Origin: a bacterium
Lineage (GTDB): Bacteria; Patescibacteriota; Minisyncoccia; Sungbacterales; SURF-37
Length of the DNA stretch: 64,000 nucleotides
Assembly (NCBI GenBank): GCA_030648055.1
Contig: JAUSHI010000009.1
Coordinates: 112,769-176,768 of the forward strand
Direction of reading: 5' to 3'
Shown here in pieces: positions 1-64,000 of the stretch. The translations under genes and the position numbers were made by a program. The number at the start of each line of letters is the position of its first letter. Position 1 is the stretch's first letter. The notes under the pieces were generated by a model that saw nothing but the letters and a program-made list of their open reading frames with translations, did not search any database and had not been told where the DNA came from.

Positions 1-1097
1 CCGAAAATTTTTCTGAAGATTTTGATTATCGGGCCTATCTCGCCAAAGACGATATTTATTTTGTTACGCGTTTTCCACGGGTTGAATATTTGGGTTCCGG
101 AAATGGCAACTTATTTTTTGAGAAGCTTTTTTCTTTAAAGAGAGCGTTTGCGGATAATTTAAATTTATATTTGCCTGAGCCGGAAGCGTCTTTTGCCTCG
201 GGCTTAATACTCGGCGAGCGGAGAGCAATACCTCAAAAAATTCTTGATGAATTTGCCGAAACGGGAACGACGCACATAATCGCTTTGTCGGGTTATAACA
301 TTACTATTATCGCATCAGCCATAATGAAGGTTCTCGGTTTTTTATCGCTTCCATCGGCTTTCAGTATGGGGTTTTCAGCCGTAGGCATCGTGCTTTTTAC
401 TCTGCTCACTGGTGCTTCGGCCTCAGTAGTGAGGGCCGCGATAATGGGCCTTTTGATTCTTATTGCTCAAAAAGAGGGGCGGATGTATAGCGTTAGAAAC
501 GCTCTTGCTCTTGCGGGCGCCATGATGCTTTTTCAAAACCCGGCGATTCTTCGTTTTGATACTTCATTTCAATTATCATTTTTGGCGACCTTAGGGCTCC
601 TTTATGCTTCTCCTGTGATTGATCGCGGGTTTCAAAATATTAAGAACCACGGTGTAATATTTTTGCGAGACCATGGGCTTCTCGCCGTTTATCGCGAAAA
701 TAATAAACCAGCCAAAGCGTCTTTGGTGAGAGAAATTTTTGTTTCAACGCTTTCAGCGCAGGTTTTGGTCTTGCCGCTTCTGCTTCATAGCTTTGGCCGG
801 TTATCGCTGGTGAGCCCCGTCGCGAATCTTCTTGTTTTGCCGGTAGTTCCTCTTGAAATGCTTTTGAGTTTTATTACCGGATTTTTGGGTTTTTTCTTTA
901 CTCCTTTAGCTGTTGTTGTCGGCTGGGCGGGTTGGGCGGTCGCGCATTATCAGCTTTGGGCTATAGGCCTGTTAAGCCGCGTGCCAGCGGCTTCATTAAT
1001 GATTGGAAAAATGTCGGGTGCTGTTGTTTTTATGTTTTATGCGGTTATACTTTACTGGCTTTGGAAAAAAACAAAAAAGAATGTCGTCAATATCTAA
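1..1097 (+). CDS. comEC: ComEC/Rec2 DNA-uptake channel, membrane portion; 5' end outside window
   Basis: Frame is open from the window edge (..EDFDYRAYLAKDDIYFV..). Multi-TM protein with Competence-domain-like motifs GLILGERRAIP, TGTTHIIALSGYNITI, SASVVRAAIMG. Confidence 0.8.
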   Translation, partial: ENFSEDFDYRAYLAKDDIYFVTRFPRVEYLGSGNGNLFFEKLFSLKRAFADNLNLYLPEPEASFASGLILGERRAIPQKILDEFAETGTTHIIALSGYNITIIASAIMKVLGFLSLPSAFSMGFSAVGIVLFTLLTGASASVVRAAIMGLLILIAQKEGRMYSVRNALALAGAMMLFQNPAILRFDTSFQLSFLATLGLLYASPVIDRGFQNIKNHGVIFLRDHGLLAVYRENNKPAKASLVREIFVSTLSAQVLVLPLLLHSFGRLSLVSPVANLLVLPVVPLEMLLSFITGFLGFFFTPLAVVVGWAGWAVAHYQLWAIGLLSRVPAASLMIGKMSGAVVFMFYAVILYWLWKKTKKNVVNI

Positions 1098-1962
1098 AAC
1101 AAAAATTTTAAAATACTCTGTTTTTTCTTTTATTTTTGCGTCAGCTCTTGTTTGGACGTCAGTTTTTAAAATAGAGGCGCGCGGGGGGTTGCTTGCCGTT
1201 CATTTTTTTGACGTGGGGCAAGGGGACGCGATTTTTATTGAGTCGCCAAACGGCTATCAGGTGTTAGTTGACGGCGGGCCGGATAATTCCGTTTTATCAA
1301 AACTGGCTGGGGTGATGCCGTTTTGGGATCGTTCTATTGATTTGGTTATTTTAACTCATCCTCACGCGGACCACGTTGACGGTCTGCTTGAGGTTTTAAG
1401 GCGTTATGAAATCGGCGCGGTAATAGAGTCGGGGGTCAATCATTCTATTCCCGAATATGGAGAGTGGCACGCGTTTTTGGAAGAAAAGGGTGTTCCTGTT
1501 ACAATCGCGGAAGGCGGACAGGTAGTTAAATTTTCGGACGGCGTTTCTCTAAATATTTTGACGCCTTTCAAGAGTTTTGTCGGCGAGTCGCCCAAAAATA
1601 TCCATGATTCCATGGTTATCTTTCGCTTAACTTATGCTTCATCAACGGCTCTTTTTATGGGGGACGCAGAAAAATCATTGGAGCGCCGGCTGATTTCTTT
1701 GGGTGACGATATTAAAGCCGAAGTTTTAAAAGCGGGGCATCACGGTTCAAAAACTTCTTCGTTCGAAGAATTTTTAAGGGCGGTCTCGCCTGAGGTTGTG
1801 GTTATTTCCGTGGGCGCGAAAAATCGCTACGGCCATCCTTATCAGGAAGTGCTTGACCGATTTCATAAGCTTGGTATAAAAATTTTCCGCACCGACATGG
1901 ACGGAGATGTTGTTTTTGTAAGTGACGGTGTTCAGTTTTTACTGGACAAAGAACCTCAATAA
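1081..1962 (+). CDS. ComEC C-terminal metallo-beta-lactamase-fold domain encoded as a separate overlapping ORF
   Basis: ATG 1081 is M27 of track ORF 1003..1962. One TM helix, then MBL motifs FFDVGQGDAIF, LTHPHADHVDGL, GHHGS. Overlaps the comEC stop by 17 nt in another frame. Confidence 0.8.
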   Translation: MSSISKTKILKYSVFSFIFASALVWTSVFKIEARGGLLAVHFFDVGQGDAIFIESPNGYQVLVDGGPDNSVLSKLAGVMPFWDRSIDLVILTHPHADHVDGLLEVLRRYEIGAVIESGVNHSIPEYGEWHAFLEEKGVPVTIAEGGQVVKFSDGVSLNILTPFKSFVGESPKNIHDSMVIFRLTYASSTALFMGDAEKSLERRLISLGDDIKAEVLKAGHHGSKTSSFEEFLRAVSPEVVVISVGAKNRYGHPYQEVLDRFHKLGIKIFRTDMDGDVVFVSDGVQFLLDKEPQ

Positions 1963-2040
1963 AAAGAAAATTAGTAAAAAAAGCAAAAGGTATCTGGTCT
2001 AATTCGCGCGAATAGGAGAATAGTTTTTGGAAAGAAAAAG

Positions 2041-2063
2041 CCGGTCAACATGTGACCGGTTTT
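2041..2063 (+). terminator. Rho-independent terminator after the ComEC MBL gene
   Basis: CCGGTCA-acatg-TGACCGG followed by TTTT. Confidence 0.6.
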
Positions 2064-2156
2064 CATCTTAGTCACTTTTATTGACAATGTATGTGCGGTA
2101 TGTAACGAATACGATAACAGCCCGTTGAAAATAAAAAAGAGAAGGGGTAAATTACG

Positions 2157-2981
2157 ATGAAAACTGTATGCCTTTTCGGACCTAATTTGCCGCCATTTTT
2201 TGTGGATGCAAATCCGGCAAGTGAAGCGCTGGAAACCTGCGCGATCGACCTCTGGCATGCGGGGTTCGGTGTGTTGGTGCCGCATCTTAACGCTCCGCGC
2301 GCCGACGGGCTTAAAATCCCGTCATGGCTGCAGTTGAGTTTTGACGCGGCGGCAATCAGAAAGTTTTCAGATGCCGTTTTTGTTATGCCGGGATGGGAAA
2401 GCGATGATTCTGTGTGGGCGCGGGTAGCGCTCGCGGAAGAAGCGGGAAAGTCCGTGTTTGAATCTCTGGAACAGATTGTTCGCTGGCGCGAAGGTAAACC
2501 CCATGTAACTTTGAAAGGCGTTTTCGGCGAGGTGCTGTGGAATATTGATTTGGTAAGGCCGATCAAGATCGTCTTTGTCGTCGGTAAGTATTTTGTCGGT
2601 GAAAAGAAAGGCGATATCTGGGTTCCTGACCGGAACGCGATTCATGAGAACATTCTTGGGGCGAACCGTGTTGCGGTAACGCTATGGAATGAGGGTATCG
2701 GCGCTTTCACGCCGCACAATAACACGCATCACTTCGAATTGAAGACGCGTATCGGGGAGCCGATCTATCAGGAATTCGATCAATTGCTTCTGGAGCGTTT
2801 CACCGAAGCGCTTGTTGTGCTTCCGAGTTGGGTGAACTCAACTGGCGCACCGAAAGAAGTGGCCAAGGCCCAGGGGTTGGGACGGCTCGTAATAGATGCG
2901 TACGATTTGAAATCCATTCGGAACTGGCGCGACGGAAAAGGCAGTGTGAATGTCATCGCGACCGTATTGGCGGAAAAATAA
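2157..2981 (+). CDS. Tandem-duplicated DUF4406 / nucleoside 2-deoxyribosyltransferase-like protein
   Basis: Two ~130-aa halves share one pattern: VCLFGP..VLVPH..DAVFVMPGWESDDS and IVFVVGKY..AFTPH..EALVVLPSWVNSTGAPKEVAKA. GAAGGGG RBS-like upstream. Confidence 0.6.
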   Translation: MKTVCLFGPNLPPFFVDANPASEALETCAIDLWHAGFGVLVPHLNAPRADGLKIPSWLQLSFDAAAIRKFSDAVFVMPGWESDDSVWARVALAEEAGKSVFESLEQIVRWREGKPHVTLKGVFGEVLWNIDLVRPIKIVFVVGKYFVGEKKGDIWVPDRNAIHENILGANRVAVTLWNEGIGAFTPHNNTHHFELKTRIGEPIYQEFDQLLLERFTEALVVLPSWVNSTGAPKEVAKAQGLGRLVIDAYDLKSIRNWRDGKGSVNVIATVLAEK

Positions 2982-2984
2982 AAT

Positions 2985-3014
2985 AAAAAACCGGGCTTAA
3001 CGAGCCCGTTTTTA
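2985..3014. terminator. Bidirectional terminator between convergent genes
   Basis: A-run, CGGGCT-taacg-AGCCCG, T-run. Overlaps the stop of the minus-strand HAD gene. Confidence 0.6.
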
Positions 3015-3698
3015 TTTTCCGCTTCGTCTTGTGTGCACAGGGTATACCATATGTCTTTGTTCGTAGATGTGGTGAATCCAGTTAATGAATCCCTCCAGAC
3101 CCTTGAGGTTGTGCATAATTTTGTCTGGTTCTGCGTTGGCCAAGCGCGTGTATGAGCAGAATCCGCGGGCCGAGCCCACCACATAACAGCCGATTTCCCG
3201 CGCTAGTTTGAGGATCTCATCCATGTCATCCACGAATACCAGTTCATCCGCGGTAATTCCTTTCTCAATTATTACATCCGCGAGGGATTGGATTTTATCG
3301 GGGACTGATACTCCGCCTTTTACATTAGTAATCATTCCATCAAGACCGTAGAGCTTAAGAACTCTTTCAATGTCTTTTTTCGGGTGGCCGCTCACTACGC
3401 GTGTTTCAATTCCGCGGTGTGAGAGCCAGCGGAGTGTGTCATGCACATCCGGAAAAAGATTCGGCCGCGGTTCTTTCCGGGTTAAGGCAATAAACCGCCG
3501 AGTGGCTTCCTCGGTGTTTTTAATGGCGTACTGCAAAAAAAATTCTTTGTTGGTGGTTTTTGCGCTTTCGCGGAATTCCCAGAGCGTCACCGGCTCTTTG
3601 CCGTAGTGCGCGAGTACCGTGTTGAAGTGCTGCACATAAATTTCCGCGCTGTTGCAGAGCACCCCGTCCCAGTCAAAGACGACCACTTTGGTTTTCAC
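3012..3698 (-). CDS. HAD-superfamily hydrolase (phosphatase-like)
   Basis: Motif I VVFDWDGVL at the N-terminus. Later SGHPK and VFVDD motifs typical of HAD phosphatases. Confidence 0.8.
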   Translation of the reverse strand: MKTKVVVFDWDGVLCNSAEIYVQHFNTVLAHYGKEPVTLWEFRESAKTTNKEFFLQYAIKNTEEATRRFIALTRKEPRPNLFPDVHDTLRWLSHRGIETRVVSGHPKKDIERVLKLYGLDGMITNVKGGVSVPDKIQSLADVIIEKGITADELVFVDDMDEILKLAREIGCYVVGSARGFCSYTRLANAEPDKIMHNLKGLEGFINWIHHIYEQRHMVYPVHTRRSGK

Positions 3699-3790
3699 TA
3701 TCGCCCACCTCCTATTCTCTTTTCAAAGAAACGGTTTTACTGTATATTACCTATAGCGCATAAAAAAAGTTTTTGCAAGAGCAACATGAA

Positions 3791-3906
3791 TCCCGCACGA
3801 AATCGCGGACGCGTGTATACTATATATGAATTTTGTTAGAAAAAGTTTTATTAATAATAATTTGGAGCGCGGGATATTCTGCGTCCGCGTCCTATTTCGT
3901 ACGGGA
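3791..3906 (+). repeat. Palindromic MITE-like element, family C copy 1
   Basis: Terminal inverted repeats TCCCGCACGAAAT..ATTTCGTACGGGA, flanked by TGAA on both sides. The last A of the element plus flanking TG forms the ATG at 3906. Confidence 0.7.
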
Positions 3907-4982
3907 TGAAAGATTTTTCGTTTCCTATTTTTAAAACCAAAATTCCGGGGGTCTCCGGACGTTTTATGCTTGAAGACCCGGTAGAGCGCCGGAAATACTT
4001 TGACGCCAAAGCCGGGCCAGAGATTGAAAAGTTGCGCGGGTATTTAGAAAAAAACACCTTTTTAGGATTTATGCTTGGCCCGAAAAACTCCGGCAAGGGC
4101 ACGTATGTAAAACTTTTTATGGAGGCCGTGGGAGGAGACCGGGTGGCCCATCTCTCGGTCGGAGATATTGTACGAAATGTTCACAAAGAGTTAGTGGATG
4201 AAAAGAAAAAGAAAGAGTTAGTTGGGTTTTTGCAAAAACGATATCGGGGCTTTATTACCATTGATAAAGCCTTAAACATTATCTTGGGGCGCGACACCAA
4301 GACTCTGCTTCCCACCGAAATTATTTTAGCGCTGGCAGAGCGGGAAATAGACCGCATCGGTAAAAAAGCGATTTTTATTGACGGGTTTCCAAGGAACTTG
4401 GATCAAGTTTCTTACTCGCTTTATTTCAGGGCGCTTATCGGCTATAGGGACGACCCCGATTTTTTTGTGTTTATAGATGTTCCCGAGGCGGTAATTGATG
4501 AGCGCATGAAAACTCGCGTGGTCTGCCCGCAGTGTCAAAGCCCCAGGAATATCAAACTTCTTCGTACCAAAGAGGTTGGTTATGATTCCGCGACAAAACA
4601 ATTTTATCTCATTTGTGATAATCCGAATTGCCCCGGGTATGGGAAGGACCGCATGATTTCCAAAGAAGGGGATGAGCTCGGCATAGAGGCGGTTCGCGAC
4701 CGTATTGAAGTTGACAGAAAAGTGGCGCGTACACTTATTGACCTTAAGGGCGTGCCTCAAATATTTTTGCGAAATTCTATTCCCATTGCCGAGGCCAAAG
4801 AATATGTTGATGATTATGAGATTACACCGGCGTATCTATATGAGCTGGAGGAGGGCAAGGTTAATGTTATTGAGGAGCCGTGGACAGTAACGGATGATGA
4901 AGGCAATCTTTCGTATAGTTTGCTTCCGGTGCCGGTTGCGCTTGCTTTAATAAAAGAAACCGTTCGTGCGCTTAATCTTTAG
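3906..4982 (+). CDS. adk: Adenylate kinase-like NMP kinase, unusually long (358 aa)
   Basis: P-loop GPKNSGKGT, GDIVR, IDGFPRNLDQ, and a Cys4 LID (CPQC..CDNPNC). Has ~55-aa N-terminal and ~90-aa C-terminal extensions. Not in the usual secY-adk-map position. Confidence 0.6.
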   Translation: MKDFSFPIFKTKIPGVSGRFMLEDPVERRKYFDAKAGPEIEKLRGYLEKNTFLGFMLGPKNSGKGTYVKLFMEAVGGDRVAHLSVGDIVRNVHKELVDEKKKKELVGFLQKRYRGFITIDKALNIILGRDTKTLLPTEIILALAEREIDRIGKKAIFIDGFPRNLDQVSYSLYFRALIGYRDDPDFFVFIDVPEAVIDERMKTRVVCPQCQSPRNIKLLRTKEVGYDSATKQFYLICDNPNCPGYGKDRMISKEGDELGIEAVRDRIEVDRKVARTLIDLKGVPQIFLRNSIPIAEAKEYVDDYEITPAYLYELEEGKVNVIEEPWTVTDDEGNLSYSLLPVPVALALIKETVRALNL

Positions 4983-5016
4983 GGTATTTTTTTAGGCAGA
5001 ATGTATCAAAATTACG

Positions 5017-5040
5017 TTAAATATGCTATAGCATATTTAA
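5017..5040. promoter_or_regulatory. Perfect 24-bp palindrome upstream of the Nudix gene (operator-like)
   Basis: TTAAATATGCTA|TAGCATATTTAA lies ~100 nt upstream of ATG 5141. Its arms resemble the family H hairpins. Confidence 0.35.
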
Positions 5041-5140
5041 TGTGATTCTGGTTGCGGCTCATATGGTTGACCACCGCGAAGTGGAGTGCTAAGGTTGGAG
5101 CAATATAAATTCTTCGGTCTTTGAAAACGAGGAGGGTGTC

Positions 5141-5692
5141 ATGACGGATGAACGCCATGAACAAGAACTTGGGCGGTGCACCATTGTGGTTACCTGTGCG
5201 GTGTTTCGCCGAACCCACAGTGGACTGGAAACACTAATTCTGAAACGCTCCGAAACGGAAGGCGAGGGACCGGGCCTTTGGACGGTTCCCGGAGGGAAGC
5301 TACAGCTTTGCGATCTCGGGGAAAAGGTTTCGGGCGCGTCCTCGCATAACGTCTGGATGGACGTTTTGAATCGTGCGATCTTGCGTGAGATCAGGGAAGA
5401 AACTGGTATTTTGGAGCGCGAGATCCATCCCATACTTCTCCCGTCCAGAGAAAAAATTTTCATCCGCAAGGACGGCACGCCAACGCTTGTTTTCGTTTTT
5501 TGGACTTTGAGTTATTACGGCACTGAAGTGCGGCTTGGGGAAGGCGCTACCGAGCATCGGTGGGTACGCGAGGGAGAGCTTGACGGGTACACGTTCATTG
5601 GGAACGTGAAAGACGACATTAGGGCGGCGTTCCAAGCATTTTGGGAAAGCGAGCGGGAGCTGAATCGCCCGTTTACTTGCGAGAAGGACTAA
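5141..5692 (+). CDS. Nudix hydrolase
   Basis: Nudix box remnant GGK..(insertion)..REIREETGI. GAGGAGGG RBS upstream. Confidence 0.75.
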   Translation: MTDERHEQELGRCTIVVTCAVFRRTHSGLETLILKRSETEGEGPGLWTVPGGKLQLCDLGEKVSGASSHNVWMDVLNRAILREIREETGILEREIHPILLPSREKIFIRKDGTPTLVFVFWTLSYYGTEVRLGEGATEHRWVREGELDGYTFIGNVKDDIRAAFQAFWESERELNRPFTCEKD

Positions 5693-5710
5693 TAAAAATA
5701 GACATAAAAA

Positions 5711-5735
5711 CCGAAGAGCATACTTCGGTTTTTTT
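5711..5735 (+). terminator. Rho-independent terminator
   Basis: CCGAAG-agcata-CTTCGG followed by TTTTTTT. Confidence 0.7.
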
Positions 5736-5768
5736 CATCCACAGCCCCTCTTCTGTTTTTTAAAATTA

Positions 5769-5777
5769 TGTTATAAT
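5769..5777 (+). promoter_or_regulatory. Extended -10 promoter element (TGtTATAAT)
   Basis: Consensus TATAAT with an upstream TG. Would give a ~215-nt leader before ATG 5999. Confidence 0.4.
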
Positions 5778-5998
5778 TAATGTAGCCCCGAATAAATCGG
5801 AATCACGCTTTAGGTCAAGCAATTTATTTTAGGGAGTCCTACATTCTTTCTGCCCTTGGGCAGACGGTGCGGATACCCACTTATATTTTTGCTGAAGCCA
5901 GTTCTGATCCTCGGGGCTTTTGTGTTGCAAAAAAATACCCCTTTGTTACTATGGGGGCGTTCGTTAATAAACAAAGAATAGGAAAAGGAGGAGAGGCC

Positions 5999-6709
5999 AT
6001 GCCATACGTTCCGAGCAAGAAAACTGACGGGAAATCAATTGATCGCGAGGTCCTTGATGTGGCGGTTGAGGATTTGGCGCAGAAAGCGGCCGGCGAGATA
6101 ACCAACAACGCATCTTTGAAAAAAGTCTATAGGTTCATCTTTGTTAGAGTTGCAAGCGATGTACATACGATGCTTACCAGCCCCAGTGTGGTTGCGTCTT
6201 GTGAGGATCCCGAATGGGATCTAGCCAAAGCGATTTATGAAACCGGTGCTAAGTATGAATATGAAGGCGCATTTCTTGGCGAGTTCAACTACGCTTTTAC
6301 CCGTTTCATCCAGAGAGTCCCCCAGGTCAAGGTTCAGTGGGGCGCTTGGAAAATGACCGACGAGTTGCGCTATTGGTTGTATGCCGAAACTGTTGCGGCT
6401 CTGGTTTATGCCTCGCGGCATACGGAAGACTTGGACATCGCCGTTGACGGAGTGTTTATTGACATCAAGGATGAATACAAATGGCGCGTGAACAGGTCTT
6501 ACGAGACCGCGCAGATTATCAAGAGCGGGGACTGCTACGATACGCCGCATTACAATAAGCCGGTTGAGGTAGTTGATGAAAAAGGTAATCATGTGGGCCA
6601 TGTTTACGTTGACTTGAAGCGAAGCGAAGAAACGCTTCACGTTGACGTGCTACCCGGTCGCTTTGTTCTTTGTTCCAAAGTTGAAACTGACTATAAAAAT
6701 ATTGGATGA
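5999..6709 (+). CDS. Conserved hypothetical protein
   Basis: ATG 5999 (M45 of the track ORF) is preceded by AAGGAGGAG. Begins MPYVPSKK; contains GEFNYAFTRFI. No function recognised. Confidence 0.6.
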   Translation: MPYVPSKKTDGKSIDREVLDVAVEDLAQKAAGEITNNASLKKVYRFIFVRVASDVHTMLTSPSVVASCEDPEWDLAKAIYETGAKYEYEGAFLGEFNYAFTRFIQRVPQVKVQWGAWKMTDELRYWLYAETVAALVYASRHTEDLDIAVDGVFIDIKDEYKWRVNRSYETAQIIKSGDCYDTPHYNKPVEVVDEKGNHVGHVYVDLKRSEETLHVDVLPGRFVLCSKVETDYKNIG

Positions 6710-6756
6710 TTTCGGTTGCTTTGTTCTTCATATCGAAGGCGGCAAAAAGATTTAAC

Positions 6757-6782
6757 GCCGATGCATGTTCATCGGCTTTTTT
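6757..6782 (+). terminator. Rho-independent terminator
   Basis: GCCGAT-gcatgttc-ATCGGC followed by TTTTTT. Confidence 0.65.
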
Positions 6783-6795
6783 ATTTAAATAGAGC

Positions 6796-6820
6796 GGGTG
6801 GGGGGGTGGGGGGGGGGGTG
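6796..6820. repeat. Homopolymeric G tracts (G3-T-G7-T-G11-T-G)
   Basis: Read directly: gggtgggggggtgggggggggggtg. Intergenic, between a terminator and the tRNA-Pro-like gene. Confidence 0.9.
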
Positions 6821-6896
6821 CACTCTAAACAATAAAATTATCGTAAAAAAATCTCGCACACGCGGAATTTTTTTTGTTCGTAATTTTTGTTTAATT

Positions 6897-6969
6897 ATTA
6901 TGGGTTGGGAGAATCGGACTCCCGCTACAAGACCCCCAGCCTTGAGTACTACCATTATACTACACCCCG
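6897..6969 (-). tRNA. tRNA-Pro(GGG)-like gene with a mismatched acceptor 3' strand (possible pseudogene)
   Basis: Minus strand reads CGGGGTG-TA-GTAT-AATGGTA-GTAC-T-CAAGG-CTGGGGG-TCTTG-TAGC-GGGAG-TCCGATT-CTCCC-AACCCAT. D, anticodon and T arms are good, but only 4 of 7 acceptor pairs form. Confidence 0.5.
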
Positions 6970-7036
6970 AAAATTTAGTGCGGTGATGTACTGCCGTTAT
7001 ACTATGGCCCGTAGCCCAAAAATTTTTAAGTTTAGT

Positions 7037-7222
7037 TTATTTTGCTTTGTTGAGAGTTCGCATGCACTGTGTGCAGGCCTTTGTCCTTTTGCCGGATGCC
7101 AATTTGGCCCATTGAAGATTTGGGTATTTTCGCGAAGTTTTGGTAAGATTGTAGTGTCCACGAAGAAGTTTGCGTGTTCCGCCAAGCTTTGAACCTTTTC
7201 CGCATATTGCGCATTTTCTCAT
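7037..7222 (-). CDS. rpmB: 50S ribosomal protein L28
   Basis: 61 aa. MRKCAICGKGSKLGGTRKLLRGHYNLTKTSRKYPNLQ matches the L28 pattern. Confidence 0.85.
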   Translation of the reverse strand: MRKCAICGKGSKLGGTRKLLRGHYNLTKTSRKYPNLQWAKLASGKRTKACTQCMRTLNKAK

Positions 7223-7248
7223 AGTATGGATAAACTTATCATATTCTT

Positions 7249-7905
7249 ATGGAATCCGCAATAACTTTTATTTTTTATCTCGCCATTCTTATTTTTTCGG
7301 TAGTGATACACGAAGTGTCCCACGGTATCGCGGCCTATGCTCTGGGAGATTCTACGGCAAAATACGCCGGGCGTCTTACGCTAAACCCTATTCCGCATAT
7401 TGATATTTTTGGCTCAATTATTCTTCCGCTGGTTCTCGCTATACCTGCCGTGTTTGGAGCGCCGACGATAATTTTTGGCTGGGCAAAACCGGTGCCGTAT
7501 AATCCGCATAACTTAAAAAATCAGCAATGGGGGCCGGCGTTGGTGGGTGCCGCCGGACCGGGAGCAAATATTATTCTTGCTTCAATTTTTGGGTTGGCCA
7601 TACGGCTTTTGCCGGGGTTAGGTTTTTTGCCAGCAGGTTTTGTTGCCAACTTTGTCTCAACTCTGGCAATAATTGTTTTATTGAATTTGAGTCTCGCGAT
7701 ATTCAATCTTGTGCCGATTCCTCCGCTTGACGGCTCAAAAGTGCTTTTTTCTTTGTTACCCCACTATTTGTTTTATATTCGTGATTTTTTGGAGCGGAAC
7801 GGTCTTTTTATACTTCTTATTTTTATTTTCTTTTTTTCGCGCCTTCTTTTTCCGGTTGTGCTTTTCTTTTTTCAGCTTTTTACGGGGCAGAGCATTTCTG
7901 TTTAA
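7249..7905 (+). CDS. Site-2 protease family (M50) membrane metalloprotease
   Basis: HEVSH zinc motif, NLVPIPPLDGSKV motif, multi-TM. Confidence 0.8.
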   Translation: MESAITFIFYLAILIFSVVIHEVSHGIAAYALGDSTAKYAGRLTLNPIPHIDIFGSIILPLVLAIPAVFGAPTIIFGWAKPVPYNPHNLKNQQWGPALVGAAGPGANIILASIFGLAIRLLPGLGFLPAGFVANFVSTLAIIVLLNLSLAIFNLVPIPPLDGSKVLFSLLPHYLFYIRDFLERNGLFILLIFIFFFSRLLFPVVLFFFQLFTGQSISV

Positions 7906-8010
7906 GAAAGGTATCGTATTTATTTTTTAGGCGGGCTAACTCGCCACGATGTTAGGTATGTTAATAATTTTTAGCGTTTAATTTACTGTTTTTTTATTGC
8001 GTAACAAAAG

Positions 8011-8047
8011 TTTATCCAAATAAAACCCATCGGCTGTATTTGGATAT
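8011..8047 (+). repeat. Family H hairpin repeat, copy H1
   Basis: tttATCCAAATAaaacccatcggctgTATTTGGATat. A 37-nt copy with 2 mismatches occurs at 41474..41510. Confidence 0.6.
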
Positions 8048-8122
8048 GGGGCATGGAGATGCATAAAGTTGCGTAGTGTTACGCTTACTTGTTGAATTTG
8101 CGTTTTTGACTCCGTTCTCTAA

Positions 8123-8375
8123 TCAATAGCTTTGCAACACTTCGGTCGGCGTTTTGAAGTTTAACTCCAGGTGAGGGCGCTTGATATTGTAATAATGCAG
8201 ATATTCAAGAATTTCTTTGCGATAGCTCTTTAGGCTCCGGGAAATCCGCGGCAGATATCCATTCTATATTGTGCGGTTTAATCTCTCCGGGTGGGGATTC
8301 ATTGTGTATGCCATATCCGTATTTTTACCCCAAGGGTCATTCCATGCTGTTGAACTAGAACGGCGGCTTGTTTTT
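8123..8375 (-). pseudogene. Decayed C-terminal fragment of a DDE (rve-type) transposase
   Basis: Minus-strand translation gives ..LGVKIRIWHTQ*, a frameshift, then ..NPHPERLNRTI*NGYLPRISRSLKSYRKEILEYLHYYNIKRPHLELNFKTPTEVLQSY*. The YYNxxRPH tail is present; the N-terminal part is absent. Confidence 0.65.
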
Positions 8376-8472
8376 TTTAAGTACTGTGGTACAATAATAC
8401 CATAGATCTTTTTCAAAAACGGGCCTTCGCCAGCCCAGAGTAGTGCACGTTTTACAAGGAGAGGAGGTAGAG

Positions 8473-9012
8473 ATGTTCAAGCAGTGGACCAATTTTTCTT
8501 TGACCACAGTGATGATGCTCGTCATCGCCGTCGTGGCAACCGGGTGCGCCACGGTGGGCAAAACCATCGATGCTGGAACGATCGTGGCCCCGGACGGCAA
8601 CCTCCGCTGGACTCACGGAAGCGTGGTCCAGATGGAGGGCACCCAGATCGTGCGTAGCACGACTGAGTCGTGCGATCCTGCCACGGATGCGGCGGGGAAC
8701 ATCATCCCCAACAAGTGGACAAACTGCAGACCGCAGGACCACGCGGCAAGCGTTGCCTCCGGGGTGGACGACAGCCCTGGTATCAAAGCAACGAAAGCCG
8801 CTGTCGAGATCGGCAAAGCCGCGGCCCTCGCCGGTGGCATGGTCGGGGCAGCGGCAGTCCAGCGCCCAGCTAAGACCAATGTAACCCAGACCCAGACCGG
8901 AGCTTCGGCAACCGGTGGGTCTGCCACCAACACGAACACCAGTACCAACAAAAACTGCGCCCAGTCTACGGGTGCGGCTGGCAACAATGCCAGTCCCACG
9001 AACTGCCCTTAG
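8473..9012 (+). CDS. Lipoprotein, Ala/Gly/Thr-rich, in a GC-rich islet
   Basis: ATG 8473 follows GGAGAGGAGG. Signal peptide plus lipobox (VVATGC). The local sequence supports long ORFs in many frames, which is a high-GC signature. Confidence 0.6.
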   Translation: MFKQWTNFSLTTVMMLVIAVVATGCATVGKTIDAGTIVAPDGNLRWTHGSVVQMEGTQIVRSTTESCDPATDAAGNIIPNKWTNCRPQDHAASVASGVDDSPGIKATKAAVEIGKAAALAGGMVGAAAVQRPAKTNVTQTQTGASATGGSATNTNTSTNKNCAQSTGAAGNNASPTNCP

Positions 9013-9070
9013 GCAAGATGGGACTCTCCTTGCGGCTCCCTTGAGCCGCGAGGAGAACACCAAAAAGTAA

Positions 9071-9097
9071 CACGATCCAACGGGTCGTGCTTTTTTT
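9071..9097 (+). terminator. Rho-independent terminator
   Basis: CACGATCC-aac-GGGTCGTG followed by C and TTTTTTT. Confidence 0.6.
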
Positions 9098-9202
9098 AGA
9101 CACCCTTAAATGCTGTATTACAGAAACATGTTATCTCCCTTGAAAAAAAAGATTAATTGTGGTATGGGTGAAATAGTGTTGTTCGTTCACAATGAGGGAA
9201 AG

Positions 9203-10210
9203 ATGGCGAAGATTGTTATTGATACAAAAAAATGTATTGCGCTTACGGAACACATAAAAGAGTTTGGCGGCGTGCCTCCGGATGTGGAGGACCCGCTTCC
9301 ATACGCGTTTCCTGGGCATGTGGCGCATAACGGCTGGTGGGCGATGGTTGCCATCAATCAGCAGACCACACCCGTGGTCGGACAGGCGCTCAAAGGATTT
9401 GTAAAAGGGAGGCCGCTTCGCGGCTGGGACTATCTATTGCAGAAAGCGATCTACGAGACGACGCGACAAAGCGATATGTTTACCCGTGAGTGGCTTTGTG
9501 GTATTACGCCGGAGTGTTTGAAAGAGCTTTATTACGATGATGTAGAGGGCGACACGCTTTCTCAAGTGGAAGTTCGCGCCTCACTTCTTCAGGACCTCGG
9601 GCGTTTCCTTGAGCGTCACAATTGGACTTCAGTGCATGAGGCCTATCTCGCGTCCGAAGGATATATTCTGCGAAGCGACGGCAATGGCCTCGCGCAGATT
9701 CTTGCCGAGACTAAGGCTTATCAAGACCCGGTGCAGAAGAAACTTTTTTATCTTCTCGCTATTATGCGGAATCAAAAGTTTTGGGAGTACGTTGACAGCA
9801 TTTATCTTTCCTCGCCGGTTAACTACCATGAACAGCGTTTGCATCTGCGGCTTGGAACAGTACGTCTGCTTGATGCCTCGCTTGAGCGGAAGATTCGGGC
9901 GCGAGAAAACATTACCGACCAGGAAGATATTGAAATCCGTTTTGCTGTCAGAAAAGCCATTGAGTTCATAGCCCAGCTTCTTGATGTCACGCCGTCCATG
10001 ATGCATTACTTTCTTTGGAACCACGCCAGAAATTGTTGTAGCAGAGACAATCCGCATTGTGAAGGATGCGGAACGGACTGCAAGTTGCCGGAACGTTACC
10101 GTCTTGCGCCGTATCATAATTGCATTTTCAGACAAGTATGCCCCAGTGCGGGGGATCCGCCCTCATCCATGTTTATTGAGCCGCGAGTTGATACCACTAT
10201 TTGGCAATAA
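9203..10210 (+). CDS. HhH-GPD/AGOG/Qng1(DUF2419)-like N-glycosidase-like protein with a C-terminal Cys cluster, paralogue 1
   Basis: PVNYHEQRLHLRLGTV..EDIEIRFAVRKAIEFI resembles the DUF2419/AGOG pattern. C-terminal CSRDNPHCEGCGTDC..NCIFRQVC gives C-x6-C-x2-C. ATG 9203 has a GAGGGAAAG RBS. Confidence 0.5.
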   Translation: MAKIVIDTKKCIALTEHIKEFGGVPPDVEDPLPYAFPGHVAHNGWWAMVAINQQTTPVVGQALKGFVKGRPLRGWDYLLQKAIYETTRQSDMFTREWLCGITPECLKELYYDDVEGDTLSQVEVRASLLQDLGRFLERHNWTSVHEAYLASEGYILRSDGNGLAQILAETKAYQDPVQKKLFYLLAIMRNQKFWEYVDSIYLSSPVNYHEQRLHLRLGTVRLLDASLERKIRARENITDQEDIEIRFAVRKAIEFIAQLLDVTPSMMHYFLWNHARNCCSRDNPHCEGCGTDCKLPERYRLAPYHNCIFRQVCPSAGDPPSSMFIEPRVDTTIWQ

Positions 10211-10221
10211 GTAAAACATTA

Positions 10222-10246
10222 AGCCCGCTCTACGCGGGCCTTTTTT
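10222..10246 (+). terminator. Rho-independent terminator between the two paralogues
   Basis: GCCCGC-tctac-GCGGGC followed by C and TTTTTT. Confidence 0.65.
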
Positions 10247-10478
10247 ATCGCTCACAACCAAGCTCATTATTCTTAAATTACGTTTTAACTGGCTATAGCT
10301 TACTAAAACATGTTATTTGCAATAGCCACTGAATATTAAAAAACGTTATGGAAACCCAAGGATCGGATACGCGACAAAAAACCATTGAACCATTACCCGT
10401 CTTAATTGCTTCACCGAGGTTTCTGTGATAAGAAATAGTAATGTTCGTTTACATAGTAGAGAAAGGAGTTTTTGGCAT

Positions 10479-11504
10479 ATGGTGGCCCTTGATCATGTAC
10501 GGTGTCGCGCGCTCGGTAAATTCTTCAAAGAACTTCGGTTTCCGGAGGCGGCCAAAATTGATCCGCCGGGAGATCTGTCGGGGCCAGACCTTCGCATGCT
10601 TTATTTTATTGTGGTGGCGATTTGCCATCAGACGAGTCCTATTGGCAAGCCGCGGCTTGCGGGCATGGTCAATGGGCGGCTTCTTTTCGGATGGGACTAC
10701 TTGTGTGCCTCCTGGTTAGCTGCGGCAAAAGCCGACCCATCAATTCTTACTCCCGGGTGGCTGATGTTTACCCAAGCAAGCGATATCATCTATCTGCTTT
10801 ATGATAGTCACCGGCATTGTGGGTCGCATATTACAGATTCCGAGGGGCGGGCCAAGCTTCTGCGCGATATCGGATTTCGGATGTACTGCGACGGGGTTGG
10901 GCACATTGATGAATATTACAAAAAGGCCGATGGGTACCTTTTGGACGTTTGGTTTAGCCCCAGTGTCCATACGCCAGGGCTTGAATCGTTGTTCTCTAAG
11001 TTTGAAGCCTACGGAAAAGACCCGGTAAAGAAGAAGCTAACTTATTTTCTTACTTTGATGAATCGCTACGGCTTTTGGCGGTATCGTGATATTCATCATC
11101 TTGGTGTTCCGGTTGATTATCACGAGGTGCGTTTGCATTTGCGCCTTGGGACGGTCAAAATTACGGATACGGCGCTTGCAGCAAAAGTTGCGGCATGTAC
11201 GGTGCTGAATGCCGAGGAAGATGTTTGTATCCGTAGCGCGACCCATCGGGCAATTGTTGAAATCTCCGAGTTTTCAGGACGAATGCCGGCAGACATTCAT
11301 AATTTCTTTTGGAACATGGCGCGGAATTGTTGTATGAGAGATAAAACACATTGCGCGGAGTGCGGAAGCCACAGCGCGCTTCCGGAACGTTACGCGGGAT
11401 TGCTTGCCGAAGGGCGATGTGTCTTTGCTAACCATTGTGCGAGCGTTTCGTTGGCGCACTCTGAAAAACCGAAAGAGCCTGTTGTTGATACCGATTTTTA
11501 TTAA
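10479..11504 (+). CDS. HhH-GPD/AGOG/Qng1-like N-glycosidase-like protein with a Cys cluster, paralogue 2
   Basis: Collinear with 9203..10210: PVDYHEVRLHLRLGTV, FFWNMARNCCMRDKTHCAECG..RCVFANHC. ATG 10479 follows AAAGGAG. Confidence 0.5.
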   Translation: MVALDHVRCRALGKFFKELRFPEAAKIDPPGDLSGPDLRMLYFIVVAICHQTSPIGKPRLAGMVNGRLLFGWDYLCASWLAAAKADPSILTPGWLMFTQASDIIYLLYDSHRHCGSHITDSEGRAKLLRDIGFRMYCDGVGHIDEYYKKADGYLLDVWFSPSVHTPGLESLFSKFEAYGKDPVKKKLTYFLTLMNRYGFWRYRDIHHLGVPVDYHEVRLHLRLGTVKITDTALAAKVAACTVLNAEEDVCIRSATHRAIVEISEFSGRMPADIHNFFWNMARNCCMRDKTHCAECGSHSALPERYAGLLAEGRCVFANHCASVSLAHSEKPKEPVVDTDFY

Positions 11505-11558
11505 GCATTTGCAGTTGTTCGCTCGGCTCGGAGACAAAATGGAGAGGAGGGGAGACAA

Positions 11559-12017
11559 ATGAGTATATCATTTAGTATATTATTGGAAGAGCGACGGATG
11601 CAGTTAATATGGTTAATAAAGATAATGTTTAACGCTTGCTGGTCGCGCGAGACAAGCTCTGACCCTGACGGCTGGACTCCAGAAAACTCTTCGTACGGCC
11701 ATTGCGCACTTGCCACGCTTGCCGCGCAAGAAATGTTTGACGGTAAACTTTTGCGTTATGACCTTAAGGGCACTCCTTATGAGCACATGGGGTCGCATTA
11801 CAAGCTTCGTTTGCCTGACGGTATTATTCTGGATTTCACCGAGGCGCAGTTTCAAGGAAAGCCTCCGGTATGGGGCGAGCCGAAAGTGCGTACTCGTGAT
11901 GAACTTCTTGACCCGGCAATAAATCCGAGAAATCAGGAAACACGCGACCGTTACACGCTTTTCATGCGCCACATTAACTCATGGCTGACAGAGATTGAAA
12001 AAGTACCCAAAAGATAA
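11559..12017 (+). CDS. Hypothetical protein (YunG-like pattern)
   Basis: 152 aa. GGAGAGGAGGGGAG RBS. CWSRETSSDPDGWTPENSSYGHCALATLAAQEMFDG resembles the YunG family from memory only. Confidence 0.5.
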   Translation: MSISFSILLEERRMQLIWLIKIMFNACWSRETSSDPDGWTPENSSYGHCALATLAAQEMFDGKLLRYDLKGTPYEHMGSHYKLRLPDGIILDFTEAQFQGKPPVWGEPKVRTRDELLDPAINPRNQETRDRYTLFMRHINSWLTEIEKVPKR

Positions 12018-12018
12018 A

Positions 12019-12040
12019 GGCGAAAAACTTCGCCTTTTTA
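12019..12040 (+). terminator. Rho-independent terminator
   Basis: GGCGAA-aaac-TTCGCC followed by TTTTT. Confidence 0.65.
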
Positions 12041-12147
12041 TTTTTTATTATAAATTTATGGGATGCGGACGGGCGAGTTGAGTTTTTTGGAATAGGCTGG
12101 TGAAAGTTTGTTATTTCAAGATTAATTTTAAATGCATGACACGCGGG

Positions 12148-12176
12148 TTGACCCCCCTTTTTTTATTTGCTACTAT
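12148..12176 (+). promoter_or_regulatory. Sigma70-type promoter of the str operon (TTGACC-17-TACTAT)
   Basis: -35 TTGACC at 12148 and -10 TACTAT at 12171 with a 17-nt spacer. The -10 ends 7 nt before the rpsL ATG. Confidence 0.5.
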
Positions 12177-12183
12177 TTTCTCC

Positions 12184-12597
12184 ATGCCCACGATCAATCA
12201 ACTTTTAAGAAAAGGCAGGAAATTATCAATTTATAAGTCCAAAGCGCCCGCACTCCAGCGTGGTTTTAACATCAGACAAAACAGGCCGACTCTTTTTTCT
12301 TCACCCTTTAAACGAGGGGTGTGCGTGAAAGTCACAACCATGACTCCGAAAAAACCAAATTCCGCGCTTAGGAAAGTTGCGAGGGTGCGCTTGACCAACG
12401 GCATGGAAGTAACGGCTTATATCGGAGGCGAAGGGCATAATTTGCAGGAGCACTCTGTGGTTTTGATTCGCGGTGGCAGGGTGAAAGATCTTCCAGGAGT
12501 CCGTTATCATATTGTCAGAGGCGTTCTTGATACGACCGGAGTAAACGCCCGCAAACAGCAGAGAAGTAAATATGGCGCTAAACGGCCTAAAACATAA
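12184..12597 (+). CDS. rpsL: 30S ribosomal protein S12
   Basis: [13 protein letters not shown].. start (M29 of the track ORF); [15 protein letters not shown] motif. Confidence 0.95.
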
Positions 12598-12622
12598 AGC
12601 ATGAAGCATAAAACAAAATTGT

Positions 12623-12650
12623 ATGTTTCAGGTTTTATGTTTCAGGTTTT
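12623..12650 (+). repeat. Perfect 2 x 14-nt tandem repeat in the S12-S7 spacer
   Basis: ATGTTTCAGGTTTT twice, ending 9 nt before the rpsG ATG. Confidence 0.9.
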
Positions 12651-12659
12651 ATAATTTTT

Positions 12660-13127
12660 ATGCGAAGAAAAAGAAACATAAAACGGGAAATACCGCCCGA
12701 TCAAAAATATCAAAGCGCTCTCGTGCAAAAATTCATCAACTACGTGATGTATGAGGGCAAAAAATCCGTAGCCGAGAAAGTCGTTTACAGGGCTTTTGAT
12801 ATAATAGAAAAGGAACAAAAACAGGACCCGGTCGCGGTTTTTAATCTTGCTATTCAAAACGCCTCGCCACTTTTGGAAGTTCGTTCCCGGAGAGTTGGAG
12901 GCGCGAATTATCAGGTTCCTCGTGAGGTCCGCGGAGAGCGCAAACTTTCGCTCGCGTTCCGCTGGATTATAGGGGGGGCAAGGGCAAAATCCGGAACGCC
13001 GATGGCTAAGCGCTTGGCTGAAGAAATATCGCTTGCCGCGAAAAGCGAAGGAGTTGCCGTGAAGAAAAAGATGGATATGCATAGAATGGCTGATGCCAAC
13101 AAGGCTTTCGCTCATTTTGCGTGGTAG
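12660..13127 (+). CDS. rpsG: 30S ribosomal protein S7
   Basis: 155 aa. Typical S7 sequence: PDQKYQS..VQKFINYVMYEGKKSVAE..GGANYQVP. Confidence 0.95.
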   Translation: MRRKRNIKREIPPDQKYQSALVQKFINYVMYEGKKSVAEKVVYRAFDIIEKEQKQDPVAVFNLAIQNASPLLEVRSRRVGGANYQVPREVRGERKLSLAFRWIIGGARAKSGTPMAKRLAEEISLAAKSEGVAVKKKMDMHRMADANKAFAHFAW

Positions 13128-13340
13128 TGACGCTCGTCATCCTGTAAAATTTTTCAACTCGGGCTCGGGACAAATACGCTTCGCGCGCTTCGCAAAACGA
13201 TTCGGAAAAATTCAAACTCAACCTCGCTTCGCTCGGGATTCAAACAGTAAATTTTTCCGGTTTTGCTCATCCGCTTCGCTATTTGTCAGCTGATCTCTCG
13301 GAATGAAAAATTTTGCAGGACGGCTCGCTTAGATGAAAAT

Positions 13341-13886
13341 ATGACGGAACGCATCCCCGAACAACCCGAAGAAAATCTTCCGGATTGGGAAGAATTGAAT
13401 GATCCCAATCTTGACCCCGGTTTTCGGGAAGATCTTTTAGGACTTGCCAAAATAGACGAGAAAGAATTTTGGTCGGACGAAGGGCTTGCTCGGCGTCTTC
13501 AGGAAGATAAAGAAAATACTTTCGCGCCAAGTTTTTGGATGGGCACGCTTATTCTTTTAGAATCGCATGGCCTGTCAAAAAATAAAGATGTGCTGGATAG
13601 GTTTAACGCATTGTCGGACAGTTTTACCGGGGTGAAGCAGCGCGCAAGTATTGAAGAGCAGGTTCATGATATTCAGGAATTAAAAAAATATCTTTTATCG
13701 CTTGGAATAAGTGAAAAAAATGTAAGCGGTAAAGAAACTCTGCATCGCGCATATTGGGGGCGCGTTGCGCCCGGAAGTGAAGAAGCGCTTCGCATATTGC
13801 AAAACATTGCTATGGAAAACCCAAATTTTAGGAAAAAATTAGAAGAATTTGATAGAGAAGCGCGTGAGCGCGAACGCGGCGGATAG
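13341..13886 (+). CDS. Hypothetical acidic protein inserted between rpsG and fusA
   Basis: ATG 13341 (M27 of the track ORF). 181 aa, no recognisable motif, no clear SD. Confidence 0.5.
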   Translation: MTERIPEQPEENLPDWEELNDPNLDPGFREDLLGLAKIDEKEFWSDEGLARRLQEDKENTFAPSFWMGTLILLESHGLSKNKDVLDRFNALSDSFTGVKQRASIEEQVHDIQELKKYLLSLGISEKNVSGKETLHRAYWGRVAPGSEEALRILQNIAMENPNFRKKLEEFDREARERERGG

Positions 13887-13899
13887 GAAATAAATCCCC

Positions 13900-14009
13900 A
13901 TTCCTTCCTGCGGGGTATTGATTCCGCAGGAAGGAATCAACTAACTTCACATTCGTTCATCCTTACGGTAAGGTCACGGGGTTTCTGGGAAGGTGCGGGG
14001 ATAAATTTT
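13900..14009 (+). repeat. Family R repeat copy 1, with a 14-bp hairpin, abutting the fusA start
   Basis: Hairpin ATTCCTTCCTGCGG/CCGCAGGAAGGAAT, then GGAAGGAAT..TAACTTCACA..GAAGGTGcGGGGATAAATT, which recurs at 50973..51068. Confidence 0.55.
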
Positions 14010-16127
14010 ATGGCAAGAGAATATCCAATTGAAAGAACGCGCGATATCGGAATTATCGCGCACATTGATGCCGGCAAAACAACCGTGTCTGAACGGATTC
14101 TTTTTTATACCGGCGTTTCTCATAAAATCGGCGAGGTGCACGAGGGTACGACCGTGATGGATTGGATGGAACAGGAGCGAGAGCGCGGCATTACGATTAC
14201 CGCGGCCGCCACTACTTGCTTTTGGAAACTTACGCGCACTACTGATGATGGAGGGAAAAAATCTGGGGGCGAATACCGGATAAATATCATAGACACCCCG
14301 GGGCACATTGATTTTACCGTTGAAGTACAGCGCTCACTTAGGGTTCTTGACGCCGCGGTTGTTGTTTTTGACGGTGTCGCCGGGGTTGAACCGCAGTCGG
14401 AAACAGTCTGGAGGCAGGCCGATAAATTTCATGTGCCGAGAATTTGTTTTATCAATAAACTTGACCGCATTGGCGCGTCTTTTGAGCGCTCGCTTAACTC
14501 CATTTACGAGCGGCTCACACCCCATGCGGTTCCGGTGTCAATTCCCATAGGCCTTGAGCAAGAGCACGAAGGTGTGATTGACCTTATGCGAATGAAGTCG
14601 GTTAAATTTTTGGGAGAGCACGGCGAGAGGATAGAGCTTGAAGAAATTCCCGTGGCATTAAAAAGTTACGCGGATGAATGGCGCCACAAAATGGTTGAAA
14701 AAATCGCGGAAACCAATGACGCGCTTACGGAAAAATATTTGGAAGCAAAAGAAATTTCGGAAGAAGAATTAAGAAAAGCGCTTAGAACGGCGACTTTGGC
14801 CTATCGGCTGGTGCCGGTGTTTTGCGGCTCAGCCCTAAAAAATAAAGGCGTTCAGCTGGTGCTTGACGGCGTTATAGATTATTTGCCCTCCCCGAGCGAA
14901 CTTCCTGATATCAAAGGAACAAATCCGCAAAGTGGAGCAGAGGAGACGCGCGAGGCGAAGGATGACGCTCCGTTTTCCGCGCTTGCTTTTAAATTGCAAT
15001 CCGACCCTTATGTCGGCCAACTTACTTTTTTCCGGGTTTACTCCGGAACGCTTAAGGCCGGCTCCTATGTTTTAAATTCAGTCAAGGGCGAGCAGGAGCG
15101 CGTCGGCCGTATTTTGCGGATGCACGCCAATACCCGCGAGGAATTGAAAGAAATTGAGGCCGGAAACATCGGCGCGTTGGTCGGTCTTAAAAATACTCAT
15201 ACCGGAGATACGCTTTGCGATCCTGAAAAACCGATAGTGCTTGAAAAAATTGTTTTTCCTGAACCTGTCGTTGGTCTTAAGATTGAGCCGAAAACAAAAG
15301 CCGACCAGGAAAAAATGGGTTTGGCGCTCCGCCGTCTTTCCGAGGAAGACCCGACTTTCAGAATTAAAGGGGACCCCGAAACCGGCGAGACCATTATTTC
15401 AGGAATGGGTGAATTGCATTTGGAAATTTTGGTTGACAGGATGAAACGTGAATTTAATGTTGAAGCGAATGTCGGCCGCCCGCAGGTCGCCTACAAAGAA
15501 ACGATTAAGAAATCCGCCGAGGCCGAAGGCAAATATATTCGTCAGTCCGGGGGAAGGGGTCAATATGGCCACGTATGGTTGAGAGTAGAGCCGCAGGAAC
15601 GAGGCAAGGGTTTTGAATTTGTAAATGAAATTAGGGGCGGCACTATTCCTCAAGAATTTATCCCCGCGGTTGAAAAGGGTGTTAAAGAGGCAACAGAAAG
15701 AGGCGTTTTGGCGGGTTATCCAGTTGTAGACATTAAAATTGCACTTTATGATGGTTCTTATCACGATGTTGACTCTTCAGAGGCGGCGTTCAAAATCGCG
15801 GCTTCCATGGCTTTTCAGGAAGGAGCGAAAAGAGCCGGTCTTGTTATTTTGGAGCCGATTATGCGGATTGAAGTTGTAACTCCGGAACAATTTTTGGGCG
15901 AGGTAACGGGGGACTTGAATTCCAAGCGCGCGCGCATTGAAGAAATGCATGACCATGGTCTCGGTATAAAAGCGATTGACGCCAAAGTTCCGCTTTCAGA
16001 AATGTTCGGTTATGTGACTATTTTGAGGTCGTTGACGCAGGGCCGTGCTAGTTTTACTATGGAATTTGACCACTACGCGGAAGTTCCGAATAATGTTGCG
16101 CAACTCATTATAGAAGGCAAAAAGTAG
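14010..16127 (+). CDS. fusA: Elongation factor G
   Basis: 705 aa. [18 protein letters not shown] GTPase motifs and full EF-G domain order. Confidence 0.97.
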
Positions 16128-16150
16128 CGCCTCGTTTATAAAAGGATATT

Positions 16151-16173
16151 AAAAAGCGGCATTTGGATGCCGC
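16151..16173 (-). terminator. Terminator of the minus-strand 83-aa gene (hairpin also follows fusA)
   Basis: GCGGCAT-ttgg-ATGCCGC. The U-run is present only on the minus strand (plus-strand AAAAA at 16151..16155). Confidence 0.55.
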
Positions 16174-16188
16174 ACGTTGAGGCCGTTT

Positions 16189-16440
16189 TTACGAGAAGAG
16201 TTTTTCCAGAAGGCGGCGGATGAGAGTTTTGCGGGGAGGAGGGAATTTTAGATAGCCGAATTTATAAATGTAAAAATAGTTTATTTTTCTTTTGATCTCG
16301 GCAATTTCTGCCGGGGCGGCATGGCGGGCTTCCGCATCACGCAGTTCTTCCAAAAGTTTTTTATGTTCATCAAATACTTTTTGGGGCGGAACAAGCGCGG
16401 TCCATCCTCCACTCGGCGGATATTTTCCGGTCATTCCCAT
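16189..16440 (-). CDS. Hypothetical small protein, antisense to the str operon
   Basis: 83 aa. AAGGGGA RBS 6 nt upstream of the ATG on the minus strand. Confidence 0.55.
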   Translation of the reverse strand: MGMTGKYPPSGGWTALVPPQKVFDEHKKLLEELRDAEARHAAPAEIAEIKRKINYFYIYKFGYLKFPPPRKTLIRRLLEKLFS

Positions 16441-16522
16441 AATTGTCCCCTTGTTGTATAAAGAACATTATAAGGCGAGTATACACTACATTTTATAAAA
16501 TTCAAATAAAAATTATTTTAAT

Positions 16523-16936
16523 ATGCCTTTCCCATTCAAAAATTTTATCCCGTTAGAGATAGGAAACGCCCAAGGCGTTTCCGTAGCTATGATGCTGGCA
16601 GTATATCGCCGGTGTTTTCTCTACTCTGGGCAGGATGATAAAAAAATAAGGTTTGGATCTCTAACGGGATCCATAAAAAAAGGGGAAAAATACATTATGG
16701 TTGAAAACGGCAAGCCCGAATACGTGGTCATGCATTATGATGATTATGCCGAACTTATTGAAAGAAAAAATGTTGAGAATATGAATATGGTCGGGGATAG
16801 TTCTTTTGGCTTTCCTTCTGAAATAAAAAACGTGGCAATTCGCAACGAGGACACCTTTGTCCCAAAGGCCGCGTTTTTTGGCTCTAATTTGCCGCAGGAT
16901 ATTTCTAAAATTCGTCTTGAAGATTTGCCGTTATAA
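16523..16936 (+). CDS. Hypothetical protein with a Phd/YefM-antitoxin-like segment
   Basis: KKGEKYIMVENGKPEYVVMHYDDYAELIE resembles the Phd/YefM core. The start codon is uncertain. Confidence 0.4.
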   Translation: MPFPFKNFIPLEIGNAQGVSVAMMLAVYRRCFLYSGQDDKKIRFGSLTGSIKKGEKYIMVENGKPEYVVMHYDDYAELIERKNVENMNMVGDSSFGFPSEIKNVAIRNEDTFVPKAAFFGSNLPQDISKIRLEDLPL

Positions 16937-16940
16937 TCAT

Positions 16941-17603
16941 ATGGCGGAAAGTTTTGGAAAAAACGAGGGAGGTCAGGTTTTTGAACATCGCGATATCGCG
17001 AATGAAAAAAGACCCAAACTTTCACCCGCGGTTTATGAACGCGTCCGGGCGAGATTTTTTTATGATTTGATGGAAGAAACCTTTAGGAATTATGATACGG
17101 CAAAAAAAGAACGCCCGGGGGCAGAAAAATCCCCCGTCAGAAATATAGGATTCTTTTTTAAAAAATCCTGGGACAATTTCACCGAGCCCCTGATTGAATA
17201 CGAAGATATGCTTGCCGATATTATGGCCAAGAAGTGGGAGTCAAACGGGGCGAAAAGCCGGGCGCTTAACGAGTTGGAAGAGCGGAGGAAAAAAAGTTTA
17301 GGCGGAGTAACGTTATTGGTGCCGGATTTTTTGTTTAATGAAAAGGAAAAACAGAAAAAAATTCTCGCAAAAATATATGAAGGTTATGCCGGTTTTATAG
17401 AGACAGATGAAAATAAACTAGACTATATCGCCGATGATGTTGGAAAGGGTTTTGGGAGCATTTTGCAACGTTTTTTGCGGACAGTGGATGATTATGAGGT
17501 ACGCATATTAGTAGAAAGGCGGCAGAAGAAGAAAATGCGGAAGAAAATAGGGTCGTTTGCTGAAGATGTCGTGTTGCCGGATGCCCCAGATGAGGATGTG
17601 TAG
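16941..17603 (+). CDS. Hypothetical protein
   Basis: ATG 16941 lies 5 nt after the upstream stop (operonic). 220 aa, Lys/Glu-rich, no motif recognised. Confidence 0.5.
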   Translation: MAESFGKNEGGQVFEHRDIANEKRPKLSPAVYERVRARFFYDLMEETFRNYDTAKKERPGAEKSPVRNIGFFFKKSWDNFTEPLIEYEDMLADIMAKKWESNGAKSRALNELEERRKKSLGGVTLLVPDFLFNEKEKQKKILAKIYEGYAGFIETDENKLDYIADDVGKGFGSILQRFLRTVDDYEVRILVERRQKKKMRKKIGSFAEDVVLPDAPDEDV

Positions 17604-17619
17604 CTTGCGAAGGGAGGGG

Positions 17620-17649
17620 TTGACGGATTGGTATGCTTTTTGCTACTAT
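17620..17649 (+). promoter_or_regulatory. Candidate promoter for tuf (TTGACG-18-TACTAT)
   Basis: Shares the TGCTACTAT -10 context with the rpsL promoter. ~115 nt upstream of the tuf ATG. Confidence 0.35.
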
Positions 17650-17768
17650 TCGTTCTGTTGCGTAAATAGCAATATATATAAGGTTTTTCAATAAATCGCT
17701 AACCCTTCAGGGTTTTTATTGTCCAAGCTTGGGCCTGAATTACCTGGGGATAGCAATAATAAAAGGAT

Positions 17769-18962
17769 ATGGCAGAAAAATTTGAGCGGACAAAACCGCA
17801 TTTAAACGTAGGTACTATTGGGCACGTTGACCACGGTAAGACTACTCTTACCGCGGCCATCACTAAAGTTTTAAGTTTGGCCGGATTTAAGTCGCGGGTG
17901 GAATCAGTTGACCAGATTGACAACGCGCCGGAAGAGAAAGCGCGCGGTATTACCATTGCCCTTCACCATTCGGAGTATGAAACAGCGAAGCGCCACTACG
18001 CGCATATTGATGCTCCGGGACACGCCGACTACATTAAGAACATGATTACGGGGGCCGCTCAGATGGACGGCGCAATTTTGGTGGTTTCAGCCGTTGACGG
18101 CCCGATGCCTCAGACCAGAGAACACATACTTCTCGCGCACCAAGTAGGCGTTCCGACAATTATAGTATTTCTCAATAAGGTTGATATGGTTGAGGACAAA
18201 GAAATGATTGACTTAGTTGAGGCTGAAATTCGCGAGCTTTTGAAAAAATATGAATTCCCCGGAGACCAGGTTCCAGTTATTCGCGGTTCAGCCCTTAAAG
18301 CGCTTGAAGCGAAATCGGTTGATGATGAATGGGCAAAACCAATTATGGAACTTGCCAATGCGCTAGACGCATATATTCCTGATCCGGTTCGTGATACGGA
18401 AAAACCGTTTCTTATGCCCGTTGAAGATGTATTTTCAATTGAAGGCCGTGGCACTGTTGTAACTGGCCGAATTGAACGGGGCAAGGTTAAACTTAACGAA
18501 GAAATAGAAATAGTCGGTATGCGCCCGACGGTAAAGACGATTGTAACCGGCATTGAAATGTTCAATAAATCCCTTGATGAAGGTATGGCTGGAGACAACG
18601 CCGGGCTTCTTTTGCGCGGACTGAAGAAAGAAGATGTAGAACGCGGGCAGGTGCTGGCTAAACCGGCTTCAGTTACTCCTCACACTGAATTTGACGCGGA
18701 AATATACATCTTGTCCAAGGAAGAAGGAGGCCGCCATACGCCGTTTTTCGCTGGATACAAGCCGCAATTCTACATCAGAACTACCGACGTAACCGGTGAG
18801 GTTACTCTTCCGACAGGAACCGAAATGGTTATGCCCGGTGATACGGTTAAACTCGGAATTAAACTTATTGTTCCGGTAGCCTTGGAAGAAAAACAGCGTT
18901 TTGCGATCCGCGAGGGAGGCAAGACCGTTGGCGCGGGTGTTGTAACAAAGATTAACAAGTAA
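17769..18962 (+). CDS. tuf: Elongation factor Tu
   Basis: 397 aa. [18 protein letters not shown] motifs. Confidence 0.97.
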
Positions 18963-18996
18963 GGAAGGAAGATATTGATCTGCTCTTTTTAAACCC

Positions 18997-19344
18997 ATGG
19001 CTACCAAGACCACCAAGACAAAACCAGTACAAGCAGAAGCAACGCAACGGCTTCGCATCAAAGTCCGCGCTTACGACAATAAAATTATTGATTCGTCGGT
19101 AAAGCAGATTGTTGATACTGCCCGTCGTTTTGGAGCTGAAGTCGTAGGACCGGTTCCGCTTCCCACTGAAATTCATAAGTACACCGTTAACCGCTCCTCA
19201 TTCGTGCATAAAAACGCGCGCGAACAATACGAGATGCGCGTACACAAAAGATTAATTGACATCAATAACCCGACTCCAAAAACGATTGACGCGCTGATGA
19301 ATCTGAATCTTCCGGCCGGAGTGGATATAGAAGTTAAGTTATAG
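18997..19344 (+). CDS. rpsJ: 30S ribosomal protein S10 (with a short N-terminal extension)
   Basis: [24 protein letters not shown] pattern. Confidence 0.95.
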
Positions 19345-19360
19345 TAAATAGAGATAAATT

Positions 19361-19693
19361 ATGAGAGAAGGTGCACCAGAAATAGAAAAAGGGGATTCCG
19401 TGGTAGAGCAACCAGAGCGTCCGACAAGAGAAAAGTTAGAGCAAGAAGCAGAATCTGTTTGGAAAAGTCACGAGCCCATGGCGGAAACCTTCCGAGAGAT
19501 AGCGGGCCAAACCAGCGTTGATCGTAAGATGAACGAATATGTTGACACGGCTATACGAGATTTACGTAATACAGCAAAAGAGCCAAACCATTATAAAAAT
19601 CCAGATAGCGTAGCCAAGAGCTATCCTGGTTGGGAAGCGGAAGATTTTGAAGACCTTGCCAAGATATTAGAAGCAAAGAAAATAGATATGTAA
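19361..19693 (+). CDS. Hypothetical acidic protein inserted between rpsJ and rplC
   Basis: 110 aa ORF starting 17 nt after the rpsJ stop. No motif recognised. Confidence 0.45.
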   Translation: MREGAPEIEKGDSVVEQPERPTREKLEQEAESVWKSHEPMAETFREIAGQTSVDRKMNEYVDTAIRDLRNTAKEPNHYKNPDSVAKSYPGWEAEDFEDLAKILEAKKIDM

Positions 19694-19877
19694 ATCAAAC
19701 TTTAATCATTGAGCAGTTCTCCGCGAGGCGACTCGCGGGGAGAACTGAGTGATTAAGTGATTTGGCGAGCCCATCAGCGCGCCGAAAAATCGCTCAACTC
19801 GGTTGTCTGAGTATGAAAATTAATATTTTTATTTTCACTTAAGAGTTTTAAGGAATAACTCCCGAGGTTTTTAGATA

Positions 19878-19901
19878 GGCCGGGTTTGTTCCCGGTTTTT
19901 T
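19878..19901 (+). terminator. Weak terminator-like hairpin inside the S10 operon spacer
   Basis: CCGGG-tttgtt-CCCGG followed by TTTTTT. Confidence 0.4.
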
Positions 19902-20105
19902 CAATGTTTATCTGCGAATGCAAGCCGGAAGGCGCAGCATGAGCAGGTATAAACATTGAACCCGCCGAAGCTCCGCAAGGAGCGAAGGTGGGTGGTAATT
20001 ATTGGTGTCCGCCTTCGCTTCCGCCATCGCTAAAGCTATGGCGGACAAGAAAGCTACGGCGGATGCTCATATTCGTAGCTACTCGCTACGCTCGCAGACG
20101 AAATT

Positions 20106-20711
20106 ATGGCAAAGTTCATCGTCGGTAAAAAAATAGGTATGTCCCAGATTTTTGATAAAGAACGGAAGGTCATTCCGGTGACTATTATTTATGCCCCCGC
20201 CGTAACCGCTGTTCAGGTTAAAACAGAAGAGAAAGACGGATACGGCGCGGTTCAATTCGGGGCGGGAACAAGAAAAGAGAAAAACATAAAGAAACCCCAG
20301 AGAGGGCACATGAAAGATTTAGAATTTTTTGAAGTCTTGAAAGAAGCGAAAGGTTTTGGCGGGGTGGAGAGAGGCGCGAAAATTGATGTAACGCAGTTTC
20401 AGGAAGGTGATAAAGTAATGCTTTCGGGCGTTTCAAAAGCAAAAGGATTTCAGGGCGTGGTTAAGCGGCACGGCTTTCACGGAGCGCCGGCAACGCACGG
20501 TACTAAGCACGCTCATCGCGAACCGGGTTCCATCGGACCGACTTGGCCACAAAGAGTGCTTAAAGGAAGAAGAATGGCCGGGCGAATGGGTGGCGATAGA
20601 ATTACACTGAAGACCGCGAAAATCGCGAAGGTGGACGCCGAAAATAATATTTTAGCGATTAAAGGGCCGGTGCCGGGAAGAAGAGGAACGCTGATAGAAA
20701 TCAGAGGATAA
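20106..20711 (+). CDS. rplC: 50S ribosomal protein L3
   Basis: 201 aa. GKKIGMSQIF..FQGVVKRHGF..GS pattern. Confidence 0.95.
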   Translation: MAKFIVGKKIGMSQIFDKERKVIPVTIIYAPAVTAVQVKTEEKDGYGAVQFGAGTRKEKNIKKPQRGHMKDLEFFEVLKEAKGFGGVERGAKIDVTQFQEGDKVMLSGVSKAKGFQGVVKRHGFHGAPATHGTKHAHREPGSIGPTWPQRVLKGRRMAGRMGGDRITLKTAKIAKVDAENNILAIKGPVPGRRGTLIEIRG

Positions 20712-20825
20712 ATCAATTACGCCATAGGCGGAATTGGTCGCCCGGACACTCGTGTTATTGAGTGTCTGATGGATTAAAAAGGCCCTCGGAGCGAGGGCGA
20801 TAATGGATGATGAGTGAGAGCTATG

Positions 20826-21134
20826 CTATGAAGAATTTTTTCTAGGAAAGAGCCGCATAAGCGTGAAGAAAGTAATAAGGTAGGAAAGCAACCATGTGGC
20901 TAAAGCCGTGAGTCCAGTAACAATCGGAGCTGAGAATGGGGAAGTGAACTTGATTCCAAGTAAGCCGAGTAGTAGTTTACAGAAAATATCAGCGCAATAT
21001 AGTGCAAGGAGAAGAACCAGAAAGCGCTTAAGTTTCGTAGACCAGAGGGTAGCGTTTCCATGGCGGTAGTAAAAAAAGTATAAGGTAGTTCCGTAAACAA
21101 CGCCGTAGATCAACTCCTGTGTGGTGAGCGCCAT
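20826..21134 (-). CDS. Small 3-TM membrane protein, antisense, between rplC and rplD
   Basis: ATG 21134 (M27 of the track ORF) follows AAGGGGGAA. 102 aa, hydrophobic. Confidence 0.55.
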   Translation of the reverse strand: MALTTQELIYGVVYGTTLYFFYYRHGNATLWSTKLKRFLVLLLALYCADIFCKLLLGLLGIKFTSPFSAPIVTGLTALATWLLSYLITFFTLMRLFPRKNSS

Positions 21135-21188
21135 TGTTCCCCCTTGGATTGTCAACGAACAGCAGTTTAATATGTAGCAGAAATAAAA

Positions 21189-21848
21189 ATGAATGTCAAG
21201 ACATACAATCAAAAAGGCGAAGAGGTGGGGATGGTAGAATTACCGGATTCTATTTTTGCGTTGAAATGGAACGCCGATTTGGTGCATCAGGTTGCCGTCT
21301 CGCAAGAGGCCAACAAAAGGCAGAATGTCGCGCACGCCAAAGGACGGAGCGAGGTCAGGGGTGGAGGCAGAAAGCCATGGCGCCAGAAAGGCACGGGCAG
21401 GTCCCGCCACGGTTCCATTCGCTCGCCTTTGTGGAAAGGAGGCGGAGTAACACACGGACCTTTGAAAGAAAAAGTTTACAAAAAGAAGATAAATAAAAAA
21501 ATGGCTGCCAAAGCGCTTGCCATCGTGCTTTCTGCAAAAATGAAAGACAGCGAGCTTTTGATTCTTGACGGCGTTAATCTTTTAGCACCCAAAACAAAAG
21601 AGGCAAAAATGATTTTAAATAATATTTCAAAAATTTCCGGATACGCCGGTCTTAGTTCCAAAAGCGTGATTATGGGAATCGCCGAGCACGAGGCCGGAGT
21701 AATCCGCGCTTTTCGAAATTTGCCGAATTTTGACACCGAAGAGGCCAGAAACATTACCTGCCTGGATCTTCTCGCGCACAAATTCATAATTTTACCGAAA
21801 GAAGCGTTAGAAGTTTTTAAAAAACGGTTAGCGAAGCAGTATGTTTAA
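21189..21848 (+). CDS. rplD: 50S ribosomal protein L4
   Basis: 219 aa. RGGGRKPWRQKGTGRSRHGS motif. Confidence 0.95.
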   Translation: MNVKTYNQKGEEVGMVELPDSIFALKWNADLVHQVAVSQEANKRQNVAHAKGRSEVRGGGRKPWRQKGTGRSRHGSIRSPLWKGGGVTHGPLKEKVYKKKINKKMAAKALAIVLSAKMKDSELLILDGVNLLAPKTKEAKMILNNISKISGYAGLSSKSVIMGIAEHEAGVIRAFRNLPNFDTEEARNITCLDLLAHKFIILPKEALEVFKKRLAKQYV

Positions 21849-22236
21849 TCTTTTCAAAAAAGAAAGCGATAAGCCCGCCGTAAAACCAAATCCAAAACCT
21901 CGCGTAAAAGAGGAGGCGAAAGAAGTTGCGGTAAAAGTAGCTCCGAAAACGGTCTTCGGCAAATATCCGCTTGGTATTTTGATTGCTCCGCGAATAACCG
22001 AAAAAGCGACCATGTTACAGAGCAACAATCAATATGTTTTTGAAGTTTCGGATAATGCCAACGCCAGTTTGATTAGGAGAGCCGTTGAGGGCAAATACGG
22101 AGTTCGTGTTCGCGGGGTAAATGTTTTGAATCAGCCCGGAAAAAAAGTCAAAACTGGCCGCCGTGAAGGATGGAGCAAGGGCTTTAAAAAGGCGATTGTT
22201 TCTCTGGAAAAAGGCCAGACCATAGATTTTACGTAA
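21841..22236 (+). CDS. rplW: 50S ribosomal protein L23 (Lys/Pro-rich N-terminal extension)
   Basis: ITEKATML..YVFEV..NA.K..I..AVE pattern. Overlaps the rplD end. Confidence 0.9.
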   Translation: MFNLFKKESDKPAVKPNPKPRVKEEAKEVAVKVAPKTVFGKYPLGILIAPRITEKATMLQSNNQYVFEVSDNANASLIRRAVEGKYGVRVRGVNVLNQPGKKVKTGRREGWSKGFKKAIVSLEKGQTIDFT

Positions 22237-22436
22237 AGGGCTTTGTCTGCGAGGTGGGCGTACATACGCGAAGCCGAGCAGGAACAAAACCTTTACCCAG
22301 CCCTTTATGCGGTAAAACCAATCTAAAATTAAAATGGAAAAAGCGGCAACATTCAAATTAAAATCAAATCCAGACAGCTTAAAGGGCTGGGTGCTGAATT
22401 TTATATTTACTCATTACATTCGTAAGTAAAATTCGC
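22237..22436 (+). repeat. Family A structured element, copy A1 (L23|L2 junction)
   Basis: Conserved blocks TAAAGGGCTTTGTC, ACAAAACCTTTACCCAGCCCTTTATGC, GCTTAAAGGGCTGGGTGCTGAATTTTATA, TAAAATTCGC-ATG. Contains a 31-codon mini-ORF at 22334..22429. Confidence 0.85.
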
Positions 22437-23255
22437 ATGAAGAAATATAACCCAACAACGCCGTCGCGGAGAAGTATGGAAAAAATAGATTTTCGCTTTT
22501 CTTCAGATGGGCCTTATAAAAAACTTACCTGCGGCCGTAAAAGGGATGTTGGCAGGAATAATCAGGGGCGCATTACGACCAGGCATAAGGGTGGCGGAGT
22601 CAAGCGGCTTTGGCGCGAGATTGATTTTTTGTATAACAAGAAAAATATTATGGCAACGGTTGAAACCGTAGAGTACGACCCGAATCGCACAAGTTTTATT
22701 GCGCGAGTTCTTTATAAAGACGGTGAGCGCCGATATGTTCTTGCTCCTGCCGGCTTTAAAGAAGGAAGCACTTTTGTTGTTTCTGAAAAAGCTCCGTTGG
22801 AGGCAGGCAACCGTTTGCCGCTTAAAAATATTCCCGTTGGAACACCTGTTTTTAATATTGAATTAAATTTAGGTAATGGAGCCGTGCTCGTTCGTTCAGC
22901 CGGCACTTCCGCGCAGATTCTTGCCGAGGAGGGTGGATATACCCAGCTTAAAATGCCTTCGGGCGAGATAAGGAAAGTGCATTCATCCAATTGGGCGACC
23001 ATTGGAAACGCATCCAACCCTGAAAGGAGTCTTATGGTTTTCGGAAACGCCGGAAGGATGAGGCGCTTGGGCGTCCGTCCGACTGTCCGAGGTTCTGTCA
23101 TGAACCCGAGAGATCATCCGTACGGCGGAGGCGAAGGTAAGCAGGTTAGGGGCACAAAGCGCCCGAAGACCATGTGGGGTAAAATCGGCAGAGGTGTTAA
23201 GACGCGAAGAAATAAGAAAACCAACGTATTTATTCTTAAGAGGAGAAGTAAATAA
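22437..23255 (+). CDS. rplB: 50S ribosomal protein L2
   Basis: 272 aa. GRNNQGRITTRHKGGG..MNPRDHPYGGGEG motifs. Confidence 0.97.
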   Translation: MKKYNPTTPSRRSMEKIDFRFSSDGPYKKLTCGRKRDVGRNNQGRITTRHKGGGVKRLWREIDFLYNKKNIMATVETVEYDPNRTSFIARVLYKDGERRYVLAPAGFKEGSTFVVSEKAPLEAGNRLPLKNIPVGTPVFNIELNLGNGAVLVRSAGTSAQILAEEGGYTQLKMPSGEIRKVHSSNWATIGNASNPERSLMVFGNAGRMRRLGVRPTVRGSVMNPRDHPYGGGEGKQVRGTKRPKTMWGKIGRGVKTRRNKKTNVFILKRRSK

Positions 23256-23262
23256 AATTAAC

Positions 23263-23598
23263 ATGTCCAGATCACTTAAAAAAGGTCCATATATCCATCC
23301 GTCAATTATTAGAAAGCTTGCCAAACTTAGGCCTGGAGCCACCGCGGTTATTAAGACATGGGCGCGGAATTCGGTCATTACTCCGGAGATGATCGGCATC
23401 ACTTTTCAGGTGCATAACGGCAGGATATTTATTGACGTGAAAGCGCGCGAGGAAATGGTTGGGCATCGCCTCGGCGAATTCTCGCTGACGCGCAAGTTTG
23501 TAAGGCACGGAGGACGAATGCAAAAAGAACTTGAGATAAAAGCCGCGGAAGGCGAGAAGGTCAAAGCCGCCGCTCCCGAAGTTAAGCCGGCTAAATAA
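23263..23598 (+). CDS. rpsS: 30S ribosomal protein S19 (C-terminal extension)
   Basis: MSRSLKKGPYI.. start at 23263 (M24 of the track ORF); GHRLGEF motif. Confidence 0.95.
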   Translation: MSRSLKKGPYIHPSIIRKLAKLRPGATAVIKTWARNSVITPEMIGITFQVHNGRIFIDVKAREEMVGHRLGEFSLTRKFVRHGGRMQKELEIKAAEGEKVKAAAPEVKPAK

Positions 23599-23609
23599 TA
23601 AAAATAATT

Positions 23610-24128
23610 ATGGAAATTACCGCAAAATTGAATAACTTGCGACTCGCGCCACGGAAGGTACGGCTTGCGGCTGATTTGATTCGCGGAAAAAAAGTTGGAG
23701 AAGCCGAACGCGAATTGAAGTTTTTGATAAAGCGCGCCTCATTGCCGTTAATCAAGCTTTTGAAATCCGCGGTCGCAAATGCTACAAATAATTTTAATCT
23801 TATCAAAGACAATTTGTATATTTCAAAAATAACCGTTGATGGCGGTACTCCGTTAAAAAGGTCCCGCCCGAGAGCTTTTGGGCGCGCTTTTCCGATACGA
23901 AAGCGAACCAGCCACATAACGCTTGTTTTAGGCGAGATTAAAGGTAGTACGGCGCGACGGAAAGCTGGCGGCAAGAAAGGCGGACCGGTCGTGGCCGAAG
24001 AGGGCGAAATTCGCGAAGAGAATGAGGATAAAAAGCGGTTCGGAAAAGAATCGCGCAGTGGCAAAACTGGAGACATAAAAAGATCGTCCAATGTTATCCG
24101 TAAAGTATTTCAACGCAAAGTCATATGA
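23610..24128 (+). CDS. rplV: 50S ribosomal protein L22 (long basic/acidic C-terminal tail)
   Basis: LRLAPRKVRLAADLIRGK..GTPLKRSRPRAFGRA pattern. Confidence 0.95.
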   Translation: MEITAKLNNLRLAPRKVRLAADLIRGKKVGEAERELKFLIKRASLPLIKLLKSAVANATNNFNLIKDNLYISKITVDGGTPLKRSRPRAFGRAFPIRKRTSHITLVLGEIKGSTARRKAGGKKGGPVVAEEGEIREENEDKKRFGKESRSGKTGDIKRSSNVIRKVFQRKVI

Positions 24129-24829
24129 CCCATAGAGTTCACCCATTTATTTTTAGGTTAGGCGAAACAACGACATGGCGGTCGCGTTGGTTTAACCGTA
24201 AAAATTATCAGGAGTACCTCCGCGAAGACACTCTTTTGAGGGAGTGGCTTGAAAAACTTCTTCGTTCCGCTCATGTTTCGGTTATTGAAATAGAGCGCTC
24301 GCCGAATATTTTAAATATTATTTTAAAGACAAGCAGGCCCGGTATTTTGCTTGGCCGCGGTGGAGAGGGCATTACCAAGCTTAAGAAAGATATTGAGAAA
24401 AGGATTATTAAATTATGGAAAAGGCGGCCTCTTGCTAAAGCCAAGTTGGGAAAGCGCGAGATTAAAGTGACTGTTGAGGAAATAAAATCTCCCGAGACCG
24501 ACGCCTCGATTGTCGCGCAAATGATGGTTGAAGACATTGAAAAACGTTTTCCTTTCAGGCGCATTTTGAAGCAGACCATTGAAAAAGTCATGTCCCATAA
24601 AGAGGCCAAGGGCGTAAAACTTTCGTTGTCTGGCAGGCTTGATGGCTCTGAAATGGCGCGCTACGAATGGCTGAAAAAGGGGAGAGTGCCTTTGCAGACA
24701 TTGCGGGCCGATATTGATTATGCACAAAAAAACGCGTATACAACATACGGTGTTATCGGGGTTAAGGTCTGGATTTATAAGGGTGATATTTTTAAGAAAA
24801 AGGGTGAGGAGATAAAGACGAACCAATAG
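24125..24829 (+). CDS. rpsC: 30S ribosomal protein S3
   Basis: 234 aa. KH domain GILLGRGGEGI, plus GRLDGSEMAR. Confidence 0.96.
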   Translation: MTHRVHPFIFRLGETTTWRSRWFNRKNYQEYLREDTLLREWLEKLLRSAHVSVIEIERSPNILNIILKTSRPGILLGRGGEGITKLKKDIEKRIIKLWKRRPLAKAKLGKREIKVTVEEIKSPETDASIVAQMMVEDIEKRFPFRRILKQTIEKVMSHKEAKGVKLSLSGRLDGSEMARYEWLKKGRVPLQTLRADIDYAQKNAYTTYGVIGVKVWIYKGDIFKKKGEEIKTNQ

Positions 24830-24844
24830 TAATTTTGAATAGTT

Positions 24845-25249
24845 ATGTTGCAACCCAAAAAAGTAAAACATAGAAAATGGCATAAGGGCGTTTCCGGCGG
24901 ATGGGAAACTCGAGGAACCGAGCTTGCTTTCGGCTCTTTTGGCTTGAAAGCTTTGGAACCGGCTTGGATTACCGCACGCCAAATTGAAGCGTCACGCCGG
25001 GCCATCACGGGTTACATTGAAAGAGGCGGCAAGATATGGATAAGGATTTTTCCTGATAAACCCGTGACCAAAAAACCGCCCGAGGTGACTCTTGGAGGCG
25101 GAAAGGGCGCGGTTGATCATTATGTTGCACCCATTAAGCCCGGAAGAATAATATTTGAGATGGACGGTGTTTCTGAGGAAGTTGCGCGGGAGGCGTTGAG
25201 ATTGGCCGGACATAAATTGCCTGTTAAAACAATTTTTGTTAAAAAATGA
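24845..25249 (+). CDS. rplP: 50S ribosomal protein L16
   Basis: [21 protein letters not shown] pattern. Confidence 0.96.
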
Positions 25250-25250
25250 C

Positions 25251-25442
25251 ATGAAAACGAAAGAACTCCGTCAAAAATTGCCCCGGGATTTGGAAGAATT
25301 ATTGCAAGAAAAAAAGAAGCGATATGACTACGTTGTGGAAGCTTTGCGTGAAAAAAAGCAAAAAAACGTTAAAGAGCTTCGGGGAATTAAAAAAGATGTC
25401 GCTAGGATTTTAACGATTATGCGTGAGACGAAGAAGGGATAA
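25251..25442 (+). CDS. rpmC: 50S ribosomal protein L29
   Basis: MKTKELRQK.. start at 25251, directly after the rplP stop. Confidence 0.9.
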   Translation: MKTKELRQKLPRDLEELLQEKKKRYDYVVEALREKKQKNVKELRGIKKDVARILTIMRETKKG

Positions 25443-25452
25443 ATAAAAAAAT

Positions 25453-25755
25453 ATGGATACACCGGTAAAAAAACGAAAATTGAAAGGAACAGTGGTTTCC
25501 AATAAGATGGCCAAGACCGTCGTTGTTAAAATTGGTTTTTTGAAGAAGCACCCGAAATATGGAAAATATTTTAAAAGGTCTACCCGTCTGAAGGCTCACG
25601 CGGAAAACTCCAAAGATTACGGAGTTGGAGACTTGGTTATGATAGAGGAGACCCGCCCGTTATCAAAAGAAAAACGCTGGAAAGTAATTCAATTAATAAC
25701 TCCCGCCAAAAAAGAAACGTCCGACGAGGAGCAGGAAGAAAAAGAAGAAAAATAG
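25453..25755 (+). CDS. rpsQ: 30S ribosomal protein S17 (acidic C-terminal tail)
   Basis: [36 protein letters not shown] pattern. Confidence 0.95.
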
Positions 25756-25757
25756 CC

Positions 25758-26123
25758 ATGATTCAAACGCGTTCAATGTTAAAAGTTGCCGATAATTCTG
25801 GAGCCAAACTTGTTCAGGTGATAAAAGTTTTGGGCGGCTCACGGAGGAGATACGCCGGGCTCGGTGATATTGTTGTTGTTTCAGTTAAAATTTCCGAACC
25901 GCGCAAACTCGTCAAGAAAAAGGACGTAGTTAGGGCGGTAATTGTTCGCCAACGCGCGCCTTTCAGGCGCAAAGATGGCAGCTATATTCGTTTTGACGAC
26001 AATGCTGTGGTTATTGTTGATGGGCAAGAGCCGAAAGGCGGGCGCATTTTTGGCCCCGTAGCAAGAGAACTTCGTGAACGGGGATTTGCTAAAATTATTT
26101 CACTGGCTCCGGAGGTTGTTTAA
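25758..26123 (+). CDS. rplN: 50S ribosomal protein L14
   Basis: [17 protein letters not shown] start, 121 aa. Confidence 0.97.
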
Positions 26124-26325
26124 AGGGCTTTGTCCGCTGTTTGGAGCCGCAAGCGAACAAACAGCGGTTACAAAACCTTTACCCAGCCCTCTATGCTGTT
26201 TGATTACGAGACGCAATAATTTATGAAGAAAAAACTTGTAAAAAGTAATAAACGAAATTCGGGCGGCTTAGAGGGCTGGGTGCTGAATTTTATAGTTATT
26301 CGCTTTGCTCATAAATAAAATTCGC
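26124..26325 (+). repeat. Family A structured element, copy A2 (L14|L24 junction)
   Basis: Same block order as A1. 10-bp hairpin CCGCTGTTTG/CAAACAGCGG. ACCCAGCCCTCTA pairs with TAGAGGGCTGGGT. Mini-ORF at 26223..26318. Confidence 0.85.
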
Positions 26326-26631
26326 ATGAAGATTAAAAAAGGTGATACAGTCAGAATATTATCGGGTAAAGATCGTGGTAAAAACGGCAAGGTTATTCGT
26401 GTTTTGCCGGACGAGACGCGCATTTTGGTTGAGGGAATTAATTTGAAAAAAAAGCATGTGCGTTCCAAACGGCAGGATAAAAAAGGTGAAGTTGTCTTAA
26501 TTCCCGCTTTTTTAAACGTTTCGCGATCTATGTTAGTATGCCCGAATTGCCAAAAGCCAACGCGGGTTGCCAGTAAAGTAATAGGCGATAAAAAATATCG
26601 CATGTGCAAACATTGCGATAAGGAATTTTAA
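26326..26631 (+). CDS. rplX: 50S ribosomal protein L24 with a C-terminal Cys4 zinc-ribbon
   Basis: MKIKKGDTVRILSGKDRGKNGKV KOW motif. C-terminal CPNC..CKHC. ATG 26326 is M8 of the track ORF. Confidence 0.93.
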   Translation: MKIKKGDTVRILSGKDRGKNGKVIRVLPDETRILVEGINLKKKHVRSKRQDKKGEVVLIPAFLNVSRSMLVCPNCQKPTRVASKVIGDKKYRMCKHCDKEF

Positions 26632-26633
26632 AT

Positions 26634-27176
26634 ATGATGTCTTTACGGGAAAAATATCAAAAAGAAGTTTTGGCTAAGATGACCGAGGATTTTAAATATA
26701 AGAGTCCGATGGCCGTACCCAAGATTGAAAAAGTCGTTGTTAACGTGGGTGTGGGCAGAATTCGTGACGATAAGGTCACTCAGACAATTCAAAAAACGCT
26801 TGCTTCAATTGTTGGCCAGAAACTTTCCGCGCGTCCGGCAAAAACCGCGATTGCGGCTTTCAAAACCCGCACGGGTATGATAATCGGTTATACTGCCACA
26901 CTTCGCGGGAAGAGGATGTACGATTTTCTTGAACGCTTAGTCCGCATAGCGCTTCCGCGTCAGCGCGATTTTCAAGGCATTCCGGAAAAATCTTTTGACG
27001 GTAAAGGCAATTTGACGATAGGAATAAAAGAACATATTGTGTTTCCAGAGATGATCGGGGAAGATGTGCGGTCTATTTTTGGATTTGAAGTAACGGTCGT
27101 AACGAGTGCTGGCTCCAGAAAGGAAGGGGTGGCACTGTTGAAATATTTAGGTTTTCCTATTAAGTCCATCGTTTAA
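26634..27176 (+). CDS. rplE: 50S ribosomal protein L5
   Basis: 180 aa. Typical L5 sequence: [26 protein letters not shown]. Confidence 0.96.
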
Positions 27177-27180
27177 AATC

Positions 27181-27366
27181 ATGGCTAAGCAATCTGTAAT
27201 AGCAAGAGCGTTAAAGACGCCGAAATTCAAATCGCGGGTAGTGCGGCGATGTTTTCGTTGCGGGCGAAAGCATGGCTATATGCGTGATTTTGATTTGTGT
27301 CGCATATGCTTCAGAGAGCTTGCTAATAAGGGTGAAATTCCGGGAGTTAAAAAATCAAGCTGGTAA
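27181..27366 (+). CDS. rpsN: 30S ribosomal protein S14, type Z (zinc form)
   Basis: 61 aa. [22 protein letters not shown]. Confidence 0.95.
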
Positions 27367-27377
27367 TTTAAATTTTT

Positions 27378-27767
27378 ATGACTGATCCAATAGCAGACAT
27401 GTTTATAAGGATTATGAACGGGAGTCGCGCCGGCAAAGAGTCCGTGATTATTCCGCATTCAAAAATTAAATCCGAAATCGCGCGAGTACTTAAAAATCGC
27501 GGATTTATTAAGGATATAGAAAAAAAAGGCAAAAAGGTGAGGAAATTTTTGGAGTTGACCCTTTCCTACAAGGGTAAGGATCCGGTGCTTTCCGGTCTGG
27601 TGAGAGTATCAAAGACATCACTACGGGTATACGTAAAAAGTGGAGATATAGCAAAATCAGCGCGTGGTTTTGGAATGATGATAATTTCAACATCTCGTGG
27701 AATTATGACCGGAGACGATGCCATGAAGGCAAAGCTCGGCGGAGAAATAATAGGAAAGGTTTGGTAA
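27378..27767 (+). CDS. rpsH: 30S ribosomal protein S8
   Basis: MTDPIADMFIRIMNG start, 129 aa. Confidence 0.96.
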   Translation: MTDPIADMFIRIMNGSRAGKESVIIPHSKIKSEIARVLKNRGFIKDIEKKGKKVRKFLELTLSYKGKDPVLSGLVRVSKTSLRVYVKSGDIAKSARGFGMMIISTSRGIMTGDDAMKAKLGGEIIGKVW

Positions 27768-27772
27768 AAATT

Positions 27773-28318
27773 ATGAGCCGAATTGGTAAAAAAATTATAA
27801 AAATTCCCGCGAGCGTTGTGATTACAAAGACGGGGGACAAGCTGAATGTTAAGGGCCCTAAAGGGGAGCTTGTTTTAGGGTTAAATCCGATAATTGACAT
27901 TGAAATTTCAGGAGAGGAACTTTCAGTAAAGCCGGTCAAGACGACCAAGAGAACTCCGGCTCTCTGGGGGCTTTTCAGGGCGCAAATAAACAACATGGTT
28001 GACGGTGTTACCAAAGGATTTGAAAAAAAATTGGAACTTGAAGGAATTGGTTACAAGGCTCTTTCGGAAGGCGCGAACCTTGTTTTTTCGCTTGGTTTTT
28101 CGCATACGATAAAATTTGAGGCACCCAAAGGCATTCAGCTTAAGATTGAAAAAAACGTAATTACCGTTTCAGGAATAGATAGGTCTTTGGTGGGTGAGAC
28201 CGCGGCCCGCATCAGGAGCCTTAAACCGCCGGAGCCTTATAAAGGAAAGGGAATTCACTATCAAGGTGAAATTATCCGCAGAAAACAAGGGAAAAAAGCG
28301 GTTGCCAGCGCGTCGTAG
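27773..28318 (+). CDS. rplF: 50S ribosomal protein L6
   Basis: MSRIGKKIIKIP start (M5 of the track ORF); PEPYKGKGI motif. Confidence 0.95.
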   Translation: MSRIGKKIIKIPASVVITKTGDKLNVKGPKGELVLGLNPIIDIEISGEELSVKPVKTTKRTPALWGLFRAQINNMVDGVTKGFEKKLELEGIGYKALSEGANLVFSLGFSHTIKFEAPKGIQLKIEKNVITVSGIDRSLVGETAARIRSLKPPEPYKGKGIHYQGEIIRRKQGKKAVASAS

Positions 28319-28346
28319 ACCTAATTTTAAAAATATAGTTTACATA

Positions 28347-28703
28347 ATGAAGATTAAAAGTTCAAGAGAAAAAAGGATAATACGCCATAAGCGTACCAGG
28401 GCGATAATAAAAGGTACGGCCGAGAAGCCGCGGCTTTCGGTTTTCCGCTCTAATCGTCATATGTGGCTTCAGTTGATTGATGACATTTCCGGCAAAACTT
28501 TGGTTTCGGCAAATGATGCCGAAATTAAAACCAAAAAGAAAAGTGTCGGCAAAGACACGGCCTCTTTAGTCGGAGAATTGCTTGCTAAAAGAGCTGGTGA
28601 GAAAAAAATTGAACGCGTTGTTTTTGACCGGAGCGGGTACTTGTATCACGGTTTGGTACGCGAAGTGGCCGAGGGAGCAAGAAAAGGCGGTTTAAAATTT
28701 TAA
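28347..28703 (+). CDS. rplR: 50S ribosomal protein L18
   Basis: ATG 28347. RHKRTRAIIKGTAEKPRLSVFRSNRHMWLQLIDD; FDRSGYLYHG. Confidence 0.95.
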   Translation: MKIKSSREKRIIRHKRTRAIIKGTAEKPRLSVFRSNRHMWLQLIDDISGKTLVSANDAEIKTKKKSVGKDTASLVGELLAKRAGEKKIERVVFDRSGYLYHGLVREVAEGARKGGLKF

Positions 28704-28907
28704 AGGGCTTTGTCCAAAATTTAGAGTAGTCGTCAAATAGACTTTGGAAACAAAACCTTTACCCCGCCCTCTATGCTACAGTTTATAAGTAATAGATAGT
28801 TTATGTATACGGAACTTGCAAAGCACAATAAGGCAAAGCGGAATCGCTTAGAGGGCGGGGTGCTCAATTTTATAGTTATTTATTTCATTCATAAATAAAA
28901 TTCGCAT
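28704..28907 (+). repeat. Family A structured element, copy A3 (L18|S5 junction)
   Basis: Same blocks. ACCCCGCCCTCTA pairs with TAGAGGGCGGGGT, a compensatory change relative to A2. Mini-ORF at 28803..28898. Confidence 0.85.
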
Positions 28908-29396
28908 ATGCCAAGATTTGGTGGTTCAAAATTTAAGAGAGGGGGAGAGCGCGAGAAGTCGGAATATGACCAGAAAGTGCTGGATATCCGCAGGGTAGCG
29001 CGCGTGGTTGCCGGAGGGCGCCGTTTTAGCTTTAGGGCGACGGTTGTTATAGGGAATCGCAGAGGAAAAGTCGGCGTGGGTGTCGCCAAGGGCGTTGATG
29101 TAGCACAGGCCGTTGAGAAAGCCACTCATAAGGCAAGAAAATACATGGTTGTTGTTCCGTTAACTAAATGGGGTTCTATTCCCCACAGAGTGTTGGCTAA
29201 GTTTTCAAGCGCGAGGGTTCTTTTAAAGCCCGCGCCGGAGGGTTCCGGTATTATTGCCGGAGGCTCTGTTCGCGCCGTGGCTGATCTTGCTGGCATAAGG
29301 AATCTTTCTTCAAAAATTCTGTCCCGTTCGCCGAATAAATTAAATAATGCCCGCGCCGCGCTTGCCGCCTTGGCGAGTCTTAAGGCGCGAGAATAA
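28908..29396 (+). CDS. rpsE: 30S ribosomal protein S5
   Basis: 162 aa. RVARVVAGGRRFSFRATVVIGN..GSGIIAGG pattern. Confidence 0.96.
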   Translation: MPRFGGSKFKRGGEREKSEYDQKVLDIRRVARVVAGGRRFSFRATVVIGNRRGKVGVGVAKGVDVAQAVEKATHKARKYMVVVPLTKWGSIPHRVLAKFSSARVLLKPAPEGSGIIAGGSVRAVADLAGIRNLSSKILSRSPNKLNNARAALAALASLKARE

Positions 29397-29398
29397 AT

Positions 29399-29809
29399 AT
29401 GCAATTACATCAATTAAATTCAAAAACTAATTTTCGAAGAGGCCAAAGGATCGGCAGGGGCGGCAAGCGCGGTAAAACTTCTGGGAGGGGCACAAAAGGC
29501 CAGAAGTCCAGAGCCGGCCACAAGATTCGTCCCGCTATTCGTGATATTATTAAAAAATTGCCCAAACTTCGCGGCTATAAGTTTAAATCTTTCGCAAAGG
29601 AAACGGTTGTTATTAATCTGAAAGATTTAGAAAGGCATTTTCAGTCGGGTGATACGATTAATTCAAAGATGCTTATCGCGAAAGGGCTTGTAAATAAAAT
29701 AAAAGGGCAGATTCCCAGGATAAAAATTCTTGGCGCCGGAAAGATAGAAAAAAAGTTCATTTTTAAAGATGTTGTGCTCTCGGGCAGTGTTAGAGAGAAA
29801 ATGAAATAG
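29399..29809 (+). CDS. rplO: 50S ribosomal protein L15
   Basis: GRGGKRGKTSGRGTKGQKSRAG motif. Starts 2 nt after rpsE, so no rpmD lies between them. Confidence 0.95.
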   Translation: MQLHQLNSKTNFRRGQRIGRGGKRGKTSGRGTKGQKSRAGHKIRPAIRDIIKKLPKLRGYKFKSFAKETVVINLKDLERHFQSGDTINSKMLIAKGLVNKIKGQIPRIKILGAGKIEKKFIFKDVVLSGSVREKMK

Positions 29810-29856
29810 GCATGTTTTCCCGCATTAAATAATTAGGCGTGGCTTAATTAGACGAT

Positions 29857-31122
29857 ATGTTTCAAAAACTTTTGTTGATGTTTAAGCTTCCGGATTTGCG
29901 CAAAAAGATTTTTTTTGTGCTTGGGGTTCTTTTGGTGTTTCGCTTGGTCGCCGCGATCCCAGTGCCGGGGGTTGATCCCATAAGACTTAAAGCTTTTCTC
30001 GCTGGAAATCAATTTTTCGGTCTTTTGGATATTTTTTCCGGAGGCGTACTTGGTAATCTTTCCATCGTAATGCTTGGCGTTGGCCCTTACATCACCGCGT
30101 CCATTATCATGCAGCTTTTGACCATGCTTTTCCCGTCGCTTAAAGAAATGTACCAGGAGGAGGGTGAGGCGGGGCGCCAAAGGTTTAATCAATACTCCCG
30201 TCTTCTTACCGTGCCGCTTGCCCTGCTTCAGGGTTACGGGCTTTTGATCATTCTTGTCCGCCAGCAAATTATTCCCCAGCTTGGGTTTTTTGGTTTTGCA
30301 ACCAACTTGATTATTGTGACCGCCGGGACTCTCTTTCTTATGTGGCTCGGTGAGCTTATTTCTGAAAAAGGCATTGGCAACGGTATTTCTCTTTTGATTT
30401 TTGCCGGTATTGTCTCAAGAATCCCCATTGATCTTCGGCAGACTCTTTTTACTTTTGACTTTTCACAGCTTCCGTCCTACCTTGCTTTTTTGGCGGTCTC
30501 ACTCGTTGTTATCGCGGGTGTTGTGGTAATCACGGAAGGTCAGAGAAATATTCCCGTCTCCTACGCAAAGCGTATTCGCGGAAATCGCGTATACGGCGGA
30601 GTTTCAACCCATCTTCCGCTTCGCGTTAATCAGGCCGGAGTTATTCCGATTATCTTCGCGGTCTCGCTTATTCTTTTCCCGGGCCTCATTGGCAACTTTT
30701 TAGCAGTTGTTCCGAATCCCGCCGTGCAGTCTATTTCGCGCTTTTTGATTGAGCTTTTGAACAATCAGTTGCTTTACGGGTCTTTTTATTTTCTGCTTGT
30801 TTTTGCTTTTACTTATTTTTACACCGCGGTTACTTTTGATCCCCAGGCGATTGCCGATAATCTTCAAAAGCAGGGCGGTTTTATTCTCGGCATACGGCCC
30901 GGCAGGCCAACCGCTGAATATCTTTATCGCATTCTTAATCGTATTACGCTTGCCGGAGGACTTTTTTTGGGCGTAATCGCCGTCTTGCCTCTTATCGTGC
31001 AATACGCTTTCGGTCTTCGGACCCTGACCATCGGCGGCACCTCGCTTCTTATCGTGGTGTCTGTGCTTCTTGAGACAATGAAACAGATTGATGCCCAGTT
31101 GGTGATGCATGAATATGAGTGA
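29857..31122 (+). CDS. secY: Preprotein translocase subunit SecY
   Basis: 421 aa, 10-TM pattern. GVGPYITASIIMQLL, WLGELISEKGIGNGISL motifs. Confidence 0.96.
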   Translation: MFQKLLLMFKLPDLRKKIFFVLGVLLVFRLVAAIPVPGVDPIRLKAFLAGNQFFGLLDIFSGGVLGNLSIVMLGVGPYITASIIMQLLTMLFPSLKEMYQEEGEAGRQRFNQYSRLLTVPLALLQGYGLLIILVRQQIIPQLGFFGFATNLIIVTAGTLFLMWLGELISEKGIGNGISLLIFAGIVSRIPIDLRQTLFTFDFSQLPSYLAFLAVSLVVIAGVVVITEGQRNIPVSYAKRIRGNRVYGGVSTHLPLRVNQAGVIPIIFAVSLILFPGLIGNFLAVVPNPAVQSISRFLIELLNNQLLYGSFYFLLVFAFTYFYTAVTFDPQAIADNLQKQGGFILGIRPGRPTAEYLYRILNRITLAGGLFLGVIAVLPLIVQYAFGLRTLTIGGTSLLIVVSVLLETMKQIDAQLVMHEYE

Positions 31123-31207
31123 TGTCCCGATAAAAATTGAATTTGCAATTTTTATCGAGGATCCTCGATTTCGCTACGCCACTTTTTGTGGCGGCGAAAT
31201 CGGGACA
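31123..31207 (+). repeat. Palindromic MITE-like element, family B copy 1
   Basis: 9-bp perfect TIR TGTCCCGAT/ATCGGGACA. Three internal hairpins including the central palindrome ATCGAGGATCCTCGAT (31154..31169). CATGAATATGA occurs on both sides. Confidence 0.7.
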
Positions 31208-31244
31208 TGAATATGAATAGCTTTGTCGGGTTACGGTTTTAGAT

Positions 31245-31276
31245 AAAAAAATCGCGCCTGGGTTAGCGCGATTTTC
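31245..31276. terminator. Bidirectional terminator
   Basis: A-run, ATCGCGC-ctgggtta-GCGCGAT, T-run. Overlaps the stop of the minus-strand kinase gene. Confidence 0.6.
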
Positions 31277-31925
31277 TTTTGAGCCCCAGAGATGAAAGAA
31301 TTTCTTTTAGCTTTTTGTGAACTGGTTCTTTGTCGTCGTAGTTATTGGTGATGACGAAGGGCGCCTTGCTTATTATCCAGTTAACTTCGCGTTCAATGGG
31401 TGAGTGTTCGCCGGTCCCCCTTTTTCTGTCCCCCATAAATTCATTGAAAGTCATTTTTCCTTCATCGCGTTTTTGGGTTTTGTGAGCGGCATCTTTAAGC
31501 GCGCGCGCGTATCGGACTTTGGGGTCGGCCGTGACGCAGATGAGGATTCCTTTTCTCTTTTCCACGAACGCGCGGTATTCTTCTTTGGTGCGGATGGCTT
31601 CAACAAGCGCGATTTTCGGTTTTTCCGTATCCAGCATGTGGGCAACTCTTCGCATATACGCGGATTCACCAAGAAGCGGATAGAGGAGTTTGTTTACGCC
31701 GAAAAGCGCGTGGTAAACCCTGCGGTCGGCTTCCAGGCCCAAGATTTTAGCGATAAGCATGGGCGCGTCAGCAATGCGAAGATGCTTTACGCTTTTGTAG
31801 TTTCTGACAATATATTCCACGGCCACATCCTTTCCCGCTTTACGCGGACCGGCAACTGCGATAATTTTTATTTTCTGGCGTTTCCAGCTGGAAATGGCCC
31901 TGTTGAGTTCTGATTTGGTAAGCAT
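31263..31925 (-). CDS. T4 gp1-like deoxynucleoside-monophosphate kinase family P-loop protein
   Basis: IIAVAGPRKAGKDVAVEYIVRNYKSVKHL parallels T4 dNMP kinase LSGVKRSGKDTTADFIMSNYSAVKY. The C-terminal FVITNNYD..KLKEIL parallels LVITNDGS..KIKNTL (from memory). Confidence 0.55.
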   Translation of the reverse strand: MLTKSELNRAISSWKRQKIKIIAVAGPRKAGKDVAVEYIVRNYKSVKHLRIADAPMLIAKILGLEADRRVYHALFGVNKLLYPLLGESAYMRRVAHMLDTEKPKIALVEAIRTKEEYRAFVEKRKGILICVTADPKVRYARALKDAAHKTQKRDEGKMTFNEFMGDRKRGTGEHSPIEREVNWIISKAPFVITNNYDDKEPVHKKLKEILSSLGLKRKSR

Positions 31926-31990
31926 AAGATATTCCTTTATTATTAATCTTAGACGGGTCGGTTGTAAATACCCACTGAAAGCATAAGTAA

Positions 31991-32764
31991 ATGATCATCA
32001 AAAACGAAAAAGAGCTCTCAATCCTTCGCGAATGCGGCAGAAAACTTGCCATGATTTTGGGTGTGGTGGAAAAAGCCGTCAAGCCCGGAGTTACGACTAA
32101 AGAGCTTGATGATTTGAGCGAAAAATTAATCCGCGACTCGGGCGGCGAGCCTGTGTTTAAAGGTTATCGCACGCTTCGCGGTGAGCCACCATTTCCCTGT
32201 TCTCTTTGTACCTCTGTCAATGATGAGGTGGTGCATGGCATTCCTTCCGGAAGCCGTGTTTTGAAAGAAGGCGATATTGTCGGTCTTGATATCGGCATGC
32301 GCTGGCCCGCTAAAGACGGTTTTATAACCGATATGGCGGTAACGGTGGGTGTGGGCAAGATTTCCCAAAAAGCTGAACGCCTTATCGCTGTAACCAAGGA
32401 TTCATTTGAAAAGGGTATCGCGGTGTTGGCACCCGGCATTCGGCTGGGCGATCTCGGCGCGGTTATTCAGAATCAATTGGAAAAAAACGGCTATGGAGTA
32501 ATTCGCGATCTTGCCGGGCATGGCGTGGGCAGGAAACTTCATGAAGAACCTTTTGTTCCAAATTACGGCAAGCGCGGAGCAGGGCCTGTTGTGCTTGAGG
32601 GCACGGTGCTTGCCATTGAACCGATGGCCACCGAGGGCGACTGGCATGTTGTGCTTGATAAGGATGGTTGGACATTTAAGACGCGCGATGGAAAATTGGC
32701 AGCGCATTTTGAGCATACTGTTGTTGTGACAAAGGATGGCGCGAAAGTTTTGACAACAATCTGA
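31991..32764 (+). CDS. map: Methionine aminopeptidase, type I
   Basis: 257 aa. VHGIP, DIVGLDIG, GHGVG, EPM, HFEHTV metal-ligand motifs. Confidence 0.95.
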   Translation: MIIKNEKELSILRECGRKLAMILGVVEKAVKPGVTTKELDDLSEKLIRDSGGEPVFKGYRTLRGEPPFPCSLCTSVNDEVVHGIPSGSRVLKEGDIVGLDIGMRWPAKDGFITDMAVTVGVGKISQKAERLIAVTKDSFEKGIAVLAPGIRLGDLGAVIQNQLEKNGYGVIRDLAGHGVGRKLHEEPFVPNYGKRGAGPVVLEGTVLAIEPMATEGDWHVVLDKDGWTFKTRDGKLAAHFEHTVVVTKDGAKVLTTI

Positions 32765-32820
32765 AAATTTAGTACACATAAGATTGTTCTTTTCAATATA
32801 AATACTGCGGGGGGTGCACA

Positions 32821-33126
32821 TTGAAAACCATCGCGAAACTCGTCGGTTGTTTCTGTATGCTTTCTTTTTTGGTTTTCGTATGGTTGAGTCATAGCGGCGT
32901 TCTGCCGGGTTCTGCCACAGCGCACGGCTGGGGAGGATCCGGGTTTGCTGTCCTTGCTTTTGTCGGCTGGGTCTTGCTCATGATAATGTCAGAGGGTCCT
33001 ATACGTTCGCATGAGATGGCTAATAAATTTTGTTTCATTTACGGCTTCCTCCTGGTTATAAATGCCATCACATACACGCTTTTGCGTCTTGATAGTCTTA
33101 TTGGCCCCGCTCATACATTAAGGTGA
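32821..33126 (+). CDS. Hypothetical small membrane protein (TTG start)
   Basis: 101 aa, 3 hydrophobic segments, G-rich RBS-like upstream. Weak support. Confidence 0.35.
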   Translation: MKTIAKLVGCFCMLSFLVFVWLSHSGVLPGSATAHGWGGSGFAVLAFVGWVLLMIMSEGPIRSHEMANKFCFIYGFLLVINAITYTLLRLDSLIGPAHTLR

Positions 33127-33240
33127 CGCTCCTGTTGTTATGATCAGTGTTCTTTATTACGGCTTGGCCATTTTTGGCATGTGGATGATATATGCGGCGG
33201 CTGAAGATGGGCTCGTCTAATAACCCAAAAATAATCCATT

Positions 33241-33262
33241 GCGGCCCCGGGGCCGCTTTTTT
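33241..33262 (+). terminator. Rho-independent terminator
   Basis: GCGGCC-ccgg-GGCCGC followed by TTTTTT. Confidence 0.6.
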
Positions 33263-33402
33263 CTTTGCGCATTGCACACGCCACACTTATGATATATATA
33301 AATGTATCATAAGTTTTATCTTAATTATACTTGACCGGCCGGACATATTTGATTAAGATAATTTTTGTTGATTTTTGGTAGGGGTGCGTTATTATAAAAG
33401 AT

Positions 33403-34914
33403 ATGGAATATGAAACGGTAATTGGTTTAGAGATACATTCGGAACTTAAGACGCGGACAAAAATGTTTTGCGATTCCTTGAATGACCCGAACGAGAAGCA
33501 TCCGAACATCAACATCTGCCCCGTATGCATGGGCCATCCGGGAACTCTGCCCGTGGCAAATAGGGAAGCGATTGAAAGCGTTATTAAAGTTGGCTTAGCG
33601 CTTAACGGCTCAATCCCACCCTATTCGCAGTTTGACCGCAAGAATTATTTTTATCCCGACCTTCCTAAGGGTTACCAGATTTCGCAATATCAGCACCCTT
33701 TGGTAAGGGGCGGTTTTTTAGAGATAACAAAAAAAGACGGGACGGTTAAGAAAATCAGAATAACAAGAATTCATTTGGAAGAAGACGCCGGTCGTTTGAT
33801 TCACGATGAAAAAAAAGGTACTTCGTTGGTTGATTTTAATAGGGCTGGAATTCCGCTGATGGAGCTTGTAACTGAGCCGGATTTGCGGGATGCCGAAGAG
33901 GCGCGGCTTTTTGCCGAGGAGTTTCGCGCGATTTTGCGGTTTTTGGGCGCATCAGACGCTGATATGGAAAAAGGGCAAATGCGTATTGAGGCCAATGTTT
34001 CTATAAGGCTAAAGGGTTCGGAAAAATTTGGTACAAAAGTGGAAGTAAAAAATATTAATTCTTTCAGGTTTGTGGGTGACGCGATTGCCTATGAGATAGA
34101 ACGCCAAAAGAAAGTTTTGAATGGGGGTGAGAACGTTGTTCAGGAAACGCGCGGATGGGATGAGAAGAAAAACGTGACGGTTTCCCAGCGTCTTAAAGAA
34201 GAGGCTCATGATTATCGTTATTTCCCGGAGCCGGATTTGCCCCCGTTGAATATCACCCAGGAATTGGTTGATACTCTTGCTGTTCGCGTCCCAGAGCTTC
34301 CACAGAAGAAGTTGGAGCGTTTTCAGAAAGAGTATGGCATGGGGCAGGAAGCGGCAAGAATGATTGCTTACGACAAAGATATGGCAGCTTATTTTGAGCA
34401 GGCCGCCTCCGAAGTTGTAAGTTGGTGCGCGGATTCGGCGGACGCGAAAACCCTAAAGGGCGAGCCTCGGGCTATAGCCTGCAATCAGTTCGAGCTTTTG
34501 AAGACACTTTCAAATTATATGACCACGAGCTTACAGGCCCTTATCGCCGAGGCGAGCGCGTCAATCAGTGAAATTCTTATTACTCCGGAAAATTTAGCCG
34601 AGCTTGTTACTTATGTTGCCTTAGGCAAGCTTTCACAGCCGGCGGCAAAAGAGGTTTTGAAAATAATGTTTCAAACGGGCGCCGACCCCTCGGTTGTAGC
34701 TGATGAAAAAAATCTTTGGCAGGTTTCTGATACAGGGGAGCTTGATGGCATTGTTTCCAAAGTAATTGCCGGAAATGAAAAAACGGTTGCAGAAATTAAA
34801 GCCGGCAAAACAGAGGCCGTGCAATTTATCGTGGGCCAGGTTATGAAAGAATCCAAAGGCAATGCTAATCCTGGTGTCGTGCAGGAATTAATTAAGAAAC
34901 ATCTTTTGCAATGA
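33403..34914 (+). CDS. gatB: Asp/Glu-tRNA amidotransferase subunit B
   Basis: 503 aa. MEYETVIGLEIHSELKT, FDRKNYFYPDLPKGYQISQ, C-terminal YqeY-like tail. Confidence 0.96.
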   Translation: MEYETVIGLEIHSELKTRTKMFCDSLNDPNEKHPNINICPVCMGHPGTLPVANREAIESVIKVGLALNGSIPPYSQFDRKNYFYPDLPKGYQISQYQHPLVRGGFLEITKKDGTVKKIRITRIHLEEDAGRLIHDEKKGTSLVDFNRAGIPLMELVTEPDLRDAEEARLFAEEFRAILRFLGASDADMEKGQMRIEANVSIRLKGSEKFGTKVEVKNINSFRFVGDAIAYEIERQKKVLNGGENVVQETRGWDEKKNVTVSQRLKEEAHDYRYFPEPDLPPLNITQELVDTLAVRVPELPQKKLERFQKEYGMGQEAARMIAYDKDMAAYFEQAASEVVSWCADSADAKTLKGEPRAIACNQFELLKTLSNYMTTSLQALIAEASASISEILITPENLAELVTYVALGKLSQPAAKEVLKIMFQTGADPSVVADEKNLWQVSDTGELDGIVSKVIAGNEKTVAEIKAGKTEAVQFIVGQVMKESKGNANPGVVQELIKKHLLQ

Positions 34915-35168
34915 TTCGCGTAAGAAAAAGAACACTTCGCGTTGTAGAGTTTTTAATTGTTGGAGTGCTGTTCGGATTGATTGAAGACATACTTGCGGTT
35001 GAGGCCGTCGCGCACATACAGATAACGCCGAGGGTAATTCTTATTATTCTTGCTGTTGCCGTTCCATTCGCGGTTTTAAGCGAACTTATAGTTGACCACC
35101 CCCGGTTTTGGGAACTGCTTCGGTTTAAGCGGGTGGATAAAGACGGCGACCCTTCAACACCTATTTAA
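34911..35168 (+). CDS. Hypothetical small 2-TM protein
   Basis: ATGA overlap with the gatB stop. 85 aa. Confidence 0.45.
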   Translation: MIRVRKRTLRVVEFLIVGVLFGLIEDILAVEAVAHIQITPRVILIILAVAVPFAVLSELIVDHPRFWELLRFKRVDKDGDPSTPI

Positions 35169-35172
35169 TTTC

Positions 35173-35243
35173 GCGGGATTGGTTTAGTGGGAGAACGCGA
35201 CCTTCCCAAGGTTGAGACACGGGTTCGATTCCCGTATCCCGCA
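35173..35243 (+). tRNA. tRNA-Gly (anticodon CCC)
   Basis: GCGGGAT acceptor pairs with ATCCCGC. Anticodon loop TTCCCAA. T arm ACGGG-TTCGATT-CCCGT. CCA not encoded. Confidence 0.9.
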
Positions 35244-35293
35244 TTTATATGAGAAGGGATGGGTGTTTATTCTCGTCTTTGTTTTAATTGGTA

Positions 35294-35926
35294 ATGAAAA
35301 CAGCATCAATAAAAACTGAAGCAGTTCGTCTGACGGCATTGGCCTATCTTGTCGGATTTATCGCATGGAATTATTTTTTAAGCCACTTCGGATTTTTTGA
35401 ATATAACCTTTTGCAGACGAGATTTGTATCTGCGGGAGTGCTTTTTATATCTCCGGTTGTTCTTTGTCTTGTTTTATATAAATTTTTTCAGATTGAGGTA
35501 GATTTTAAAATTTATGAAGTTGCCGCTCTTTTACTTGTGTATTTCTTTGTTTTTGTAATATTAGAATTCCCGTTGATGCCTCAATATTTTGGTGGCGCCC
35601 GTCCATTTGCAACTTCATTGATTGGAACGAAGGAACAAATTAAATATTTGAGAAATTTTGGTATTCAATCAGAAAAGAATGTGGAGGGGGAAGAATCTAT
35701 ACAGACAAAGCCCGTGTGTCAAATTTACCAAAATAATGAATTTATTATAGTTGGGGTTGCAATGCCAGAGGGTGATATTACAAAAGACGCTCCTTTAACT
35801 TTACGCGTGCGCGGCGGAGCGCTTATTCTTAAACAAAATCAAGTGTCTGGTTTCAACTCCATCGATACGCAACTTGCTAAAGGGGCAGATATTTTATGCG
35901 CCCCGTTCCTTCACTTCAAATTTTAA
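35294..35926 (+). CDS. Hypothetical membrane protein
   Basis: 210 aa with an N-terminal multi-TM region. No motif recognised. Confidence 0.5.
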   Translation: MKTASIKTEAVRLTALAYLVGFIAWNYFLSHFGFFEYNLLQTRFVSAGVLFISPVVLCLVLYKFFQIEVDFKIYEVAALLLVYFFVFVILEFPLMPQYFGGARPFATSLIGTKEQIKYLRNFGIQSEKNVEGEESIQTKPVCQIYQNNEFIIVGVAMPEGDITKDAPLTLRVRGGALILKQNQVSGFNSIDTQLAKGADILCAPFLHFKF

Positions 35927-35965
35927 TGGCGGTGGACGATCCCCGCTGCTCGCATTAAACACAAA

Positions 35966-35988
35966 ACCCGCCATCGGGCGGGGTTTTT
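35966..35988 (+). terminator. Rho-independent terminator
   Basis: CCCGCC-atcg-GGCGGG followed by G and TTTTT. Confidence 0.65.
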
Positions 35989-35989
35989 G

Positions 35990-36496
35990 TTGTTCTTTGT
36001 TTCTATAAGCCGAATCCTGTCCTCTGCCTTACGGCAAAGGGGTGATTATCTGTCTAGGCCCGGAATTGCTTCGCGGGCTCAAGCGGGTATTCCCTATAAA
36101 AAATACTTGGGATCCCCTTGCACCAGGTAGGAGTTTTTCTTATCCCGCCAGTCGCCTGCCGGAACTGTGGGCTCTTACCCCACTCTTTTCACCTTTGACC
36201 TCCTTCGCATTGAAAACCTTTAGAGTTTTCGTAACGACGATCGGTAGTATTGTCTCTGTGACACTGTCCCGTTCTCCCTCCCCAATTTTGCACCCGAGTT
36301 ATTCAGTCGAATCAATCGCGATAAGCAAAATCATTCTTTACTGTCTATTTATCTCTGATGCAAAACTGGAGAGGGATATGGTGGCTGTTAGCCACTACCA
36401 CTTTTTTCCAGCTTAACGCTGGAAGGTGTTCGGACTTTCCTCACCAAGCACATAAAAAGTTATGTGCTTGGCGCAATCACCCGAAACAAAGAACAA
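35990..36496 (-). ncRNA. rnpB: RNase P RNA (bacterial type), unusually long at ~507 nt
   Basis: Minus strand carries GAGGAAAGTCCGAAC (CR-I/P4) and GACAGGATTCGGCTTATAG (CR-V/P4). P1 is TTGTTCTTTGTTTC/GAAACAAAGAACAA. Its own TTGCTT-17-TATACT promoter lies just upstream. Confidence 0.85.
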
Positions 36497-36500
36497 AATG

Positions 36501-36529
36501 AGTATAGCATAAGGATTAGGAAAAAGCAA
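36501..36529 (-). promoter_or_regulatory. Promoter of rnpB (TTGCTT-17-TATACT on the minus strand)
   Basis: The -10 ends ~5-7 nt before the predicted P1 5' end at 36496. Confidence 0.6.
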
Positions 36530-36588
36530 GGATATACGGCAAAACCCCGCTTTTTAGCGGGATTTTGCATAGAACAAGAATAGTTTAT

Positions 36589-37239
36589 TTATTTGTGAAA
36601 ACCAAGGTCGGCCGGATTATCTTCGCCTGAAACATGCTGTATTTTCCCTCCAGTTTTTTCAAATTTTTTCCTTAGCTTAGTCACGGCAAGCGCCAGATCA
36701 ATAGTTTCCTGCGGCAGAACATTTTTTACGGTCGGCATGGATGGAATTATCGGAGTCGCTACTCCTTTTACGATTCCATTTGACCAATAATCTATGACCA
36801 GCTTGCTGTCTCCAAAAATTTTTTTAACACCGTGTTTCATGGCAATCTCCAGCGCGTATTTGCACGCCATCAGTTCGCCGAAATTGTTTGTTGCGTTTCC
36901 GCGTATAAGATGTTTGCCATGTTTGTTTATCTCTATTTTCGGAAGAACTTTGCTTAACAAATTTTTGCCGTTTTCGTCGGTCACGCTGACTTCAACTCCT
37001 GCTCCGCGTCCGGTTCCCGCGTCAAAATAAATTCCGGCTGTAAGCCACGGTTTTTGTATTTTAACGCCGTAGTCGGCTCCTCGCTTAAGCCACTCCTCGG
37101 CCTCCGCCGTCGTTTTGAAGCCTTTGAACTTCGCGTCTTTTTCGCCTTTGATAATTTTTTCGCATTCTTTCCATTCATCAGTTATCCCAGTCTTATCGGT
37201 GCGCGGTATAAAATAGGCGTAATATTTTTTTGTTGCCAT
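36589..37239 (-). CDS. rnhA: Ribonuclease HI with an N-terminal hybrid-binding (viroplasmin-like) domain
   Basis: KKYYAYFIPRTDKTGITDEWKECEKIIKG..FKGFKTTAEAEEWL is the HBD. Then DAGTG.., NNFGELMA, GDSKLVI, NPAD catalytic pattern. Confidence 0.85.
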   Translation of the reverse strand: MATKKYYAYFIPRTDKTGITDEWKECEKIIKGEKDAKFKGFKTTAEAEEWLKRGADYGVKIQKPWLTAGIYFDAGTGRGAGVEVSVTDENGKNLLSKVLPKIEINKHGKHLIRGNATNNFGELMACKYALEIAMKHGVKKIFGDSKLVIDYWSNGIVKGVATPIIPSMPTVKNVLPQETIDLALAVTKLRKKFEKTGGKIQHVSGEDNPADLGFHK

Positions 37240-37250
37240 AAAAGATAAAT

Positions 37251-38957
37251 TTAATAAGAATCAATCGCGAGTTTAGCGTCCACTACACGCAATTCAATGT
37301 TTTGTACTCCATTCCATGTATTTTTTTGAAGCTCCGCGGCCACATCAACCGTATCGCCAGTTTTAAAATTGTTTTCCCCCGCTTTGAAATATATCGCGCC
37401 AAGATAACGAGGGCCGAGTTTCATTTTGAGATGAGCACCGTCGGCACCCACTTTGCGAAGGTCGGCAATTTTGGCGTTCCGGATTATAAAAAGCGGTCGG
37501 GGATTTCCCTGGCCGAACGGTTCAAGCGTTTTAACAAGTTCGTAAGTGATTTCACCCACTTCATCAAGTGAAAGCTCGGCGTCGGCATCAATGGCGGGTT
37601 TTTGTGTTTTTTCTATTTCGTTTCCGGCAAGTTCCAGTTTTTCTTTGAGCATCGGCAAGTGTTCGGGTATCGTCGAAAAGCCACCGGCAAGTGTATGCCC
37701 GCCGAAATCCGAGAAAAATTCTCCGGTTTTAGACATAAGTTCCATTACATTCGTCCCCGTCGGCGCGCGGCAGGAACCTTTCACAAGTTCGCTATTCATC
37801 GCGTAGAGGAACACCGGGCGTTGGTAGGCTTCAACCAGGCGCGTTGCGGCGAGGCCCAGCACTCCAGCGGGCCACTCGGATGAGCCTTCAAAAATTATTG
37901 ATGCGGGTTTTGCCGCGGCAAGTTTGGTGGTGAGGTCATTAAGTATGTCTTCCACAACCCTTTTTCTTTCTTCGTTTTTTTCTTCTAAACGGCCGGCCAG
38001 CCACCTCGCTTCTTCTTCGTTCTCGGTTGTTAAGAGATTGAAAGCGGTATCGGCGTGGTCCATACGACTGGCGGCGTTTATCCGCGGGGCAATAAAATGC
38101 GATATTGTTTCAACGTCGGCGTTGACGGGATTGTCGCCTCTTAAACGAAATAATTCGCGAAGGCCTGGGTGTTTGGTTTTGCGGAGAACCATAAGCCCGT
38201 ATTTTACCAGCGCTCTGTTTTCTCCTGTGAGTGGTACCATGTCGGCAACTGCGGCGATGGCAACGATATCAAGGAGCCATTTTTCCCATCCGGCCGGAAC
38301 ATTGAATTTTCCCGACCCAATGAGCGCCTGCACCATTTTAAAAGAAAGGCCGGCTCCGGAAAGTACGCGCTCCGGATATGTTTCGTCTGGGTGTTTGTGG
38401 TCAATTATAGCAAAAGCATTTGGCCATTTCGGCGGCACGACGTGGTGGTCAAGAACGATTACGTCCATGCCGATTGAATTCGCAAGCTCAATTTCGTCGT
38501 AATCGGTTACTCCGCAGTCAATAGTAATCAAAACTTTTGTTCCTGTTTCGTGAAAGTCCCGGATTTTTTGGAGAGACATGCCGAAGCCTTCGCGGTTGCG
38601 GTCGGGGATAAAGACATCGTGATTGGCGTTAACAAGTTTGAGAAATTTGCACATTACCGCGGCTCCGCATACGCCGTCGGCGTCATAGTCGCCGAAAACG
38701 GTGATTTTTTCTCCGCTGGCGATGGCTTTTTCAATTCGTTCCGAGGCTTGCTTCATGTGACGGAAAAGAAAAGGCGAATGGACATGTTTTTGATAATCGG
38801 GATTTAAAAAATCTTCGATTATAGCGGATTCGGTTATGTTTCTGTTCCAAAGCAGTTGGCGGGTGAGTATCGGAAGATGTGAAAATTTTTTCGCAAAACT
38901 TTCGGGGGGGACCGGCTTAACGCTCCAATGTTTTTGTTGGGGCTTTGTTTTTGTCAT
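37251..38957 (-). CDS. recJ: Single-stranded-DNA-specific exonuclease RecJ
   Basis: 568 aa. DHH motifs VFGDYDADGVCG, ITIDCG, LDHH, and a DHHA1 region. Confidence 0.93.
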   Translation of the reverse strand: MTKTKPQQKHWSVKPVPPESFAKKFSHLPILTRQLLWNRNITESAIIEDFLNPDYQKHVHSPFLFRHMKQASERIEKAIASGEKITVFGDYDADGVCGAAVMCKFLKLVNANHDVFIPDRNREGFGMSLQKIRDFHETGTKVLITIDCGVTDYDEIELANSIGMDVIVLDHHVVPPKWPNAFAIIDHKHPDETYPERVLSGAGLSFKMVQALIGSGKFNVPAGWEKWLLDIVAIAAVADMVPLTGENRALVKYGLMVLRKTKHPGLRELFRLRGDNPVNADVETISHFIAPRINAASRMDHADTAFNLLTTENEEEARWLAGRLEEKNEERKRVVEDILNDLTTKLAAAKPASIIFEGSSEWPAGVLGLAATRLVEAYQRPVFLYAMNSELVKGSCRAPTGTNVMELMSKTGEFFSDFGGHTLAGGFSTIPEHLPMLKEKLELAGNEIEKTQKPAIDADAELSLDEVGEITYELVKTLEPFGQGNPRPLFIIRNAKIADLRKVGADGAHLKMKLGPRYLGAIYFKAGENNFKTGDTVDVAAELQKNTWNGVQNIELRVVDAKLAIDSY

Positions 38958-40120
38958 TTGCCTGCTTTTTTTAGCGCGTCTATCGCTGGCAATTTGTTGC
39001 CGGAAATTAATGTCATAGTTGAGCCGCCGCCGGTTGCTATATGGTTTATGCCTTTTAGCAGACGGCGTTTTTTAAGAAAAGCCACAAGGTCGCCTCCACC
39101 CACGACTTTATATGCTTTTATTCGCCTAAGCACTTTTGCTATTTCCGCGGTTCCGTTGCTGAACTCTTTTCTCTCAATCAGGCCTAACGGACCGTTCCAT
39201 AATATTGTTTTGGCGCTTTTCAGTTCTTTGGCGAACAGGCGGATAGTTTGTTTGCCGGCGTCAAGAATAAAATCATTTTTTCCGATTTTGCTGATGGTTT
39301 TTTTCGAGATATTGCGCGAATTAGGGCTCTCAGCGACTATCGCGTCGGTTGGCAGGATAAGTTTTTTGTTTTTCGCGATGCGCCGCACGGCGGGCATGGT
39401 TTTTTGTTCAAAAGGGGATTTGCCTATTTTGAAACCTTTAATTTTAAGTGCAGTGTTGGCAAGCGCCCCGCCAAGAAGTACGCGGTCGGCCCGCTTCGCA
39501 AGATTTTCTATGAGCTTGAGTTTTGTTGAAATTTTTGCACCCCCCATAATAACTACAAAAGGTTTTTTGGGGTGGTGCATTAGGGGCGACAGAGCTGAAA
39601 TTTCTTTTTTGATAAGCGGGCCTCCATAAGAAGGGAGGAAGCGCGGGAGCCCGATCATGGTCGCGTATGGGCGGTGAATCTCGCCGAAAGCGTCTTGTAC
39701 GAATACTTCGCCTAAGCGCGAAAGTTTTTTTGCAAACACGGCGTCGTTTTTTTCCTCTCCTTTCCAGAATCTAACATTTTCAATTAAAAAAATACTGCAT
39801 AGCGGAGTCCGGCGGATGGTATTAACTGATGCATTGGAGAAGGGGTTCGTAATTAGCACCACCTTTTTACCAAGAAGCCGGCTAAGGCGTCGCGCTACGG
39901 GCCGGGCCGATAGGGCGGGTACTATTTTTCCGCCGGGCTTGCCGATATGTGTCAGAAGAATTATCGTATTTTTGTTTTTAAGTAAACCGCGGATTGTTGG
40001 CAGATGAGCGCGAATTCTAAAATCATCAAGTATGCGCCCCTTATTAAGCGGAACATTAAAATCAACGCGTACAAGTACGCGTTTTTTTCTTGGTGGTGCT
40101 TCATCAATCCAGCGAATCAT
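38954..40120 (-). CDS. pgk: Phosphoglycerate kinase
   Basis: 388 aa. RVDFNVPL, VVIMGGAKISTK, STGGG motifs. 4-nt overlap with recJ. Confidence 0.95.
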   Translation of the reverse strand: MIRWIDEAPPRKKRVLVRVDFNVPLNKGRILDDFRIRAHLPTIRGLLKNKNTIILLTHIGKPGGKIVPALSARPVARRLSRLLGKKVVLITNPFSNASVNTIRRTPLCSIFLIENVRFWKGEEKNDAVFAKKLSRLGEVFVQDAFGEIHRPYATMIGLPRFLPSYGGPLIKKEISALSPLMHHPKKPFVVIMGGAKISTKLKLIENLAKRADRVLLGGALANTALKIKGFKIGKSPFEQKTMPAVRRIAKNKKLILPTDAIVAESPNSRNISKKTISKIGKNDFILDAGKQTIRLFAKELKSAKTILWNGPLGLIERKEFSNGTAEIAKVLRRIKAYKVVGGGDLVAFLKKRRLLKGINHIATGGGSTMTLISGNKLPAIDALKKAGK

Positions 40121-40170
40121 GGTGATTTCAGTATAGCAGATTTCCTTGATTTTTGTAGTATAATTGGAGC

Positions 40171-41424
40171 ATGGGAAAAGTAGACGGGATAAAAAATATT
40201 GTTGTTATTGGCGCCGGCTTCGGCGGTCTTACCGCAACTTTGAAATTATCCGAAGCGATCAAAAGGAAAGGGCTTGGCAAAAACTGCCGCGTTCTTTTGT
40301 TTAACAAGACTTCTTACCAAGTTTACACCCCCGCGCTTTATGAAATTGCCGCTGTTCCGAGAGGTGAGGCAAGCGCGGTGTGCCTGAAAACCTCCATTTG
40401 TATTGACTTGGAGGATGTCGCTTCCCGCGAGGGCTTTCAGTTTATAGGCGGAGAGGTTGTGAGCGTTGACCCTGCAAAAAAATTAATTACTTTAGCAAGC
40501 GGCGAGACCCAGGCCTTTGACTATCTGGTAGTAGCACTTGGCACGGAGACGAACTTCTTCAATATACTGGGTTCCAAGGAACATTCACTACCGTTAAAAA
40601 CTTTTGAGGATGCGATTCGGTTAAGAAACAAGACCGAGAAGGCAGTTCTCTCGGGAGTGAGTCCGATACATGTTGTGATAGGTGGAGGGGGAGCTACCGG
40701 CGTGGAGCTTGCCGCTGAATTTGAAAACTTCGTGTGTTATTTGAAAGAGAAGTTACTGCCCGCCAAAAGGGTCTGCGACGTTGATATCACTTTGGTTGAG
40801 GGCGCTTTAGACATTCTTCCGGGTTTTGAGCCGTGGCTTGTAAAGAAGGCACGGAAGAAATTGGAAGTGCTTGGCGTTAAAATTCTTGCGGGAAAGATCG
40901 TTGCGGGAGTTGACGAAAGAATAGTCACTTTTAAAGACGGCGCGGCTCTTCCGTATCACATTTTTGTCTGGGCAGGAGGCGTTATGCCGGCGGGGGCAAT
41001 TAAAAATTTTGGCCTACCTCTTTCACAAAAAGGCAGAGTTATAGTGAACGAATATTTAGAGGCCGTACACCATTATATTTTTGCGGTTGGAGATAATGCT
41101 GAATTTGCCGGAAAGGACGGCAAGCCGCTTCCAGGAAATGTTCCGGTGGCCGAAGCTGAAGCAAGAGTTGCGGCAAAAAACATCATCGCCGATATTCAAG
41201 GCCGGCCACATCAGGAATTTTTTCCCATGAAAAAATATCCGTACATTCTTGCTGTTGGCCGGAAATACGCGATAGCTGATCTTGTATTTTTCCATTTTTC
41301 TGGTTTTTGGGGCTGGTGCGCGAAACAGCTTATAGAACTCCGCTATTTGGTTTTTGTTCTCGGGTTCAGGAAGGCGCTTAGTATGTGGTGGAGGAGCGTG
41401 AAGTATCAGATGTCCAATGATTAA
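40171..41424 (+). CDS. ndh: Type II NADH dehydrogenase-like FAD/NAD(P) oxidoreductase
   Basis: IVVIGAGFGGL and VVIGGGGATGVELA dinucleotide-binding motifs. C-terminal membrane-anchor-like tail. Confidence 0.85.
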   Translation: MGKVDGIKNIVVIGAGFGGLTATLKLSEAIKRKGLGKNCRVLLFNKTSYQVYTPALYEIAAVPRGEASAVCLKTSICIDLEDVASREGFQFIGGEVVSVDPAKKLITLASGETQAFDYLVVALGTETNFFNILGSKEHSLPLKTFEDAIRLRNKTEKAVLSGVSPIHVVIGGGGATGVELAAEFENFVCYLKEKLLPAKRVCDVDITLVEGALDILPGFEPWLVKKARKKLEVLGVKILAGKIVAGVDERIVTFKDGAALPYHIFVWAGGVMPAGAIKNFGLPLSQKGRVIVNEYLEAVHHYIFAVGDNAEFAGKDGKPLPGNVPVAEAEARVAAKNIIADIQGRPHQEFFPMKKYPYILAVGRKYAIADLVFFHFSGFWGWCAKQLIELRYLVFVLGFRKALSMWWRSVKYQMSND

Positions 41425-41428
41425 AAAT

Positions 41429-41451
41429 TCCCGCAGTGTGCGGGATTTTTT
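41429..41451 (+). terminator. Rho-independent terminator after ndh
   Basis: TCCCGCA-gtg-TGCGGGA followed by TTTTTT. Confidence 0.7.
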
Positions 41452-41473
41452 AATTTGATTTGATGAAGAAGGT

Positions 41474-41510
41474 TTTATCCAAATAAAACCTATCGGCCGT
41501 ATTTGGATAT
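41474..41510 (+). repeat. Family H hairpin repeat, copy H2
   Basis: tttATCCAAATAaaacctatcggccgTATTTGGATat matches H1 (8011..8047) at 35 of 37 positions. Confidence 0.6.
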
Positions 41511-41586
41511 AAAAAATAGGGTTTGTTTTGCCTTTCTTGCGATTGTTCGCCTTGATTTTTCTTTACTTTTTTGATATAATTGCATC

Positions 41587-43494
41587 ATGGAACACGGTTT
41601 TCTCAAAGAAAAATATGGCCTCCACAAGAGCCAGGAGGTTGAGCGGGCAGCGGAACGTACAGAACAGCGCACAGGCGAAAAAGTGCCCCAAGACCCCGAA
41701 GCTCGCATTCAGAACTACCTTGACCGCTTGCAGAATATCATAAATCCCCCTAAATTAGAGGGTCATTCCGGCTTTGACAGGCGTGAACGAAACCTTGAAA
41801 TGATCAAGCGCGGTCTCTATAACAAATTCGTCATCAAGCCCGAAGATATCCCCGAACAATACTTTGATAACCAGCGCCGCCTCGCAAGAGAACAGGGCCA
41901 TGGCGACATTGAAATCACCCGAGAGACGCGCGACCAGTTTTCCGAAGTCATCGTTACCGATCAACGAAATTCGCTCAATAACTGGGTGGACTATCTTGCC
42001 TCTCCCGATGCCGCCTATCCCGATTGGCTGAAGTACTGGACGATCCGAAGCATGCTCGGCATTGGCGAATACGACAAAGAAAAGAAAGCGTTTGCTAAGC
42101 GGTCAAAAGGAACTACCAAACCGTTCCCCGACATCAACCGCGAGGCGCTCGCATATGTCCTTGATGCCGTTTCGCAAAAATACGGCAAGCGGCATATGGA
42201 ACTTCTGGCGCTCGACGAAGGAGAGAAAAAAGAATTCGAAAAACTCCTTCAAGGCGAGAATTTCGCGAAGCTATACGCCTGGGCGCTTGAGAAAACAGCC
42301 ATCGCGCCGACTGAATCCCTGGCGAAGACCGCCGGCAAGTGGGTGAAGTACTCCAGGGATTCCAACCGTTTACCGCTTGTCGAATCTCTCCGGGGCCACG
42401 GCACGGGCTGGTGCACGGCCGGAGAATCAACCGCCCAGATACAGCTCAAGGGAGGAGATTTTTACGTATACTATTCTTTTGATCAGAAAGGAGGGTCCAC
42501 CATACCGCGAGCCGCCATCCGCATGGAAGAAGACCGAATCGCCGAGGTGCGAGGCATCGGCGAACAACAGAATCTTGATTCCTACATTGCTCCGGTTGTT
42601 GAATCCAAGCTCAAGGAATTTTCTGATGGCGCCGCGTTTGAGAAGAAAACAGAAGACATGAAAATGCTCACGACGGTTGAACGGAAATCAAAAATAAACG
42701 AAACGCTAACCAAAGACGACCTCGTTTTTTTATACGAGATAAACGCGCCTATTGAGGGTTTCGGATACCAGCGAGACCCGAGAATCGCCGAATTGCGTTC
42801 ACAAAGGAACTCCGAGGAAGATATGGCGGTTGTTTTTGAGTGTGGCAAGGAGCAAATCGCGTATAATATTTTTGAAATTAAAGAAGGAACCATGGCTTAC
42901 GTCGGTCCGCTTGTCCCCGGCATTTTTGACAAAATCCAGAAATACGGCATTGAGCAAATATACACCTCCTTCCCCGCAGGCCGCATCCGCAAGGAAACTA
43001 TTGAAATCGGCGGCAAGAATGCCGCAACACTCATCAAGGAAATGCGTGATAAAATCAAGGAAATGCGTGATAAAAAAATCAACATCAGCGACTACGCGAT
43101 GGATATATTGAAAAGTAGAGAATTCACAACGCAGAAAGAAATAGAAGACGCCATACTTATCCGCCTCAAAGTCGGAGACCTGGGTTTCCCTAAAAACAAG
43201 TATCCGATAACGGACGAAATCTACAGGCGCATTGAAGAACTGGGATTGGAACTCTGCCCCGCGGAAATTGGGCCGCACTACCGTCTTAAATATTTGGATC
43301 AGCTGTTGGGCGAGTGGTTTCGGATTGGCATGAAGCAAATAACCGATCGCGTTGGCAGCCCGCGCGTCTTAAGCCTGGCACGGAGTGAGGACGGTTTGTG
43401 GCTGGACGACCTTTGGACGTATCCGGGCGATGAGTGGGCTCCCAGCCGTGGGTTTGTCTTTCGTCTCCGCAAGTTGAAAAACTTGGAAACTTAG
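41587..43494 (+). CDS. Large orphan protein (635 aa) carried on the ndh-3' insertion
   Basis: Long uninterrupted ORF with no motif recognised. Contains a perfect 2 x 21-bp in-frame tandem duplication at 43033..43074 (IKEMRDK twice). Confidence 0.7.
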   Translation: MEHGFLKEKYGLHKSQEVERAAERTEQRTGEKVPQDPEARIQNYLDRLQNIINPPKLEGHSGFDRRERNLEMIKRGLYNKFVIKPEDIPEQYFDNQRRLAREQGHGDIEITRETRDQFSEVIVTDQRNSLNNWVDYLASPDAAYPDWLKYWTIRSMLGIGEYDKEKKAFAKRSKGTTKPFPDINREALAYVLDAVSQKYGKRHMELLALDEGEKKEFEKLLQGENFAKLYAWALEKTAIAPTESLAKTAGKWVKYSRDSNRLPLVESLRGHGTGWCTAGESTAQIQLKGGDFYVYYSFDQKGGSTIPRAAIRMEEDRIAEVRGIGEQQNLDSYIAPVVESKLKEFSDGAAFEKKTEDMKMLTTVERKSKINETLTKDDLVFLYEINAPIEGFGYQRDPRIAELRSQRNSEEDMAVVFECGKEQIAYNIFEIKEGTMAYVGPLVPGIFDKIQKYGIEQIYTSFPAGRIRKETIEIGGKNAATLIKEMRDKIKEMRDKKINISDYAMDILKSREFTTQKEIEDAILIRLKVGDLGFPKNKYPITDEIYRRIEELGLELCPAEIGPHYRLKYLDQLLGEWFRIGMKQITDRVGSPRVLSLARSEDGLWLDDLWTYPGDEWAPSRGFVFRLRKLKNLET

Positions 43495-43702
43495 AATTTT
43501 CTGTATTTTGATCCTTTGTCTCTTTGACTCTTTTTGATTTCGCCCGCGAAAATTTTTTTGATATACTTTTATCAGGCGGGTTACGTCGGGCGGCTACGGT
43601 TTCCCGAGACCCTTCTGGCACATGCAGATTGAGAGTCCGTCCGGCTAGCCTTCGACTTACTCAGGCCAAGCGGTTTGGCGGAGAGGATTTGCAAATTCGC
43701 CA

Positions 43703-43813
43703 ACAAAAAAGAAACAACTTGGTGCGCTGTGCTGGCGGATTTTTGTGCTCGGATTCAGGAAGGCGCTTAGTATGTGGTGGAGGAGCGTGAAGTATTCGGT
43801 GTCGAACGATTGA
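43703..43813 (+). pseudogene. Orphan duplicate of the ndh 3' end
   Basis: Translates to ..QLGALCWRIFVLGFRKALSMWWRSVKYSVSND*, against the ndh C-terminus ..QLIELRYLVFVLGFRKALSMWWRSVKYQMSND*. The 42-nt identical core is 43754..43795 = 41365..41406. Confidence 0.8.
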
Positions 43814-43815
43814 TA

Positions 43816-43844
43816 TTGACAAGTTATTTAAAGTAGAGTATATT
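43816..43844 (+). promoter_or_regulatory. Promoter TTGACA-17-TATATT
   Basis: Consensus -35 and a near-consensus -10, ~70 nt upstream of ATG 43912. Confidence 0.55.
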
Positions 43845-43911
43845 ATAAGCACAGTAAAAACAGCCCTTTACAAGCCCTTTAACAACCAAATACCAGAAAA
43901 GGATAAGAAAC

Positions 43912-44136
43912 ATGGATGAAAGAAGGCCTTGTTGCAGGAGAACTTCCTTAAAACTTTATATCGTGTTTTTCTTGGTTCTGGCAGGCGCTGTTATTACAGG
44001 TATTATACAAAGAGAAACTGGTTTTATGCCTATTGCATGGCGTTACATTGGCCAAACATGGACCGACGTCTTAATTTCAATTTTTTGCATCATTGTCGCA
44101 ACTGTCCTTGCTTTAAGACTGCGAGGTCAAAAATAA
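43912..44136 (+). CDS. Hypothetical small 2-TM protein
   Basis: 74 aa. AAAGGA RBS-like. Has its own promoter and a downstream hairpin. Confidence 0.5.
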   Translation: MDERRPCCRRTSLKLYIVFFLVLAGAVITGIIQRETGFMPIAWRYIGQTWTDVLISIFCIIVATVLALRLRGQK

Positions 44137-44231
44137 TAACAAGATCTTGCAAATAAGCCGACCCAAAAGTCGCACAAGCGACACAACAAGGGCGGTTCGA
44201 TGCATCACGCACGATCCGCCCCTTCTTTTTC

Positions 44232-45008
44232 TTAAAAATCAGATATTTTTTCAAGTTTGGCGGCAGACTTAACAATTTTGACAAATTCGATCGGATGCAA
44301 GCTTGCCCCGCCAACGAGCATGCCGTCCATGCCGCCGCCGTTTGAAGAAACAAACGGAGCGGCGTTTTTTGCGTTTACCGAGCCGCCATAGAGAATTCGT
44401 GTTGATGTATTAGTTGTTTTCCACAGGCGTTTCAGTATTTCTTGTATTGCCGCGAGCGCTATACGAGCGTGCTCCGGAGTTGCCGAGAGGCCGGTGCCGA
44501 TAGCCCAGACCGGCTCATAGGCGATAACGCCGTTCTTGAATGCAATTTTTGAGATGCCGTTCAGGTCTTTTTTAAGTTGTGTTTCCAATATCCTGCGTAT
44601 TTTTATTTCCGGCATACGTTTTTTCTCGCCGATGGCGAGCACCGGAATAATTCTATTTTTTAAAGCTGTTTTTATTTTTTTATTGATTTGTTTATCCGTC
44701 TCACCCAGCGCCCTTCGTTCGGAGTGGCCGATTATGCAGTAGCTGACGCAATCATCCCGCAGCATATCGGCCGAAATTTCGCCGGTGTAGGCGCCCCTTT
44801 CTTCCCAAAATAAATCTTGCGCTCCAAGTTTTGCTTTACGTAGTACCTTGGCGATGGGCACAAGGAATGGAAAAGGGGGCGCGACAACTATTTCTGCGTT
44901 AGGAGCATATTTTGCGCTTTTTTCTATTTTTTGGGCAAGCAGGACCGCTTTAGCAAGCGAGGAAGGGTTCATTTTCCAGTTCGCAATTATGAGTATTTTT
45001 TTTGACAT
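44232..45008 (-). CDS. tpiA: Triosephosphate isomerase
   Basis: Start MSKKILIIANWKMN (M37 of the track ORF); IGHSERR, AYEPVWAIGTG motifs. Confidence 0.93.
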   Translation of the reverse strand: MSKKILIIANWKMNPSSLAKAVLLAQKIEKSAKYAPNAEIVVAPPFPFLVPIAKVLRKAKLGAQDLFWEERGAYTGEISADMLRDDCVSYCIIGHSERRALGETDKQINKKIKTALKNRIIPVLAIGEKKRMPEIKIRRILETQLKKDLNGISKIAFKNGVIAYEPVWAIGTGLSATPEHARIALAAIQEILKRLWKTTNTSTRILYGGSVNAKNAAPFVSSNGGGMDGMLVGGASLHPIEFVKIVKSAAKLEKISDF

Positions 45009-45018
45009 GGGTTCATTT

Positions 45019-45108
45019 TCTCCCGATTTTGTTCCCGCTGAAAGCGGGATTACAAAATCGAGGATCCTCGATTCGTTAACCGCGCTTTGCGCGGGACGAA
45101 TCGGGACA
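45019..45108 (+). repeat. Palindromic MITE-like element, family B copy 2
   Basis: TCTCCCGAT..ATCGGGACA ends. Same central ATCGAGGATCCTCGAT (45057..45072). Flanking hairpins TCCCGC/GCGGGA and CCGCGC/GCGCGG differ from copy 1. Confidence 0.7.
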
Positions 45109-45143
45109 GTTGGCAATGATTAATTTTTTTGGCATGTTTGAAT

Positions 45144-45815
45144 TTAGCTATCGCTATTTTTACGCCTTAGATATTTTATTGATATCCAGACGAGTGCGGC
45201 AATTACCGCGGCAATGATCAATATATCAAGTTTGCGGAAATATGCTTCAAGTATATTCCAACGCTCCCCCAGAATTAAGCCGACATATGCGAGAGTCATG
45301 GTCCAAATAAATGAGCCGGCAAGCGTGTAGAAATTGAATTTCCAAAGATTCATATTTGCCACTCCGGCCGGGAAAGAAATGTAAGTTCTGATAACTGGCA
45401 ATAATCTTCCGAAAAAAACCGCCTGGACGCCATATTTTTGGAACCATTGCTCTGCTTTGGTAAGATGAGCTTCTTTTATGAAAAGTAAATAGCCCCAGCG
45501 CGACAAAAACGCCCCGCCGCCGTATTTCCCTATCCAATAAAGAACAAGCGAACCCGCGGAATTCCCAAGCGTTCCCGCCATAACCGCGAGCCAAAAGTTT
45601 AAAATCCCGCGTCCGGCAAGAAAACCGGAAAACGGCATGGTAATTTCCGAGGGTATCGGTATGGCAGCGCTTTCCAGAAGCATTAATAAAAATATGCCTG
45701 TATATCCCGCGCGTCCTATGATCTGTAAGATGAGAGAGCCGACTAATGCAATAACGATGGTGATGAAATTTCTAATATAGCCGACAAAGATAATAATGGT
45801 TTGGATAAAGCTCAT
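45144..45815 (-). CDS. DedA family membrane protein
   Basis: 223 aa. LLESAAIPIPSE and GRLLPVIRTYISFPAG motifs. Confidence 0.85.
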   Translation of the reverse strand: MSFIQTIIIFVGYIRNFITIVIALVGSLILQIIGRAGYTGIFLLMLLESAAIPIPSEITMPFSGFLAGRGILNFWLAVMAGTLGNSAGSLVLYWIGKYGGGAFLSRWGYLLFIKEAHLTKAEQWFQKYGVQAVFFGRLLPVIRTYISFPAGVANMNLWKFNFYTLAGSFIWTMTLAYVGLILGERWNILEAYFRKLDILIIAAVIAALVWISIKYLRRKNSDS

Positions 45816-46021
45816 TTGTTTTAGATTTTAACGGTTTTCTTTATATAAGTAAGGTGTTTGTAAAATTTTTCATTGCATAACCGCAACAACAAATTCAGGA
45901 GCGCGCGATGCAAAATAGAAAAAATTTGCTTGCTTCAAATTTTTACGAAAATTTTGTGAAGCGCGTGACATAAATTTGTTTGCGGTGGAGCTGAAAAATT
46001 TTACAAATGCCGAGCGCCATT

Positions 46022-47053
46022 TCATACTTTAATTTTTCGCAAAAATTTCGCGGCTTTTTCGGGGGCGATTGTGGATATATCAATGCCGGTTGATATTTCA
46101 AAGCCGGCCCAAATGGCGGTTTTTGGGATGATCTCAAGGTGCCAGTGATAGTGGTTAAATTCGGCCGTGGATGTTACCGGAGAAGTATGGATGAAAAAAT
46201 TATGGTCGGGGTTGCCAAGTCCTTTATAGAGTTTGGCTAAAGCTGTTTTTAGTGCGTCAGCGATCGCCGGCAAGTCGTCGTCCTCGCTTATTTCAAACCG
46301 GGGATTGTGGCGTTTTGGAAAAATGTGCACCTCAAATGCGGCTCTTGAAACGAAGGGGCAGAAAACAATGAAATCATTATTTTCATAAACTATGCGTCTT
46401 TTGTCCTTCATTTCAAAATCTATCATAACGCAGTGCACGCAGGCGTTTTTATGGGTGCGGGCGAAAAGTGCGGAGCCTTTTAAACTGCGTGAAATATCCG
46501 GAGGAATGACCGGGGTCGCGATAAGCTGTGAGTGGGGATGAAAAACACTGGCCCCCGCGCTCGGTCCGTGATTGTGGAATATGGATATGTATTCAACGCA
46601 GTCTTCGTCTTTTAGGGATTTGTAGCGCTCGCGGTAACTTTTAATTATGCTTTCAACTTCACGCTGAGTCATTTCCGCTATCGGGCGGGTATGATTGCGG
46701 GAAATTATTACCTCATGAAAGCCGACGCCATCCATCCAAGAGTGCGGACCAAGTTTTCGCTCCACTTGGCATATCCCTTTGTCAAAAGCCGGATATTTAT
46801 TGGGTACGACCTGCACAAACCAGTTTTTTTTTAGATAAGGCAGATCTTTTTTTGTTAATCGGTAAGATTCGTTTTTTCGGTCAATTATTAAAAGAGCGTT
46901 TTTCATCAGCTCTTCAAAACGGCAATTTTCTTTTGGCGGGATTGTCTTTTTTTCTTTGCGGGCAAACGCTTGCGGCCGTTTTGCCCGTCCGGTAGCGATT
47001 AGAACCCAGGCGCCGGTGACCGGGTCCTGCCTTAGTTCGGAGCTCTTCTTCAT
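46022..47053 (-). CDS. galT: Galactose-1-phosphate uridylyltransferase-like HIT-family enzyme
   Basis: 343 aa. Active-site FHPHSQL; RCPFC replaced by NCRFE context. Two HIT-like halves. Confidence 0.75.
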   Translation of the reverse strand: MKKSSELRQDPVTGAWVLIATGRAKRPQAFARKEKKTIPPKENCRFEELMKNALLIIDRKNESYRLTKKDLPYLKKNWFVQVVPNKYPAFDKGICQVERKLGPHSWMDGVGFHEVIISRNHTRPIAEMTQREVESIIKSYRERYKSLKDEDCVEYISIFHNHGPSAGASVFHPHSQLIATPVIPPDISRSLKGSALFARTHKNACVHCVMIDFEMKDKRRIVYENNDFIVFCPFVSRAAFEVHIFPKRHNPRFEISEDDDLPAIADALKTALAKLYKGLGNPDHNFFIHTSPVTSTAEFNHYHWHLEIIPKTAIWAGFEISTGIDISTIAPEKAAKFLRKIKV

Positions 47054-47060
47054 GCGAATT

Positions 47061-47792
47061 TTATTTTTTAAATTTATATTTCCCGCTGATAAAATTCCAT
47101 CTTATGTGAAAGACATCAAGAAAAACATTGAGATAGGCCTTGAGTGTTACCTTGCTGTCCGCTTCAAAGTGCCAACGCACCGGAATTATCGCCATTTTAA
47201 ATCCGAGCCTTTTTGCGAGCGCCAAGATTTCTATATCAAAAGCGAAGCCGGGTATGAGTTGCATCGAAAAAATAGCTTCGGCGGCTTTTTTGGTGAAGGC
47301 CTTAAAACCGTTTTGCGTGTCCCAAATGCCCCATACTCCGAAAATTTGAATGATAAGATTTCCTAATCTTCCCAGAATTTCCCTGTACCACGGCTCTTTG
47401 ACATCCCGGGCGGCGCCTTTGGCGTCTTTGGGGTCGCGCGAGCTGATTACGATGTCATGGCCCTTTTCAAAAAAAGGAATCATTTGGTCAAAATAATTCG
47501 GCACGGTTGAATTATCGGCGTCGGAAAAAAGACGGATGTCTCCTTGAGCGGCAAGCATTCCGACTTTCACCGCGTTACCTTTTCCTCTGTTTTCTATCTC
47601 TATAAGGCGCACATTTCCGAATTCCGCGGTGATTTTATTGATTATTTCCCTGGTTTTGTCTTTGGACGCGCTGTCGGCGATTAGAATTTCGTAGGAAAAA
47701 TTTTTTGTTTTAAGATAGGCCTCAACCTCGCGGAGCGTTTTTTCAATTCGTTTTTCTTCGTTATAGGTAGGTATTATCCAGGAAAGATGCAT
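47061..47792 (-). CDS. Family 2 glycosyltransferase (dolichyl/polyprenyl-phosphate glycosyltransferase-like)
   Basis: IIPTYNEEKRI, ADSASKD, DADNS motifs. Confidence 0.85.
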   Translation of the reverse strand: MHLSWIIPTYNEEKRIEKTLREVEAYLKTKNFSYEILIADSASKDKTREIINKITAEFGNVRLIEIENRGKGNAVKVGMLAAQGDIRLFSDADNSTVPNYFDQMIPFFEKGHDIVISSRDPKDAKGAARDVKEPWYREILGRLGNLIIQIFGVWGIWDTQNGFKAFTKKAAEAIFSMQLIPGFAFDIEILALAKRLGFKMAIIPVRWHFEADSKVTLKAYLNVFLDVFHIRWNFISGKYKFKK

Positions 47793-48063
47793 GTCAGTTT
47801 TATTTATGAGCGTAGTTAATAACTACCCGCCCGCCTTGAGTTCGCCATTTTATGGAATTATATGTTATTTTTACCATTGTATTGAACTAAGGATAACAAG
47901 TGATTTCCAGCAAGCACTCAAGGCGAAGTCGGGCGCGGTAAAATTGAGCACCTCGCCCCTTAAGCAACTCAAATTATTTTCATCTTTTTTATAAAGTTTT
48001 TCCATAATAACAATTATTATAATTCCAGCAACATAGAGGGTGGGGTAAAGACATTGTCAAAAT
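47793..48063 (-). repeat. Family A-like element, divergent and 5'-truncated copy A4 (ruvX|GT2 junction, minus strand)
   Basis: Minus strand reads TAA-ATTTTGACAATGTCTTTACCCCACCCTCTATG..GCTTAAGGGGCGAGGTGCTCAATTTTACC..GCTCATAAATAAAACTGAC-ATG. In-frame ORF at 47871..48005. Confidence 0.6.
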
Positions 48064-48465
48064 TTATTTAGAAGGTAAATTTTGACCACGCTCTTTGTCC
48101 AAATATGATTGCAAAATTATCGCCGCCGATGCCTTATCAAGATTTTCGGCGGAAATCCCGTTTCGCACGGCCATTTTTGTAGTCAGCACTTCATTTTCAA
48201 ATTCTATCGGCAAGTTTATTTCTTTTTTGAGCAACGAGGCGAATTTTTTTACTTCAAGCAGTTGTTTTGATTCTCCGCCGCCGAAGGGGATAGGGAGGCC
48301 GATGATTATTTTTCCTATTTTTTCTTTTTCAATAGTTTCTTTAAGGGCTGTTATAAGTTTTTCTGAGCCGGGTATGGTTTTGTGCGGAAAGGCGATACTC
48401 CCTCCTTCGTCTGAAATAGAGAGGCCGGTTCGTTTTTTTCCGTAATCAATACCGAGATACCTCAT
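48064..48465 (-). CDS. ruvX: Holliday-junction-resolvase-like / pre-16S rRNA nuclease YqgF
   Basis: MRYLGIDYGKKRTGLSISD start, 133 aa. Confidence 0.9.
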   Translation of the reverse strand: MRYLGIDYGKKRTGLSISDEGGSIAFPHKTIPGSEKLITALKETIEKEKIGKIIIGLPIPFGGGESKQLLEVKKFASLLKKEINLPIEFENEVLTTKMAVRNGISAENLDKASAAIILQSYLDKERGQNLPSK

Positions 48466-48920
48466 ACCAGGCGTTTTAAAAGCTCTTTCGGCGTTTCAAC
48501 TATTTCATGCACTAATTTTCTTGAAGAGGGTTCTTCGTATAAGTCTTTCGGGTAGTGGCCCATGAGTGTTTTGGGGTGCAAGGCGTAGATGGTTTTTCCA
48601 AGAGCCGCGGCCGCGAAAAGTTCGCCGTTGGTATTGGCACCCAGATATCCATCTTTATTGAAGATGAAGCAGACATCCGCTACCCGGACCTTGCGGAAAA
48701 GGTGGTCGTAAACCCTGCCGGCAACGGTCATTTTGTATGTTTCATCCTGCATCCGGTCTTTTTCATGCTGGTTTTCAAAATGAGGCGGCTTGGCTTCAAA
48801 TTCGGGGTCAAAAATAGTAAGATGAATGTTGCGCTTTGCGGCAAGACCGCGAAGGTCGTGGATGAAGCGGTCCATGTCTTTTCTAAAGCGCTGGCTTGAA
48901 CAAAATACTACGCTCTTCAT
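48462..48920 (-). CDS. Nucleoside 2-deoxyribosyltransferase-like (NDT/Rcl-fold) protein, paralogue a
   Basis: MKSVVFCSSQRFR.., VADVCFIFNKDGYLGANTNGEL. Clear paralogue of 50446..50871. 4-nt overlap with ruvX. Confidence 0.55.
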   Translation of the reverse strand: MKSVVFCSSQRFRKDMDRFIHDLRGLAAKRNIHLTIFDPEFEAKPPHFENQHEKDRMQDETYKMTVAGRVYDHLFRKVRVADVCFIFNKDGYLGANTNGELFAAAALGKTIYALHPKTLMGHYPKDLYEEPSSRKLVHEIVETPKELLKRLV

Positions 48921-48984
48921 GTCTTTATTATAACATCGCCCCTTTTATAATAACAAATCCGACAGGTGTTCTGTCGGATAAATA

Positions 48985-49746
48985 TTAGTGACTGATTTTG
49001 AAAAGCCGGCCGGCCGTCTTTGTGTTGATTTTTCTTGCGGCAAGAAGTTTCTTGGTCCACAATTCAAAAAATAGTTTTCCAAAAATCGGGAATTCGTTCA
49101 TGGAAAGAATGCGCGGCAGATCTTTCTTGAGTGCGATGATTACGTCCTCGGCGCTATGATAGATGTTTTTGCGCCGCAGGATTTTTCGTCCGTTAAAATG
49201 CATGGCAACAATCACATGGCGCGACGGATAGCGTTTGATGACGTCTTCCGGCGCAAAGAGGTAGTTGGGAATACCCGCCATATCAATGTAGGCCAACTCA
49301 AAGGCCGAACCGCCGGAAACTTTAAGCTCCGCGAAATGGCTGATTATGACCACCCGGTCATTGGGACCGAAGCGGAACAAGGTGCGTAATTCTGCGAGCC
49401 AGATGGGCATGAAATAGCCGGATAGTTCGCGGATTTTCATTTTCTCCTGCAACTTTCGCAAGAGCGGCTGTAGGAGGTCCATACGGGATCGCGCGACTTT
49501 CTCATCAAGCCGAGTAGGATCAACAATGCGTGGATCTACTCCTAATTTTTCAAATTCTCCGCGCACATTTTCAATTATTTCAGTAATACCTTTGCGCCAG
49601 CGCCTGCCATAGTCGCCGTACATTCCCTTTTTCTTTTTGTCTATTTTTTGAATACGGTAGAGGTTCTGGATTGAGCCCAGGAGGTATATATGAAGACGCA
49701 CGGGCTTTTTGCCGTCCTTGTTTTTACGGCTATTTCGTCTGCTCAT
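48985..49746 (-). CDS. Hypothetical protein with an NDT-like core
   Basis: 253 aa. LHIYLLGSIQN and IISHFAELKVSGGSAFELAYIDMAGIP resemble the NDT-fold pattern. Basic N-terminus. Confidence 0.4.
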   Translation of the reverse strand: MSRRNSRKNKDGKKPVRLHIYLLGSIQNLYRIQKIDKKKKGMYGDYGRRWRKGITEIIENVRGEFEKLGVDPRIVDPTRLDEKVARSRMDLLQPLLRKLQEKMKIRELSGYFMPIWLAELRTLFRFGPNDRVVIISHFAELKVSGGSAFELAYIDMAGIPNYLFAPEDVIKRYPSRHVIVAMHFNGRKILRRKNIYHSAEDVIIALKKDLPRILSMNEFPIFGKLFFELWTKKLLAARKINTKTAGRLFKISH

Positions 49747-49919
49747 TGTCTTCGCCCCTTTTTATGTTTTGCGCCTTTGAGGCAGAACCGATTTTTAAAA
49801 AGCTCGTGCCTTATTTGTAGCGCATAGGCTCTCTCGTGTAAAGCGGTTTTTTACGCAAAATAAAAACGGCGCCGAAGCGTCGTTTATTGCCCTTTTTAGT
49901 ATTAGCACAATTTGTTAAG

Positions 49920-50432
49920 TTAAATTTCCCGTAAGCGCTTTAAAAAATTGTACCATACTGGTTCAAGTCCGGGCGAGGATTGCCATTCAGCGTCGGCGGA
50001 GAACGCGGAGGTGAGCGTGGAAAGGTCGTAGAGCGGTATTTTGTGCTTCGCAGAAAATTCTTCAGTGCGGCGCGCCAGAGCGGAAAGCCGTTCAGGTGTG
50101 GCCCATTCAGCTGATTTGGTTTCGTCTTCGGCGCGTTTTAATTCGCCGCTCCACTCGCTCGCGCGGAATATTTCCCATTGATGATGTGTTCCTTCATCTC
50201 TGCGGCAGGGGTTGGGCGTTTCAGCGCTGAATAAGTGTTCCATGTTTGAGGTAGCGATTCCGGTTTCTTCCATAAGTTCTCTTTTTGCTCCGTCGCGGAA
50301 CGAATCGCCATCAAGGTGTCCGGCCGGAAGCGCAAATCCCGCGGGAAATTTTTTTCTCTCAATTATTAAAGTACGGCCGCCTTTCTGGACGAGGATGCCG
50401 ACGCTTTTATGGTCGCATACTTTGTCGGACAT
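49920..50432 (-). CDS. Nudix hydrolase
   Basis: Nudix box GHLDGDSFRDGAKRELMEETGI. Confidence 0.8.
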   Translation of the reverse strand: MSDKVCDHKSVGILVQKGGRTLIIERKKFPAGFALPAGHLDGDSFRDGAKRELMEETGIATSNMEHLFSAETPNPCRRDEGTHHQWEIFRASEWSGELKRAEDETKSAEWATPERLSALARRTEEFSAKHKIPLYDLSTLTSAFSADAEWQSSPGLEPVWYNFLKRLREI

Positions 50433-50445
50433 TTTTTCCTCCTTA

Positions 50446-50871
50446 TTAAATTAGGCGCTTTACCAAATCTTCCGGTTTTTCAATAATTTCCGTAAAAAGA
50501 ATATCGCGGCAAATTTCTCCGCCCTGGCCTACTGGTTTTTCCATCTCAAGCGCGTAGATGACCATGTTTTTGCCGTGCGCGAATCCGAGTTCAAGGGTGG
50601 TGTTGATGCCAAGGTAGCCCTGCTTGTTATAAATGTAGCAGACGTCGGCTTTTCTGATGTGGTCAAAATGTTCGTGTACCATTGCTGGCACGCGGTCGCG
50701 GTATGATTTTGACGCCAGCCGGTCCTTTTCAGTTTTGGTAAGCATAGCTTTTCTTTGGCGCTCAAAATTGGGTTCAAATACAACGGGGACGCCAAGCTTG
50801 CGAAGTTTTATAGCAAAGCCCCGGATTTCTTCTCTATATCGCTGAGAACCGCAAATAACCACGGATTTCAT
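50446..50871 (-). CDS. Nucleoside 2-deoxyribosyltransferase-like (NDT/Rcl-fold) protein, paralogue b
   Basis: MKSVVICGSQRYR.., KADVCYIYNKQGYLGINTTLELGFAHGK, ..PEDLVKRLI. Confidence 0.55.
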   Translation of the reverse strand: MKSVVICGSQRYREEIRGFAIKLRKLGVPVVFEPNFERQRKAMLTKTEKDRLASKSYRDRVPAMVHEHFDHIRKADVCYIYNKQGYLGINTTLELGFAHGKNMVIYALEMEKPVGQGGEICRDILFTEIIEKPEDLVKRLI

Positions 50872-50972
50872 AATATTTTTGCCAGTGAGATTTATTTCTC
50901 GCTGGTCTTGTTATTTATATTGAAAGCGTAGCATTCGGGTATTAATTTTGCAATAAATCCTCACAGCTTTTC

Positions 50973-51068
50973 GCGGGGCATTGACATTACGGGAAGGAAT
51001 TAACTTCACACCCATTCACCCCCGTGGCAAGACCGCAGGGTATTTTGCGAAGGTGAGGGGATAAATTC
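50973..51068 (+). repeat. Family R repeat, copy 2
   Basis: GCGGGGCATTGA..GGAAGGAAT-TAACTTCACA..GAAGGTGAGGGGATAAATT aligns with 13911..14009. Confidence 0.55.
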
Positions 51069-51182
51069 AAGTTTTTTGCCGGGCAGTTCAGAAGATTTAA
51101 GGCCGAGGGTGGCGGATTTTGTTTGATTTTCGCAAATAGGAATAAATTGCGGTGTGGCCGAAAATATCTTATGGTATAAAAG

Positions 51183-52109
51183 ATGGCACTAAATACGGTA
51201 AAAATCTGCGGGCATGGCCGGCAGATTAAATACTTAGAAAAATTGAAAAAGCGTGGCTTGCCTATTTCGGCGTTTCTGTTTTCGGGGAAGGATGGGGTTG
51301 GTAAAAAAACCGTCGCCTTAAATTTTATTGCCGGCCTTTTTTGTGAAGAAGGAGTATTGCCCGGAGTTTTGGCCTGCGGAGAGTGTGAAAATTGCCAAAG
51401 ATTGATCAGTGGCGCGCACCCTGATTTTTCAATATTGTCCGGGGAAGAGGAAATCGGTATTGATGAGGTAAGAGAGCTCAAGCGCCGGCTTTCGTTCTCT
51501 TCTTATTCGGGTTCGTGGAGAGGCGTGCTTGTTGATGACGCGCACCGCATGAATGAGCAGGCACAGGGGGCGCTTCTTAAAATGGTGGAGGAGCCGATAG
51601 GCAAAACACTTTTTTTCTTCGTTACATCAATGCCATATCTCCTTTTAGAAACGGTGCGCTCCAGACTTTTGGAACTTTCTTTTGGAGCCGTTTCGGACGG
51701 AGAGCTAAAGAGCTGGGCAGAAAATAATTTTGTTAAATCAAAAGGCTTAGGAGAGGTTTTTGCTGTTGCTAACGGGCGGCCGGGTAAGGTTAAGCTTTTT
51801 TTGGAAAACCCCGAAGCGTTTAAAGAGGAAAAGGTGAGGGTTTCAAAATTTGAGCCGGTTTTAAAAACTTCGCTTGCTGATCAGTTTTTATTTTCCGAAA
51901 AGCTTTTGCGCGAGGACGACAGTGAGGTCAGGAACTTTTTACAGTTTTTAATAGGTAAGGCGCGTGACCGTGTTTTGAGCGGCGGGGGCGGACCGGACGC
52001 GCGTGAAGAAGTCGGCCAGATGCTTAACCATTATTTTCAACTGGAAAACACAAATATAAACCGGCGTCTCATTATTGATTCGGCATTACTTTCGTTTAGA
52101 AATTTATGA
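51183..52109 (+). CDS. holB: DNA polymerase III delta-prime subunit
   Basis: 308 aa. FSGKDGVGKKT P-loop-like, CGECENC zinc module, VDDAHRMN. Confidence 0.85.
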   Translation: MALNTVKICGHGRQIKYLEKLKKRGLPISAFLFSGKDGVGKKTVALNFIAGLFCEEGVLPGVLACGECENCQRLISGAHPDFSILSGEEEIGIDEVRELKRRLSFSSYSGSWRGVLVDDAHRMNEQAQGALLKMVEEPIGKTLFFFVTSMPYLLLETVRSRLLELSFGAVSDGELKSWAENNFVKSKGLGEVFAVANGRPGKVKLFLENPEAFKEEKVRVSKFEPVLKTSLADQFLFSEKLLREDDSEVRNFLQFLIGKARDRVLSGGGGPDAREEVGQMLNHYFQLENTNINRRLIIDSALLSFRNL

Positions 52110-52110
52110 G

Positions 52111-52252
52111 TCCCGTACGAAATCCCTGCCTGCCGGCAGGCAGGCAGGGCGGACGCGCATATATCATATATATGAATTTTGTTCTGGGAAAATTTAGAAG
52201 TAATAATTTGGGATGCGAGATTTTCTGCGTCTGCGTCCTGTTTCGTACGGGA
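52111..52252 (+). repeat. Palindromic MITE-like element, family C copy 2
   Basis: TCCCGTACGAAAT..GTTTCGTACGGGA ends with flanks TGAG|TGAA. Carries a nested (CCTG)2/(CAGG)3 near-palindrome at 52124..52149. Its last A plus TG forms ATG 52252. Confidence 0.7.
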
Positions 52253-53343
52253 TGAAAACAATTTTAATAGCCGGTGCTGTAATGTTCGGCATTATTGTCT
52301 TAGCGATTGTTGTCCTGCCGTTTATTTTCGGCGTAACTTTTAGTGCGCCTTCCACCGCAGGGAAAGCGGATACTCAGGGCGTATTTCTTTCCGAAGACGG
52401 AGGGGCGACATGGCAGGCAAGAAATAACATAAAAGATTCTAAGCTGAAGCTTTCGGGCCTAAACATAACCGATTTTGCGATAGATTCTAAAAATAGCGGC
52501 TGGCTTTTTATGGCAACAAGTAACTCCGGCATTTGGAAAAGTGATGATGGGGGCCAGAATTGGGAGAAGGTTGTTGATAAGGCCGGCACCCTTGACCCCA
52601 AAGCTCAAGTTTTGCGGCTTGTTATTTCTAAGAAAAATTCCAATTTGTGGTTTACCGCCGTATATCAAAAAAACCGCGGCGCGGTATTAAAGAGCGAAGA
52701 CGGCGGCGAGACATTTAAAGAAGTGTATTTTGTTCCGGTGGAGCGTTTTGGAGTGTTTAACCTTGCGTATGACGATGCGGCCGGTATCGTGACCATCGTT
52801 AACGGGCAGGGTGGGCTTTTGGAGTCGCGCGACTTAGGGAAGTCTTGGAGGGTGGTTAAATGGTTTACGGACGGGCTGACCGGAATTGTCGCCGATCCCG
52901 TAGCATCTTCCATTTATTATATTTTGACCGCTAAAGGTAAAATTTTTAAGACTGCGGATCGCGGGGCGAGTTTCACGGACCTAAGTTCTAATTTTAGTTC
53001 TTTTGACAAAAGCTGGAAAAATCAAAATCTAACCATTGACCCTTTGAGCGGCACTCTTTACCTTGGCTCGGATTACGGTATTATACGCTCAAAAAACGGG
53101 GGTTTTTCATGGGAGAGCGTTCCGGTAATAATTCCACCCGAGGCTCTGCCGGTTTTAAGTATTGCTGTTAATTCCAACGATTCACGCGCATTTTTCGTAA
53201 CGGCGCAGTCGCAGATTTATAGGACGGCGGATGGCGGCGTAAATTGGTCAATTGTTCCCTCACCCATATCGGGGCGGCGGATTACCAAGTTCGTTATTGA
53301 TAAAAACGACGCCAACCGTATATATCTTATTGGCAATAAGTAA
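52252..53343 (+). CDS. Membrane-anchored BNR/Asp-box beta-propeller protein (Ycf48/sialidase-like fold)
   Basis: Start MKTILIAG (M14 of the track ORF) with a TM helix. Seven SxDxGxxW-like repeats (SEDGGATW, SDDGGQNW, SEDGGETF, SRDLGKSW, TADRGASF, SKNGGFSW, TADGGVNW). Confidence 0.75.
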   Translation: MKTILIAGAVMFGIIVLAIVVLPFIFGVTFSAPSTAGKADTQGVFLSEDGGATWQARNNIKDSKLKLSGLNITDFAIDSKNSGWLFMATSNSGIWKSDDGGQNWEKVVDKAGTLDPKAQVLRLVISKKNSNLWFTAVYQKNRGAVLKSEDGGETFKEVYFVPVERFGVFNLAYDDAAGIVTIVNGQGGLLESRDLGKSWRVVKWFTDGLTGIVADPVASSIYYILTAKGKIFKTADRGASFTDLSSNFSSFDKSWKNQNLTIDPLSGTLYLGSDYGIIRSKNGGFSWESVPVIIPPEALPVLSIAVNSNDSRAFFVTAQSQIYRTADGGVNWSIVPSPISGRRITKFVIDKNDANRIYLIGNK

Positions 53344-53360
53344 CTAATTTTTAAAAAGAT

Positions 53361-53918
53361 ATGGATAATTCTTTTTCCACGAATTTAAAATTAAGGGTTG
53401 ATAAAATAAACGCGCAGGCCAAAACGGAAGTAGCCACTCTTCGTACCGGCCGCATAACCTCGGCTCTTATTGAGGATATTGACGTTGATTACTATGGAAC
53501 TAAAACCCCCCTAAAGGCGCTTGCGTCTTTTTCGTCTCCCGAACCGCGGCAGATTGTGATCCAGCCGTTTGATAAAAATGCCGTTGAGGCGATTCAGAAG
53601 GCCATTTTTGCTTCTCCCCTTGGGTTTAATCCGATTGCCGAAAAAGATGTGCTTCGGATTGTCGTGCCGCCGCTTACGGAAGAGCGCAAGCAAGAGCTTG
53701 TCAAAGTTTTAAAGAAAAAAGTTGAAGAGGCCCATATTCATATTCGTCAGGCCCGTGACGAGGCCATGAAAGAAGCGGGTGCTAAAGAGAAAGCTAAAGA
53801 AATTTCCGAAGACGAGAGATTTCGCATGAAAAACGAAATTGAAAAAATAATTGATGAGGGAAAGGAAAAGTTGGAAGAGCTTTCTTTGTCAAAAGAGCGC
53901 GAGATTATAAACGGTTAG
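53361..53918 (+). CDS. frr: Ribosome recycling factor
   Basis: 185 aa. TLRTGRITSALIEDI.VDYYG..TPL pattern. Confidence 0.95.
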   Translation: MDNSFSTNLKLRVDKINAQAKTEVATLRTGRITSALIEDIDVDYYGTKTPLKALASFSSPEPRQIVIQPFDKNAVEAIQKAIFASPLGFNPIAEKDVLRIVVPPLTEERKQELVKVLKKKVEEAHIHIRQARDEAMKEAGAKEKAKEISEDERFRMKNEIEKIIDEGKEKLEELSLSKEREIING

Positions 53919-53995
53919 GGCTAAGCTGTCAGACCGTAACTGTGCTGATATGCTGTATTCAATAAAGTATAAAAAGGCCATGGTTTTCGGGAAAT

Positions 53996-54029
53996 ACTAT
54001 TCGCTTATTCGCGCGAATAAGCGAATAGT
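53996..54029. promoter_or_regulatory. Perfect 34-bp palindrome between frr and tlyA
   Basis: ACTATTCGCTTATTCGC|GCGAATAAGCGAATAGT, 27 nt upstream of ATG 54057. Confidence 0.4.
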
Positions 54030-54056
54030 ACGCAAGCCATAATATGATGGAGAAAA

Positions 54057-54773
54057 ATGAAAAGAAAACGACTTGATGATGTGCTTATAACAAATGGCCA
54101 TGCTGGCGATAAAAATGAGGCCTTTATAATTGTTACCGAAGGCAGAGTATTTGTTAACGGTCAGCGTGCGGTCTCGCCCGCGCAAATGGTTAGGGAAGAT
54201 GATAAGATTGAAGTAAAAGGCGGGAGGGAATATGTCGGGCGGGGGGCTTATAAGCTGGATTCAGCCCTTGCGAAGTTTGATATTGATGTTCATGATAAGG
54301 TTTGCGCCGACATAGGGTCGGCCACGGGCGGATTCGTTGAGGTTCTTTTGAAACGCGGGGCGGCAAAAGTTTACGCGGTTGATACCGCGCGCGGGAAGCT
54401 TGATATTAAATTGCGCGAAGATAAGAAGGTGGTTGTAATGGAAGGAACGGATGTTCGCGGTATTGAGTCGTTTCCGGAGAGTATTGATTTTGTAAGCGGG
54501 GATGTTTCTTTAATTTCGCTCAAAAACATTCTTCCGCATATCAAGCGCTTGGCTCCTAAGAGTGAAGTAGTTGTGCTTTTTAAACCGCAGTATGAGGCGC
54601 GCGACCCTTCAATTTTGAAGCACGGCGTAATAAAGGATGACGCGGCGCGCGAAGCATTGCTAAAAGATTTTCAGGATTGGCTTAAAGAAAACGCCTGGGA
54701 AATAAAGGGGCTTTCAGAATCTCCCATTCGCGGAAGCGAGGGAAATGTTGAATATCTTTTTTACCTTAAATAG
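54057..54773 (+). CDS. tlyA: TlyA-family rRNA (cytidine-2'-O)-methyltransferase
   Basis: S4-like N-terminus (RLDDVLI), YVGRGAYKL, DIGSATGGF SAM motif. Confidence 0.9.
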   Translation: MKRKRLDDVLITNGHAGDKNEAFIIVTEGRVFVNGQRAVSPAQMVREDDKIEVKGGREYVGRGAYKLDSALAKFDIDVHDKVCADIGSATGGFVEVLLKRGAAKVYAVDTARGKLDIKLREDKKVVVMEGTDVRGIESFPESIDFVSGDVSLISLKNILPHIKRLAPKSEVVVLFKPQYEARDPSILKHGVIKDDAAREALLKDFQDWLKENAWEIKGLSESPIRGSEGNVEYLFYLK

Positions 54774-54775
54774 AA

Positions 54776-55288
54776 ATGAGTTTTGTAAATCCGAAAATAT
54801 ACGTGAAAGAGACGGAGGGCGCCAGGAGGGGTAAGGGCGTTTTTGCTGATAAAAAGATTTTGAAAGGAGAATTGATTTATGATACAAAGGGCGAGGCGGT
54901 GATGGTCGCAAAGGAATCCGTTGTGGATCTTCCGGGATATTGTTATGAGGCCGATGACAAGCACGACATGTGCCCGAAAGATTTTAATAACCCCGCCCCT
55001 TTTTGGTTTACAAATCATTCTTGCGAACCGAATGTCGGGGCGCTACCGGATTTGTATCGCACGGTGGCAATGCGCGATATTGAAGAAGGGGAAGAATTGA
55101 CTTATGACTATGCCATGACTGATTCCGAGGATTATGAAATGGAGTGCTTTTGCGGGAAGCCGAATTGCCGCCATTGGATTCAGGGTAGTGACTGGATGAT
55201 TCCGGAATTACAGGAAAAATATAAAGGATATTTTCAAAAAAACATTCAGGAAAAAATTGATGCCTTAGCGGTATCAAAAAAGCCATGA
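54776..55288 (+). CDS. SET-domain protein (lysine methyltransferase fold)
   Basis: FTNHSCEPN, ELTYDY, and post-SET Cys cluster CFCGKPNCRHW. Confidence 0.85.
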   Translation: MSFVNPKIYVKETEGARRGKGVFADKKILKGELIYDTKGEAVMVAKESVVDLPGYCYEADDKHDMCPKDFNNPAPFWFTNHSCEPNVGALPDLYRTVAMRDIEEGEELTYDYAMTDSEDYEMECFCGKPNCRHWIQGSDWMIPELQEKYKGYFQKNIQEKIDALAVSKKP

Positions 55289-56367
55289 TTTTAACCATAT
55301 TTTTTTTCATATTGCTTATTGGGATTTTGGTGCTCGTGCACGAATTCGGTCATTTTTTTGTGGCCAAAAAACTTGGCATCAGGGTTGAGGAATTCGCTTT
55401 TGGTTTTCCGCCAAGGATTATAAGCGTTGTCAGAGGCGGGACGCGTTATGCTTTAAACCTTTTGCCTCTCGGCGGATACGTAAAAATTTTTGGAGAAGCG
55501 GGCGAAGGCGAAGGCGAAAAAGAAAGTTTTATAACGCGCGCGATTTGGCAGAGGTTTTTGGTAATTGTCGCGGGCGTTTTAATGAACTTGATTTTGGCGT
55601 GGTTCTTTTTTTCAATTGGAAGCGGCCTCGGCCTGCCTACAGCCGTTACTCCTGAAAACGAAGCGCTGGTTCAGAACGCAAAAGTTGGGATTATTGGAGT
55701 TGATGAAAATTCTCCTGCGCGGCTTGCCGACATCCGCTTCGGCGATATTGTGAAGAGCGTTGAGGTAAACGGCGAAAAACAAGAAATATGGGAGATTGAT
55801 GACTTGCAGAAATTTATCGCCGGGCACGCGGGCAAAGAAATTACTTTAAATATTGAGCGCGGCAAAGAACCTTTGGTTAAAAAAGCCATTTCCCGCGAAG
55901 TGCCTCCAGAAAGAGAGGGACCACTTGGAGTTGCTCTCGCAAAAATAGGCATTATCCGCACGCCGTGGTATCTGGCTTGGTGGGAAGGCCTTAAGACGGT
56001 GTCTTTTACCGTTGTCGCTATTGTGTTTGGCTTTTTCGGACTTTTTAGGGATTTATTCGCGACCGGAAAAGTAAGTGCGGATGTTTCCGGGCCAGTGGGC
56101 ATCTTTCTTTTCGCGCGCCAGTTTACCGAGCTTGGATTTATTTATCTTTTACAGCTCGCCGCTCTCCTTTCCGTGAATCTCGCTATTTTGAATGCGTTAC
56201 CTTTCCCCGCGCTTGATGGCGGCAGGATTTTATTTCTCGCGATTGAAAAAATTAAAGGGTCAAAAGTTGACCAGCGGATAGAAAAAGCGATTCATACTTT
56301 TGGTTTTGTTATCCTCATACTTTTAATGCTTGCCATTACTTATCGGGACATTGTAAAAGTTTTTTAA
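55285..56367 (+). CDS. rseP: RIP zinc metalloprotease RseP (M50 with PDZ)
   Basis: HEFGHFFVAK, a PDZ-like middle region, NALPFPALDGGR. Confidence 0.92.
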   Translation: MILTIFFFILLIGILVLVHEFGHFFVAKKLGIRVEEFAFGFPPRIISVVRGGTRYALNLLPLGGYVKIFGEAGEGEGEKESFITRAIWQRFLVIVAGVLMNLILAWFFFSIGSGLGLPTAVTPENEALVQNAKVGIIGVDENSPARLADIRFGDIVKSVEVNGEKQEIWEIDDLQKFIAGHAGKEITLNIERGKEPLVKKAISREVPPEREGPLGVALAKIGIIRTPWYLAWWEGLKTVSFTVVAIVFGFFGLFRDLFATGKVSADVSGPVGIFLFARQFTELGFIYLLQLAALLSVNLAILNALPFPALDGGRILFLAIEKIKGSKVDQRIEKAIHTFGFVILILLMLAITYRDIVKVF

Positions 56368-56449
56368 GAGTCATTATTAAGCGGGTTGACGAAATAGTGC
56401 CGAAAGCGCTATTTTATCTTTAGCGCAATTCATAATTGCGAGGTGGGCA

Positions 56450-56734
56450 ATGGAGAGTCCAGAATCAGTTAAAATTGAGATAATTTACGGAAGTGAATCA
56501 GGAGAACTGCGAATTAATTCGCCTCCGGTTCACAGAACCTTAGAGAGTTTTTGGGGAGGTCATGATGGTGTCAAGTTTCCGTATGTAGTAGAGGCGTCAA
56601 CGGAAGAGGCAGACAGGCTTTTCAAGGCTTTTGTAGAATATCGTTGGGCTCAAAATAGATTGTGTGAACTTGCACGGGGCCTGCCGCCCAAAAACTGCGC
56701 GTGCGGCAACTGCCCAAGTTTGGCCGGCTACTAA
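56450..56734 (+). CDS. Hypothetical protein
   Basis: 94 aa. GAGGTGGG RBS. C-terminal CACGNC. Confidence 0.5.
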   Translation: MESPESVKIEIIYGSESGELRINSPPVHRTLESFWGGHDGVKFPYVVEASTEEADRLFKAFVEYRWAQNRLCELARGLPPKNCACGNCPSLAGY

Positions 56735-56749
56735 CTGCCGGCCTTTTTT
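56722..56749 (+). terminator. Rho-independent terminator
   Basis: GGCCGGC-tactaact-GCCGGCC followed by TTTTTT. Confidence 0.7.
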
Positions 56750-56780
56750 AAATCAAAAGAATAAAAAAGTAGAGAGCTGA

Positions 56781-56820
56781 AGCGTCGCAAATATGACCTA
56801 TCGGTCATATTTGCGACGCT
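56781..56820 (+). repeat. Family H-like hairpin H3 (perfect 18-bp stem)
   Basis: AGCGTCGCAAATATGACC-tatc-GGTCATATTTGCGACGCT. Shares CAAATAnnACCyATCGG..TATTTG with H1 and H2. Confidence 0.6.
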
Positions 56821-56860
56821 CTTTAAAGCTAAAATGTTTTAGCCAGCCACCGCAATGCTA

Positions 56861-56889
56861 TTGCAATTTTTTTCGTTCCATGCTATACT
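56861..56889 (+). promoter_or_regulatory. Promoter TTGCAA-17-(TGc)TATACT
   Basis: Near-consensus hexamers with an extended -10 TG. Gives a ~140-nt leader before ATG 57035. Confidence 0.55.
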
Positions 56890-56955
56890 CCTTTTTGCAC
56901 GGTTAAAAACGTGCGAAAGGTCATTTATAAAACTAGCAGGCGAGTAAGTATCTAT

Positions 56956-57031
56956 ATTTTCTAGGAATTGCTACGAGTACTTAGTATTCAACGGTATTCG
57001 CTAGAAAATTAGTATGTATTCGTAGCAATTC
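56956..57031 (+). promoter_or_regulatory. Candidate pseudoknotted 5' leader of the zinc-ribbon gene
   Basis: ATTTTCTAG (56956) pairs with CTAGAAAAT (57001), and GAATTGCTACGA (56965) pairs with TCGTAGCAATTC (57020). The order is interleaved (A-B-A'-B') and ends 3 nt before the ATG. Confidence 0.4.
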
Positions 57032-57034
57032 GTA

Positions 57035-57259
57035 ATGTTTCAGAGAAACGACAGGCAGGATTTTAGCGCAGGACCGAGACCCATGTTTAAGCCGAAAGAT
57101 GGCGTAATGTGGGCATGCTCGGAATGTAATGCCGAAATCGCCGAACTTCCTTTTAATCCTCGCACGGATGAAAAAGGAGTTCCGACTTCTCCTCTTTACT
57201 GCCGCGATTGTCATCGCGCGCGGATGGGCAACCGTCCGAGAGGACCGAGGCGCTTCTAA
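57035..57259 (+). CDS. Small Cys4 zinc-ribbon protein
   Basis: 74 aa. CSECN..(17)..YCRDCH. Basic, Arg-rich C-terminus. Confidence 0.6.
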   Translation: MFQRNDRQDFSAGPRPMFKPKDGVMWACSECNAEIAELPFNPRTDEKGVPTSPLYCRDCHRARMGNRPRGPRRF

Positions 57260-57282
57260 TTAAATTTAGCAAGCATTCAAAA

Positions 57283-57304
57283 ACCCGCCAGTGGCGGGTT
57301 TTTG
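57283..57304 (+). terminator. Rho-independent terminator
   Basis: CCCGC-cagtg-GCGGG followed by TTTTT. Confidence 0.65.
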
Positions 57305-57355
57305 AATTGAGTGGTGTTTTGTGGGAAAAACAATTGTGTTACATTTAAAAAGGAT

Positions 57356-58627
57356 ATGCACTACAACTATTTGATAATCGGTGGGGGGATTGCCGGCGTG
57401 ACTGCCGCGGAGACAATCCGCGGCTTGAATAAGGACGCGACCATCGCGATTATGTCGCAGGAGCCGCATCTTTTGTATTCCAGGGTGCTTTTGCCTAATT
57501 ACGTGAAGAAAAAAATCCGGAAAGATCAGGTTTTTTTACGGACTATAGACGATTTTGAAAAGAAAGATATTGTTCTCCTGCTCGAAAAAGAAGCTGTTTT
57601 TTTGGATGTCGCCAAAAGAGAAGTTAAGGCGAAAAGTGGTGAAATTTGTTCTTTTGATAAATTACTCATTGCTTCTGGTGGTGCGCCCATGCCGGTGAAC
57701 ATTCCGGGTGAAAAACTCGCGGGCGTGTTCCGCCTGCAAACTTTGGACGACGCGGATTCTTTATTGGAAGCGCTACCTGAAGCTAAAAAAGCGATTGTAA
57801 TAGGCGGCGGCTTTATCGGCCTTGAATTTCTGGAAATTGCCCATGTTTATAAAATTCCGACGGTATTGTTATCAAGAGGCCCGAAATTTTTTGAAAACGT
57901 TTTGGATTCCACGGGCGGAGAACTGATGAGGAAAAATTTTGAGCGTTTTGGCATAAATGCTATTTTTGAGGACGAAGTCGTGGAATTTGGAGGAAAGGAG
58001 CGGGTTAGCGGCGTTCGCACTAAAAAAGGTATTGTGGTTGATGGTGATATTGTGGGCGTCGGGATCGGCCTTAAAATGAATGATAATTTCTCTCTCGGGA
58101 TAGGCCTCGGTTCGCCTCCGCAGGCGGGTGTCGCGCCCATTCACACGGATATGCCCGAGCGTGGCATCCGCGTGAATGAATTTTTGGAGACGGCAAATCC
58201 GGGAATTTTCGCGGCCGGAGATGTTGCTGAATATTTTAATGTTTCTTCCGGGCGTTTCGGCAGGCATGGTAATTGGACGAATGCTTTTCTTCAAGGGAGA
58301 ACGGCGGGACAAAATATGGCTGGTAAAGAACGGCTGGTGTTTAAGAACGTTCCTTTTTATTCCACAACCAATCTCGGCCTGCACATCACTTTTTTGGGGG
58401 ATACGGAAGAGGGCGAAGGAGCGGAGACTGTTTCCAGGAACGCCTTGCCCGGTAATATGTATGAAAGATTTTTTTTGCGTGAAGGGAAGTTGGCGGGAGC
58501 GGTTATTATTAATATGTTCCATGATAAACCGGCCTTAGCCGAGCTAATTGAAAAAGGAGTTTTGATTAATAACGCGCGCGAAAATCTTACTGATATGTCT
58601 TTTGAAATCAAGACGCTTTTGGGGTGA
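57356..58627 (+). CDS. FAD/NAD(P)-dependent pyridine-nucleotide-disulfide oxidoreductase family protein
   Basis: ATG 57356 follows AAAAGGA. YLIIGGGIAGV and VIGGGFIGLE Rossmann motifs; AAGDVAE. Confidence 0.8.
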   Translation: MHYNYLIIGGGIAGVTAAETIRGLNKDATIAIMSQEPHLLYSRVLLPNYVKKKIRKDQVFLRTIDDFEKKDIVLLLEKEAVFLDVAKREVKAKSGEICSFDKLLIASGGAPMPVNIPGEKLAGVFRLQTLDDADSLLEALPEAKKAIVIGGGFIGLEFLEIAHVYKIPTVLLSRGPKFFENVLDSTGGELMRKNFERFGINAIFEDEVVEFGGKERVSGVRTKKGIVVDGDIVGVGIGLKMNDNFSLGIGLGSPPQAGVAPIHTDMPERGIRVNEFLETANPGIFAAGDVAEYFNVSSGRFGRHGNWTNAFLQGRTAGQNMAGKERLVFKNVPFYSTTNLGLHITFLGDTEEGEGAETVSRNALPGNMYERFFLREGKLAGAVIINMFHDKPALAELIEKGVLINNARENLTDMSFEIKTLLG

Positions 58628-58673
58628 AAATCGGTCCATTTGTTCTTGGCGGCTTTTTAAATTAGGCGTTTAG

Positions 58674-58702
58674 TTGACATTTGCCTGCAATGAGAGTATA
58701 CT
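58674..58702 (+). promoter_or_regulatory. Promoter TTGACA-17-TATACT
   Basis: Consensus -35 and a near-consensus -10, 35 nt upstream of ATG 58737. Confidence 0.6.
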
Positions 58703-58736
58703 TAACGGGTTAATTTGAATTTAAATTAAATTTCTT

Positions 58737-59438
58737 ATGAATAATAAGTTAGGTGATAAGTTTTTTATTTCCGCCTCAATTATTGTTGCCGGTCTTCTTG
58801 TTGCGAGTGCTGTAATTTACAGCGGAGGCTTCTTTTCAAAAAATAACGGCGGAGAAGCGGCTGTGGATGTCGCGGCAGAGGACCTTGCCGGCAAGTCGCC
58901 GTTTTTGGGTAATCCCGAAGCGCCGGTTACCATGGTTGAGTTTAGCGACTATCAGTGTCCGTTTTGCAATCAATTCTTCCGCGGCTCGGAAAAGCAAATC
59001 GTGGATAAATACGTAAAGACCGGAAAAGTTAAATTTGTCTATCGCAATTTTGCTTTTCTTGGACAGGAATCTCAGTGGGCTTCTGAGGCGGCGGAGTGCG
59101 CCAACGAGCAGGGCAAGTTCTGGGAGTACCATGACCATCTTTTTAATTATATCTGGGACAATTATTACGCGAAAAATGTAAATGGCGAGAATGTGGGCGC
59201 GTTTTCAAAAGACAATCTCAACAAATTCGCGGCCGATCTTGGTCTTGATATCCAGAAATTTAGTTTCTGTCTTGATTCCGGGAAATACGCCGGTGCGGTA
59301 AAAAAGGAAACCGCGGAGGGAAGAGCGGCTGGAGTTACCGGTACGCCGACAACTTTCATAAATGGCAAAGCGATTACGGGCGCTTTGCCTTTTGATCAGT
59401 TTAGCTTGGCGATAGAAGCGGCGTTAGGCGGAAAATAA
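58737..59438 (+). CDS. Membrane-anchored DsbA-like thiol:disulfide oxidoreductase
   Basis: N-terminal TM helix, CPFC active site, thioredoxin-fold context (VEFSDYQCPFC). Confidence 0.85.
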   Translation: MNNKLGDKFFISASIIVAGLLVASAVIYSGGFFSKNNGGEAAVDVAAEDLAGKSPFLGNPEAPVTMVEFSDYQCPFCNQFFRGSEKQIVDKYVKTGKVKFVYRNFAFLGQESQWASEAAECANEQGKFWEYHDHLFNYIWDNYYAKNVNGENVGAFSKDNLNKFAADLGLDIQKFSFCLDSGKYAGAVKKETAEGRAAGVTGTPTTFINGKAITGALPFDQFSLAIEAALGGK

Positions 59439-59454
59439 CCTTTTTTGACTTTAG

Positions 59455-59496
59455 ACCCGCCCTTTCGGAGTTTTCCGAAGGAGCGGGTTTATTTTT
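59455..59496 (+). terminator. Rho-independent terminator (extended hairpin)
   Basis: ACCCGCCCTTTCGG..CCGAAGGAGCGGGT followed by a T-rich run. Confidence 0.6.
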
Positions 59497-59575
59497 ATCG
59501 ATACTTGGTTTAAAATGAAAGCACGTTCTTTAATCACTCCGTTTACTAATTATTTAAATTTTTAATTTAAAAAAT

Positions 59576-59812
59576 ATGGCAAAGGTTAAAATTTATACCA
59601 CCCCGACATGTGTTTATTGCAAAATGGCAAAGGCCTTTTTTAAGGAGCACAATGTTGAGTATTCGGAAGTTAATGTTGCCACCGACGCTAAAGAGCGCGA
59701 GGAGATGGTTAAAAAATCGGGCCAGCTTGGCGTGCCGGTTATTGATGTTGACGGTCAGGTAACCGTAGGCTTTGACCAGACACGGCTTTCTGAATTATTG
59801 GGAATCAAATAA
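59576..59812 (+). CDS. Glutaredoxin/NrdH-like small redoxin
   Basis: 78 aa. KIYTTPTCVYCKMAK, GVPVI. Confidence 0.85.
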   Translation: MAKVKIYTTPTCVYCKMAKAFFKEHNVEYSEVNVATDAKEREEMVKKSGQLGVPVIDVDGQVTVGFDQTRLSELLGIK

Positions 59813-59829
59813 TTTCACGGCTGACTTTT

Positions 59830-60087
59830 ATGGCGCTTTTAGAATTTTACGGTATGGAATGTTCGCATTGCGAGAACATGCATCCGCTCGTGGAACGACT
59901 TCAGAATGAAGCGGGTATTAAGGTTGATAAGTATGAAGTGTGGCATAATAAGGAGAATGCAAAAAAATTAGAAGAGTATGACAAAAATTTATGTGGCGGG
60001 GTACCGTTTTTCTATAATGTCGAGACTAAAGATTTTATTTGCGGCGAGGCGGATTATGGCCGACTAAAAAAGTGGGCGAACGTGTGA
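59830..60087 (+). CDS. Thioredoxin-fold small protein (CSHC)
   Basis: 85 aa. EFYGMECSHCENM, GGVPFF. Confidence 0.65.
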   Translation: MALLEFYGMECSHCENMHPLVERLQNEAGIKVDKYEVWHNKENAKKLEEYDKNLCGGVPFFYNVETKDFICGEADYGRLKKWANV

Positions 60088-60102
60088 AATAAAAAAAATA
60101 TT

Positions 60103-61071
60103 ATGGGAATGCGTGAACAAATAGTAAATTTTAATAAGCAGTTTGCTTTTGAGCCGGAAATAAAAAACGCGGCGAATTTAAGAAAGTATAAAAAGTTTAT
60201 TGTGGCCGGCATGGGCGGCTCACATCTTGCCGGCGACCTTATTAAAGGATGGATGCCGGAGCTTGATATTGTTATTAATTCCGATTACGGTCTTCCAACA
60301 ATTAATGAATCGCGCAAGTCCGAAACACTTTTAATAGCGAGTTCTTATTCCGGAAACACAGAGGAAACATTAGACGCATTTAAAAAAGCTCAAGAGGAAA
60401 ATATCTCCATTGCCGTTGTTGCCGCTGGCGGGGAACTGCTCCGGCTTGCCGACGAGACCGGCAGTCCTTATGTACAATTGCCTGATACCGGAATTCAGCC
60501 AAGAATGGCAACTGGTTTCAGTTTCAAAGCTCTTTTGAAGCTTATGGGTCAAGAAGACGCACTGAAAGAAGTAACGGCTTTGGCCGGTACTCTCAAACCA
60601 TCGGAGTACGAGGACGAAGGCAAAGCGCTTGCTGAAAGATTACGAGGGCATATTCCCGTGATATATTCTTCCAGCCGGAATCGCGCCACTGCTTATAATT
60701 GGAAAATAAAATTCAATGAGACTGGTAAAATTCCTGCCTTTTGCAACGCATTTCCTGAATTGAATCACAATGAGATGACGGGCTTTGATATTCAGGAAGC
60801 AACCAGTGATTTATCCAAGAACTTCTATTTCATTATTCTAAGAGACAGAAATGATCATCCGAAAATTTTAAAGAGGATGGAAGTTATGGCGGGACTTCTT
60901 AAAAAAAGAGGCTTGCCTCCGGAGTTCGTGGAATTAAAAGGCAAAAACATTTTTGAAAAAATGTTTGCTTCACTCGTGCTCGCTGATTGGGTCGCTTTGT
61001 ATACGGCAGAAGGGTATGGAGTTGAGTCCGAAAAGGTGCCAATGGTTGAGGAATTTAAAAAGTTAATATGA
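60103..61071 (+). CDS. Bifunctional phosphoglucose/phosphomannose isomerase-type SIS protein
   Basis: 322 aa. GMGGSHLAGDL, SYSGNTEET, NHNEM pattern. Confidence 0.8.
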   Translation: MGMREQIVNFNKQFAFEPEIKNAANLRKYKKFIVAGMGGSHLAGDLIKGWMPELDIVINSDYGLPTINESRKSETLLIASSYSGNTEETLDAFKKAQEENISIAVVAAGGELLRLADETGSPYVQLPDTGIQPRMATGFSFKALLKLMGQEDALKEVTALAGTLKPSEYEDEGKALAERLRGHIPVIYSSSRNRATAYNWKIKFNETGKIPAFCNAFPELNHNEMTGFDIQEATSDLSKNFYFIILRDRNDHPKILKRMEVMAGLLKKRGLPPEFVELKGKNIFEKMFASLVLADWVALYTAEGYGVESEKVPMVEEFKKLI

Positions 61072-61093
61072 TATGATGTATCGGCGTTATGAA

Positions 61094-61214
61094 TCCCGTT
61101 AGAAGCCGTGGTCGCAGTATCGGAAATACATATTTAGTAATAGATGAAAAAGAAAATTTTAGAGTATCAACATAATAACTGGCAGGCGCTGACCGCGACC
61201 TGCTTCTAACGGGA
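61094..61214 (+). repeat. Palindromic MITE-like element, family C copy 3
   Basis: TCCCGTTAGAAGC..GCTTCTAACGGGA ends, flanked by TGAA|TGAA. Its last A plus TG forms ATG 61214. Confidence 0.65.
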
Positions 61215-61768
61215 TGAATGAAAAAGAACTGCGCATCTCTCGGGCAACAAAAAGAAAAATAATAAAACGTCTTGGCATATTGGCGGTAATAGTTTTAGTA
61301 TTCGCGGGTTTTACGTTTTGGCTCATCATTTATTTTTCAAATAGCGGAAAGAACCTGCCCGGTACCCTGTATCCCCAAACAGGCAGGACTCACATTCTCG
61401 CTGGCACTCATAACCCAAACTATAATTCTAATCCCCCGACTTCCGGAAATCATTGGGCGAATCCAGCCGATTGGGGTGTATATGATAAGGAGCTTCCTGA
61501 CGAGGAGGTGATTCACAATTTAGAGCATGGCGGGATATGGATTTCCTATAAGCCGGATATTTCAGAGGACATTCGCAAAAAACTTGAAGGGTTTTACCAA
61601 AAATTTGGAAGCCATATTATTATTACTCCGCGCTCAGCAAATGACGCCGATATCGCTCTTGCCGCCTGGCAGAGACTGGATAAATTTAATGTAGCGGATT
61701 ATTCGGATGAGCGCGTGGACAAGTTTATAAAAGCATATAGAAATAAGGGACCGGAATACGTTCCCTGA
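61214..61768 (+). CDS. DUF3105-like membrane-anchored protein
   Basis: TM helix, PPTSGNHW, HNLEHGGIWISY pattern. Confidence 0.7.
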   Translation: MNEKELRISRATKRKIIKRLGILAVIVLVFAGFTFWLIIYFSNSGKNLPGTLYPQTGRTHILAGTHNPNYNSNPPTSGNHWANPADWGVYDKELPDEEVIHNLEHGGIWISYKPDISEDIRKKLEGFYQKFGSHIIITPRSANDADIALAAWQRLDKFNVADYSDERVDKFIKAYRNKGPEYVP

Positions 61769-61784
61769 TGGCTCTTGGCATACT

Positions 61785-62552
61785 ATGGAAGAATTACATC
61801 AAAAAATTTTGGAAGCACCAAAAGATGCCAATTTGGAAGCGAGCGAGTGGTTTGACCGTAAATGGGTGACTGCGCGTTTTAAGGAAGGCAAAATAGATTG
61901 GGAAGTGCGCGCGAGAGAAGGTTTCCATCCAGTTGAGGAAATAAAGAGGGTGGAAGGACCGACGATTGAAGTTGCCGGTCCAACCGATGAGGGTTTCTTT
62001 TTTCACGATATCAGAAAGAATATTACCCGGCCGGGCAAACTAGATCTTTTTAAAGAACGGGAAGTGTTTGTTTCTAATTTGTATCCCGGTAGGTCTGAAT
62101 TCGCGATGGGAAAATTCAATCGTTTTGTGGGAATGGCGGATTTTATTGCCGACGCGCGAGAACTTCCCATAAAAGAAGGAAGGGTTGCGGCTTTATTCTG
62201 TTCATGTCTCGGTCAAATGGGACAAAAGGGGCGAGAAGAGATGAGGCGCTTGGGTTTTGAGAAAACAGCCCTGCGCCTTGAGTCGGAGAAGAAGGCCGCA
62301 AGCGGGAGAAATCGCTTAGAAAATAGTATAAAAGGAAGCACGCGCCTCCGTGAGGAAGTTATCCAAGAGGTTCAGCGGGTACTAAAAGAGGGAGGATTGC
62401 TGGTGTGGCAGGGCGGCATGTTGGACGATCTTAAGTTCGCGTTGAATAACGGTTTTATTCTTTTGCAGATAGAACAAAGAAAAACGGTAAGCGGCGGCGA
62501 GTTGTCCCCAAAGATGATTTTTCAGAAAAGGCATACTATAAAAGAAAAGTAG
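61785..62552 (+). CDS. Hypothetical protein (possible class I methyltransferase-like fold)
   Basis: 255 aa. IEVAGPTDEG and LKEGGLLVWQGG faintly resemble SAM-MTase motifs I and post-III. Confidence 0.4.
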   Translation: MEELHQKILEAPKDANLEASEWFDRKWVTARFKEGKIDWEVRAREGFHPVEEIKRVEGPTIEVAGPTDEGFFFHDIRKNITRPGKLDLFKEREVFVSNLYPGRSEFAMGKFNRFVGMADFIADARELPIKEGRVAALFCSCLGQMGQKGREEMRRLGFEKTALRLESEKKAASGRNRLENSIKGSTRLREEVIQEVQRVLKEGGLLVWQGGMLDDLKFALNNGFILLQIEQRKTVSGGELSPKMIFQKRHTIKEK

Positions 62553-62556
62553 AATT

Positions 62557-63531
62557 ATGTTATACGACGTAATCATTATTGGCGCGGGACCGGCCGGAGT
62601 AGCGGCCGCTATTTACGCCGCGCGGAAAAAACTGAAAATTCTTCTCGTTACCGAATCATTTGGCGGGCAATCAATAGTGTCGGATGATATCCAGAATTGG
62701 ATAGGTGAGACGCATATTTCCGGCTTTGATTTGGCGCGAAAACTTGAAGCCCACGTGCGCTCTTTTTCGGATGCTGTTGAGGTTGCTATCAAGGAGCGTG
62801 CAAAAAGTGTTCGCGAGATTGTATGCAACGATGCAGGAAGGGTGTGCGATTTTGAAGTGGAAACAGAGTCGGGTAAAAAGTTCCAAACAAAAAGCATTAT
62901 TATTACCGCGGGTGCTCGGAGAAAAAAACTTGGAGTGTCGGGCGAAGATCGCTTATCGGGCAAAGGCGTGGCATATTGCTCAACCTGTGACGCGCCACTT
63001 TTTTCCGATAAAATGGTGGCTGTTATCGGCGGGGGTAATGCCGGGCTTGAATCGGTTATTGACCTTTTTCCGTATGCCGCAGGCATATATCTTTTGGAAT
63101 ACGGCGAACAGCTGAAAGGAGATCCGGTAACGCAAGAAGAGATGAAAAAGAACCCGAAACTTAAAGAAATTATTTTTAACGCTCAAATTTTAGAAATTTT
63201 GGGAGATAAGTTTGTTGGCGGTCTTAAATATAAAGATAAAAAAACAGGAAAAGAAGAAATACTTGATGTTGAAGGCGTTTTTGTTGAAATAGGTTCAGTG
63301 CCCAATTCAGAAATAGTGGAAGACCTGGTTAAGCTTGATAAGTGGGGGCAGGTGATTATTGATTCAAAATACGCCTCAACAAGTCATGCTGGAGTTTTCG
63401 CGGCGGGCGATATTACCGATGATCCGTTTAAACAAAATAACGTTTCGGTGGGGGATGGGGTTAAGGCCGCGCTTTCCGCTTATGCTTATCTGCTTAATTT
63501 GAGTAGGCAGAGCCCGGCTGAGGAAAAATAA
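62557..63531 (+). CDS. trxB: Thioredoxin-disulfide reductase
   Basis: YDVIIIGAGPAG, redox-active CSTCD, VIGGGNAGLE, AAGD. Confidence 0.93.
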   Translation: MLYDVIIIGAGPAGVAAAIYAARKKLKILLVTESFGGQSIVSDDIQNWIGETHISGFDLARKLEAHVRSFSDAVEVAIKERAKSVREIVCNDAGRVCDFEVETESGKKFQTKSIIITAGARRKKLGVSGEDRLSGKGVAYCSTCDAPLFSDKMVAVIGGGNAGLESVIDLFPYAAGIYLLEYGEQLKGDPVTQEEMKKNPKLKEIIFNAQILEILGDKFVGGLKYKDKKTGKEEILDVEGVFVEIGSVPNSEIVEDLVKLDKWGQVIIDSKYASTSHAGVFAAGDITDDPFKQNNVSVGDGVKAALSAYAYLLNLSRQSPAEEK

Positions 63532-63557
63532 AAACGAGAGCAGTGCTCTCGCTTGGG

Positions 63558-63935
63558 TTAAGCCCAAAAAGGCCAAAGAAGGATACTTCTAATACAGGAT
63601 GTGATGATTATTCTGCGGTCAGAAATTGAATCAACAAGGCTTGAGGCATTCGTTGGTCCGTATGCCGCACTAAGATGCTCATAGATTCTATGGCGTTCAA
63701 GGGCAACTGCTGCTTTTGCGGGTGTCGGATAAGTTACTTTACTTGCGGCGTTGAACGCAAACCGGTCTGTCTTATTGGCAGCACCCTCATACTGTTCAAA
63801 GTAATCTGATATCTTTACTTGTTTTTTGCCTTTTCGCCGCCAGTCGTAATAGGTTAATAGTTGGGCGGTTATAACCAACCCGGTGCCGGTTATAAGATAG
63901 GAGAGCAACATAAATGCAATAATCGTGACCGCCAT
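63558..63935 (-). CDS. Hypothetical membrane-anchored protein
   Basis: 125 aa with an N-terminal TM helix. Minus-strand terminator hairpin CGAGAGC/GCTCTCG plus a T-run downstream. Confidence 0.45.
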   Translation of the reverse strand: MAVTIIAFMLLSYLITGTGLVITAQLLTYYDWRRKGKKQVKISDYFEQYEGAANKTDRFAFNAASKVTYPTPAKAAVALERHRIYEHLSAAYGPTNASSLVDSISDRRIIITSCIRSILLWPFWA

Positions 63936-64000
63936 ACTTTTTCCCCCTCGGCTTTCGTTTTGAATGAGCTTTAAATAATATATATTGTTAATACATAAGT

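Follow-up and report, generated by a model that had tools for sequence, protein, structure and literature searches.

The window, by which we mean the whole stretch of 64,000 nucleotides analysed here (contig JAUSHI010000009.1 of a Sungbacterales bacterium), contains a secY gene whose final codons are written twice, on either side of a palindromic block of DNA. This arrangement raises the question of what the block is, how it came to lie at the very end of secY, and which of the two endings is native to the gene. The secY reading frame (29857-31122, plus strand) closes with CAT GAA TAT GAG TGA at 31108-31122, and HEYE followed by TAG recurs beyond the block; both endings had been described in the original prediction and both were confirmed in the sequence. 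They differ in their last two codons only, each difference being synonymous, and both contain the 11-mer CATGAATATGA (31108-31118 and 31206-31216). An identical SecY product carries the Pfam SecY family on record, and approximately half of the more than 100 SecY homologues of the Sungbacteria type that were found have a terminal VMHEYE. As the same arrangement occurs, identical, in an independent assembly (Logan SRR13727527, L119), the block is not an assembly artefact. The features at this end of the gene, outside the block itself, are the following.

29857 to 31122, plus strand: secY coding sequence, 421 amino acids, C-terminus ..QLVMHEYE-TGA (open reading frame list, Pfam and homologues)
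31102 to 31118, plus strand: first copy of the repeat GTGATGCATGAATATGA, which jointly with GTGA makes up the working secY end (healed-junction test)
31119 to 31124, plus strand: GTGATG, first 6 nucleotides of the second repeat copy (the V and M codons that precede the insertion point)
31206 to 31220, plus strand: probable orphaned secY end, CAT GAA TAT GAA TAG (sequence, healed-junction test, comparison of L141 with L139)
31207 to 31242, plus strand: putative relic open reading frame of 11 codons, MNMNSFVGLRF*
31245 to 31278, no strand: terminator-like hairpin outside the element (inverted repeat; homologous hairpin in the element-free relative L120)

The geometry of the locus is that of a 17-nucleotide tandem repeat, GTGATGCATGAATATGA twice over, with the element inside the second copy. 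In the healed-junction test secY gave an offset of -17 with 17 of 17 positions identical and a score of 34, against a 99th percentile of 21 in the chimeric-flank control. The insertion point is ATG^CAT, between a Met and a His codon and four codons before the stop, and the 11 nucleotides at 31206-31216 within the downstream ending are the last 11 of the second copy. To the left, GTGA at 31119-31122 comprises the final base of GAG and the TGA stop of the working end, and GTGATG at 31119-31124 overlaps that stop codon; alternatively, GTGATG could be a coincidence, namely the GTGA of a natural GAG TGA ending, as found in L120, plus TG. Read in the secY frame the element begins TCC CGA TAA, which without the replacement end gives ..QLVMSR*, and SecY is intact because the complete ending CAT GAA TAT GAG TGA sits directly upstream of the element. 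We infer from sequence that the short frame MNMNSFVGLRF* may be what is left of the beginning of an adk-like gene, which in relatives overlaps the end of secY. The hairpin at 31245-31278 is common to secY and a convergent reverse-strand reading frame of 220 amino acids.

An element of 85 nucleotides with a perfect 9-bp terminal inverted repeat at 31123-31207 had been proposed. The repeat is there, TGTCCCGAT (31123-31131) being perfectly complementary to ATCGGGACA (31199-31207), and it extends to 10 bp with the outer pair (31122-31131 and 31199-31208). Comparison across the family narrowed the element proper to 81 nucleotides at 31125-31205, its boundaries being set by copies in which removal of exactly TCCCGAT..ATCGGGA restores a coding sequence; the TG and CA outside it are target, from the secY codons ATG and CAT. 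Its parts are as follows.

31125 to 31131: left end, TCCCGAT
31132 to 31153: arm 2 hairpin
31154 to 31169: core palindrome ATCGAGGATCCTCGAT, 16 nucleotides
31170 to 31198: arm 4 hairpin
31199 to 31205: right end, ATCGGGA

The three internal hairpins of the earlier description are all present (CGATAAAAATTG/CAATTTTTATCG; the palindromic core; CGATTTCGC..GCGAAATCG around GCCAC/GTGGC). The region after secY folds with -49.8 kcal/mol (z = -6.95; none of 200 shuffles equally stable), and the minimum-free-energy fold is two hairpins side by side. The element can thus be written as TCCCGAT, hairpin, ATCGAGGA abutting TCCTCGAT, hairpin, ATCGGGA, that is, as two hairpin units in tandem. In an alternative fold it can form a perfect four-way junction, through branch migration in the shared (T)CCnCGAT/ATCGnGG(A) segments. 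The 81 nucleotides contain no open reading frame and thus encode no homing endonuclease. In the window the core is present twice, where 0.16 occurrences would be expected even if three mismatches are allowed, and the 9-mer end on its own, with one mismatch, occurs 13 times against 11 expected, which is not significant. No gene-bearing parent element turned up within the window; the other matches to TGTCCCGAT (42001, 42016 and 56342) were rejected as chance occurrences in coding sequence.

That the block is an inserted, repeated element, as originally predicted, is borne out by its distribution. A second copy lies in the window at tpiA, and at least 113 further copies with the full architecture were found in genome contigs, most of them in MAGs labelled Patescibacteria or CPR; the collected set of 115 copies consists of the two in the window and 113 among the matches listed in genome contigs. 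Because the patterns used for searching and for the census already prescribed the ends and core, agreement between copies in these parts carries no independent weight. Two copies came to light without those patterns: L142, which retains the two ends and matches the core at 15 of 16 positions, and L141, which is degenerate, with the left end TTCCGAT. Element length in the family is approximately 50-105 nucleotides, including short copies of 54. Across the collected copies the arms vary freely provided that Watson-Crick pairing is kept: 205 of 220 arms are distinct sequences, and 84% of arms begin at the junction with an unbroken run of at least four Watson-Crick pairs, compared with 0.5% of shuffled arms. 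A trimmed alignment holds 190 cells with compensatory change versus 60 +/- 7 in shuffled alignments, a value reached in none of 500 shuffles, and the covariation score is 0.331 versus 0.088, with slid-partner controls at or below 0.127. Pairs of the G-U type make up approximately 2% and are almost absent from the arms. A search of IMG/VR gave no match to the element pattern, so that carriage by phages is not supported, and the core sequence was not found in the searchable literature. The family is apparently new to description, and apparently a multicopy, selfish mobile DNA found mostly in Patescibacteria (CPR bacteria).

The mode of insertion bears directly on the duplicated codons. The original prediction explained them as a target duplication, which corresponds to a classical MITE moved by cut-and-paste through a DDE-type transposase, with the 11-nucleotide CATGAATATGA as the product of a staggered cut. 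Perfect terminal inverted repeats, TG..CA termini under the 85-nucleotide boundaries and a direct repeat on either side of the secY element agree with this explanation, as do some short 54-nucleotide copies with abutting 7-nucleotide direct repeats (L006, L091, L093) and the TGAA found at both sides of family C in the same window. MITEs are bounded by a target site duplication of fixed length, and their ends are those of a parent IS. With exact boundaries and every length from 3 to 30 nucleotides, however, the 110 copies examined gave only three matches, all of 7 nucleotides and all in 7-mer tandem arrays. At secY itself the two 11-mers do not abut the element, since GTGA (85-nucleotide boundaries) or GTGATG (81-nucleotide boundaries) stands between the left copy and the element. 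Copies within genes keep the frame without duplicated codons, the sequence after the element continues the orphaned terminus in tpiA, EF-G and LeuRS, and the repeats that do surround copies are 17-69 nucleotides long, variable, and different at synonymous sites; known target site duplications are far shorter and less variable than this. As the other copies lack a flanking duplication, the target-duplication reading is refuted, and we regard a classical MITE as highly improbable. The likeness to the MITE class (Correia/CREE, ERIC, Chunjie) is that of a short non-autonomous repeat with terminal inverted repeats, here of 7 nucleotides (TCCCGAT/ATCGGGA; 9-10 bp at secY), the ends being preset by the census pattern and kept in L142; the difference is the lack of a fixed-length flanking duplication. 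Some MITEs, such as Chunjie, can lie at the borders of genes and leave the operon unbroken (cited in PMC10969869).

A three-nucleotide duplication of TGA under the 85-nucleotide boundaries was also considered and rejected: of the 16 matches, versus 3.3 expected, most are AAT, ATT or AAA contributed by A/T-rich flanks and 7-mer arrays. The (A)TGA(A) junction that had been attributed to both families belongs to family C, and the flanks of the secY element family are mostly G^C, with G on the left in 63% of copies and C on the right in 63%. For the RNase P RNA gene (35990-36492; one-mismatch match) no family C insert is evident. Both flanking bases are present in 40 copies, only the left G in 31, only the right C in 31 and neither in 11 (odds ratio 0.46, p = 0.07); this negative association is weak, and it bears on a one-sided target of the IS200/IS605 type. 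The flanking bases were also considered as an extra stem, and since pairing outside TCCCGAT/ATCGGGA is no commoner than in permuted partners, they represent a target preference. Comparison of copies therefore shows insertion to be precise, mostly at G^C and without target duplication.

Several known hairpin systems likewise show no target duplication. REP/REPIN (RAYT) and IS200/IS605-derived elements are recognised through hairpins and probably handled single-stranded, leaving no target duplication. Paired hairpins as the mobile unit are a likeness to REP/REPIN; the present element differs in having no GTAG or CGTC tag, with ends TCCCGAT/ATCGGGA in all collected copies, in its tandem hairpins with a shared palindromic joint, and in not being confined to extragenic DNA, approximately 18% of copies lying within genes. 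It differs from IS200/IS605 in that the target preference is two-sided (G^C) rather than one fixed 5' tetranucleotide. Allomyces has double-hairpin elements (DHE) without target duplications, and these mitochondrial elements, together with the repetitive hairpin-forming elements (RHE) of sponges and the GC clusters of yeast, are multicopy, occur in intergenic and coding DNA and are suspected to be mobile (PMC2800124). Our element resembles DHE and RHE in its two adjacent hairpins, dispersed copies and lack of target duplication, and is set apart by host and architecture: it resides in bacterial chromosomes instead of organelles, and has a 16-nucleotide core and 7-nucleotide ends across many candidate phyla as well as the alternative four-way junction.

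Copies within genes provide insight into how insertion is tolerated. After healing, 24 copies lie deep within long reading frames. Of these, 21 have lengths divisible by three and are open through the element; in all 21 the reading frame is continuous, with no duplicated codons. In the remaining copies, length modulo 3 is distributed 35/25/34. Hosts confirmed by Pfam include a class I aaRS, GyrB, FolD, UvrC, TopA and UvrA, and peptides of 18-31 residues derived from the element are present within proteins such as aaRS, GyrB, TopA and UvrA. Since the family is read in each of the three phases, its copies share no single conserved peptide. This recalls the Rickettsia palindromic elements (RPEs), small gene-less palindromic repeats of a reduced genome that often lie in frame in housekeeping genes and are translated (PMC10969869). 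The likeness is a palindromic repeat placed in frame in genes; the element described here differs from RPEs in length (approximately 50-105 versus approximately 150 nucleotides), in an apparently unrelated sequence and mostly patescibacterial hosts, in its modular build, with ends and core kept and arms replaced freely, and in its use of all three phases.

Outside long reading frames, a different relation to host genes emerges. Approximately 20% of copies sit inside an orphan copy of the terminus of a neighbouring gene, with the complete terminus adjoining. Examples are EF-G (L112, L022), tpiA (window, L081, L142), LeuRS, L15, L16 and L7/L12, and further UvrB, GatB and tRNAs. With the element removed, sequence that spans the junction is found again close by in 20 of 102 copies (19.6%), whereas of 616 random intergenic G^C sites 15 show this (2.4%; odds ratio 9.8, p = 1e-9); the test extended junctions without gaps and had two controls. 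A blastn self-comparison of healed loci was too insensitive for such short, diverged repeats and returned five near-element pairs. The difference between 2.4% and 19.6% also rules out pre-existing duplicates as passive targets as the sole explanation. The repeats vary in length (17-69 nucleotides), and in tpiA, EF-G and LeuRS the sequence directly after the element continues the orphan with no restart. At EF-G the element splits the P-loop motif, and the insertion site GACG^CCGG is common to one Sungbacteria MAG and one MAG labelled Saccharibacteria. To our knowledge, orphaned or replaced gene termini have no counterpart among reports on RPEs.

The orphaned and working termini could have arisen from each other on a single chromosome, the hairpin stalling replication or protecting a flap, and slippage, template switching or flap ligation then duplicating 17 nucleotides in place. 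Structured flaps and hairpins promote duplications and expansions (FEN1/flap and slippage models), and the secY copies are 100% identical, as expected from such an event. Several copies are embedded in short tandem repeats of the flanking sequence, for example (GGAAATT)n in L006, L031, L091, L093 and L100, which suggests local repeat instability around the element. Against this, 12 pairs of orphan and real termini comprise 167 codons, of which 69 are identical, 80 differ synonymously and 18 non-synonymously, and their nucleotide differences fall 19/11/95 on the three codon positions, 95 of 125 being at third positions; the pairs were chosen by DNA similarity, which possibly biases them towards conserved stretches but should not favour third-position differences. 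These longer cases, with 95 third-position against 30 first- and second-position differences and few amino-acid changes, are not what the decay of a duplicate made in place would predict. Further, contiguous Da-Db sequence could not be templated from the split allele unless the polymerase skipped the element too, the repeat boundaries under this explanation lack microhomology, and it is the orphan rather than the working copy that looks native. We therefore consider in-place duplication unlikely. The replacement termini would instead derive from another allele, as we infer from these differences.

The tpiA copy in the window is one guide to which terminus is native, and its features are given here.

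45021 to 45106, no strand: second copy of the family, 86 nucleotides, with the same ends and core and unrelated hairpin-forming arms
45107 to 45135, minus strand: orphan 5' fragment of tpiA upstream of the element, ATGCCAAAAAAATTAATCATTGCCAACTG, encoding MPKKLIIAN(W)
45009 to 45020, minus strand: continuation of the tpiA orphan past the element, GAAAATGAACCC (..KMNP)

Directly next to the continuation at 45009-45020 is the codon at which the real tpiA starts (45008-45006, minus strand). It is identical at 12 of 12 positions to the real tpiA sequence after AACTG, and is identical in L142, which has the same arrangement. The native TpiA N-terminus of the clade is MPKKL(L)IIANWKMNP, and the orphan encodes the clade-typical MPKKLIIANWKMNP while the working gene starts MSKKIL... 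The site AACTG^GAAAATGAA is common to the window, L142 and one Wolfebacteria MAG. Between the copies of the window and L142, whose TpiA proteins are 74% identical, the arms keep their pairing through compensatory changes, which could reflect selection for a host function rather than pure selfishness.

At secY, none of 21 relatives without the element has a duplicated end. The duplication was therefore not pre-existing in them, and came with the insertion. One distant relative (L141) has the same arrangement at the same ATG^CAT site, and its orphan secY end is colinear with the native downstream gene of the element-free L139. By analogy with this locus and with tpiA of the window, the native end of secY is probably the HEYE-TAG orphaned beyond the element, and the in-frame HEYE-TGA is its replacement. 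The proposal of an orphaned original stop is to that extent probable. However, at secY itself the closest relative, L120 (92% SecY identity), ends GAG TGA like the working copy of the window, so the working end could instead be native and the orphan foreign. In the nearest secY relatives (92-93% SecY identity) the spacer is too diverged to reconstruct the pre-insertion sequence, and because the two 17-nucleotide copies are 100% identical, a foreign origin is not demonstrable for the secY copy.

These same comparisons bear on whether the block is a host-functional DNA or RNA site, such as a 3'-UTR stabiliser or terminator, a tRNA-like processing signal, a site for protein binding or recombination, or a DNA-uptake signal. 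Its very stable fold directly after a stop codon, the retention of ends and core in L142 and L141 and the compensatory changes between the window and L142 are what such a site would show. In twelve 5'-end cases read by eye, moreover, the terminal GGGA(G) lies 8-25 nucleotides upstream of the real start codon and could serve as a ribosome-binding site. The conserved parts are, however, palindromic and alike on both strands, with G-U pairing almost nil; the secY block has no Rfam match at the gathering score and only sub-threshold noise at E <= 10; and no T-run follows the element, the terminator-like hairpin being a separate structure. Close relatives lack the element at the loci concerned, and in-frame copies in many unrelated essential genes together with orphan fragments fit insertion, not placement by function. 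A host-functional site is accordingly improbable as the explanation of the block.

On balance we favour, with moderate confidence, the explanation that the block after secY is a copy of a mobile element that was inserted precisely, and that the terminus of the gene was replaced by recombination with another allele, leaving the native end orphaned. The element would be recognised as folded DNA by some protein. It entered secY between ATG and CAT, which alone would truncate SecY as read above; an empty allele of the gene is predicted to read GTGATGCATGAATATGAATAG. The replacement end would not be a product of the insertion chemistry, but would arise when the element-bearing allele recombines with an intact allele of another lineage. 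Compared with an empty allele, replacement end and element together form a heterologous insert flanked by conserved coding sequence, so that recombination of taken-up DNA could move them in a homing-like manner. Such transfer would strand the native terminus, a situation known from the gene hybrids of fungal mitochondria, in which the C-terminus brought in by a mobile ORF pushes the native one aside and the two differ mostly at synonymous sites (PMC3630166). In those hybrids (Allomyces atp6; Glomus atp6, atp9, cox2 and nad3) an in-frame replacement terminus is present, the native one is displaced as an unexpressed duplicate and the termini, which differ largely at synonymous sites, suggest horizontal transfer. 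An in-frame replacement terminus beside the insert, with a displaced orphan, is likewise found here at secY (window, L141), tpiA (window, L142, L081), EF-G (L112, L022) and others. The mitochondrial inserts differ in encoding a LAGLIDADG or GIY-YIG homing endonuclease, whereas our element is 81 nucleotides with no reading frame, and the replacements seen here are not limited to 3' termini but extend to 5' termini and the ends of tRNAs. Against the favoured explanation, the origin of the first arrangement of replacement end, element and orphan is left unaccounted for in these sequences, most seriously at EF-G, as insertion into the sole EF-G copy should be lethal.

A tentative and rather doubtful extension is that the double hairpin and its replacement terminus constitute a homing-type cassette for conserved gene ends (secY, fusA, tpiA, ribosomal proteins, tRNAs). 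Recombination of DNA taken up by the cell would carry such a cassette from one Patescibacteria lineage to another, distant one. Its driver may be a structure-specific nuclease or recombinase to which the element looks like a Holliday junction and which cuts G^C sites that are still empty. If true, homing would here proceed without a gene, and selfish DNA would have a novel route into essential genes that spares the host. We know of terminus replacement described only for endonuclease-encoding inserts in fungal mitochondria.

Patescibacteria have tiny genomes with scarce spare DNA and rely heavily on DNA uptake. If our explanation is true, they carry a widespread, undescribed mobile DNA that would colonise essential genes along two routes, either translated in frame with the host gene or helped by the replacement of a gene terminus. 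Conserved ends and core with arms constrained only in their pairing point to a candidate protein that recognises branched or hairpin DNA, possibly a new tool enzyme. Orphaned termini, as markers of recombination between lineages, would be usable to trace gene flow among uncultured bacteria. Annotation is also affected, as peptides derived from the element are concealed in proteins, and in the public record of this genome TpiA is called as a protein of 294 amino acids that reads through the element.

The double-hairpin element that follows secY in the window (81 nt, 31125-31205, TCCCGAT..ATCGGGA) is borne out as an insertion at the 3' end of the gene; it belongs to a multicopy family and element-free relatives exist. 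The inverted ends, three hairpins and HEYE ending on both sides of the element, as originally predicted, are all present in the window sequence and its fold (-49.8 kcal/mol, z = -6.95 for the secY-end region), and an independent public assembly (L119; L numbers denote loci from public genome or metagenome contigs) is identical in sequence to this arrangement.

Features at the secY end (window positions)
29857-31122, plus strand: secY, ending CAT GAA TAT GAG TGA
31123-31131 and 31199-31207: outer inverted repeat, TGTCCCGAT and ATCGGGACA, perfectly paired
Between the inverted ends: hairpin 1, CGATAAAAATTG/CAATTTTTATCG
Between the inverted ends: core ATCGAGGATCCTCGAT, a 16-nt palindrome
Between the inverted ends: hairpin 3, CGATTTCGC..GCGAAATCG around GCCAC/GTGGC
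31108-31118 and 31206-31216: duplicated secY end, CATGAATATGA, the second copy followed by ATAG

The core recurs in the window at 45057-45072, within an 86-nt block (45021-45106, at tpiA) that has the same ends and wholly different hairpin-forming arms. The census of further copies proposed in the original prediction was run as a scan for CGAT-N(10-40)-ATCGAGGATCCTCGAT-N(10-40)-ATCG in one genome per species, and yielded at least 118 loci. Five of the loci listed are chance core matches lacking the ends; the full architecture is found in at least 115 copies, including the two in the window. Nearly all listed loci are in Patescibacteria/CPR metagenome-assembled genomes (MAGs), with up to at least about 15 copies per MAG among the matches listed, and the hosts include Sung-, Yanofsky-, Magasanik-, Wolfe-, Azam-, Giovannoni- and Harrisonbacteria, MAGs labelled Saccharibacteria, and others. 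SecY homologues place the organism of the window in Candidatus Sungbacteria. A few listed MAGs bear, as labels only, the names Gammaproteobacteria, Pseudomonadota or Bacteroidota. Full copies so labelled lie in one Pseudomonadota-labelled MAG (L016, L019, L035, L090, L103), at about 10 Gammaproteobacteria-labelled loci and at L015 and L076 (Bacteroidales/Bacteroidota), some of them with long arms rich in G+C; the explanation is either mislabelling or misbinning, or a family that extends past CPR. Searches of IMG/VR viral contigs for the element returned no copies, Rfam held no matching family, and a literature search by core sequence and keyword combinations found no paper describing such an element.

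The element is laid out as TCCCGAT-[arm]-ATCGAGGA|TCCTCGAT-[arm]-ATCGGGA. As the scan and census patterns required the ends and core, their invariance in the collected copies is by construction; of two copies found independently of these patterns, L142 keeps both ends and 15/16 core bases, and L141 is degenerate, with left end TTCCGAT. The arms are highly variable (205/220 distinct sequences among collected copies), and 84% of them, versus 0.5% of shuffled arms, form at least four consecutive Watson-Crick pairs from the junction outward. A fixed-length alignment was made from the ends, the core and, on either side of each arm, the six bases nearest the junction. In it, the five pairs closest to the junction in the two arms gave 190 compensatory cells against 60 +/- 7 in shuffles (0/500 reached 190), and an arm covariation score of 0.331 versus 0.088, with slid controls not exceeding 0.127. 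The arms have almost no one-sided (G-U type) changes, and the conserved parts, being palindromic, are alike on both strands, which together point to recognition of the element as DNA rather than RNA. At minimum free energy the element folds as two hairpins side by side. It is readable as a pair of hairpin units in tandem, TCCnCGAT..ATCGnGGA, which by branch migration across their common CGAT/ATCG segments could become a cloverleaf: a perfect four-way junction lacking any unpaired linker. The core itself resembles two ends joined, ATCGGGA|TCCCGAT. At L141 the element after secY (1681-1810, reverse-complement coordinates) is a degenerate composite: a further hairpin unit seems to have entered mid-core, ATCGAGAATCC[CCCGAT..ATCGCGGG]TCCTCGAT, and another unit follows. 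This arrangement suggests array growth through the insertion of units at the palindromic joint. One Yanofskybacteria MAG (L077, L089 with two copies, L011) has the element nested in several copies of a larger composite palindromic repeat bounded by the inverted repeat CCTGTGGATAAACGACTT..AAGTCGTTTATCCACAGG.

Comparison among copies of this multicopy family shows precise insertion that leaves no target duplication (TSD), and copies within genes that are in frame. Deletion of exactly TCCCGAT..ATCGGGA restores sensible sequence wherever the flanks are interpretable. The flanking base is G on the left and C on the right in 63% of cases each; the two are approximately independent and pair no better than permuted partners do, and thus represent a target preference. 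The 11-mer on both sides of the secY element had been proposed as a true TSD, a proposal that fails: at exact boundaries, for every k from 3 to 30, no TSD was found except in three copies within 7-mer tandem arrays. Tandem arrays of 6- or 7-mers, for example (GGAAATT)n and (CAAATTC)n, often surround or adjoin the short copies (54 nt; 63 nt in L100), as seen among L006, L031, L091, L093, L100, L104 and L050, and short copies in different host proteins have similar flanking peptides (..NFQFPI / PNSK..); for this subfamily the mobile unit may be larger than the element, or the 7-nt repeats may be created by it.

Of 115 junctions compared with the element deleted, 24 fall 40 or more codons inside a long ORF. 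Twenty-one of these 24 copies, which between them use all three phases, have lengths divisible by three (51-93 nt) and keep an open frame through the element; the three exceptions resemble spurious low-complexity ORFs, and all other copies are distributed 35/25/34 by length modulo 3. Pfam-confirmed hosts are a class I aminoacyl-tRNA synthetase, GyrB, FolD, UvrC, TopA and UvrA, the element lying in a gap between mapped domains in four of the six and inside a domain in FolD. Two hosts carry further element-like peptides besides the exact copy, QGSSVLQSKIGT near the N-terminus of GyrB (L029) and RRGSSIS at the C-terminus of TopA (L095), which hints at older degenerate in-frame copies missed by the exact-core search.

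Sequence comparison also shows that gene ends are arranged as an orphan, meaning a stranded terminus split by the element, plus a complete replacement, with mostly synonymous divergence between them and sites shared across lineages. With the element deleted, the junction-spanning sequence was sought again within 200 nt, using a cut-off above the 99th percentile of chimeric-flank controls. Strong matches were obtained for 20/102 copies versus 15/616 random intergenic G^C sites (odds ratio 9.8, p = 1e-9; the caret marks the insertion point). One geometry holds throughout. At 5' ends an orphan opening with ATG is split into Da and Db and is followed by the real gene, with its own ATG, Da and Db unbroken; at 3' ends the real gene runs through Da and Db to its stop and is followed by Da', the element, Db and a stop. 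The 5' cases include EF-G, where the orphan is split directly before AGKT in the P-loop, tpiA (MPKKLIIANW^KMNP, then MSKKILIIANWKMNP..), LeuRS, L15, L16, GatB and UvrB, the 3' cases include L7/L12, L33 and secY, and tRNA gene ends show the same treatment (L024, L025, L106, L118). The window tpiA copy is a clean example, in which the 12 nt past the element (GAAAATGAACCC, minus strand) equal those of real tpiA after AACTG. Across 12 orphan/real pairs (167 codons), 69 codons are identical, 80 differ synonymously and 18 non-synonymously, with 19/11/95 nucleotide differences at codon positions 1/2/3. In-place decay of a duplicate would not keep the protein in this way, which argues that the two termini derive from different functional alleles that diverged in different lineages.

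In two cases the orphan appears to be the displaced native terminus. Element-free relatives have TpiA starting MPKKL(L)IIANWKMNP, like the orphan in the window, and the working start is MSKKILIIANW... At L141 the secY orphan CATGAGTATGAATAG runs directly into an adk-like gene (MSMNRAKVAKAK..), and in element-free L139 the secY end joins this gene as the L141 orphan does, the genes overlapping at ATGAATAG. For tpiA and L141 secY, these comparisons suggest that the working terminus arrived with the element. The public annotation of 44232-45116 (minus strand; P0121, a protein record on a 245-kb NCBI MAG contig) sets the start of TpiA (294 aa) at a TTG that precedes the element, and therefore has a 36-residue N-terminal extension derived from it (..NESRILDFV..GENEP); the TpiA call of a relative (P0124, 283 aa) is also extended through the element.

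At secY, healing by the family boundaries gives ..CAGTTG GTGATGCATGAATATGA GTGATG^CATGAATATGA ATAG, in which 17 nt are repeated perfectly in tandem and the element interrupts the second copy at Met^His. Since the element starts TCC CGA TAA, SecY would end ..QLVM-SR-stop were the first repeat copy missing; the repeat junction makes GAG TGA, and the protein is therefore unchanged (..VMHEYE, the clade norm). As the closest relative, element-free L120, also ends GAG TGA, TATGA[GTGA]TG is equally readable as a crossover at 4-nt microhomology between two alleles, one intact with this ending and one bearing the element, at the V-M codons GTGATG of the latter. Of the predicted insertion with orphaned stop and target duplication, the insertion stands, the orphaned stop is likely, with endings too similar to tell native from incoming, and the TSD falls. 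An 11-codon ORF after the orphaned end (31207-31242, MNMNSFVGLRF*) looks like the beginning of the adk-like gene found overlapping the secY stop codon in relatives; the window and L120 instead have a reverse-strand ORF there (31263-31925 in the window, 220 aa, P-loop-like motif AVAGPRKAGKD, no Pfam hit on record).

Several sites are used repeatedly, in lineages far from one another. The secY ATG^CAT site is shared by the window and L141, whose flanking secY differs at many synonymous positions, and the EF-G GACG^CCGG site by a Sungbacteria MAG (L112) and a Saccharibacteria-labelled MAG (L022), which have the same orphan boundaries and 15 junction-proximal nt common to both orphans but not to the working genes. 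The tpiA AACTG^GAAAATGAA site is occupied in the window, in L142 (74% TpiA identity) and in a Wolfebacteria MAG (L081); window and L142 arms show compensatory differences, e.g. CCGCGC/GCGCGG versus CTGCGC/GCGCAG. Relatives of similar distance are element-free at tpiA (L143, L144) and, in the suggested comparison of secY ends, at L120-L122 and 18/19 metagenome loci, L141 having the element. In element-free L143 a reverse-transcriptase gene (RVT_1, 2287-3381) adjoins tpiA.

The element is of a known kind, the small palindromic selfish repeats such as RPE, DHE and MITE; we found no description of this variant, in which core and ends are fixed, arms are exchangeable, the fold is a four-way junction and the hosts are mostly Patescibacteria. 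Its in-frame copies inside protein genes are like those of Rickettsia palindromic elements, described as in-frame insertions within genes (PMC10969869). Its displaced native and replacement termini are like the gene hybrids of fungal mitochondrial mobile ORFs, where an inserted C-terminus is in frame, the native one lies downstream and differences between them are mostly synonymous (PMC3630166); those inserts encode a homing endonuclease, whereas the present element encodes nothing. Gene-terminus replacement, otherwise described for endonuclease-bearing mitochondrial inserts, accompanies the element here. A protein would handle the element as folded single-stranded or cruciform DNA. As in-gene copies lack terminus duplication, the chemistry of insertion probably does not produce it, and it would arise by recombination of an element-bearing with an intact allele. 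Once formed, the replacement end plus element would constitute a heterologous insert between conserved coding flanks, which homologous recombination of taken-up DNA could carry between genomes; such spread would account for the affected genes ranking with the most conserved ones. In twelve 5'-end cases, read by eye, 8-25 nt separate the terminal GGGA(G/C) from the real start codon downstream, a spacing compatible with a Shine-Dalgarno role that, speculatively, may be under selection.

Another palindromic family in the window, family C, has four copies of 116-142 nt:
3791-3906: family C copy
16548-16669: family C copy
52111-52252: family C copy
61094-61214: family C copy

Their inverted ends are 12-13 nt, TCCCG(T/C)(A/T)..CGGGA, and in 3/4 copies the flanks, TGA(A/G) to the left and TGAA to the right, look like a 4-nt target duplication or fixed target. 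Similar elements occur in L100 and in L143, where one lies upstream of tpiA at the place that the double-hairpin element takes elsewhere. At the copy beginning at 52111, a real ATG start is formed by the last A of the element and the flanking TG.

Follow-up and report, generated by a model that had tools for sequence, protein, structure and literature searches.

Here we describe a 220-aa protein, named KIN, encoded in a Candidatus Sungbacteria (CPR/Parcubacteria) MAG within a 64-kb window, the whole stretch of DNA that was analyzed. Our findings favor, at a probability of about 0.6, a model where KIN is a nucleotide kinase of cellular origin and vertical descent, with a probable role in dNMP salvage, which moved into the slot between secY and map. 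Few gene orders in bacteria are as conserved as the secY-adk-map junction; judged from sequence and gene order, KIN is probably a (d)NMP kinase that displaced the slot adk in one lineage. The exchange of adk for a member of another kinase family, in both orientations and among closely related genomes, provides a clean natural case of positional gene displacement.

The KIN gene and its flanking sequences

KIN is encoded by an intact, ATG-started open reading frame (table 1). A sequence-only reading of this DNA had described a 220-aa P-loop gene on the opposite strand, convergent to secY, and had quoted an N-terminal P-loop (GPRKAGKD) and a C-terminal FVITNNYD...KLKEIL; the frame and both motifs were verified. 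The gene is real and conserved, with 31 homologues at 45-71% identity keeping the key residues. A Shine-Dalgarno-like AAGGA is found 5' of the ATG, and a site in the divergent gap toward map appears, from its consensus match alone, to be a putative KIN promoter. Base composition is near that of the host (GC 0.48 in KIN vs 0.45 in the window) and codon usage is typical.

The whole gap between secY and KIN measures 140 bp, holds no ORF, and contains an 87-nt nested double hairpin plus a terminator hairpin (fold z = -5.75). The terminator hairpin probably serves secY and KIN in both directions, as had been proposed, its A-run and T-run fitting such a role. The sequence following secY had, on the other hand, been taken for a mobile element, where we find three single-copy hairpins and none of the hallmarks of an element. 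Repeat and pattern searches found no second copy of the gap sequence in the window, none of the 35 fetched loci that form our comparison set (L001-L035) has it, and no inverted repeats were found flanking KIN. The corresponding gap of L004, a close relative, spans 30 bp and is devoid of the double hairpin, and an Rfam scan returned sub-threshold Leu-leader and SAM-II noise and nothing more. A mobile element or MITE was thus rejected for a gap that is short, without ORF, single-copy, and without repeats around KIN, and the proposal that an adjacent element drove the rearrangement fell with it.

Table 1. Features of the window that bear on KIN and the secY-map slot
Feature	Position	Strand	Evidence and remarks
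Adk-family gene, 358 aa	3906..4982	+	PF00406 44.7 bits; P-loop GPKNSGKGT, DGFPRN, Cys4 LID
secY	29857..31122	+	PF00344, E 4e-106; ends the rplO-secY run and converges on KIN
Nested double hairpin, 87 nt	31122..31208	+	Right after the secY stop codon; formerly read as a mobile element
Hairpin ATCGCGC / GCGCGAT	31245..31278		Inverted repeat and fold; flanked by A-run and T-run; probably a bidirectional terminator, overlapping the stop codon of KIN
KIN	31263..31925	-	ATG-started intact ORF, 220 aa, P-loop NMP-kinase-like
Promoter-like site of map	31915-31943		Consensus scan
Promoter-like -35/-10 of KIN	31939..31968	-	TTTACA-18-AATAAT, 10/12 consensus match, in the 65-bp divergent gap
map (methionine aminopeptidase)	31991..32764	+	PF00557, E 5e-43; divergent from KIN, 65 bp apart
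ruvX-GT2-galT	46022-48465		Fused in the window to the cluster in the next row
141-aa / NUDIX / 253-aa / 152-aa cluster	48462..50871	-	tblastn with neighbors in L002, L003, L007; Pfam

Fold and family relations of KIN

Single-sequence searches of Pfam, NCBIfam, and PDB with KIN were all sub-threshold and family profiles were required; among the curated families (Pfam, NCBIfam), KIN falls below the threshold of every one. Thus, no substrate can be transferred to KIN by homology. Its fold is clearer. On an AF2 model (pLDDT 90.8, pTM 0.87), with a strand order running from β1-P-loop-α1 onwards, KIN can confidently be assigned the P-loop NMP-kinase fold, the predicted structure displaying the features that define the superfamily: a core sheet of five parallel strands, Walker A, a helical segment for NMP binding, and a LID. 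Foldseek retrieved 204 PDB matches to the model at E <= 0.001, with NMP kinases leading: the best is 3lw7 (SSO1041, AMP-bound; TM 0.74), then AK1, UMP/CMP kinase, and DPCK, and in the viral library the matches are PMK- and dNMP-kinase-like proteins. Along the chain, Walker A reads G26-P-R-K-A-G31-K32-D33, R112 sits in the segment VEAIRTKEE, the LID region carries R138, R141, K152, D154, and E155, and N194 comes right after strand β5. G31 and K32 of Walker A, R112, R141, and other catalytic-type residues are invariant among the 31 homologues, and D33 is at least 90% conserved in the family.

This family comprises about 40 sequences; the named matches are all Sungbacteria, and all members were found on cellular (CPR) contigs. 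A profile search returned 811 representative clusters at E <= 1e-3 and only 4 at E < 1e-30, indicating that the family is small and discrete, and scores around the KIN clade drop from 280 to 85 bits. Beyond this gap, KIN aligns over its full length with cellular PRK08356/UPF0200-like kinases of about 185 aa (hhalign 99.9%, E 1e-34, 191 columns). All 41 members of the nearest outgroup match NF006226 (PRK08356), some of them fused to PyrE-like or DHFR domains; KIN itself scores 20.4 bits against the equivalog cut-off of 189, with its C-terminal half alone covered. These alignments suggest that KIN split off from the PRK08356/UPF0200-like kinases, a large branch of the P-loop NMP kinases, with T4 gp1 and animal phosphomevalonate kinase being more distant relatives. 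The best PDB sequence match of KIN (E 5e-5) also belongs here: Sulfolobus solfataricus SSO1041 (PDB 3lw7, 3h0k), deposited as an "adenylate kinase-related protein." KIN and these kinases have in common an R-Y-x-R LID motif, an AD-x-x-I-x-N strand, and the C-terminal helix, whereas KIN possesses an extra N-terminal helix of about 19 residues with a conserved Trp and, in the P-loop, GKD with two basic residues in place of GK[ST]. Literature searches for UPF0200, SSO1041, or PRK08356 found no report, and KIN would offer a first functional handle on this large unstudied family.

Gene order around secY and map

In five other Sungbacteria, whose SecY is 76-83% identical, secY is followed by adk and map, the Adk being a PF00406 protein of 194-205 aa (L015, L017, L018/L019, L020, and L021); these canonical loci confirm that KIN occupies the adk slot. 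No KIN is concealed in the adk-map gap of L021, which contains a NUDIX gene interrupted by Ns. No slot-type Adk (194-205-aa PF00406) was found within the 64 kb of the genome covered here, and one may lie outside this window. Bacterial Adk (PF00406) and KIN share this genomic position and the same overall P-loop NMP-kinase fold; yet neither GxGKGT nor DGFPR is present in KIN, which lies, in this window, on the opposite strand. Adenylate kinase profiles (PF00406, TIGR01351) gave no KIN match at E <= 10, and the possibility that KIN is a diverged slot Adk was discarded, hhalign yielding a probability of 36% to Sungbacteria slot Adk and of 99.9% to PRK08356-like kinases. The window does encode a 358-aa Adk-family protein, whose homologues at E <= 1e-10 exceed 4000 in number (66-100% identical among the best 120 listed), some of which share a contig with a slot adk. 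A relocated slot adk is not a suitable explanation for this gene either, given that its similarity to slot Adk is limited to the P-loop, that it is widespread, and that it coexists with slot adk. A literature search combining Sungbacteria and adenylate kinase returned no report.

The gene order of KIN is plastic. In L008, L012, and L027 the gene sits in the slot co-directional with secY and map, with overlapping junctions, and in the window, L004, and L022 it is inverted; this recurrence contradicts a one-off event. Nor is the inverted gene universal in the clade, the inversion being kept in a narrow subclade alone. In about 20 further loci (L001-L003, L005-L007, L009, L010, L013, L023, L024, L026, and L028-L035) KIN resides in a dNTP cluster together with Tmk, ThyX/ThyA, DHFR, NUDIX, an HD dNTP-hydrolase-like gene, and DUF6899. 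The NJ tree of KIN places the window clade (bootstrap 95) as sister to the L008 clade (bootstrap 78), with L012 unplaced, and the SecY tree neither supports nor contradicts monophyly of the genomes with KIN in the slot; both trees allow one or several moves of KIN into the slot, and either polarity of the inversion. The window retains a further trace of rearrangement. The 141-aa/NUDIX/253-aa/152-aa cluster flanks KIN in most other genomes and is found here without it, and ruvX-GT2-galT come after map in L015, L017, and L021. The position of ruvX-GT2-galT by the former neighbor of KIN rather than by map suggests that the dNTP cluster recombined with the terminal part of the spc operon. The 141-aa and 152-aa proteins of that cluster, paralogues and the usual neighbors of KIN, gave an AF2 pLDDT of 46 with two sequences as input; a profile search against PDB found no match, and the sole remaining match is PF05014 (E 0.037).

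As for the direction and order of these events, we infer that in one Sungbacteria lineage KIN would have moved into the secY-map slot through such a recombination, the short canonical Adk being lost there. In the subclade of the window, KIN lies reversed in the slot, apparently with a promoter of its own and a probable bidirectional terminator in common with secY.

Function of KIN and alternative explanations

KIN had been read as a dNMP kinase of the T4 gp1 family that came from a phage, the mobile element beside it accounting for insertion and inversion. The likeness to gp1 is genuine at the N-terminus: both proteins display the P-loop G-x-[KR]-[KR]-x-G-K-D (GVKRSGKD in gp1, GPRKAGKD in KIN) and the helix that follows, with 38% identity over 32 residues (hhalign E 1.5e-5, 32 columns), and the N-terminal 29-33 residues of KIN align to gp1 (PDB 1dek) at E 0.39 as a single sequence and E 0.035 as a family profile. 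PHROG 139 (dNMP kinase) is matched at E 4e-9, and one homologue (P0025) bears a precomputed PF21448 label. A generic NMP-kinase core is also common to both, as probably is a link to DNA-precursor metabolism, the substrates of gp1 being dGMP, dTMP, and hm-dCMP. However, the similarity ends after about 32 residues and is undetectable past KIN residue ~52 (gp1 has 241 aa, KIN 220); PF21448 (DNMK) scores 14.9 bits against a cut-off of 27.1, residues 20-52 covering profile positions 1-32 of 232; and the gp1 structures 1dek and 1del are not within the top 50 Foldseek PDB matches. Thus, of the two termini considered gp1-like, P-loop and helix 1 align, whereas the likeness of the C-terminus is generic to the kinase superfamily, its AD-x-x-I-x-N strand and terminal helix aligning to SSO1041 as well. 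Neither 50,697 phage genomes (tblastn, E <= 0.01) nor 2.9 M IMG/VR contigs contain a relative of KIN; its nearest relatives are cellular, its composition and codon usage are host-like, the supposed element was not found, and the arrangement is common to several genomes. The nucleotide-kinase-like nature of KIN, in the P-loop NMP-kinase family and with a gp1-type P-loop, was therefore upheld; its membership in the gp1 family and its phage origin were not, and a very improbable reading remains that is already largely refuted.

Were KIN to act on dephospho-CoA, or on some other small molecule such as phosphomevalonate, it would stand outside nucleotide metabolism altogether. Two outgroup members are named "dephospho-CoA kinase" by IMG, the outgroup weakly matches TIGR00152 (27/41) and PF01121 (6/41), DPCK structures occur among the Foldseek matches of KIN, and its P-loop is PMK-like, with a weak match to PF04275. 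Yet the outgroup matches lie far under the cut-offs, KIN matches neither CoaE (PF01121) nor TIGR00152 even at E <= 10, and animal-type PF04275 reaches 14.7 bits over 36 residues against a cut-off of 33.8. The best matches of KIN belong to an uncharacterized kinase family and not to CoaE, and its neighbors are consistently nucleotide-metabolism genes, with no CoA or mevalonate genes seen among them; we consider such an activity quite unlikely. Less likely still, KIN would bind nucleotides as a regulator or sensor and have no kinase turnover, comparable to the kinase-like N-terminal domain of anti-phage dCTP deaminases (NF041025). That domain and KIN fall within one broad kinase branch, and 29/41 outgroup members match it (best E 7e-15), KIN doing so weakly (E 0.049); but KIN stands alone without a deaminase domain, keeps the full conserved set of catalytic-type residues, and has housekeeping and salvage genes rather than defense genes around it, a PADLOC scan giving nothing meaningful. 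More weight, although still short of being likely, falls on an AMP/dAMP kinase that replaced the slot Adk in both job and position through in situ non-orthologous displacement. KIN lies exactly at the position of adk in five related genomes; its orientation in L008 and L012 is that of secY and map, with which its start and stop overlap, as expected of an operon member; no slot-type Adk was found in the 64-kb window; and the closest solved structure, 3lw7, was crystallized with AMP. Conversely, the well-conserved 358-aa Adk-family gene could supply Adk activity, other Sungbacteria have relatives of it alongside a slot adk, and most members of the KIN family reside in thymidylate/dNTP clusters away from secY. 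In a wider version, which we regard as equally doubtful, the near-universal spc-operon gene adk would have given way at its own locus, in one Sungbacteria lineage, to an unrelated branch of NMP kinases, with KIN performing a (d)AMP- or broad dNMP-kinase step: a broad activity would make the slot Adk dispensable, and the reversed copies would mark where the ribosomal-protein operon recombined with an island for dNTP salvage.

Returning to the preferred model of a cellular dNMP-salvage kinase, we infer its catalytic activity and substrate as follows. The P-loop (G-x-R-K-x-G-K-D) would bind ATP, placing K32 on the β/γ phosphates and having D33 instead of the usual Ser/Thr, and the acceptor (deoxy)nucleoside monophosphate would be held at the helical segment past strand 2 and by the invariant R112. 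The LID segment 134-175 (R138, R141, K152, D154, E155) would then close, and transfer of the γ-phosphate would yield the diphosphate, leading salvaged dNMPs into DNA-precursor pools. Counting against a dNMP substrate, the closest solved structure (3lw7) binds AMP and not a dNMP, and the thymidylate-gene neighborhood, as guilt by association, does not fix the substrate. With the activity being predicted, the practical weight of the finding is modest. CPR bacteria are presumed to rely on salvaged nucleotides; literature searches pairing dNMP kinase with CPR/Patescibacteria found no mention of such a kinase, and the lineage-specific KIN, in clusters with Tmk, ThyX, DHFR, NUDIX, and HD genes, is a candidate for a missing dNMP-to-dNDP step in these organisms.

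Occupancy of the secY-map slot

KIN, the 220-aa P-loop NMP-kinase-like protein encoded between secY and map, corresponds exactly to a database entry annotated as hypothetical protein (locus tag Q7R91_02665), encoded on a MAG contig of 245 kb. A ribosomal-protein run with rplO precedes secY, and gatB lies with map on the other side of KIN; as both secY and map read on the plus strand, KIN is convergent with the former and divergent from the latter, at distances of 140 and 65 bp between the window ORFs. An AAGGA motif precedes its ATG, its GC content is 0.48 vs 0.45 for the window, and its codon usage is ordinary for the host genome. The family alignment holds 31 homologues (45-71% identity, 29 invariant columns). 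An overlapping plus-strand ORF was rejected as a shadow ORF, because conservation among these homologues tracks the minus-strand KIN frame.

Features of the window around KIN, the long Adk-family gene and the usual KIN partners
Feature	Position	Strand	Remarks
Nucleotide-metabolism cluster	2157-6709		DUF1937/DUF4406, HAD hydrolase (-), long Adk, NUDIX, DUF6899
Long Adk-family gene	3906-4982	+	358 aa; PF00406, 44.7 bits; GPKNSGKGT, DGFPRN, Cys4 LID
ORF	9110-10210	+	366 aa; no Pfam family at thresholds used
ORF	10425-11504	+	359 aa; no Pfam family at thresholds used
secY	29857-31122	+	PF00344, E 4e-106
Nested hairpin pair	31122-31208		87 nt; starts on last base of secY stop codon
Third hairpin	31245-31278		flanked by A7 and T-rich runs; overlaps KIN stop codon
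KIN	31263-31925	-	220 codons, ATG start (ORF listing)
Shadow ORF	31404-31913	+	overlaps KIN
Promoter-like site	31968-31939	-	upstream of KIN; 10/12 consensus match
map	31991-32764	+	PF00557
ORF	41587-43494	+	635 aa; no Pfam family at thresholds used
ruvX, GT2, galT	48465-46022	-	directly downstream of 152-aa gene, 4-nt overlap
152-aa gene	48462-48920	-	usual KIN neighbour
ORF	48985-49746	-	253 aa; no Pfam family at thresholds used
NUDIX gene	49920-50432	-	usual KIN neighbour
141-aa gene	50446-50871	-	usual KIN neighbour

Five Sungbacteria loci (L015, from a 923-kb genome, L017, L018/L019, L020, and L021) carry a 194-205-aa PF00406 Adk between secY and map, which bears out the sequence-only reading that KIN stands in the adk position; the window SecY is 76-86% identical to SecYs from Candidatus Sungbacteria/Sungiibacteriota, which places the organism among the Sungbacteria (CPR, Parcubacteria), and tblastn with five slot Adks found no such gene in the 64-kb window. 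KIN is inverted in the slot of the window, L004 (71% identity), and L022 (69%), and co-directional in L008 (rplO>secY>KIN>map>gatB, where KIN overlaps both secY and map), in L012, and in L027, the last showing KIN>map only. Adk is displaced by KIN across a whole sublineage and in two orientations, a more interesting observation than a one-off. In a SecY tree all KIN-in-slot genomes group with three adk-in-slot genomes (200/200), the monophyly of the former being unsettled. Outside the slot, KIN occurs in one further context (L011/L025) and in about 20 loci, not all independent, where it is convergent with a conserved dNTP block (Tmk - ThyX or ThyA - DHFR - DUF6899 - 141-aa - NUDIX - 152-aa, or an HD dNTPase-like gene), with TsaD on its opposite side. 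In the KIN neighbor-joining tree, the clade of the window (bootstrap 95) and that of L008 (bootstrap 78) are sister groups and L012 is unplaced; the cluster sequences make up the remaining branches, basal ones included.

The window also encodes a long Adk-family protein, with extensions of ~55 N-terminal and ~80 C-terminal residues. It has >4000 homologues at E <= 1e-10, the best 120 of which are 66-100% identical and bear Sungbacteria, Wolfebacteria, Giovannonibacteria, and other Parcubacteria names. That it is the relocated slot gene was ruled out: one 130-kb contig holds both a long Adk and the SecY whose locus carries slot adk, so the long form is a standing paralogue. Within the same phylum it is far better conserved than the slot Adks, which share 37-59% identity among five while their SecYs share 73-87%. 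The main adenylate kinase of these bacteria may therefore be the long Adk; it plausibly covers the essential function, which would make the slot gene replaceable.

Several minor features accompany these loci. A NUDIX gene lies between slot adk and map in L018 (5980-6453), L019 (3810-4283), and L021 (~5850-6660), as if nucleotide-metabolism genes were drawn to this slot. The 1.4-kb secY-adk interval of L020 (4773-6156) has no ORF >72 aa and no Rfam match, unusual in such compact genomes. L008, L010, and L013 are labelled 'uncultured Candidatus Saccharibacteria bacterium', probably wrongly; the L008 SecY is 84% identical to that of the window and 87% to that of L012 (Sungiibacteriota). In L007 (6652-7227), L013 (13655-14224), and L030 (15023-15580), the neighbour of Tmk is a second PRK08356-like kinase of ~190 aa, which hhalign matches to the outgroup profile at 99.3%, so that KIN-bearing dNTP clusters hold up to three NMP-kinase-type genes; no orthologue of it was found in the window. 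DUF6899, seen in the window cluster with the long Adk, is a fixed member of KIN-bearing Tmk/ThyX clusters elsewhere.

Affiliation and predicted function of KIN

Single-sequence profile searches with KIN gave sub-threshold matches only (AAA_18, E 1e-3; PF21448 DNMK, E 0.02, residues 20-52 only; PF04275 PMK, E 0.029; NF006226 PRK08356, 20 bits vs a 189 cut-off); for PHROG 139 dNMP kinase, E was 4e-9. When the family profile was run exhaustively with HMMER against 1.84 billion representatives, just four clusters came up at E < 1e-30, the KIN family itself, before scores fell from ~230-280 to 85 bits, a drop that marks the family as discrete. Below it stand proteins of ~185 aa, in their hundreds, with alignments that run from end to end. 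Of 41 taken as an outgroup set, all match PRK08356 (NF006226), 29 the kinase-like domain of anti-phage dCTP deaminase, 27 (weakly) DPCK, and 11 DNMK; a few carry PyrE-like or DHFR fusions. Profile-profile comparison joined KIN to this set over 191 columns (probability 99.9%, E 1e-34); against the Sungbacteria slot Adks the probability was 36%, and T4 gp1 aligned over 32 columns only (80%; the gp1 sequence compared was 100% identical to T4 gene 1). These results make KIN a distinct offshoot of PRK08356/UPF0200-like kinases; within a known superfamily, the group forms a new subfamily that is uncurated and has an unusual genomic role.

A phage dNMP kinase of the gp1 type had been proposed instead, from both termini. 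The likeness to gp1 covers the first strand, P-loop, and helix 1 only, and the animal PMK P-loop likewise has the form G-x-[KR]-[KR]-x-G-K-D. A C-terminal resemblance (FVITNNYD...KLKEIL) does exist, but it is a generic one: Sulfolobus solfataricus SSO1041 aligns there equally well. Searched against PDB, the family profile matched 3lw7/3h0k (E 5e-5, residues 72-204) and gp1 (1dek; E 0.035, 29 N-terminal residues). The AF2 model (pLDDT 90.8, pTM 0.87) has the strand/helix order of a P-loop NMP kinase; its 204 Foldseek PDB matches at E <= 0.001 are led by 3lw7 (target TM 0.74), the AMP-bound SSO1041 labelled "adenylate kinase-related protein", followed by AK1, DPCK, and UMP/CMP kinase. The viral library gave, at similar scores, entries annotated as phosphomevalonate kinase or dNMP kinase. 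KIN had no tblastn match at E <= 0.01 in 50,697 phage genomes and no relatives in IMG/VR by pattern and tblastn scan, and PADLOC reported nothing noteworthy. On these results and the host-like GC and codon usage, KIN is not a phage gene of the gp1 family.

KIN has an intact NMP-kinase fold, a conserved Walker-A Lys, a conserved Arg (R112) at the acceptor-phosphate Arg position, and conserved Arg/Lys/Asp/Glu in the LID, and its neighbours are consistently nucleotide-metabolism genes. We infer a putative (d)NMP kinase that would transfer phosphate from ATP to (d)NMPs, deoxynucleotides being its likeliest substrates.

The secY-KIN gap and a proposed rearrangement

The secY-KIN gap folds at -63.4 kcal/mol (z = -5.75): the nested pair consists of an outer stem, ATGTCCCGAT / ATCGGGACAT, around two hairpins, and the third hairpin, by its flanks and its position over the KIN stop codon, upholds the bidirectional terminator proposed earlier. 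We read these hairpins as terminators or operon-end structures, and the KIN transcript would end at a hairpin common to secY and KIN. The mobile element also proposed after secY finds no counterpart: the 140 bp hold no ORF, repeat and pattern searches found one copy of the sequence in the window and none in 35/35 fetched loci, no inverted repeats bracket KIN, and Rfam gave sub-threshold noise only. In L004, the closest relative with identical gene order, the equivalent gap is just 30 bp. The DNA after secY in L012 is likewise hairpin-rich.

By tblastn, the usual partners of KIN are present in the window without it. The 152-aa gene abuts ruvX-GT2-galT, a block that usually follows map in slot-adk Sungbacteria loci (L015, L017, L018, and L021); the two "orphaned" ends are thus joined to one another, apparently as the reciprocal product of the event that placed KIN beside secY. 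Such joined ends would be expected if the end of the spc operon had recombined with the dNTP cluster, or if an inversion had occurred between the two, yet one inversion fails to give the exact gene order, so that several steps would be required. The 141-aa and 152-aa genes are paralogous (42% identity), and the window copies are 65-84% identical to orthologues in other Sungbacteria. Their AF2 model, from two sequences, reached a pLDDT of 46. Pfam, NCBIfam, and PDB gave no match for the pair; the sole lead is PF05014, nucleoside 2-deoxyribosyltransferase (E 0.037), together with a motif, N-T-x-G-E-L...G-K-x-I-Y-A, reminiscent of its clan.

Follow-up and report, generated by a model that had tools for sequence, protein, structure and literature searches.

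The window, by which we mean the whole stretch of 64,000 nucleotides that was analysed, carries two neighbouring genes on the + strand of the locus described here. The first is holB (51183-52109), which was assigned to the delta' subunit of DNA polymerase III by its ORF call and a match to Pfam PF13177 (DNA_pol3_delta2). It has the C-terminal motif TN(V/I)N.RL..D in common with its relatives and terminates with ...TTA TGA, the stop codon being located at 52107-52109. The second gene, BNR (52252-53343), encodes a BNR/Sortilin-Vps10-type beta-propeller protein of 363 aa as judged from the ORF call, a domain search and the starts of its homologues. Its N-terminus is a membrane anchor (MKTILIAG...) and its start codon at 52252-52254 is directly followed by AAAACA. 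The gene order holB-BNR-frr is kept in relatives.

Between the two genes lies a hairpin element of 142 nt (52111-52252, + strand; hereafter C2), which was delimited by its inverted repeats, an nhmmer search and its fold and is a copy of a CPR family with ends of the type YCCCG(TTA/TAC)GA. The element begins with the T at 52111, and its last base, the A at 52252, is at the same time the A of the rebuilt BNR ATG. The left terminal repeat reads TCCCGTACGAAAT and the right arm GCGTCTGCGTCCTGTTTCGTACGGGA. The two ends of the element are exact inverted repeats of each other over 12 nt (TCCCGTACGAAA), and this motif occurs four times in the window, at both ends of two copies, compared to 0.37 occurrences expected by chance. 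C2 matches the family profile with an nhmmer E-value of 5.6e-20. Its RNA fold reaches -72 kcal/mol (z=-6.7) with a terminal stem closing at 52111/52252; the left TGA lies at one foot of this stem and the right AUG at its other foot. Directly to the left we find ATGAG (52106-52110, + strand), the original start-codon context as seen at the empty sites in relatives. By this comparison its ATG (52106-52108) is the start codon that BNR used before the insertion. TGAG (52107-52110) is the left copy of a 4-bp target-site duplication and TGAA (52253-52256, + strand; from the family-wide flank comparison) the right copy, so that 3/4 positions match with one mismatch. According to the family-wide data the duplicated target consists of the 4 nt immediately next to the terminal repeats, and the A of the right ATG (52252) lies outside the duplication. 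A sequence-only reading of this DNA had located the holB TGA, the element start at 52111, the ATGs at 52252 and 52213 and a GC-rich palindrome at 52124-52149, and we obtained the same positions for all of them.

The second of these ATGs (52213-52215, + strand) lies in frame within the element and is chosen by gene callers, which results in a 376-aa product. If BNR started there, the right arm would encode a 13-residue N-terminal extension (MRDFLRLRPVSYG), and one homologue (P0013 at locus L002) has indeed been called with a similar extension, which begins at a GTG and is encoded by the element. However, 16/17 homologues begin with MK... at the Met equivalent to 52252, the equivalent position of the second window copy, C1, has no start codon, and GGG directly abuts the ATG at 52213 so that there is no spaced ribosome-binding site. 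The ATG at 52213 is probably not the native start; we consider translation from it quite improbable and agree with the earlier assignment of the start to 52252.

Removing the element together with one duplicate yields TTATGAAAACA, an ATGA overlap in which holB and BNR share nucleotides, as the sequence-only reading had proposed. Empty junctions with the same 4-nt overlap were found at L084 (TCATGAAGAC; BNR 73% identical), L124 (GTATGAAAAC; 71%), L125 (CTATGAAAAC; 64%) and L083/L101 (44%). The overlap is thus uninterrupted in four lineages, and the opposite expectation, a long spacer downstream of holB in relatives, was not borne out. Taken together the junctions make it highly probable that a transposon, a miniature inverted-repeat element (MITE), inserted into the ATGA overlap of holB and BNR. 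The comparison of sequences shows that a non-autonomous hairpin MITE entered the 4-nt overlap and duplicated 4 bp, TGA(A/G). The left copy preserves the holB stop, and the element's final A together with the TG of the right duplicate forms the rebuilt BNR ATG. As the stop is kept by the left duplicate and the ATG is rebuilt, both genes remain intact: holB retains its TGA and BNR regains its ATG, again in line with the earlier reading.

The same point between holB and BNR is occupied by family members in L004, L002, L128 and L093. L004 carries the window's subfamily at the same nucleotide, the occupant of L093 measures 294 nt, and the occupants of L002 and L128 are of the TTAG type; the junction of L003 is occupied differently from that of L004. 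One could explain these sites by a single ancient insertion in the ancestor of the window organism and of L004, L003 and L084, without repeated independent insertions; recombination of the ATGAA repeats on either side of the hairpin would later have removed it precisely from L084, L124 and L125. The shared subfamily at an identical nucleotide in the window and L004 fits this history, and direct repeats around a hairpin favour precise deletion. However, L004 belongs together with L084, whose site is empty, and L003, which is occupied differently: the three are 80-86% identical to each other and 48-73% identical to the window. A single insertion would thus need several exact losses. Furthermore, clearly different members sit at the same point in L093 (294 nt), L002 and L128 (TTAG-type), and C2, C1 and the L004 copy are about equidistant from each other at 87-89%. 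We therefore regard a single ancient insertion as unlikely.

The window contains four copies of the family in total (nhmmer). Copy C1 (116 nt; 3791-3906, + strand; E=2e-24) is flanked by TGAA duplications at 3787-3790 and 3907-3910 and rebuilds the start codon at 3906 of a 358-aa gene. The repeat finder reported a 14-nt arm at 93% and a perfect 9-nt inner arm for this copy, and apart from a 24-nt gap it is 82-87% identical to C2. The third copy (121 nt; 61094-61214, + strand; E=3.2e-11) has TTAG-type arms and the flanks ATGAA and TGAA, and a 184-aa ORF begins at the ATG which it rebuilds at 61214. The fourth copy (16548-16669, - strand; E=4.7e-4) is degenerate with TCCCGTTAGAGAT-type ends, a left flank ATGGA and a right flank TAAA, and no gene currently starts there. 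The sequence-only reading had assigned C1 and C2 to a local "Family C" and had not listed the other two copies. This family is not local: it is found mostly in CPR genomes and is systematically associated with start codons.

The right-arm pattern was detected in 77 genome stretches, mostly from Patescibacteria, and both arms were present in 68 copies, on which the family counts rest. Most copies are 114-126 nt long; the set also includes the 142-nt C2 and three 50-nt forms (L021, L057, L075). The ends are near-invariant, YCCCGTTAGAAAT...ATTTCTAACGGGR (YCCCGTTAGA...TCTAACGGGR), with CGTACG replacing GTTAG/CTAAC in the window's subfamily, and in most of the 68 copies the outermost 12 nt of the two arms are fully complementary to each other. 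The middle is variable, the arms are conserved, and the right arm differs from the left by a conserved asymmetric 4-nt bulge (TCCT). The flanking 4-mers are identical on both sides in 46/68 copies. In 29 copies the right 4-mer is not TGAA, and 17 of these 29 show the same variant on the left (TGGA, TGAG, TGCG, TTCA, TAAA), so that six different 4-mers occur and change in concert on both sides, whereas the arms are invariant. The base preceding the left duplicate is A in 57/68 copies. At the right junction we observed ATG in 53/68 and GTG in 10/68 copies, the element's last base (A or G) completing the start codon in 63/68. Nearly all GTG junctions occur in copies with CCCCG...CGGGG ends, which indicates that the element itself supplies the first base of the start codon. 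In 55/68 copies the right junction is followed by an ORF of at least 60 aa. The copies at gene starts all have one orientation, with no reverse-oriented copy among them, and the genes downstream are diverse, with differing ORF lengths and flanking sequences. Copies adjoin conserved housekeeping genes and do not form arrays. Two copies that are 117/117 identical at two loci of the MAG JBBDVD01 point to recent mobility. On these grounds it is very likely that the elements constitute a start-codon-associated family, mostly of the CPR (Patescibacteria). With terminal inverted repeats, a 4-bp duplication, a small size without a transposase gene, dispersed copies and empty orthologous sites it is a MITE family.

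We looked for an autonomous partner by pairing terminal motifs 30-5000 nt apart at all loci and in the window. Neither the window nor ~130 loci contained a gene enclosed by matching ends at a distance of 0.3-5 kb; the pairing yielded only separate small elements as well as relatives that were longer (226-294 nt) or shorter (48-97 nt). A literature search by end sequences, CPR MITEs, start-codon or coupling MITEs and Patescibacteria REP/REPIN returned no account of this family.

The position of the elements immediately 5' of start codons in one orientation and their very stable folds could also be expected from a non-mobile structured leader or regulatory RNA of these genes. This reading is already contradicted by the presence and absence of the element at orthologous sites, the co-varying flanking duplications, its occurrence upstream of many different genes and the identical copies at two loci of one genome, and we consider it barely credible. 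Rfam gave no relevant match even at E<=10: with Rfam 15 there was no gathering-score match in the window, two chance-level matches at E<=10 around the element, and none in L004 and L002.

The strict single orientation and the preference for A followed by TGRR are not accounted for by symmetric cut and paste alone. The elements might instead be mobilised as single strands in a strand- and orientation-specific manner, by an HUH/tyrosine transposase of the IS200/IS605 type or the RAYT type known for REPINs rather than by a DDE enzyme, and the apparent duplication would then consist of the target motif and the element's own matching cleavage motif. The strict orientation relative to an asymmetric target, the long, REPIN-like hairpins, conserved at their ends and variable in between, the hairpin-only forms of 50 nt in L021, L057 and L075 and the asymmetric bulge of the right arm would all suit such a process. 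However, the six flanking 4-mers co-vary while the arms, where any guide sequence would reside, are invariant, which fits a true staggered-cut duplication, and the terminal inverted repeats are perfect and lack a GTAG or CGTC tag. We consider single-strand mobilisation improbable.

Several known families resemble the element in part. REPINs and REPs share the inverted conserved ends of 20-25 nt, the variable spacer, a hairpin of ~100-120 nt and the short hairpin-only forms. To our knowledge REPs make no target duplication, whereas a co-varying 4-bp duplication is present here. REPs are further defined by a palindrome of 20-40 nt that ends in a GTAG or CGTC tag (PMC3733652); the ends found here, YCCCGTTAGA and YCCCGTACGA, have no such tag, and we rejected membership. 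No RAYT association was noticed in the 8-kb loci and the 64-kb window that were covered. IS200/IS605-derived palindromes, which have no terminal repeats, insert on the 3' side of a fixed tetra- or pentanucleotide and make no duplication, do not agree with the perfect repeats and the six duplicated 4-mers. Integron attC sites, whose core sites (5'-RYYYAAC...GTTRRRY-3') bound an imperfect hairpin, were dismissed as well: here the order is reversed, with GTTAGAA located 5' and TTCTAAC 3', and there are no cassette arrays. A likeness exists also to bacterial MITEs in general and in particular to the Correia elements (CREE) of Neisseria, which are non-coding, ~100-150 bp long, bounded by ~25-bp terminal inverted repeats and a short target duplication and dispersed in many copies; they are gene-adjacent, are co-transcribed as a long hairpin and possibly carry outward promoter-like sequences. 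Correia elements, however, duplicate TA, have characteristic 26-bp ends and are confined to Neisseria. The family described here duplicates TGRR after an A, that is at ATG start codons, and supplies the first base of the start codon; it is single-oriented, often contains an ORF running through the element and is spread across CPR lineages. We set it apart on the TGRR duplication in place of TA.

The left flanks give an impression of the genes that were targeted. A left ATG is present in 50 copies; in 26 of them an ORF upstream terminates between -30 and +1 nt relative to this ATG, 10 times in an ATGA overlap. An extended -10 box was present in at least 10 of the 50 copies and a Shine-Dalgarno-like motif in only 2. 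Most of the targeted genes thus lack a Shine-Dalgarno sequence. They follow an upstream gene to which they are coupled, or else begin 6-9 nt past an extended -10 box, and the latter position suggests leaderless transcripts.

In C2 a 49-codon ORF (52106-52255, + strand; the relay ORF) leads from the ATG overlapping the holB stop to the TGA at 52253-52255, which overlaps the BNR ATG. In 31/68 copies of the family an ORF that opens with the original ATG spans the element and closes with a TAA located 4 nt before the new start. The family lengths cluster at 114, 117 and 120 nt, and for the copies with a length that is a multiple of 3 (n=39) frame 0 was open in 32 cases compared to 6.9 expected from shuffles, while the other frames were open in 2 and 4 cases. 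The pattern is robust to relatedness among the copies: when interiors were clustered at 70-80% identity, the through-ORF was found in 19/48 interior clusters at the 75% level. These sequence statistics argue strongly for family-wide selection for through-reading ORFs. The peptides comprise 37-49 codons and their interiors are not conserved. A peptide profile search returned only 7 weak or short matches among 5.8 billion proteins and no annotated protein family, and we rejected the reading of the through-ORF as a small-protein gene for both reasons.

The sequence-only reading had concluded that the insertion uncoupled two translationally coupled genes. As the 49-codon ORF spans the element from the ATG at the holB stop to the TGA at the BNR start and such ORFs are enriched family-wide, this conclusion appears doubtful, and the coupling may have been relayed rather than lost. 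Stop-start overlaps of the ATGA or TGATG type are associated with termination-reinitiation coupling (PMC6728339). The pre-insertion arrangement of the holB TGA and the BNR ATG is of this kind, and so are the arrangements made by the element, TAA-N4-ATG or, in C2, ATGA; the difference to the classical case is that the upstream partner is a short ORF brought by a mobile element and not the neighbouring gene. Ribosomes would start at the original left ATG, or re-start there after the holB stop, read through the element and end at the right-arm TAA 4 nt before the rebuilt start or, in C2, at the TGA of the ATGA. They would then re-initiate at the rebuilt start, and the element would relay the translational coupling. 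We put this relay forward tentatively as the reason why the insertions are tolerated, giving it a chance that is just short of even. It recalls the Rickettsia palindromic elements (RPEs), which are also small palindromic mobile elements and persist in compact genomes because ribosomes read through them. RPEs, however, sit in frame inside ORFs and join the protein, whereas members of the family here occupy the start codon itself, and the length of element and duplication together is not divisible by 3. Their through-ORF forms an upstream reading frame of its own, which ends 4 nt before the start or on it.

Alternatively the two genes could be truly uncoupled, the 49-codon ORF accidental and BNR initiated independently. 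This might be accomplished by an element-internal promoter with the start at 52252, by an RNase III cut in the stem or by a shunt of ribosomes from the holB TGA across the base of the hairpin. The CGTACG subfamily lacks the in-arm TAA and 6/7 of its members have internal stops, including the L004 copy at the orthologous site, so the open 49-codon ORF of C2 could be due to chance. About half of the copies have no through-ORF and are nevertheless followed by intact genes, which means that the relay cannot be the sole route of downstream translation. For a promoter we can point to the promoter-like TTGTTA-17-AATAAT of C1, which faces its gene; yet the promoter scan found no + strand site in C2, and the -10-like (TANNNT) peak across the family is weak (24/66 copies). 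The same observations bear on an outward promoter as the cause of the fixed orientation. A shunt would agree with the fold, in which the left TGA and the right AUG are the feet of a single stem. Ribosomes are known to shunt past a stable hairpin after translating a short ORF in the CaMV 35S leader, and translational bypassing, in which the take-off and landing codons match, is known from T4 gene 60 and the mitochondrial "byps". Here a ribosome at one foot of the hairpin would find an identical AUGAA context at the other foot, though the gap of ~120-146 nt is longer than in known bypasses and the likeness is an analogy only, meant for the copies without an ORF. The strong family-wide excess of copies with frame 0 open and with a length that is a multiple of 3 speaks against uncoupling as a whole, which we regard as a serious possibility that is nevertheless somewhat below an even chance.

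As CPR genomes are very small and gene-dense, nearly any insertion should be harmful. The combination of a MITE in the holB-BNR overlap, a start-codon family and the relay of translation is, as a whole, probably the best explanation of the locus. A more far-reaching reading would describe the family as "translationally transparent" CPR hairpin transposons. They would integrate at the start codons (A followed by TGRR) of genes without a Shine-Dalgarno sequence, donate their last base to the start codon, and pass ribosomes on by an ORF or, where the ORF has decayed, by a hand-over at the feet of the hairpin. The repeated independent insertions at the holB-BNR start would, under this proposal, imply target recognition of translation starts and not only the survival of harmless insertions. 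We offer it as a speculation which is rather less than evenly likely to hold in full. If true, it would amount to a new survival strategy of mobile DNA, which lives on start codons and repairs the stop, the start and possibly the coupling of its hosts' genes. The family may also serve as a natural probe of translation initiation in the CPR, as its targets almost never have a Shine-Dalgarno sequence. For annotation the elements cause miscalled starts (376 aa compared to 363 aa for BNR, as well as P0013) and spurious operon spacers across thousands of CPR MAGs.

A further characteristic of C2 is the nested GC-rich palindrome CCTGCCTGCCGGCAGGCAGGCAGG (52125-52148, + strand; 24 nt). It had been reported as missing from C1, and the alignment of C1 and C2 shows a 24-nt gap. 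Deleting 52125-52148 restores the family consensus, GAAATC joined directly to GCGGACGC (GAAATCGCGGACGC). Two origins had been suggested, a secondary insertion and the slippage of repeat units. The clean 24-nt block and the occurrence of its core elsewhere favour the former, and we set slippage aside as the source of the (CCTG)2/(CAGG)3 asymmetry. The palindrome is a small, separate module that entered C2 later, and in frame. The palindrome keeps the frame of the through-ORF, which gains 8 codons. The element and its palindrome could be used as markers for the strain-level population genetics of uncultured CPR. The full 24 nt were found once in the window, and a 20-nt core is also present at unrelated CPR loci, namely L015 (inside an ORF), L046, L047 and L036.

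Re-reading the sequence at 52104-52256 confirmed the description previously given of it in all points. The holB ORF (51183-52109; Pfam DNA_pol3_delta2) ends in TTA TGA with its stop at 52107-52109. The hairpin element copy C2, which has inverted ends and spans 52111-52252, opens at T 52111 with TCCCGTACGAAAT and closes with ...TTTCGTACGGGA at 52252. It contains a GC-rich palindrome (52124-52149), and the ATG at 52252-52254 is followed by AAAACA. The window contains four occurrences of the 12-nt end motif, at both ends of C2 and of its sister copy C1 (3791-3906), compared to 0.37 expected by chance. A 24-nt gap aside, the two copies are 82-87% identical. C1 is flanked by ATGAA and TGAA, and a 358-aa ORF opens at its right junction. 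For 52095-52275 the predicted RNA fold is a single long hairpin (-72 kcal/mol, z = -6.7) with the closing pair 52111/52252, and C1 is predicted to fold alike (-44.4 kcal/mol, z = -3.1). A search of the window with the family profile revealed 2 further copies, one where a 184-aa ORF begins (61094-61214) and a degenerate one on the minus strand (16548-16669).

The beta-propeller gene downstream of holB (BNR) encodes a protein listed in NCBI as "MAG: hypothetical protein Q7R91_02775 [bacterium]" from an uncultured CPR bacterium; its nearest named relatives belong to Candidatus Niyogibacteria and Sungbacteria. Gene callers choose another in-frame ATG at 52213, resulting in 376 aa. However, 16 of the 17 aligned homologues open with MK... 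at the residue encoded by 52252, which supports the start that the sequence-only reading had assigned. In the single exception, homologue P0013 from locus L002, the N-terminal extension is the translation of a related element.

That reading had also proposed that a mobile element split an ATGA overlap of the two genes and left both intact. We compared holB|BNR junctions retrieved from numerous relatives. The site is empty and shows a simple ATGA overlap of 4 nt in the loci L084 (...AAAAACTCATGAAGACT; BNR 73% identical to that of the window), L124 (71%), L125 (64%) and L083/L101 (44%). The holB frame terminates on the overlap TGA in every one of them. These orthologous sites bear the proposal out: judged by the aligned sequences, the ancestral junction is an ATGA overlap that was later split by the element. 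The same nucleotide is occupied by a family member in L004 from Niyogibacteria (73%; a 116-nt copy flanked by ATGAA/TGAA), in L002 and L128 (~50%; TTAG-type arms) and in L093 (58%; a 294-nt relative). Other inserts at the junction are a different inverted-repeat element in L003, a second kind of module with promoter/leader-like character in L126 and L129, and a 97-nt relative lying a few bases upstream in L090. The protein tree has the form (window, (L004, L003, L084)) and thus occupied, empty and differently occupied sites adjoin within one clade. The element in the window and in L004 could be either one shared old insertion or the result of separate gains. As several clearly different family members occupy the same point, we argue for repeated hits on this start codon. 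In the close relative L003 the spacer measures 235 nt (9766-10000); the ends of its element, CCACAGTACTAAATTTCGC ... GCGAAATTAGTACGGGG, faintly resemble the CCCGTAC core of the family and are bracketed again by ATGA ... ATGA.

We ran the right-arm pattern, excluding any flanking bases, against GTDB with one genome for each species and obtained 77 stretches, most of them in Patescibacteria. The hosts include Kaiser-, Giovannoni-, Wolfe-, Nomura-, Campbell-, Harrison-, Lloyd- and Liptonbacteria, 'Paceibacterota' and MAGs labelled Saccharibacteria. About 12 matches fell into other phyla; none of these has a left arm, and they look fortuitous. The family set consisted of 68 two-armed copies, including C1, C2 and the L004 copy. 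Most have lengths of 114-126 nt (modes 120 and 117), and three of the 68 are 50-nt hairpin-only forms. The ends read (T/C)CCCGTTAGAAAT ... ATTTCTAACGGG(A/G), with CGTACG instead in the subfamily of the window. They are followed by an inner arm, CGCGGACGC / GCGTCCGCG, with an extra TCCT conserved on the right side only, and enclose a variable, AT-rich middle of ~70 nt. One MAG carries, at separate loci, two 117-nt copies that match at 117/117 positions, indicating recent movement.

The flanking 4-mers are identical left and right in 46 of the 68 copies. In 29 copies the right 4-mer is not TGAA, and in 17 of these the same variant (TGGA, TGAG, TGCG, TTCA or TAAA) stands on the left. Such co-variation of the flanks next to invariant arms is what a real target duplication from a staggered cut gives. 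An A precedes the left duplicate in 57/68 copies, and the right junction forms ATG in 53 and GTG in 10 of the 68. Nearly all GTG junctions were observed in copies with CCCCG...CGGGG ends, so the base completing the start codon belongs to the element. In 55/68 copies this codon opens an ORF of 60 aa or more. The ends are symmetric, yet we encountered a single orientation, with no reverse-oriented copy at a gene start among the family copies. The location at start codons could reflect either target recognition or only the survival of harmless insertions.

Longer relatives of ~275-294 nt with the ends TCCCGTTAGAGAT were found in L033 (5099-5374 and 5782-6056), L045 (958-1232) and L093 (1718-2012), and short hairpin-only relatives of 48-80 nt in L021, L057 and L075 (50 nt) and in L047, L059 and L036 (70-80 nt). 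They have the first 10-11 terminal bases in common with the family, and a flanking (A)TGAA is also seen in many of them, which points to a superfamily with one end-recognition and target rule. In L019 (3575-3810) two family members follow each other head to tail: the left end of the second directly abuts the ATGAA that forms the right duplicate of the first.

In 31/68 copies the ORF opening at the left ATG spans the whole element; its stop codon is a TAA in the right end (CTAACGGG), 4 nt ahead of the rebuilt start. Multiples of three are over-represented among the lengths, accounting for 39 of the 65 full-length copies. The left-ATG frame is open in 32 of these 39, compared to 6.9 in shuffled interiors; for the two alternative frames the counts are 2 and 4. 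Allowing for relatedness by clustering the interiors at 75% identity, we found the through-ORF in 19 of 48 clusters, with roughly three estimated by chance. The peptide interiors show no conservation between clusters, and their profile returned only seven weak matches among 5.8 billion proteins. Hence selection seems to keep the frame open rather than to preserve a peptide. The frame is also open in the identical pair L011/L017, presumably young copies. Many copies contain an internal (C/T)ATGA motif ~20-35 nt past the left arm in the alignment of the interiors; its ATG is in frame 0 in through-ORF copies, as are 36 of 75 internal ATGs. The motif may serve as an internal start or as a -10-like box, or may have no role.

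For C2 the corresponding ORF (52106-52255, 49 codons) opens at the ATG overlapping the holB stop and ends at a TGA overlapping the BNR ATG. This arrangement could join the two genes through two ATGA junctions in a row, and the earlier view that the insertion uncoupled them becomes doubtful. Members of the CGTACG subfamily lack a TAA in the arm, and the six besides C2, among them the L004 copy at the orthologous site, contain internal stops. The open frame of C2 could be chance, and in those six the downstream gene must be translated by another route, with an internal promoter or a hand-over across the foot of the hairpin as candidates. C1 contains a promoter-like TTGTTA-17-AATAAT; a scan of the + strand of C2 showed nothing comparable, and the internal promoter signal is weak across the family. 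We rate a relay of translation through the ORF as slightly less likely than not.

A same-strand upstream ORF stops within -30 to +1 nt of the left ATG in 26 of 50 left-ATG copies, ten of them with ATGA overlaps like that of holB|BNR. In at least 10 further left-ATG copies the ATG lies 6-9 nt past the end of an extended -10 box (TGnTAnnnT), suggesting leaderless transcripts, which would then be common in these CPR lineages. Shine-Dalgarno-like motifs were detected within the 40 nt upstream in only 2/50. We infer that the target genes rely on where the ATG lies with respect to a terminating ribosome or the transcript 5' end. A through-ORF ending beside the rebuilt start would keep such genes translated by termination-reinitiation, a process documented at ATGA/TGATG overlaps (PMC6728339).

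The nested palindrome of C2 had been attributed to either secondary insertion or local repeat slippage. Without 52125-52148 (CCTGCCTGCCGGCAGGCAGGCAGG, 24 nt) the consensus GAAATC|GCGGACGC is restored exactly and the ORF stays open. The palindrome core recurs in four other CPR loci: in frame inside a coding region of L015 (6815-6845; an apparent 8-codon insert reading ...SLPAGRQG...), between genes in L046 (2628-2650), inside a 70-nt short family member in L047 (498-520) and in L036 (1440-1470). From the exact block and the recurring core we conclude that the palindrome is a separate small module, inserted secondarily, and not a product of local slippage. This GC-rich palindrome of 20-24 nt, CCTGCCTGCCGGCAGGCAGG, which also stands alone in unrelated CPR genomes, may itself be a tiny mobile palindrome. 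The Logan contig L001 (SRR13727527) contains a 142-nt element identical to C2, and no variation in palindrome length was seen there.

By the criteria tested the element is a MITE in all respects except a known parent insertion sequence; none with the same ends was found in the window or in ~130 fetched loci. No Rfam family matches the element (searched with the window, the element region, L004 and L002), and no publication dealing with these sequences or with CPR MITEs came up in the literature. The family apparently represents undescribed start-codon-associated MITEs across many CPR lineages. Closest in kind are bacterial MITEs such as the Correia element, which duplicates TA and is restricted to Neisseria. 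Closest in lifestyle are the Rickettsia palindromic elements, which sit inside ORFs and are read through. New in the present family are the start-codon location with the codon's first base supplied by the element, the single orientation, the through-ORF and the spread over many CPR lineages. REPINs are close in architecture and differ by REP end tag and duplication; to our knowledge REP sequences make no target duplication. Their end tag is GTAG or CGTC (PMC3733652).

A second repeated module precedes three genes of the window (22264-22446, 26150-26335 and 28730-28915) and is probably the other repeat family of the sequence-only reading. It consists of a hairpin (ACCCAGCCCTCTATGC ... GCTTAGAGGGCTGGGTG) followed by CTGAATTTTATAGTTA..TCGCT..GCTCATAAATAAAATTCGC and ends directly on an ATG start codon. 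It looks like a portable promoter/leader unit. At the holB|BNR junction it occupies 1385-1510 in L126 and, with its promoter/leader half only, 1440-1510 in L129. A class A bacterial RNase P RNA was matched on the minus strand at 35990-36492; with 503 nt against a model of 367 positions, the gene seems ~130 nt longer through insertions or expansions. Finally, a 37-nt palindromic repeat, TTTATCCAAATAAAACC.ATCGGC.GTATTTGGATAT, occurs in intergenic positions at 8011-8047 and 41474-41510 with 95% identity.
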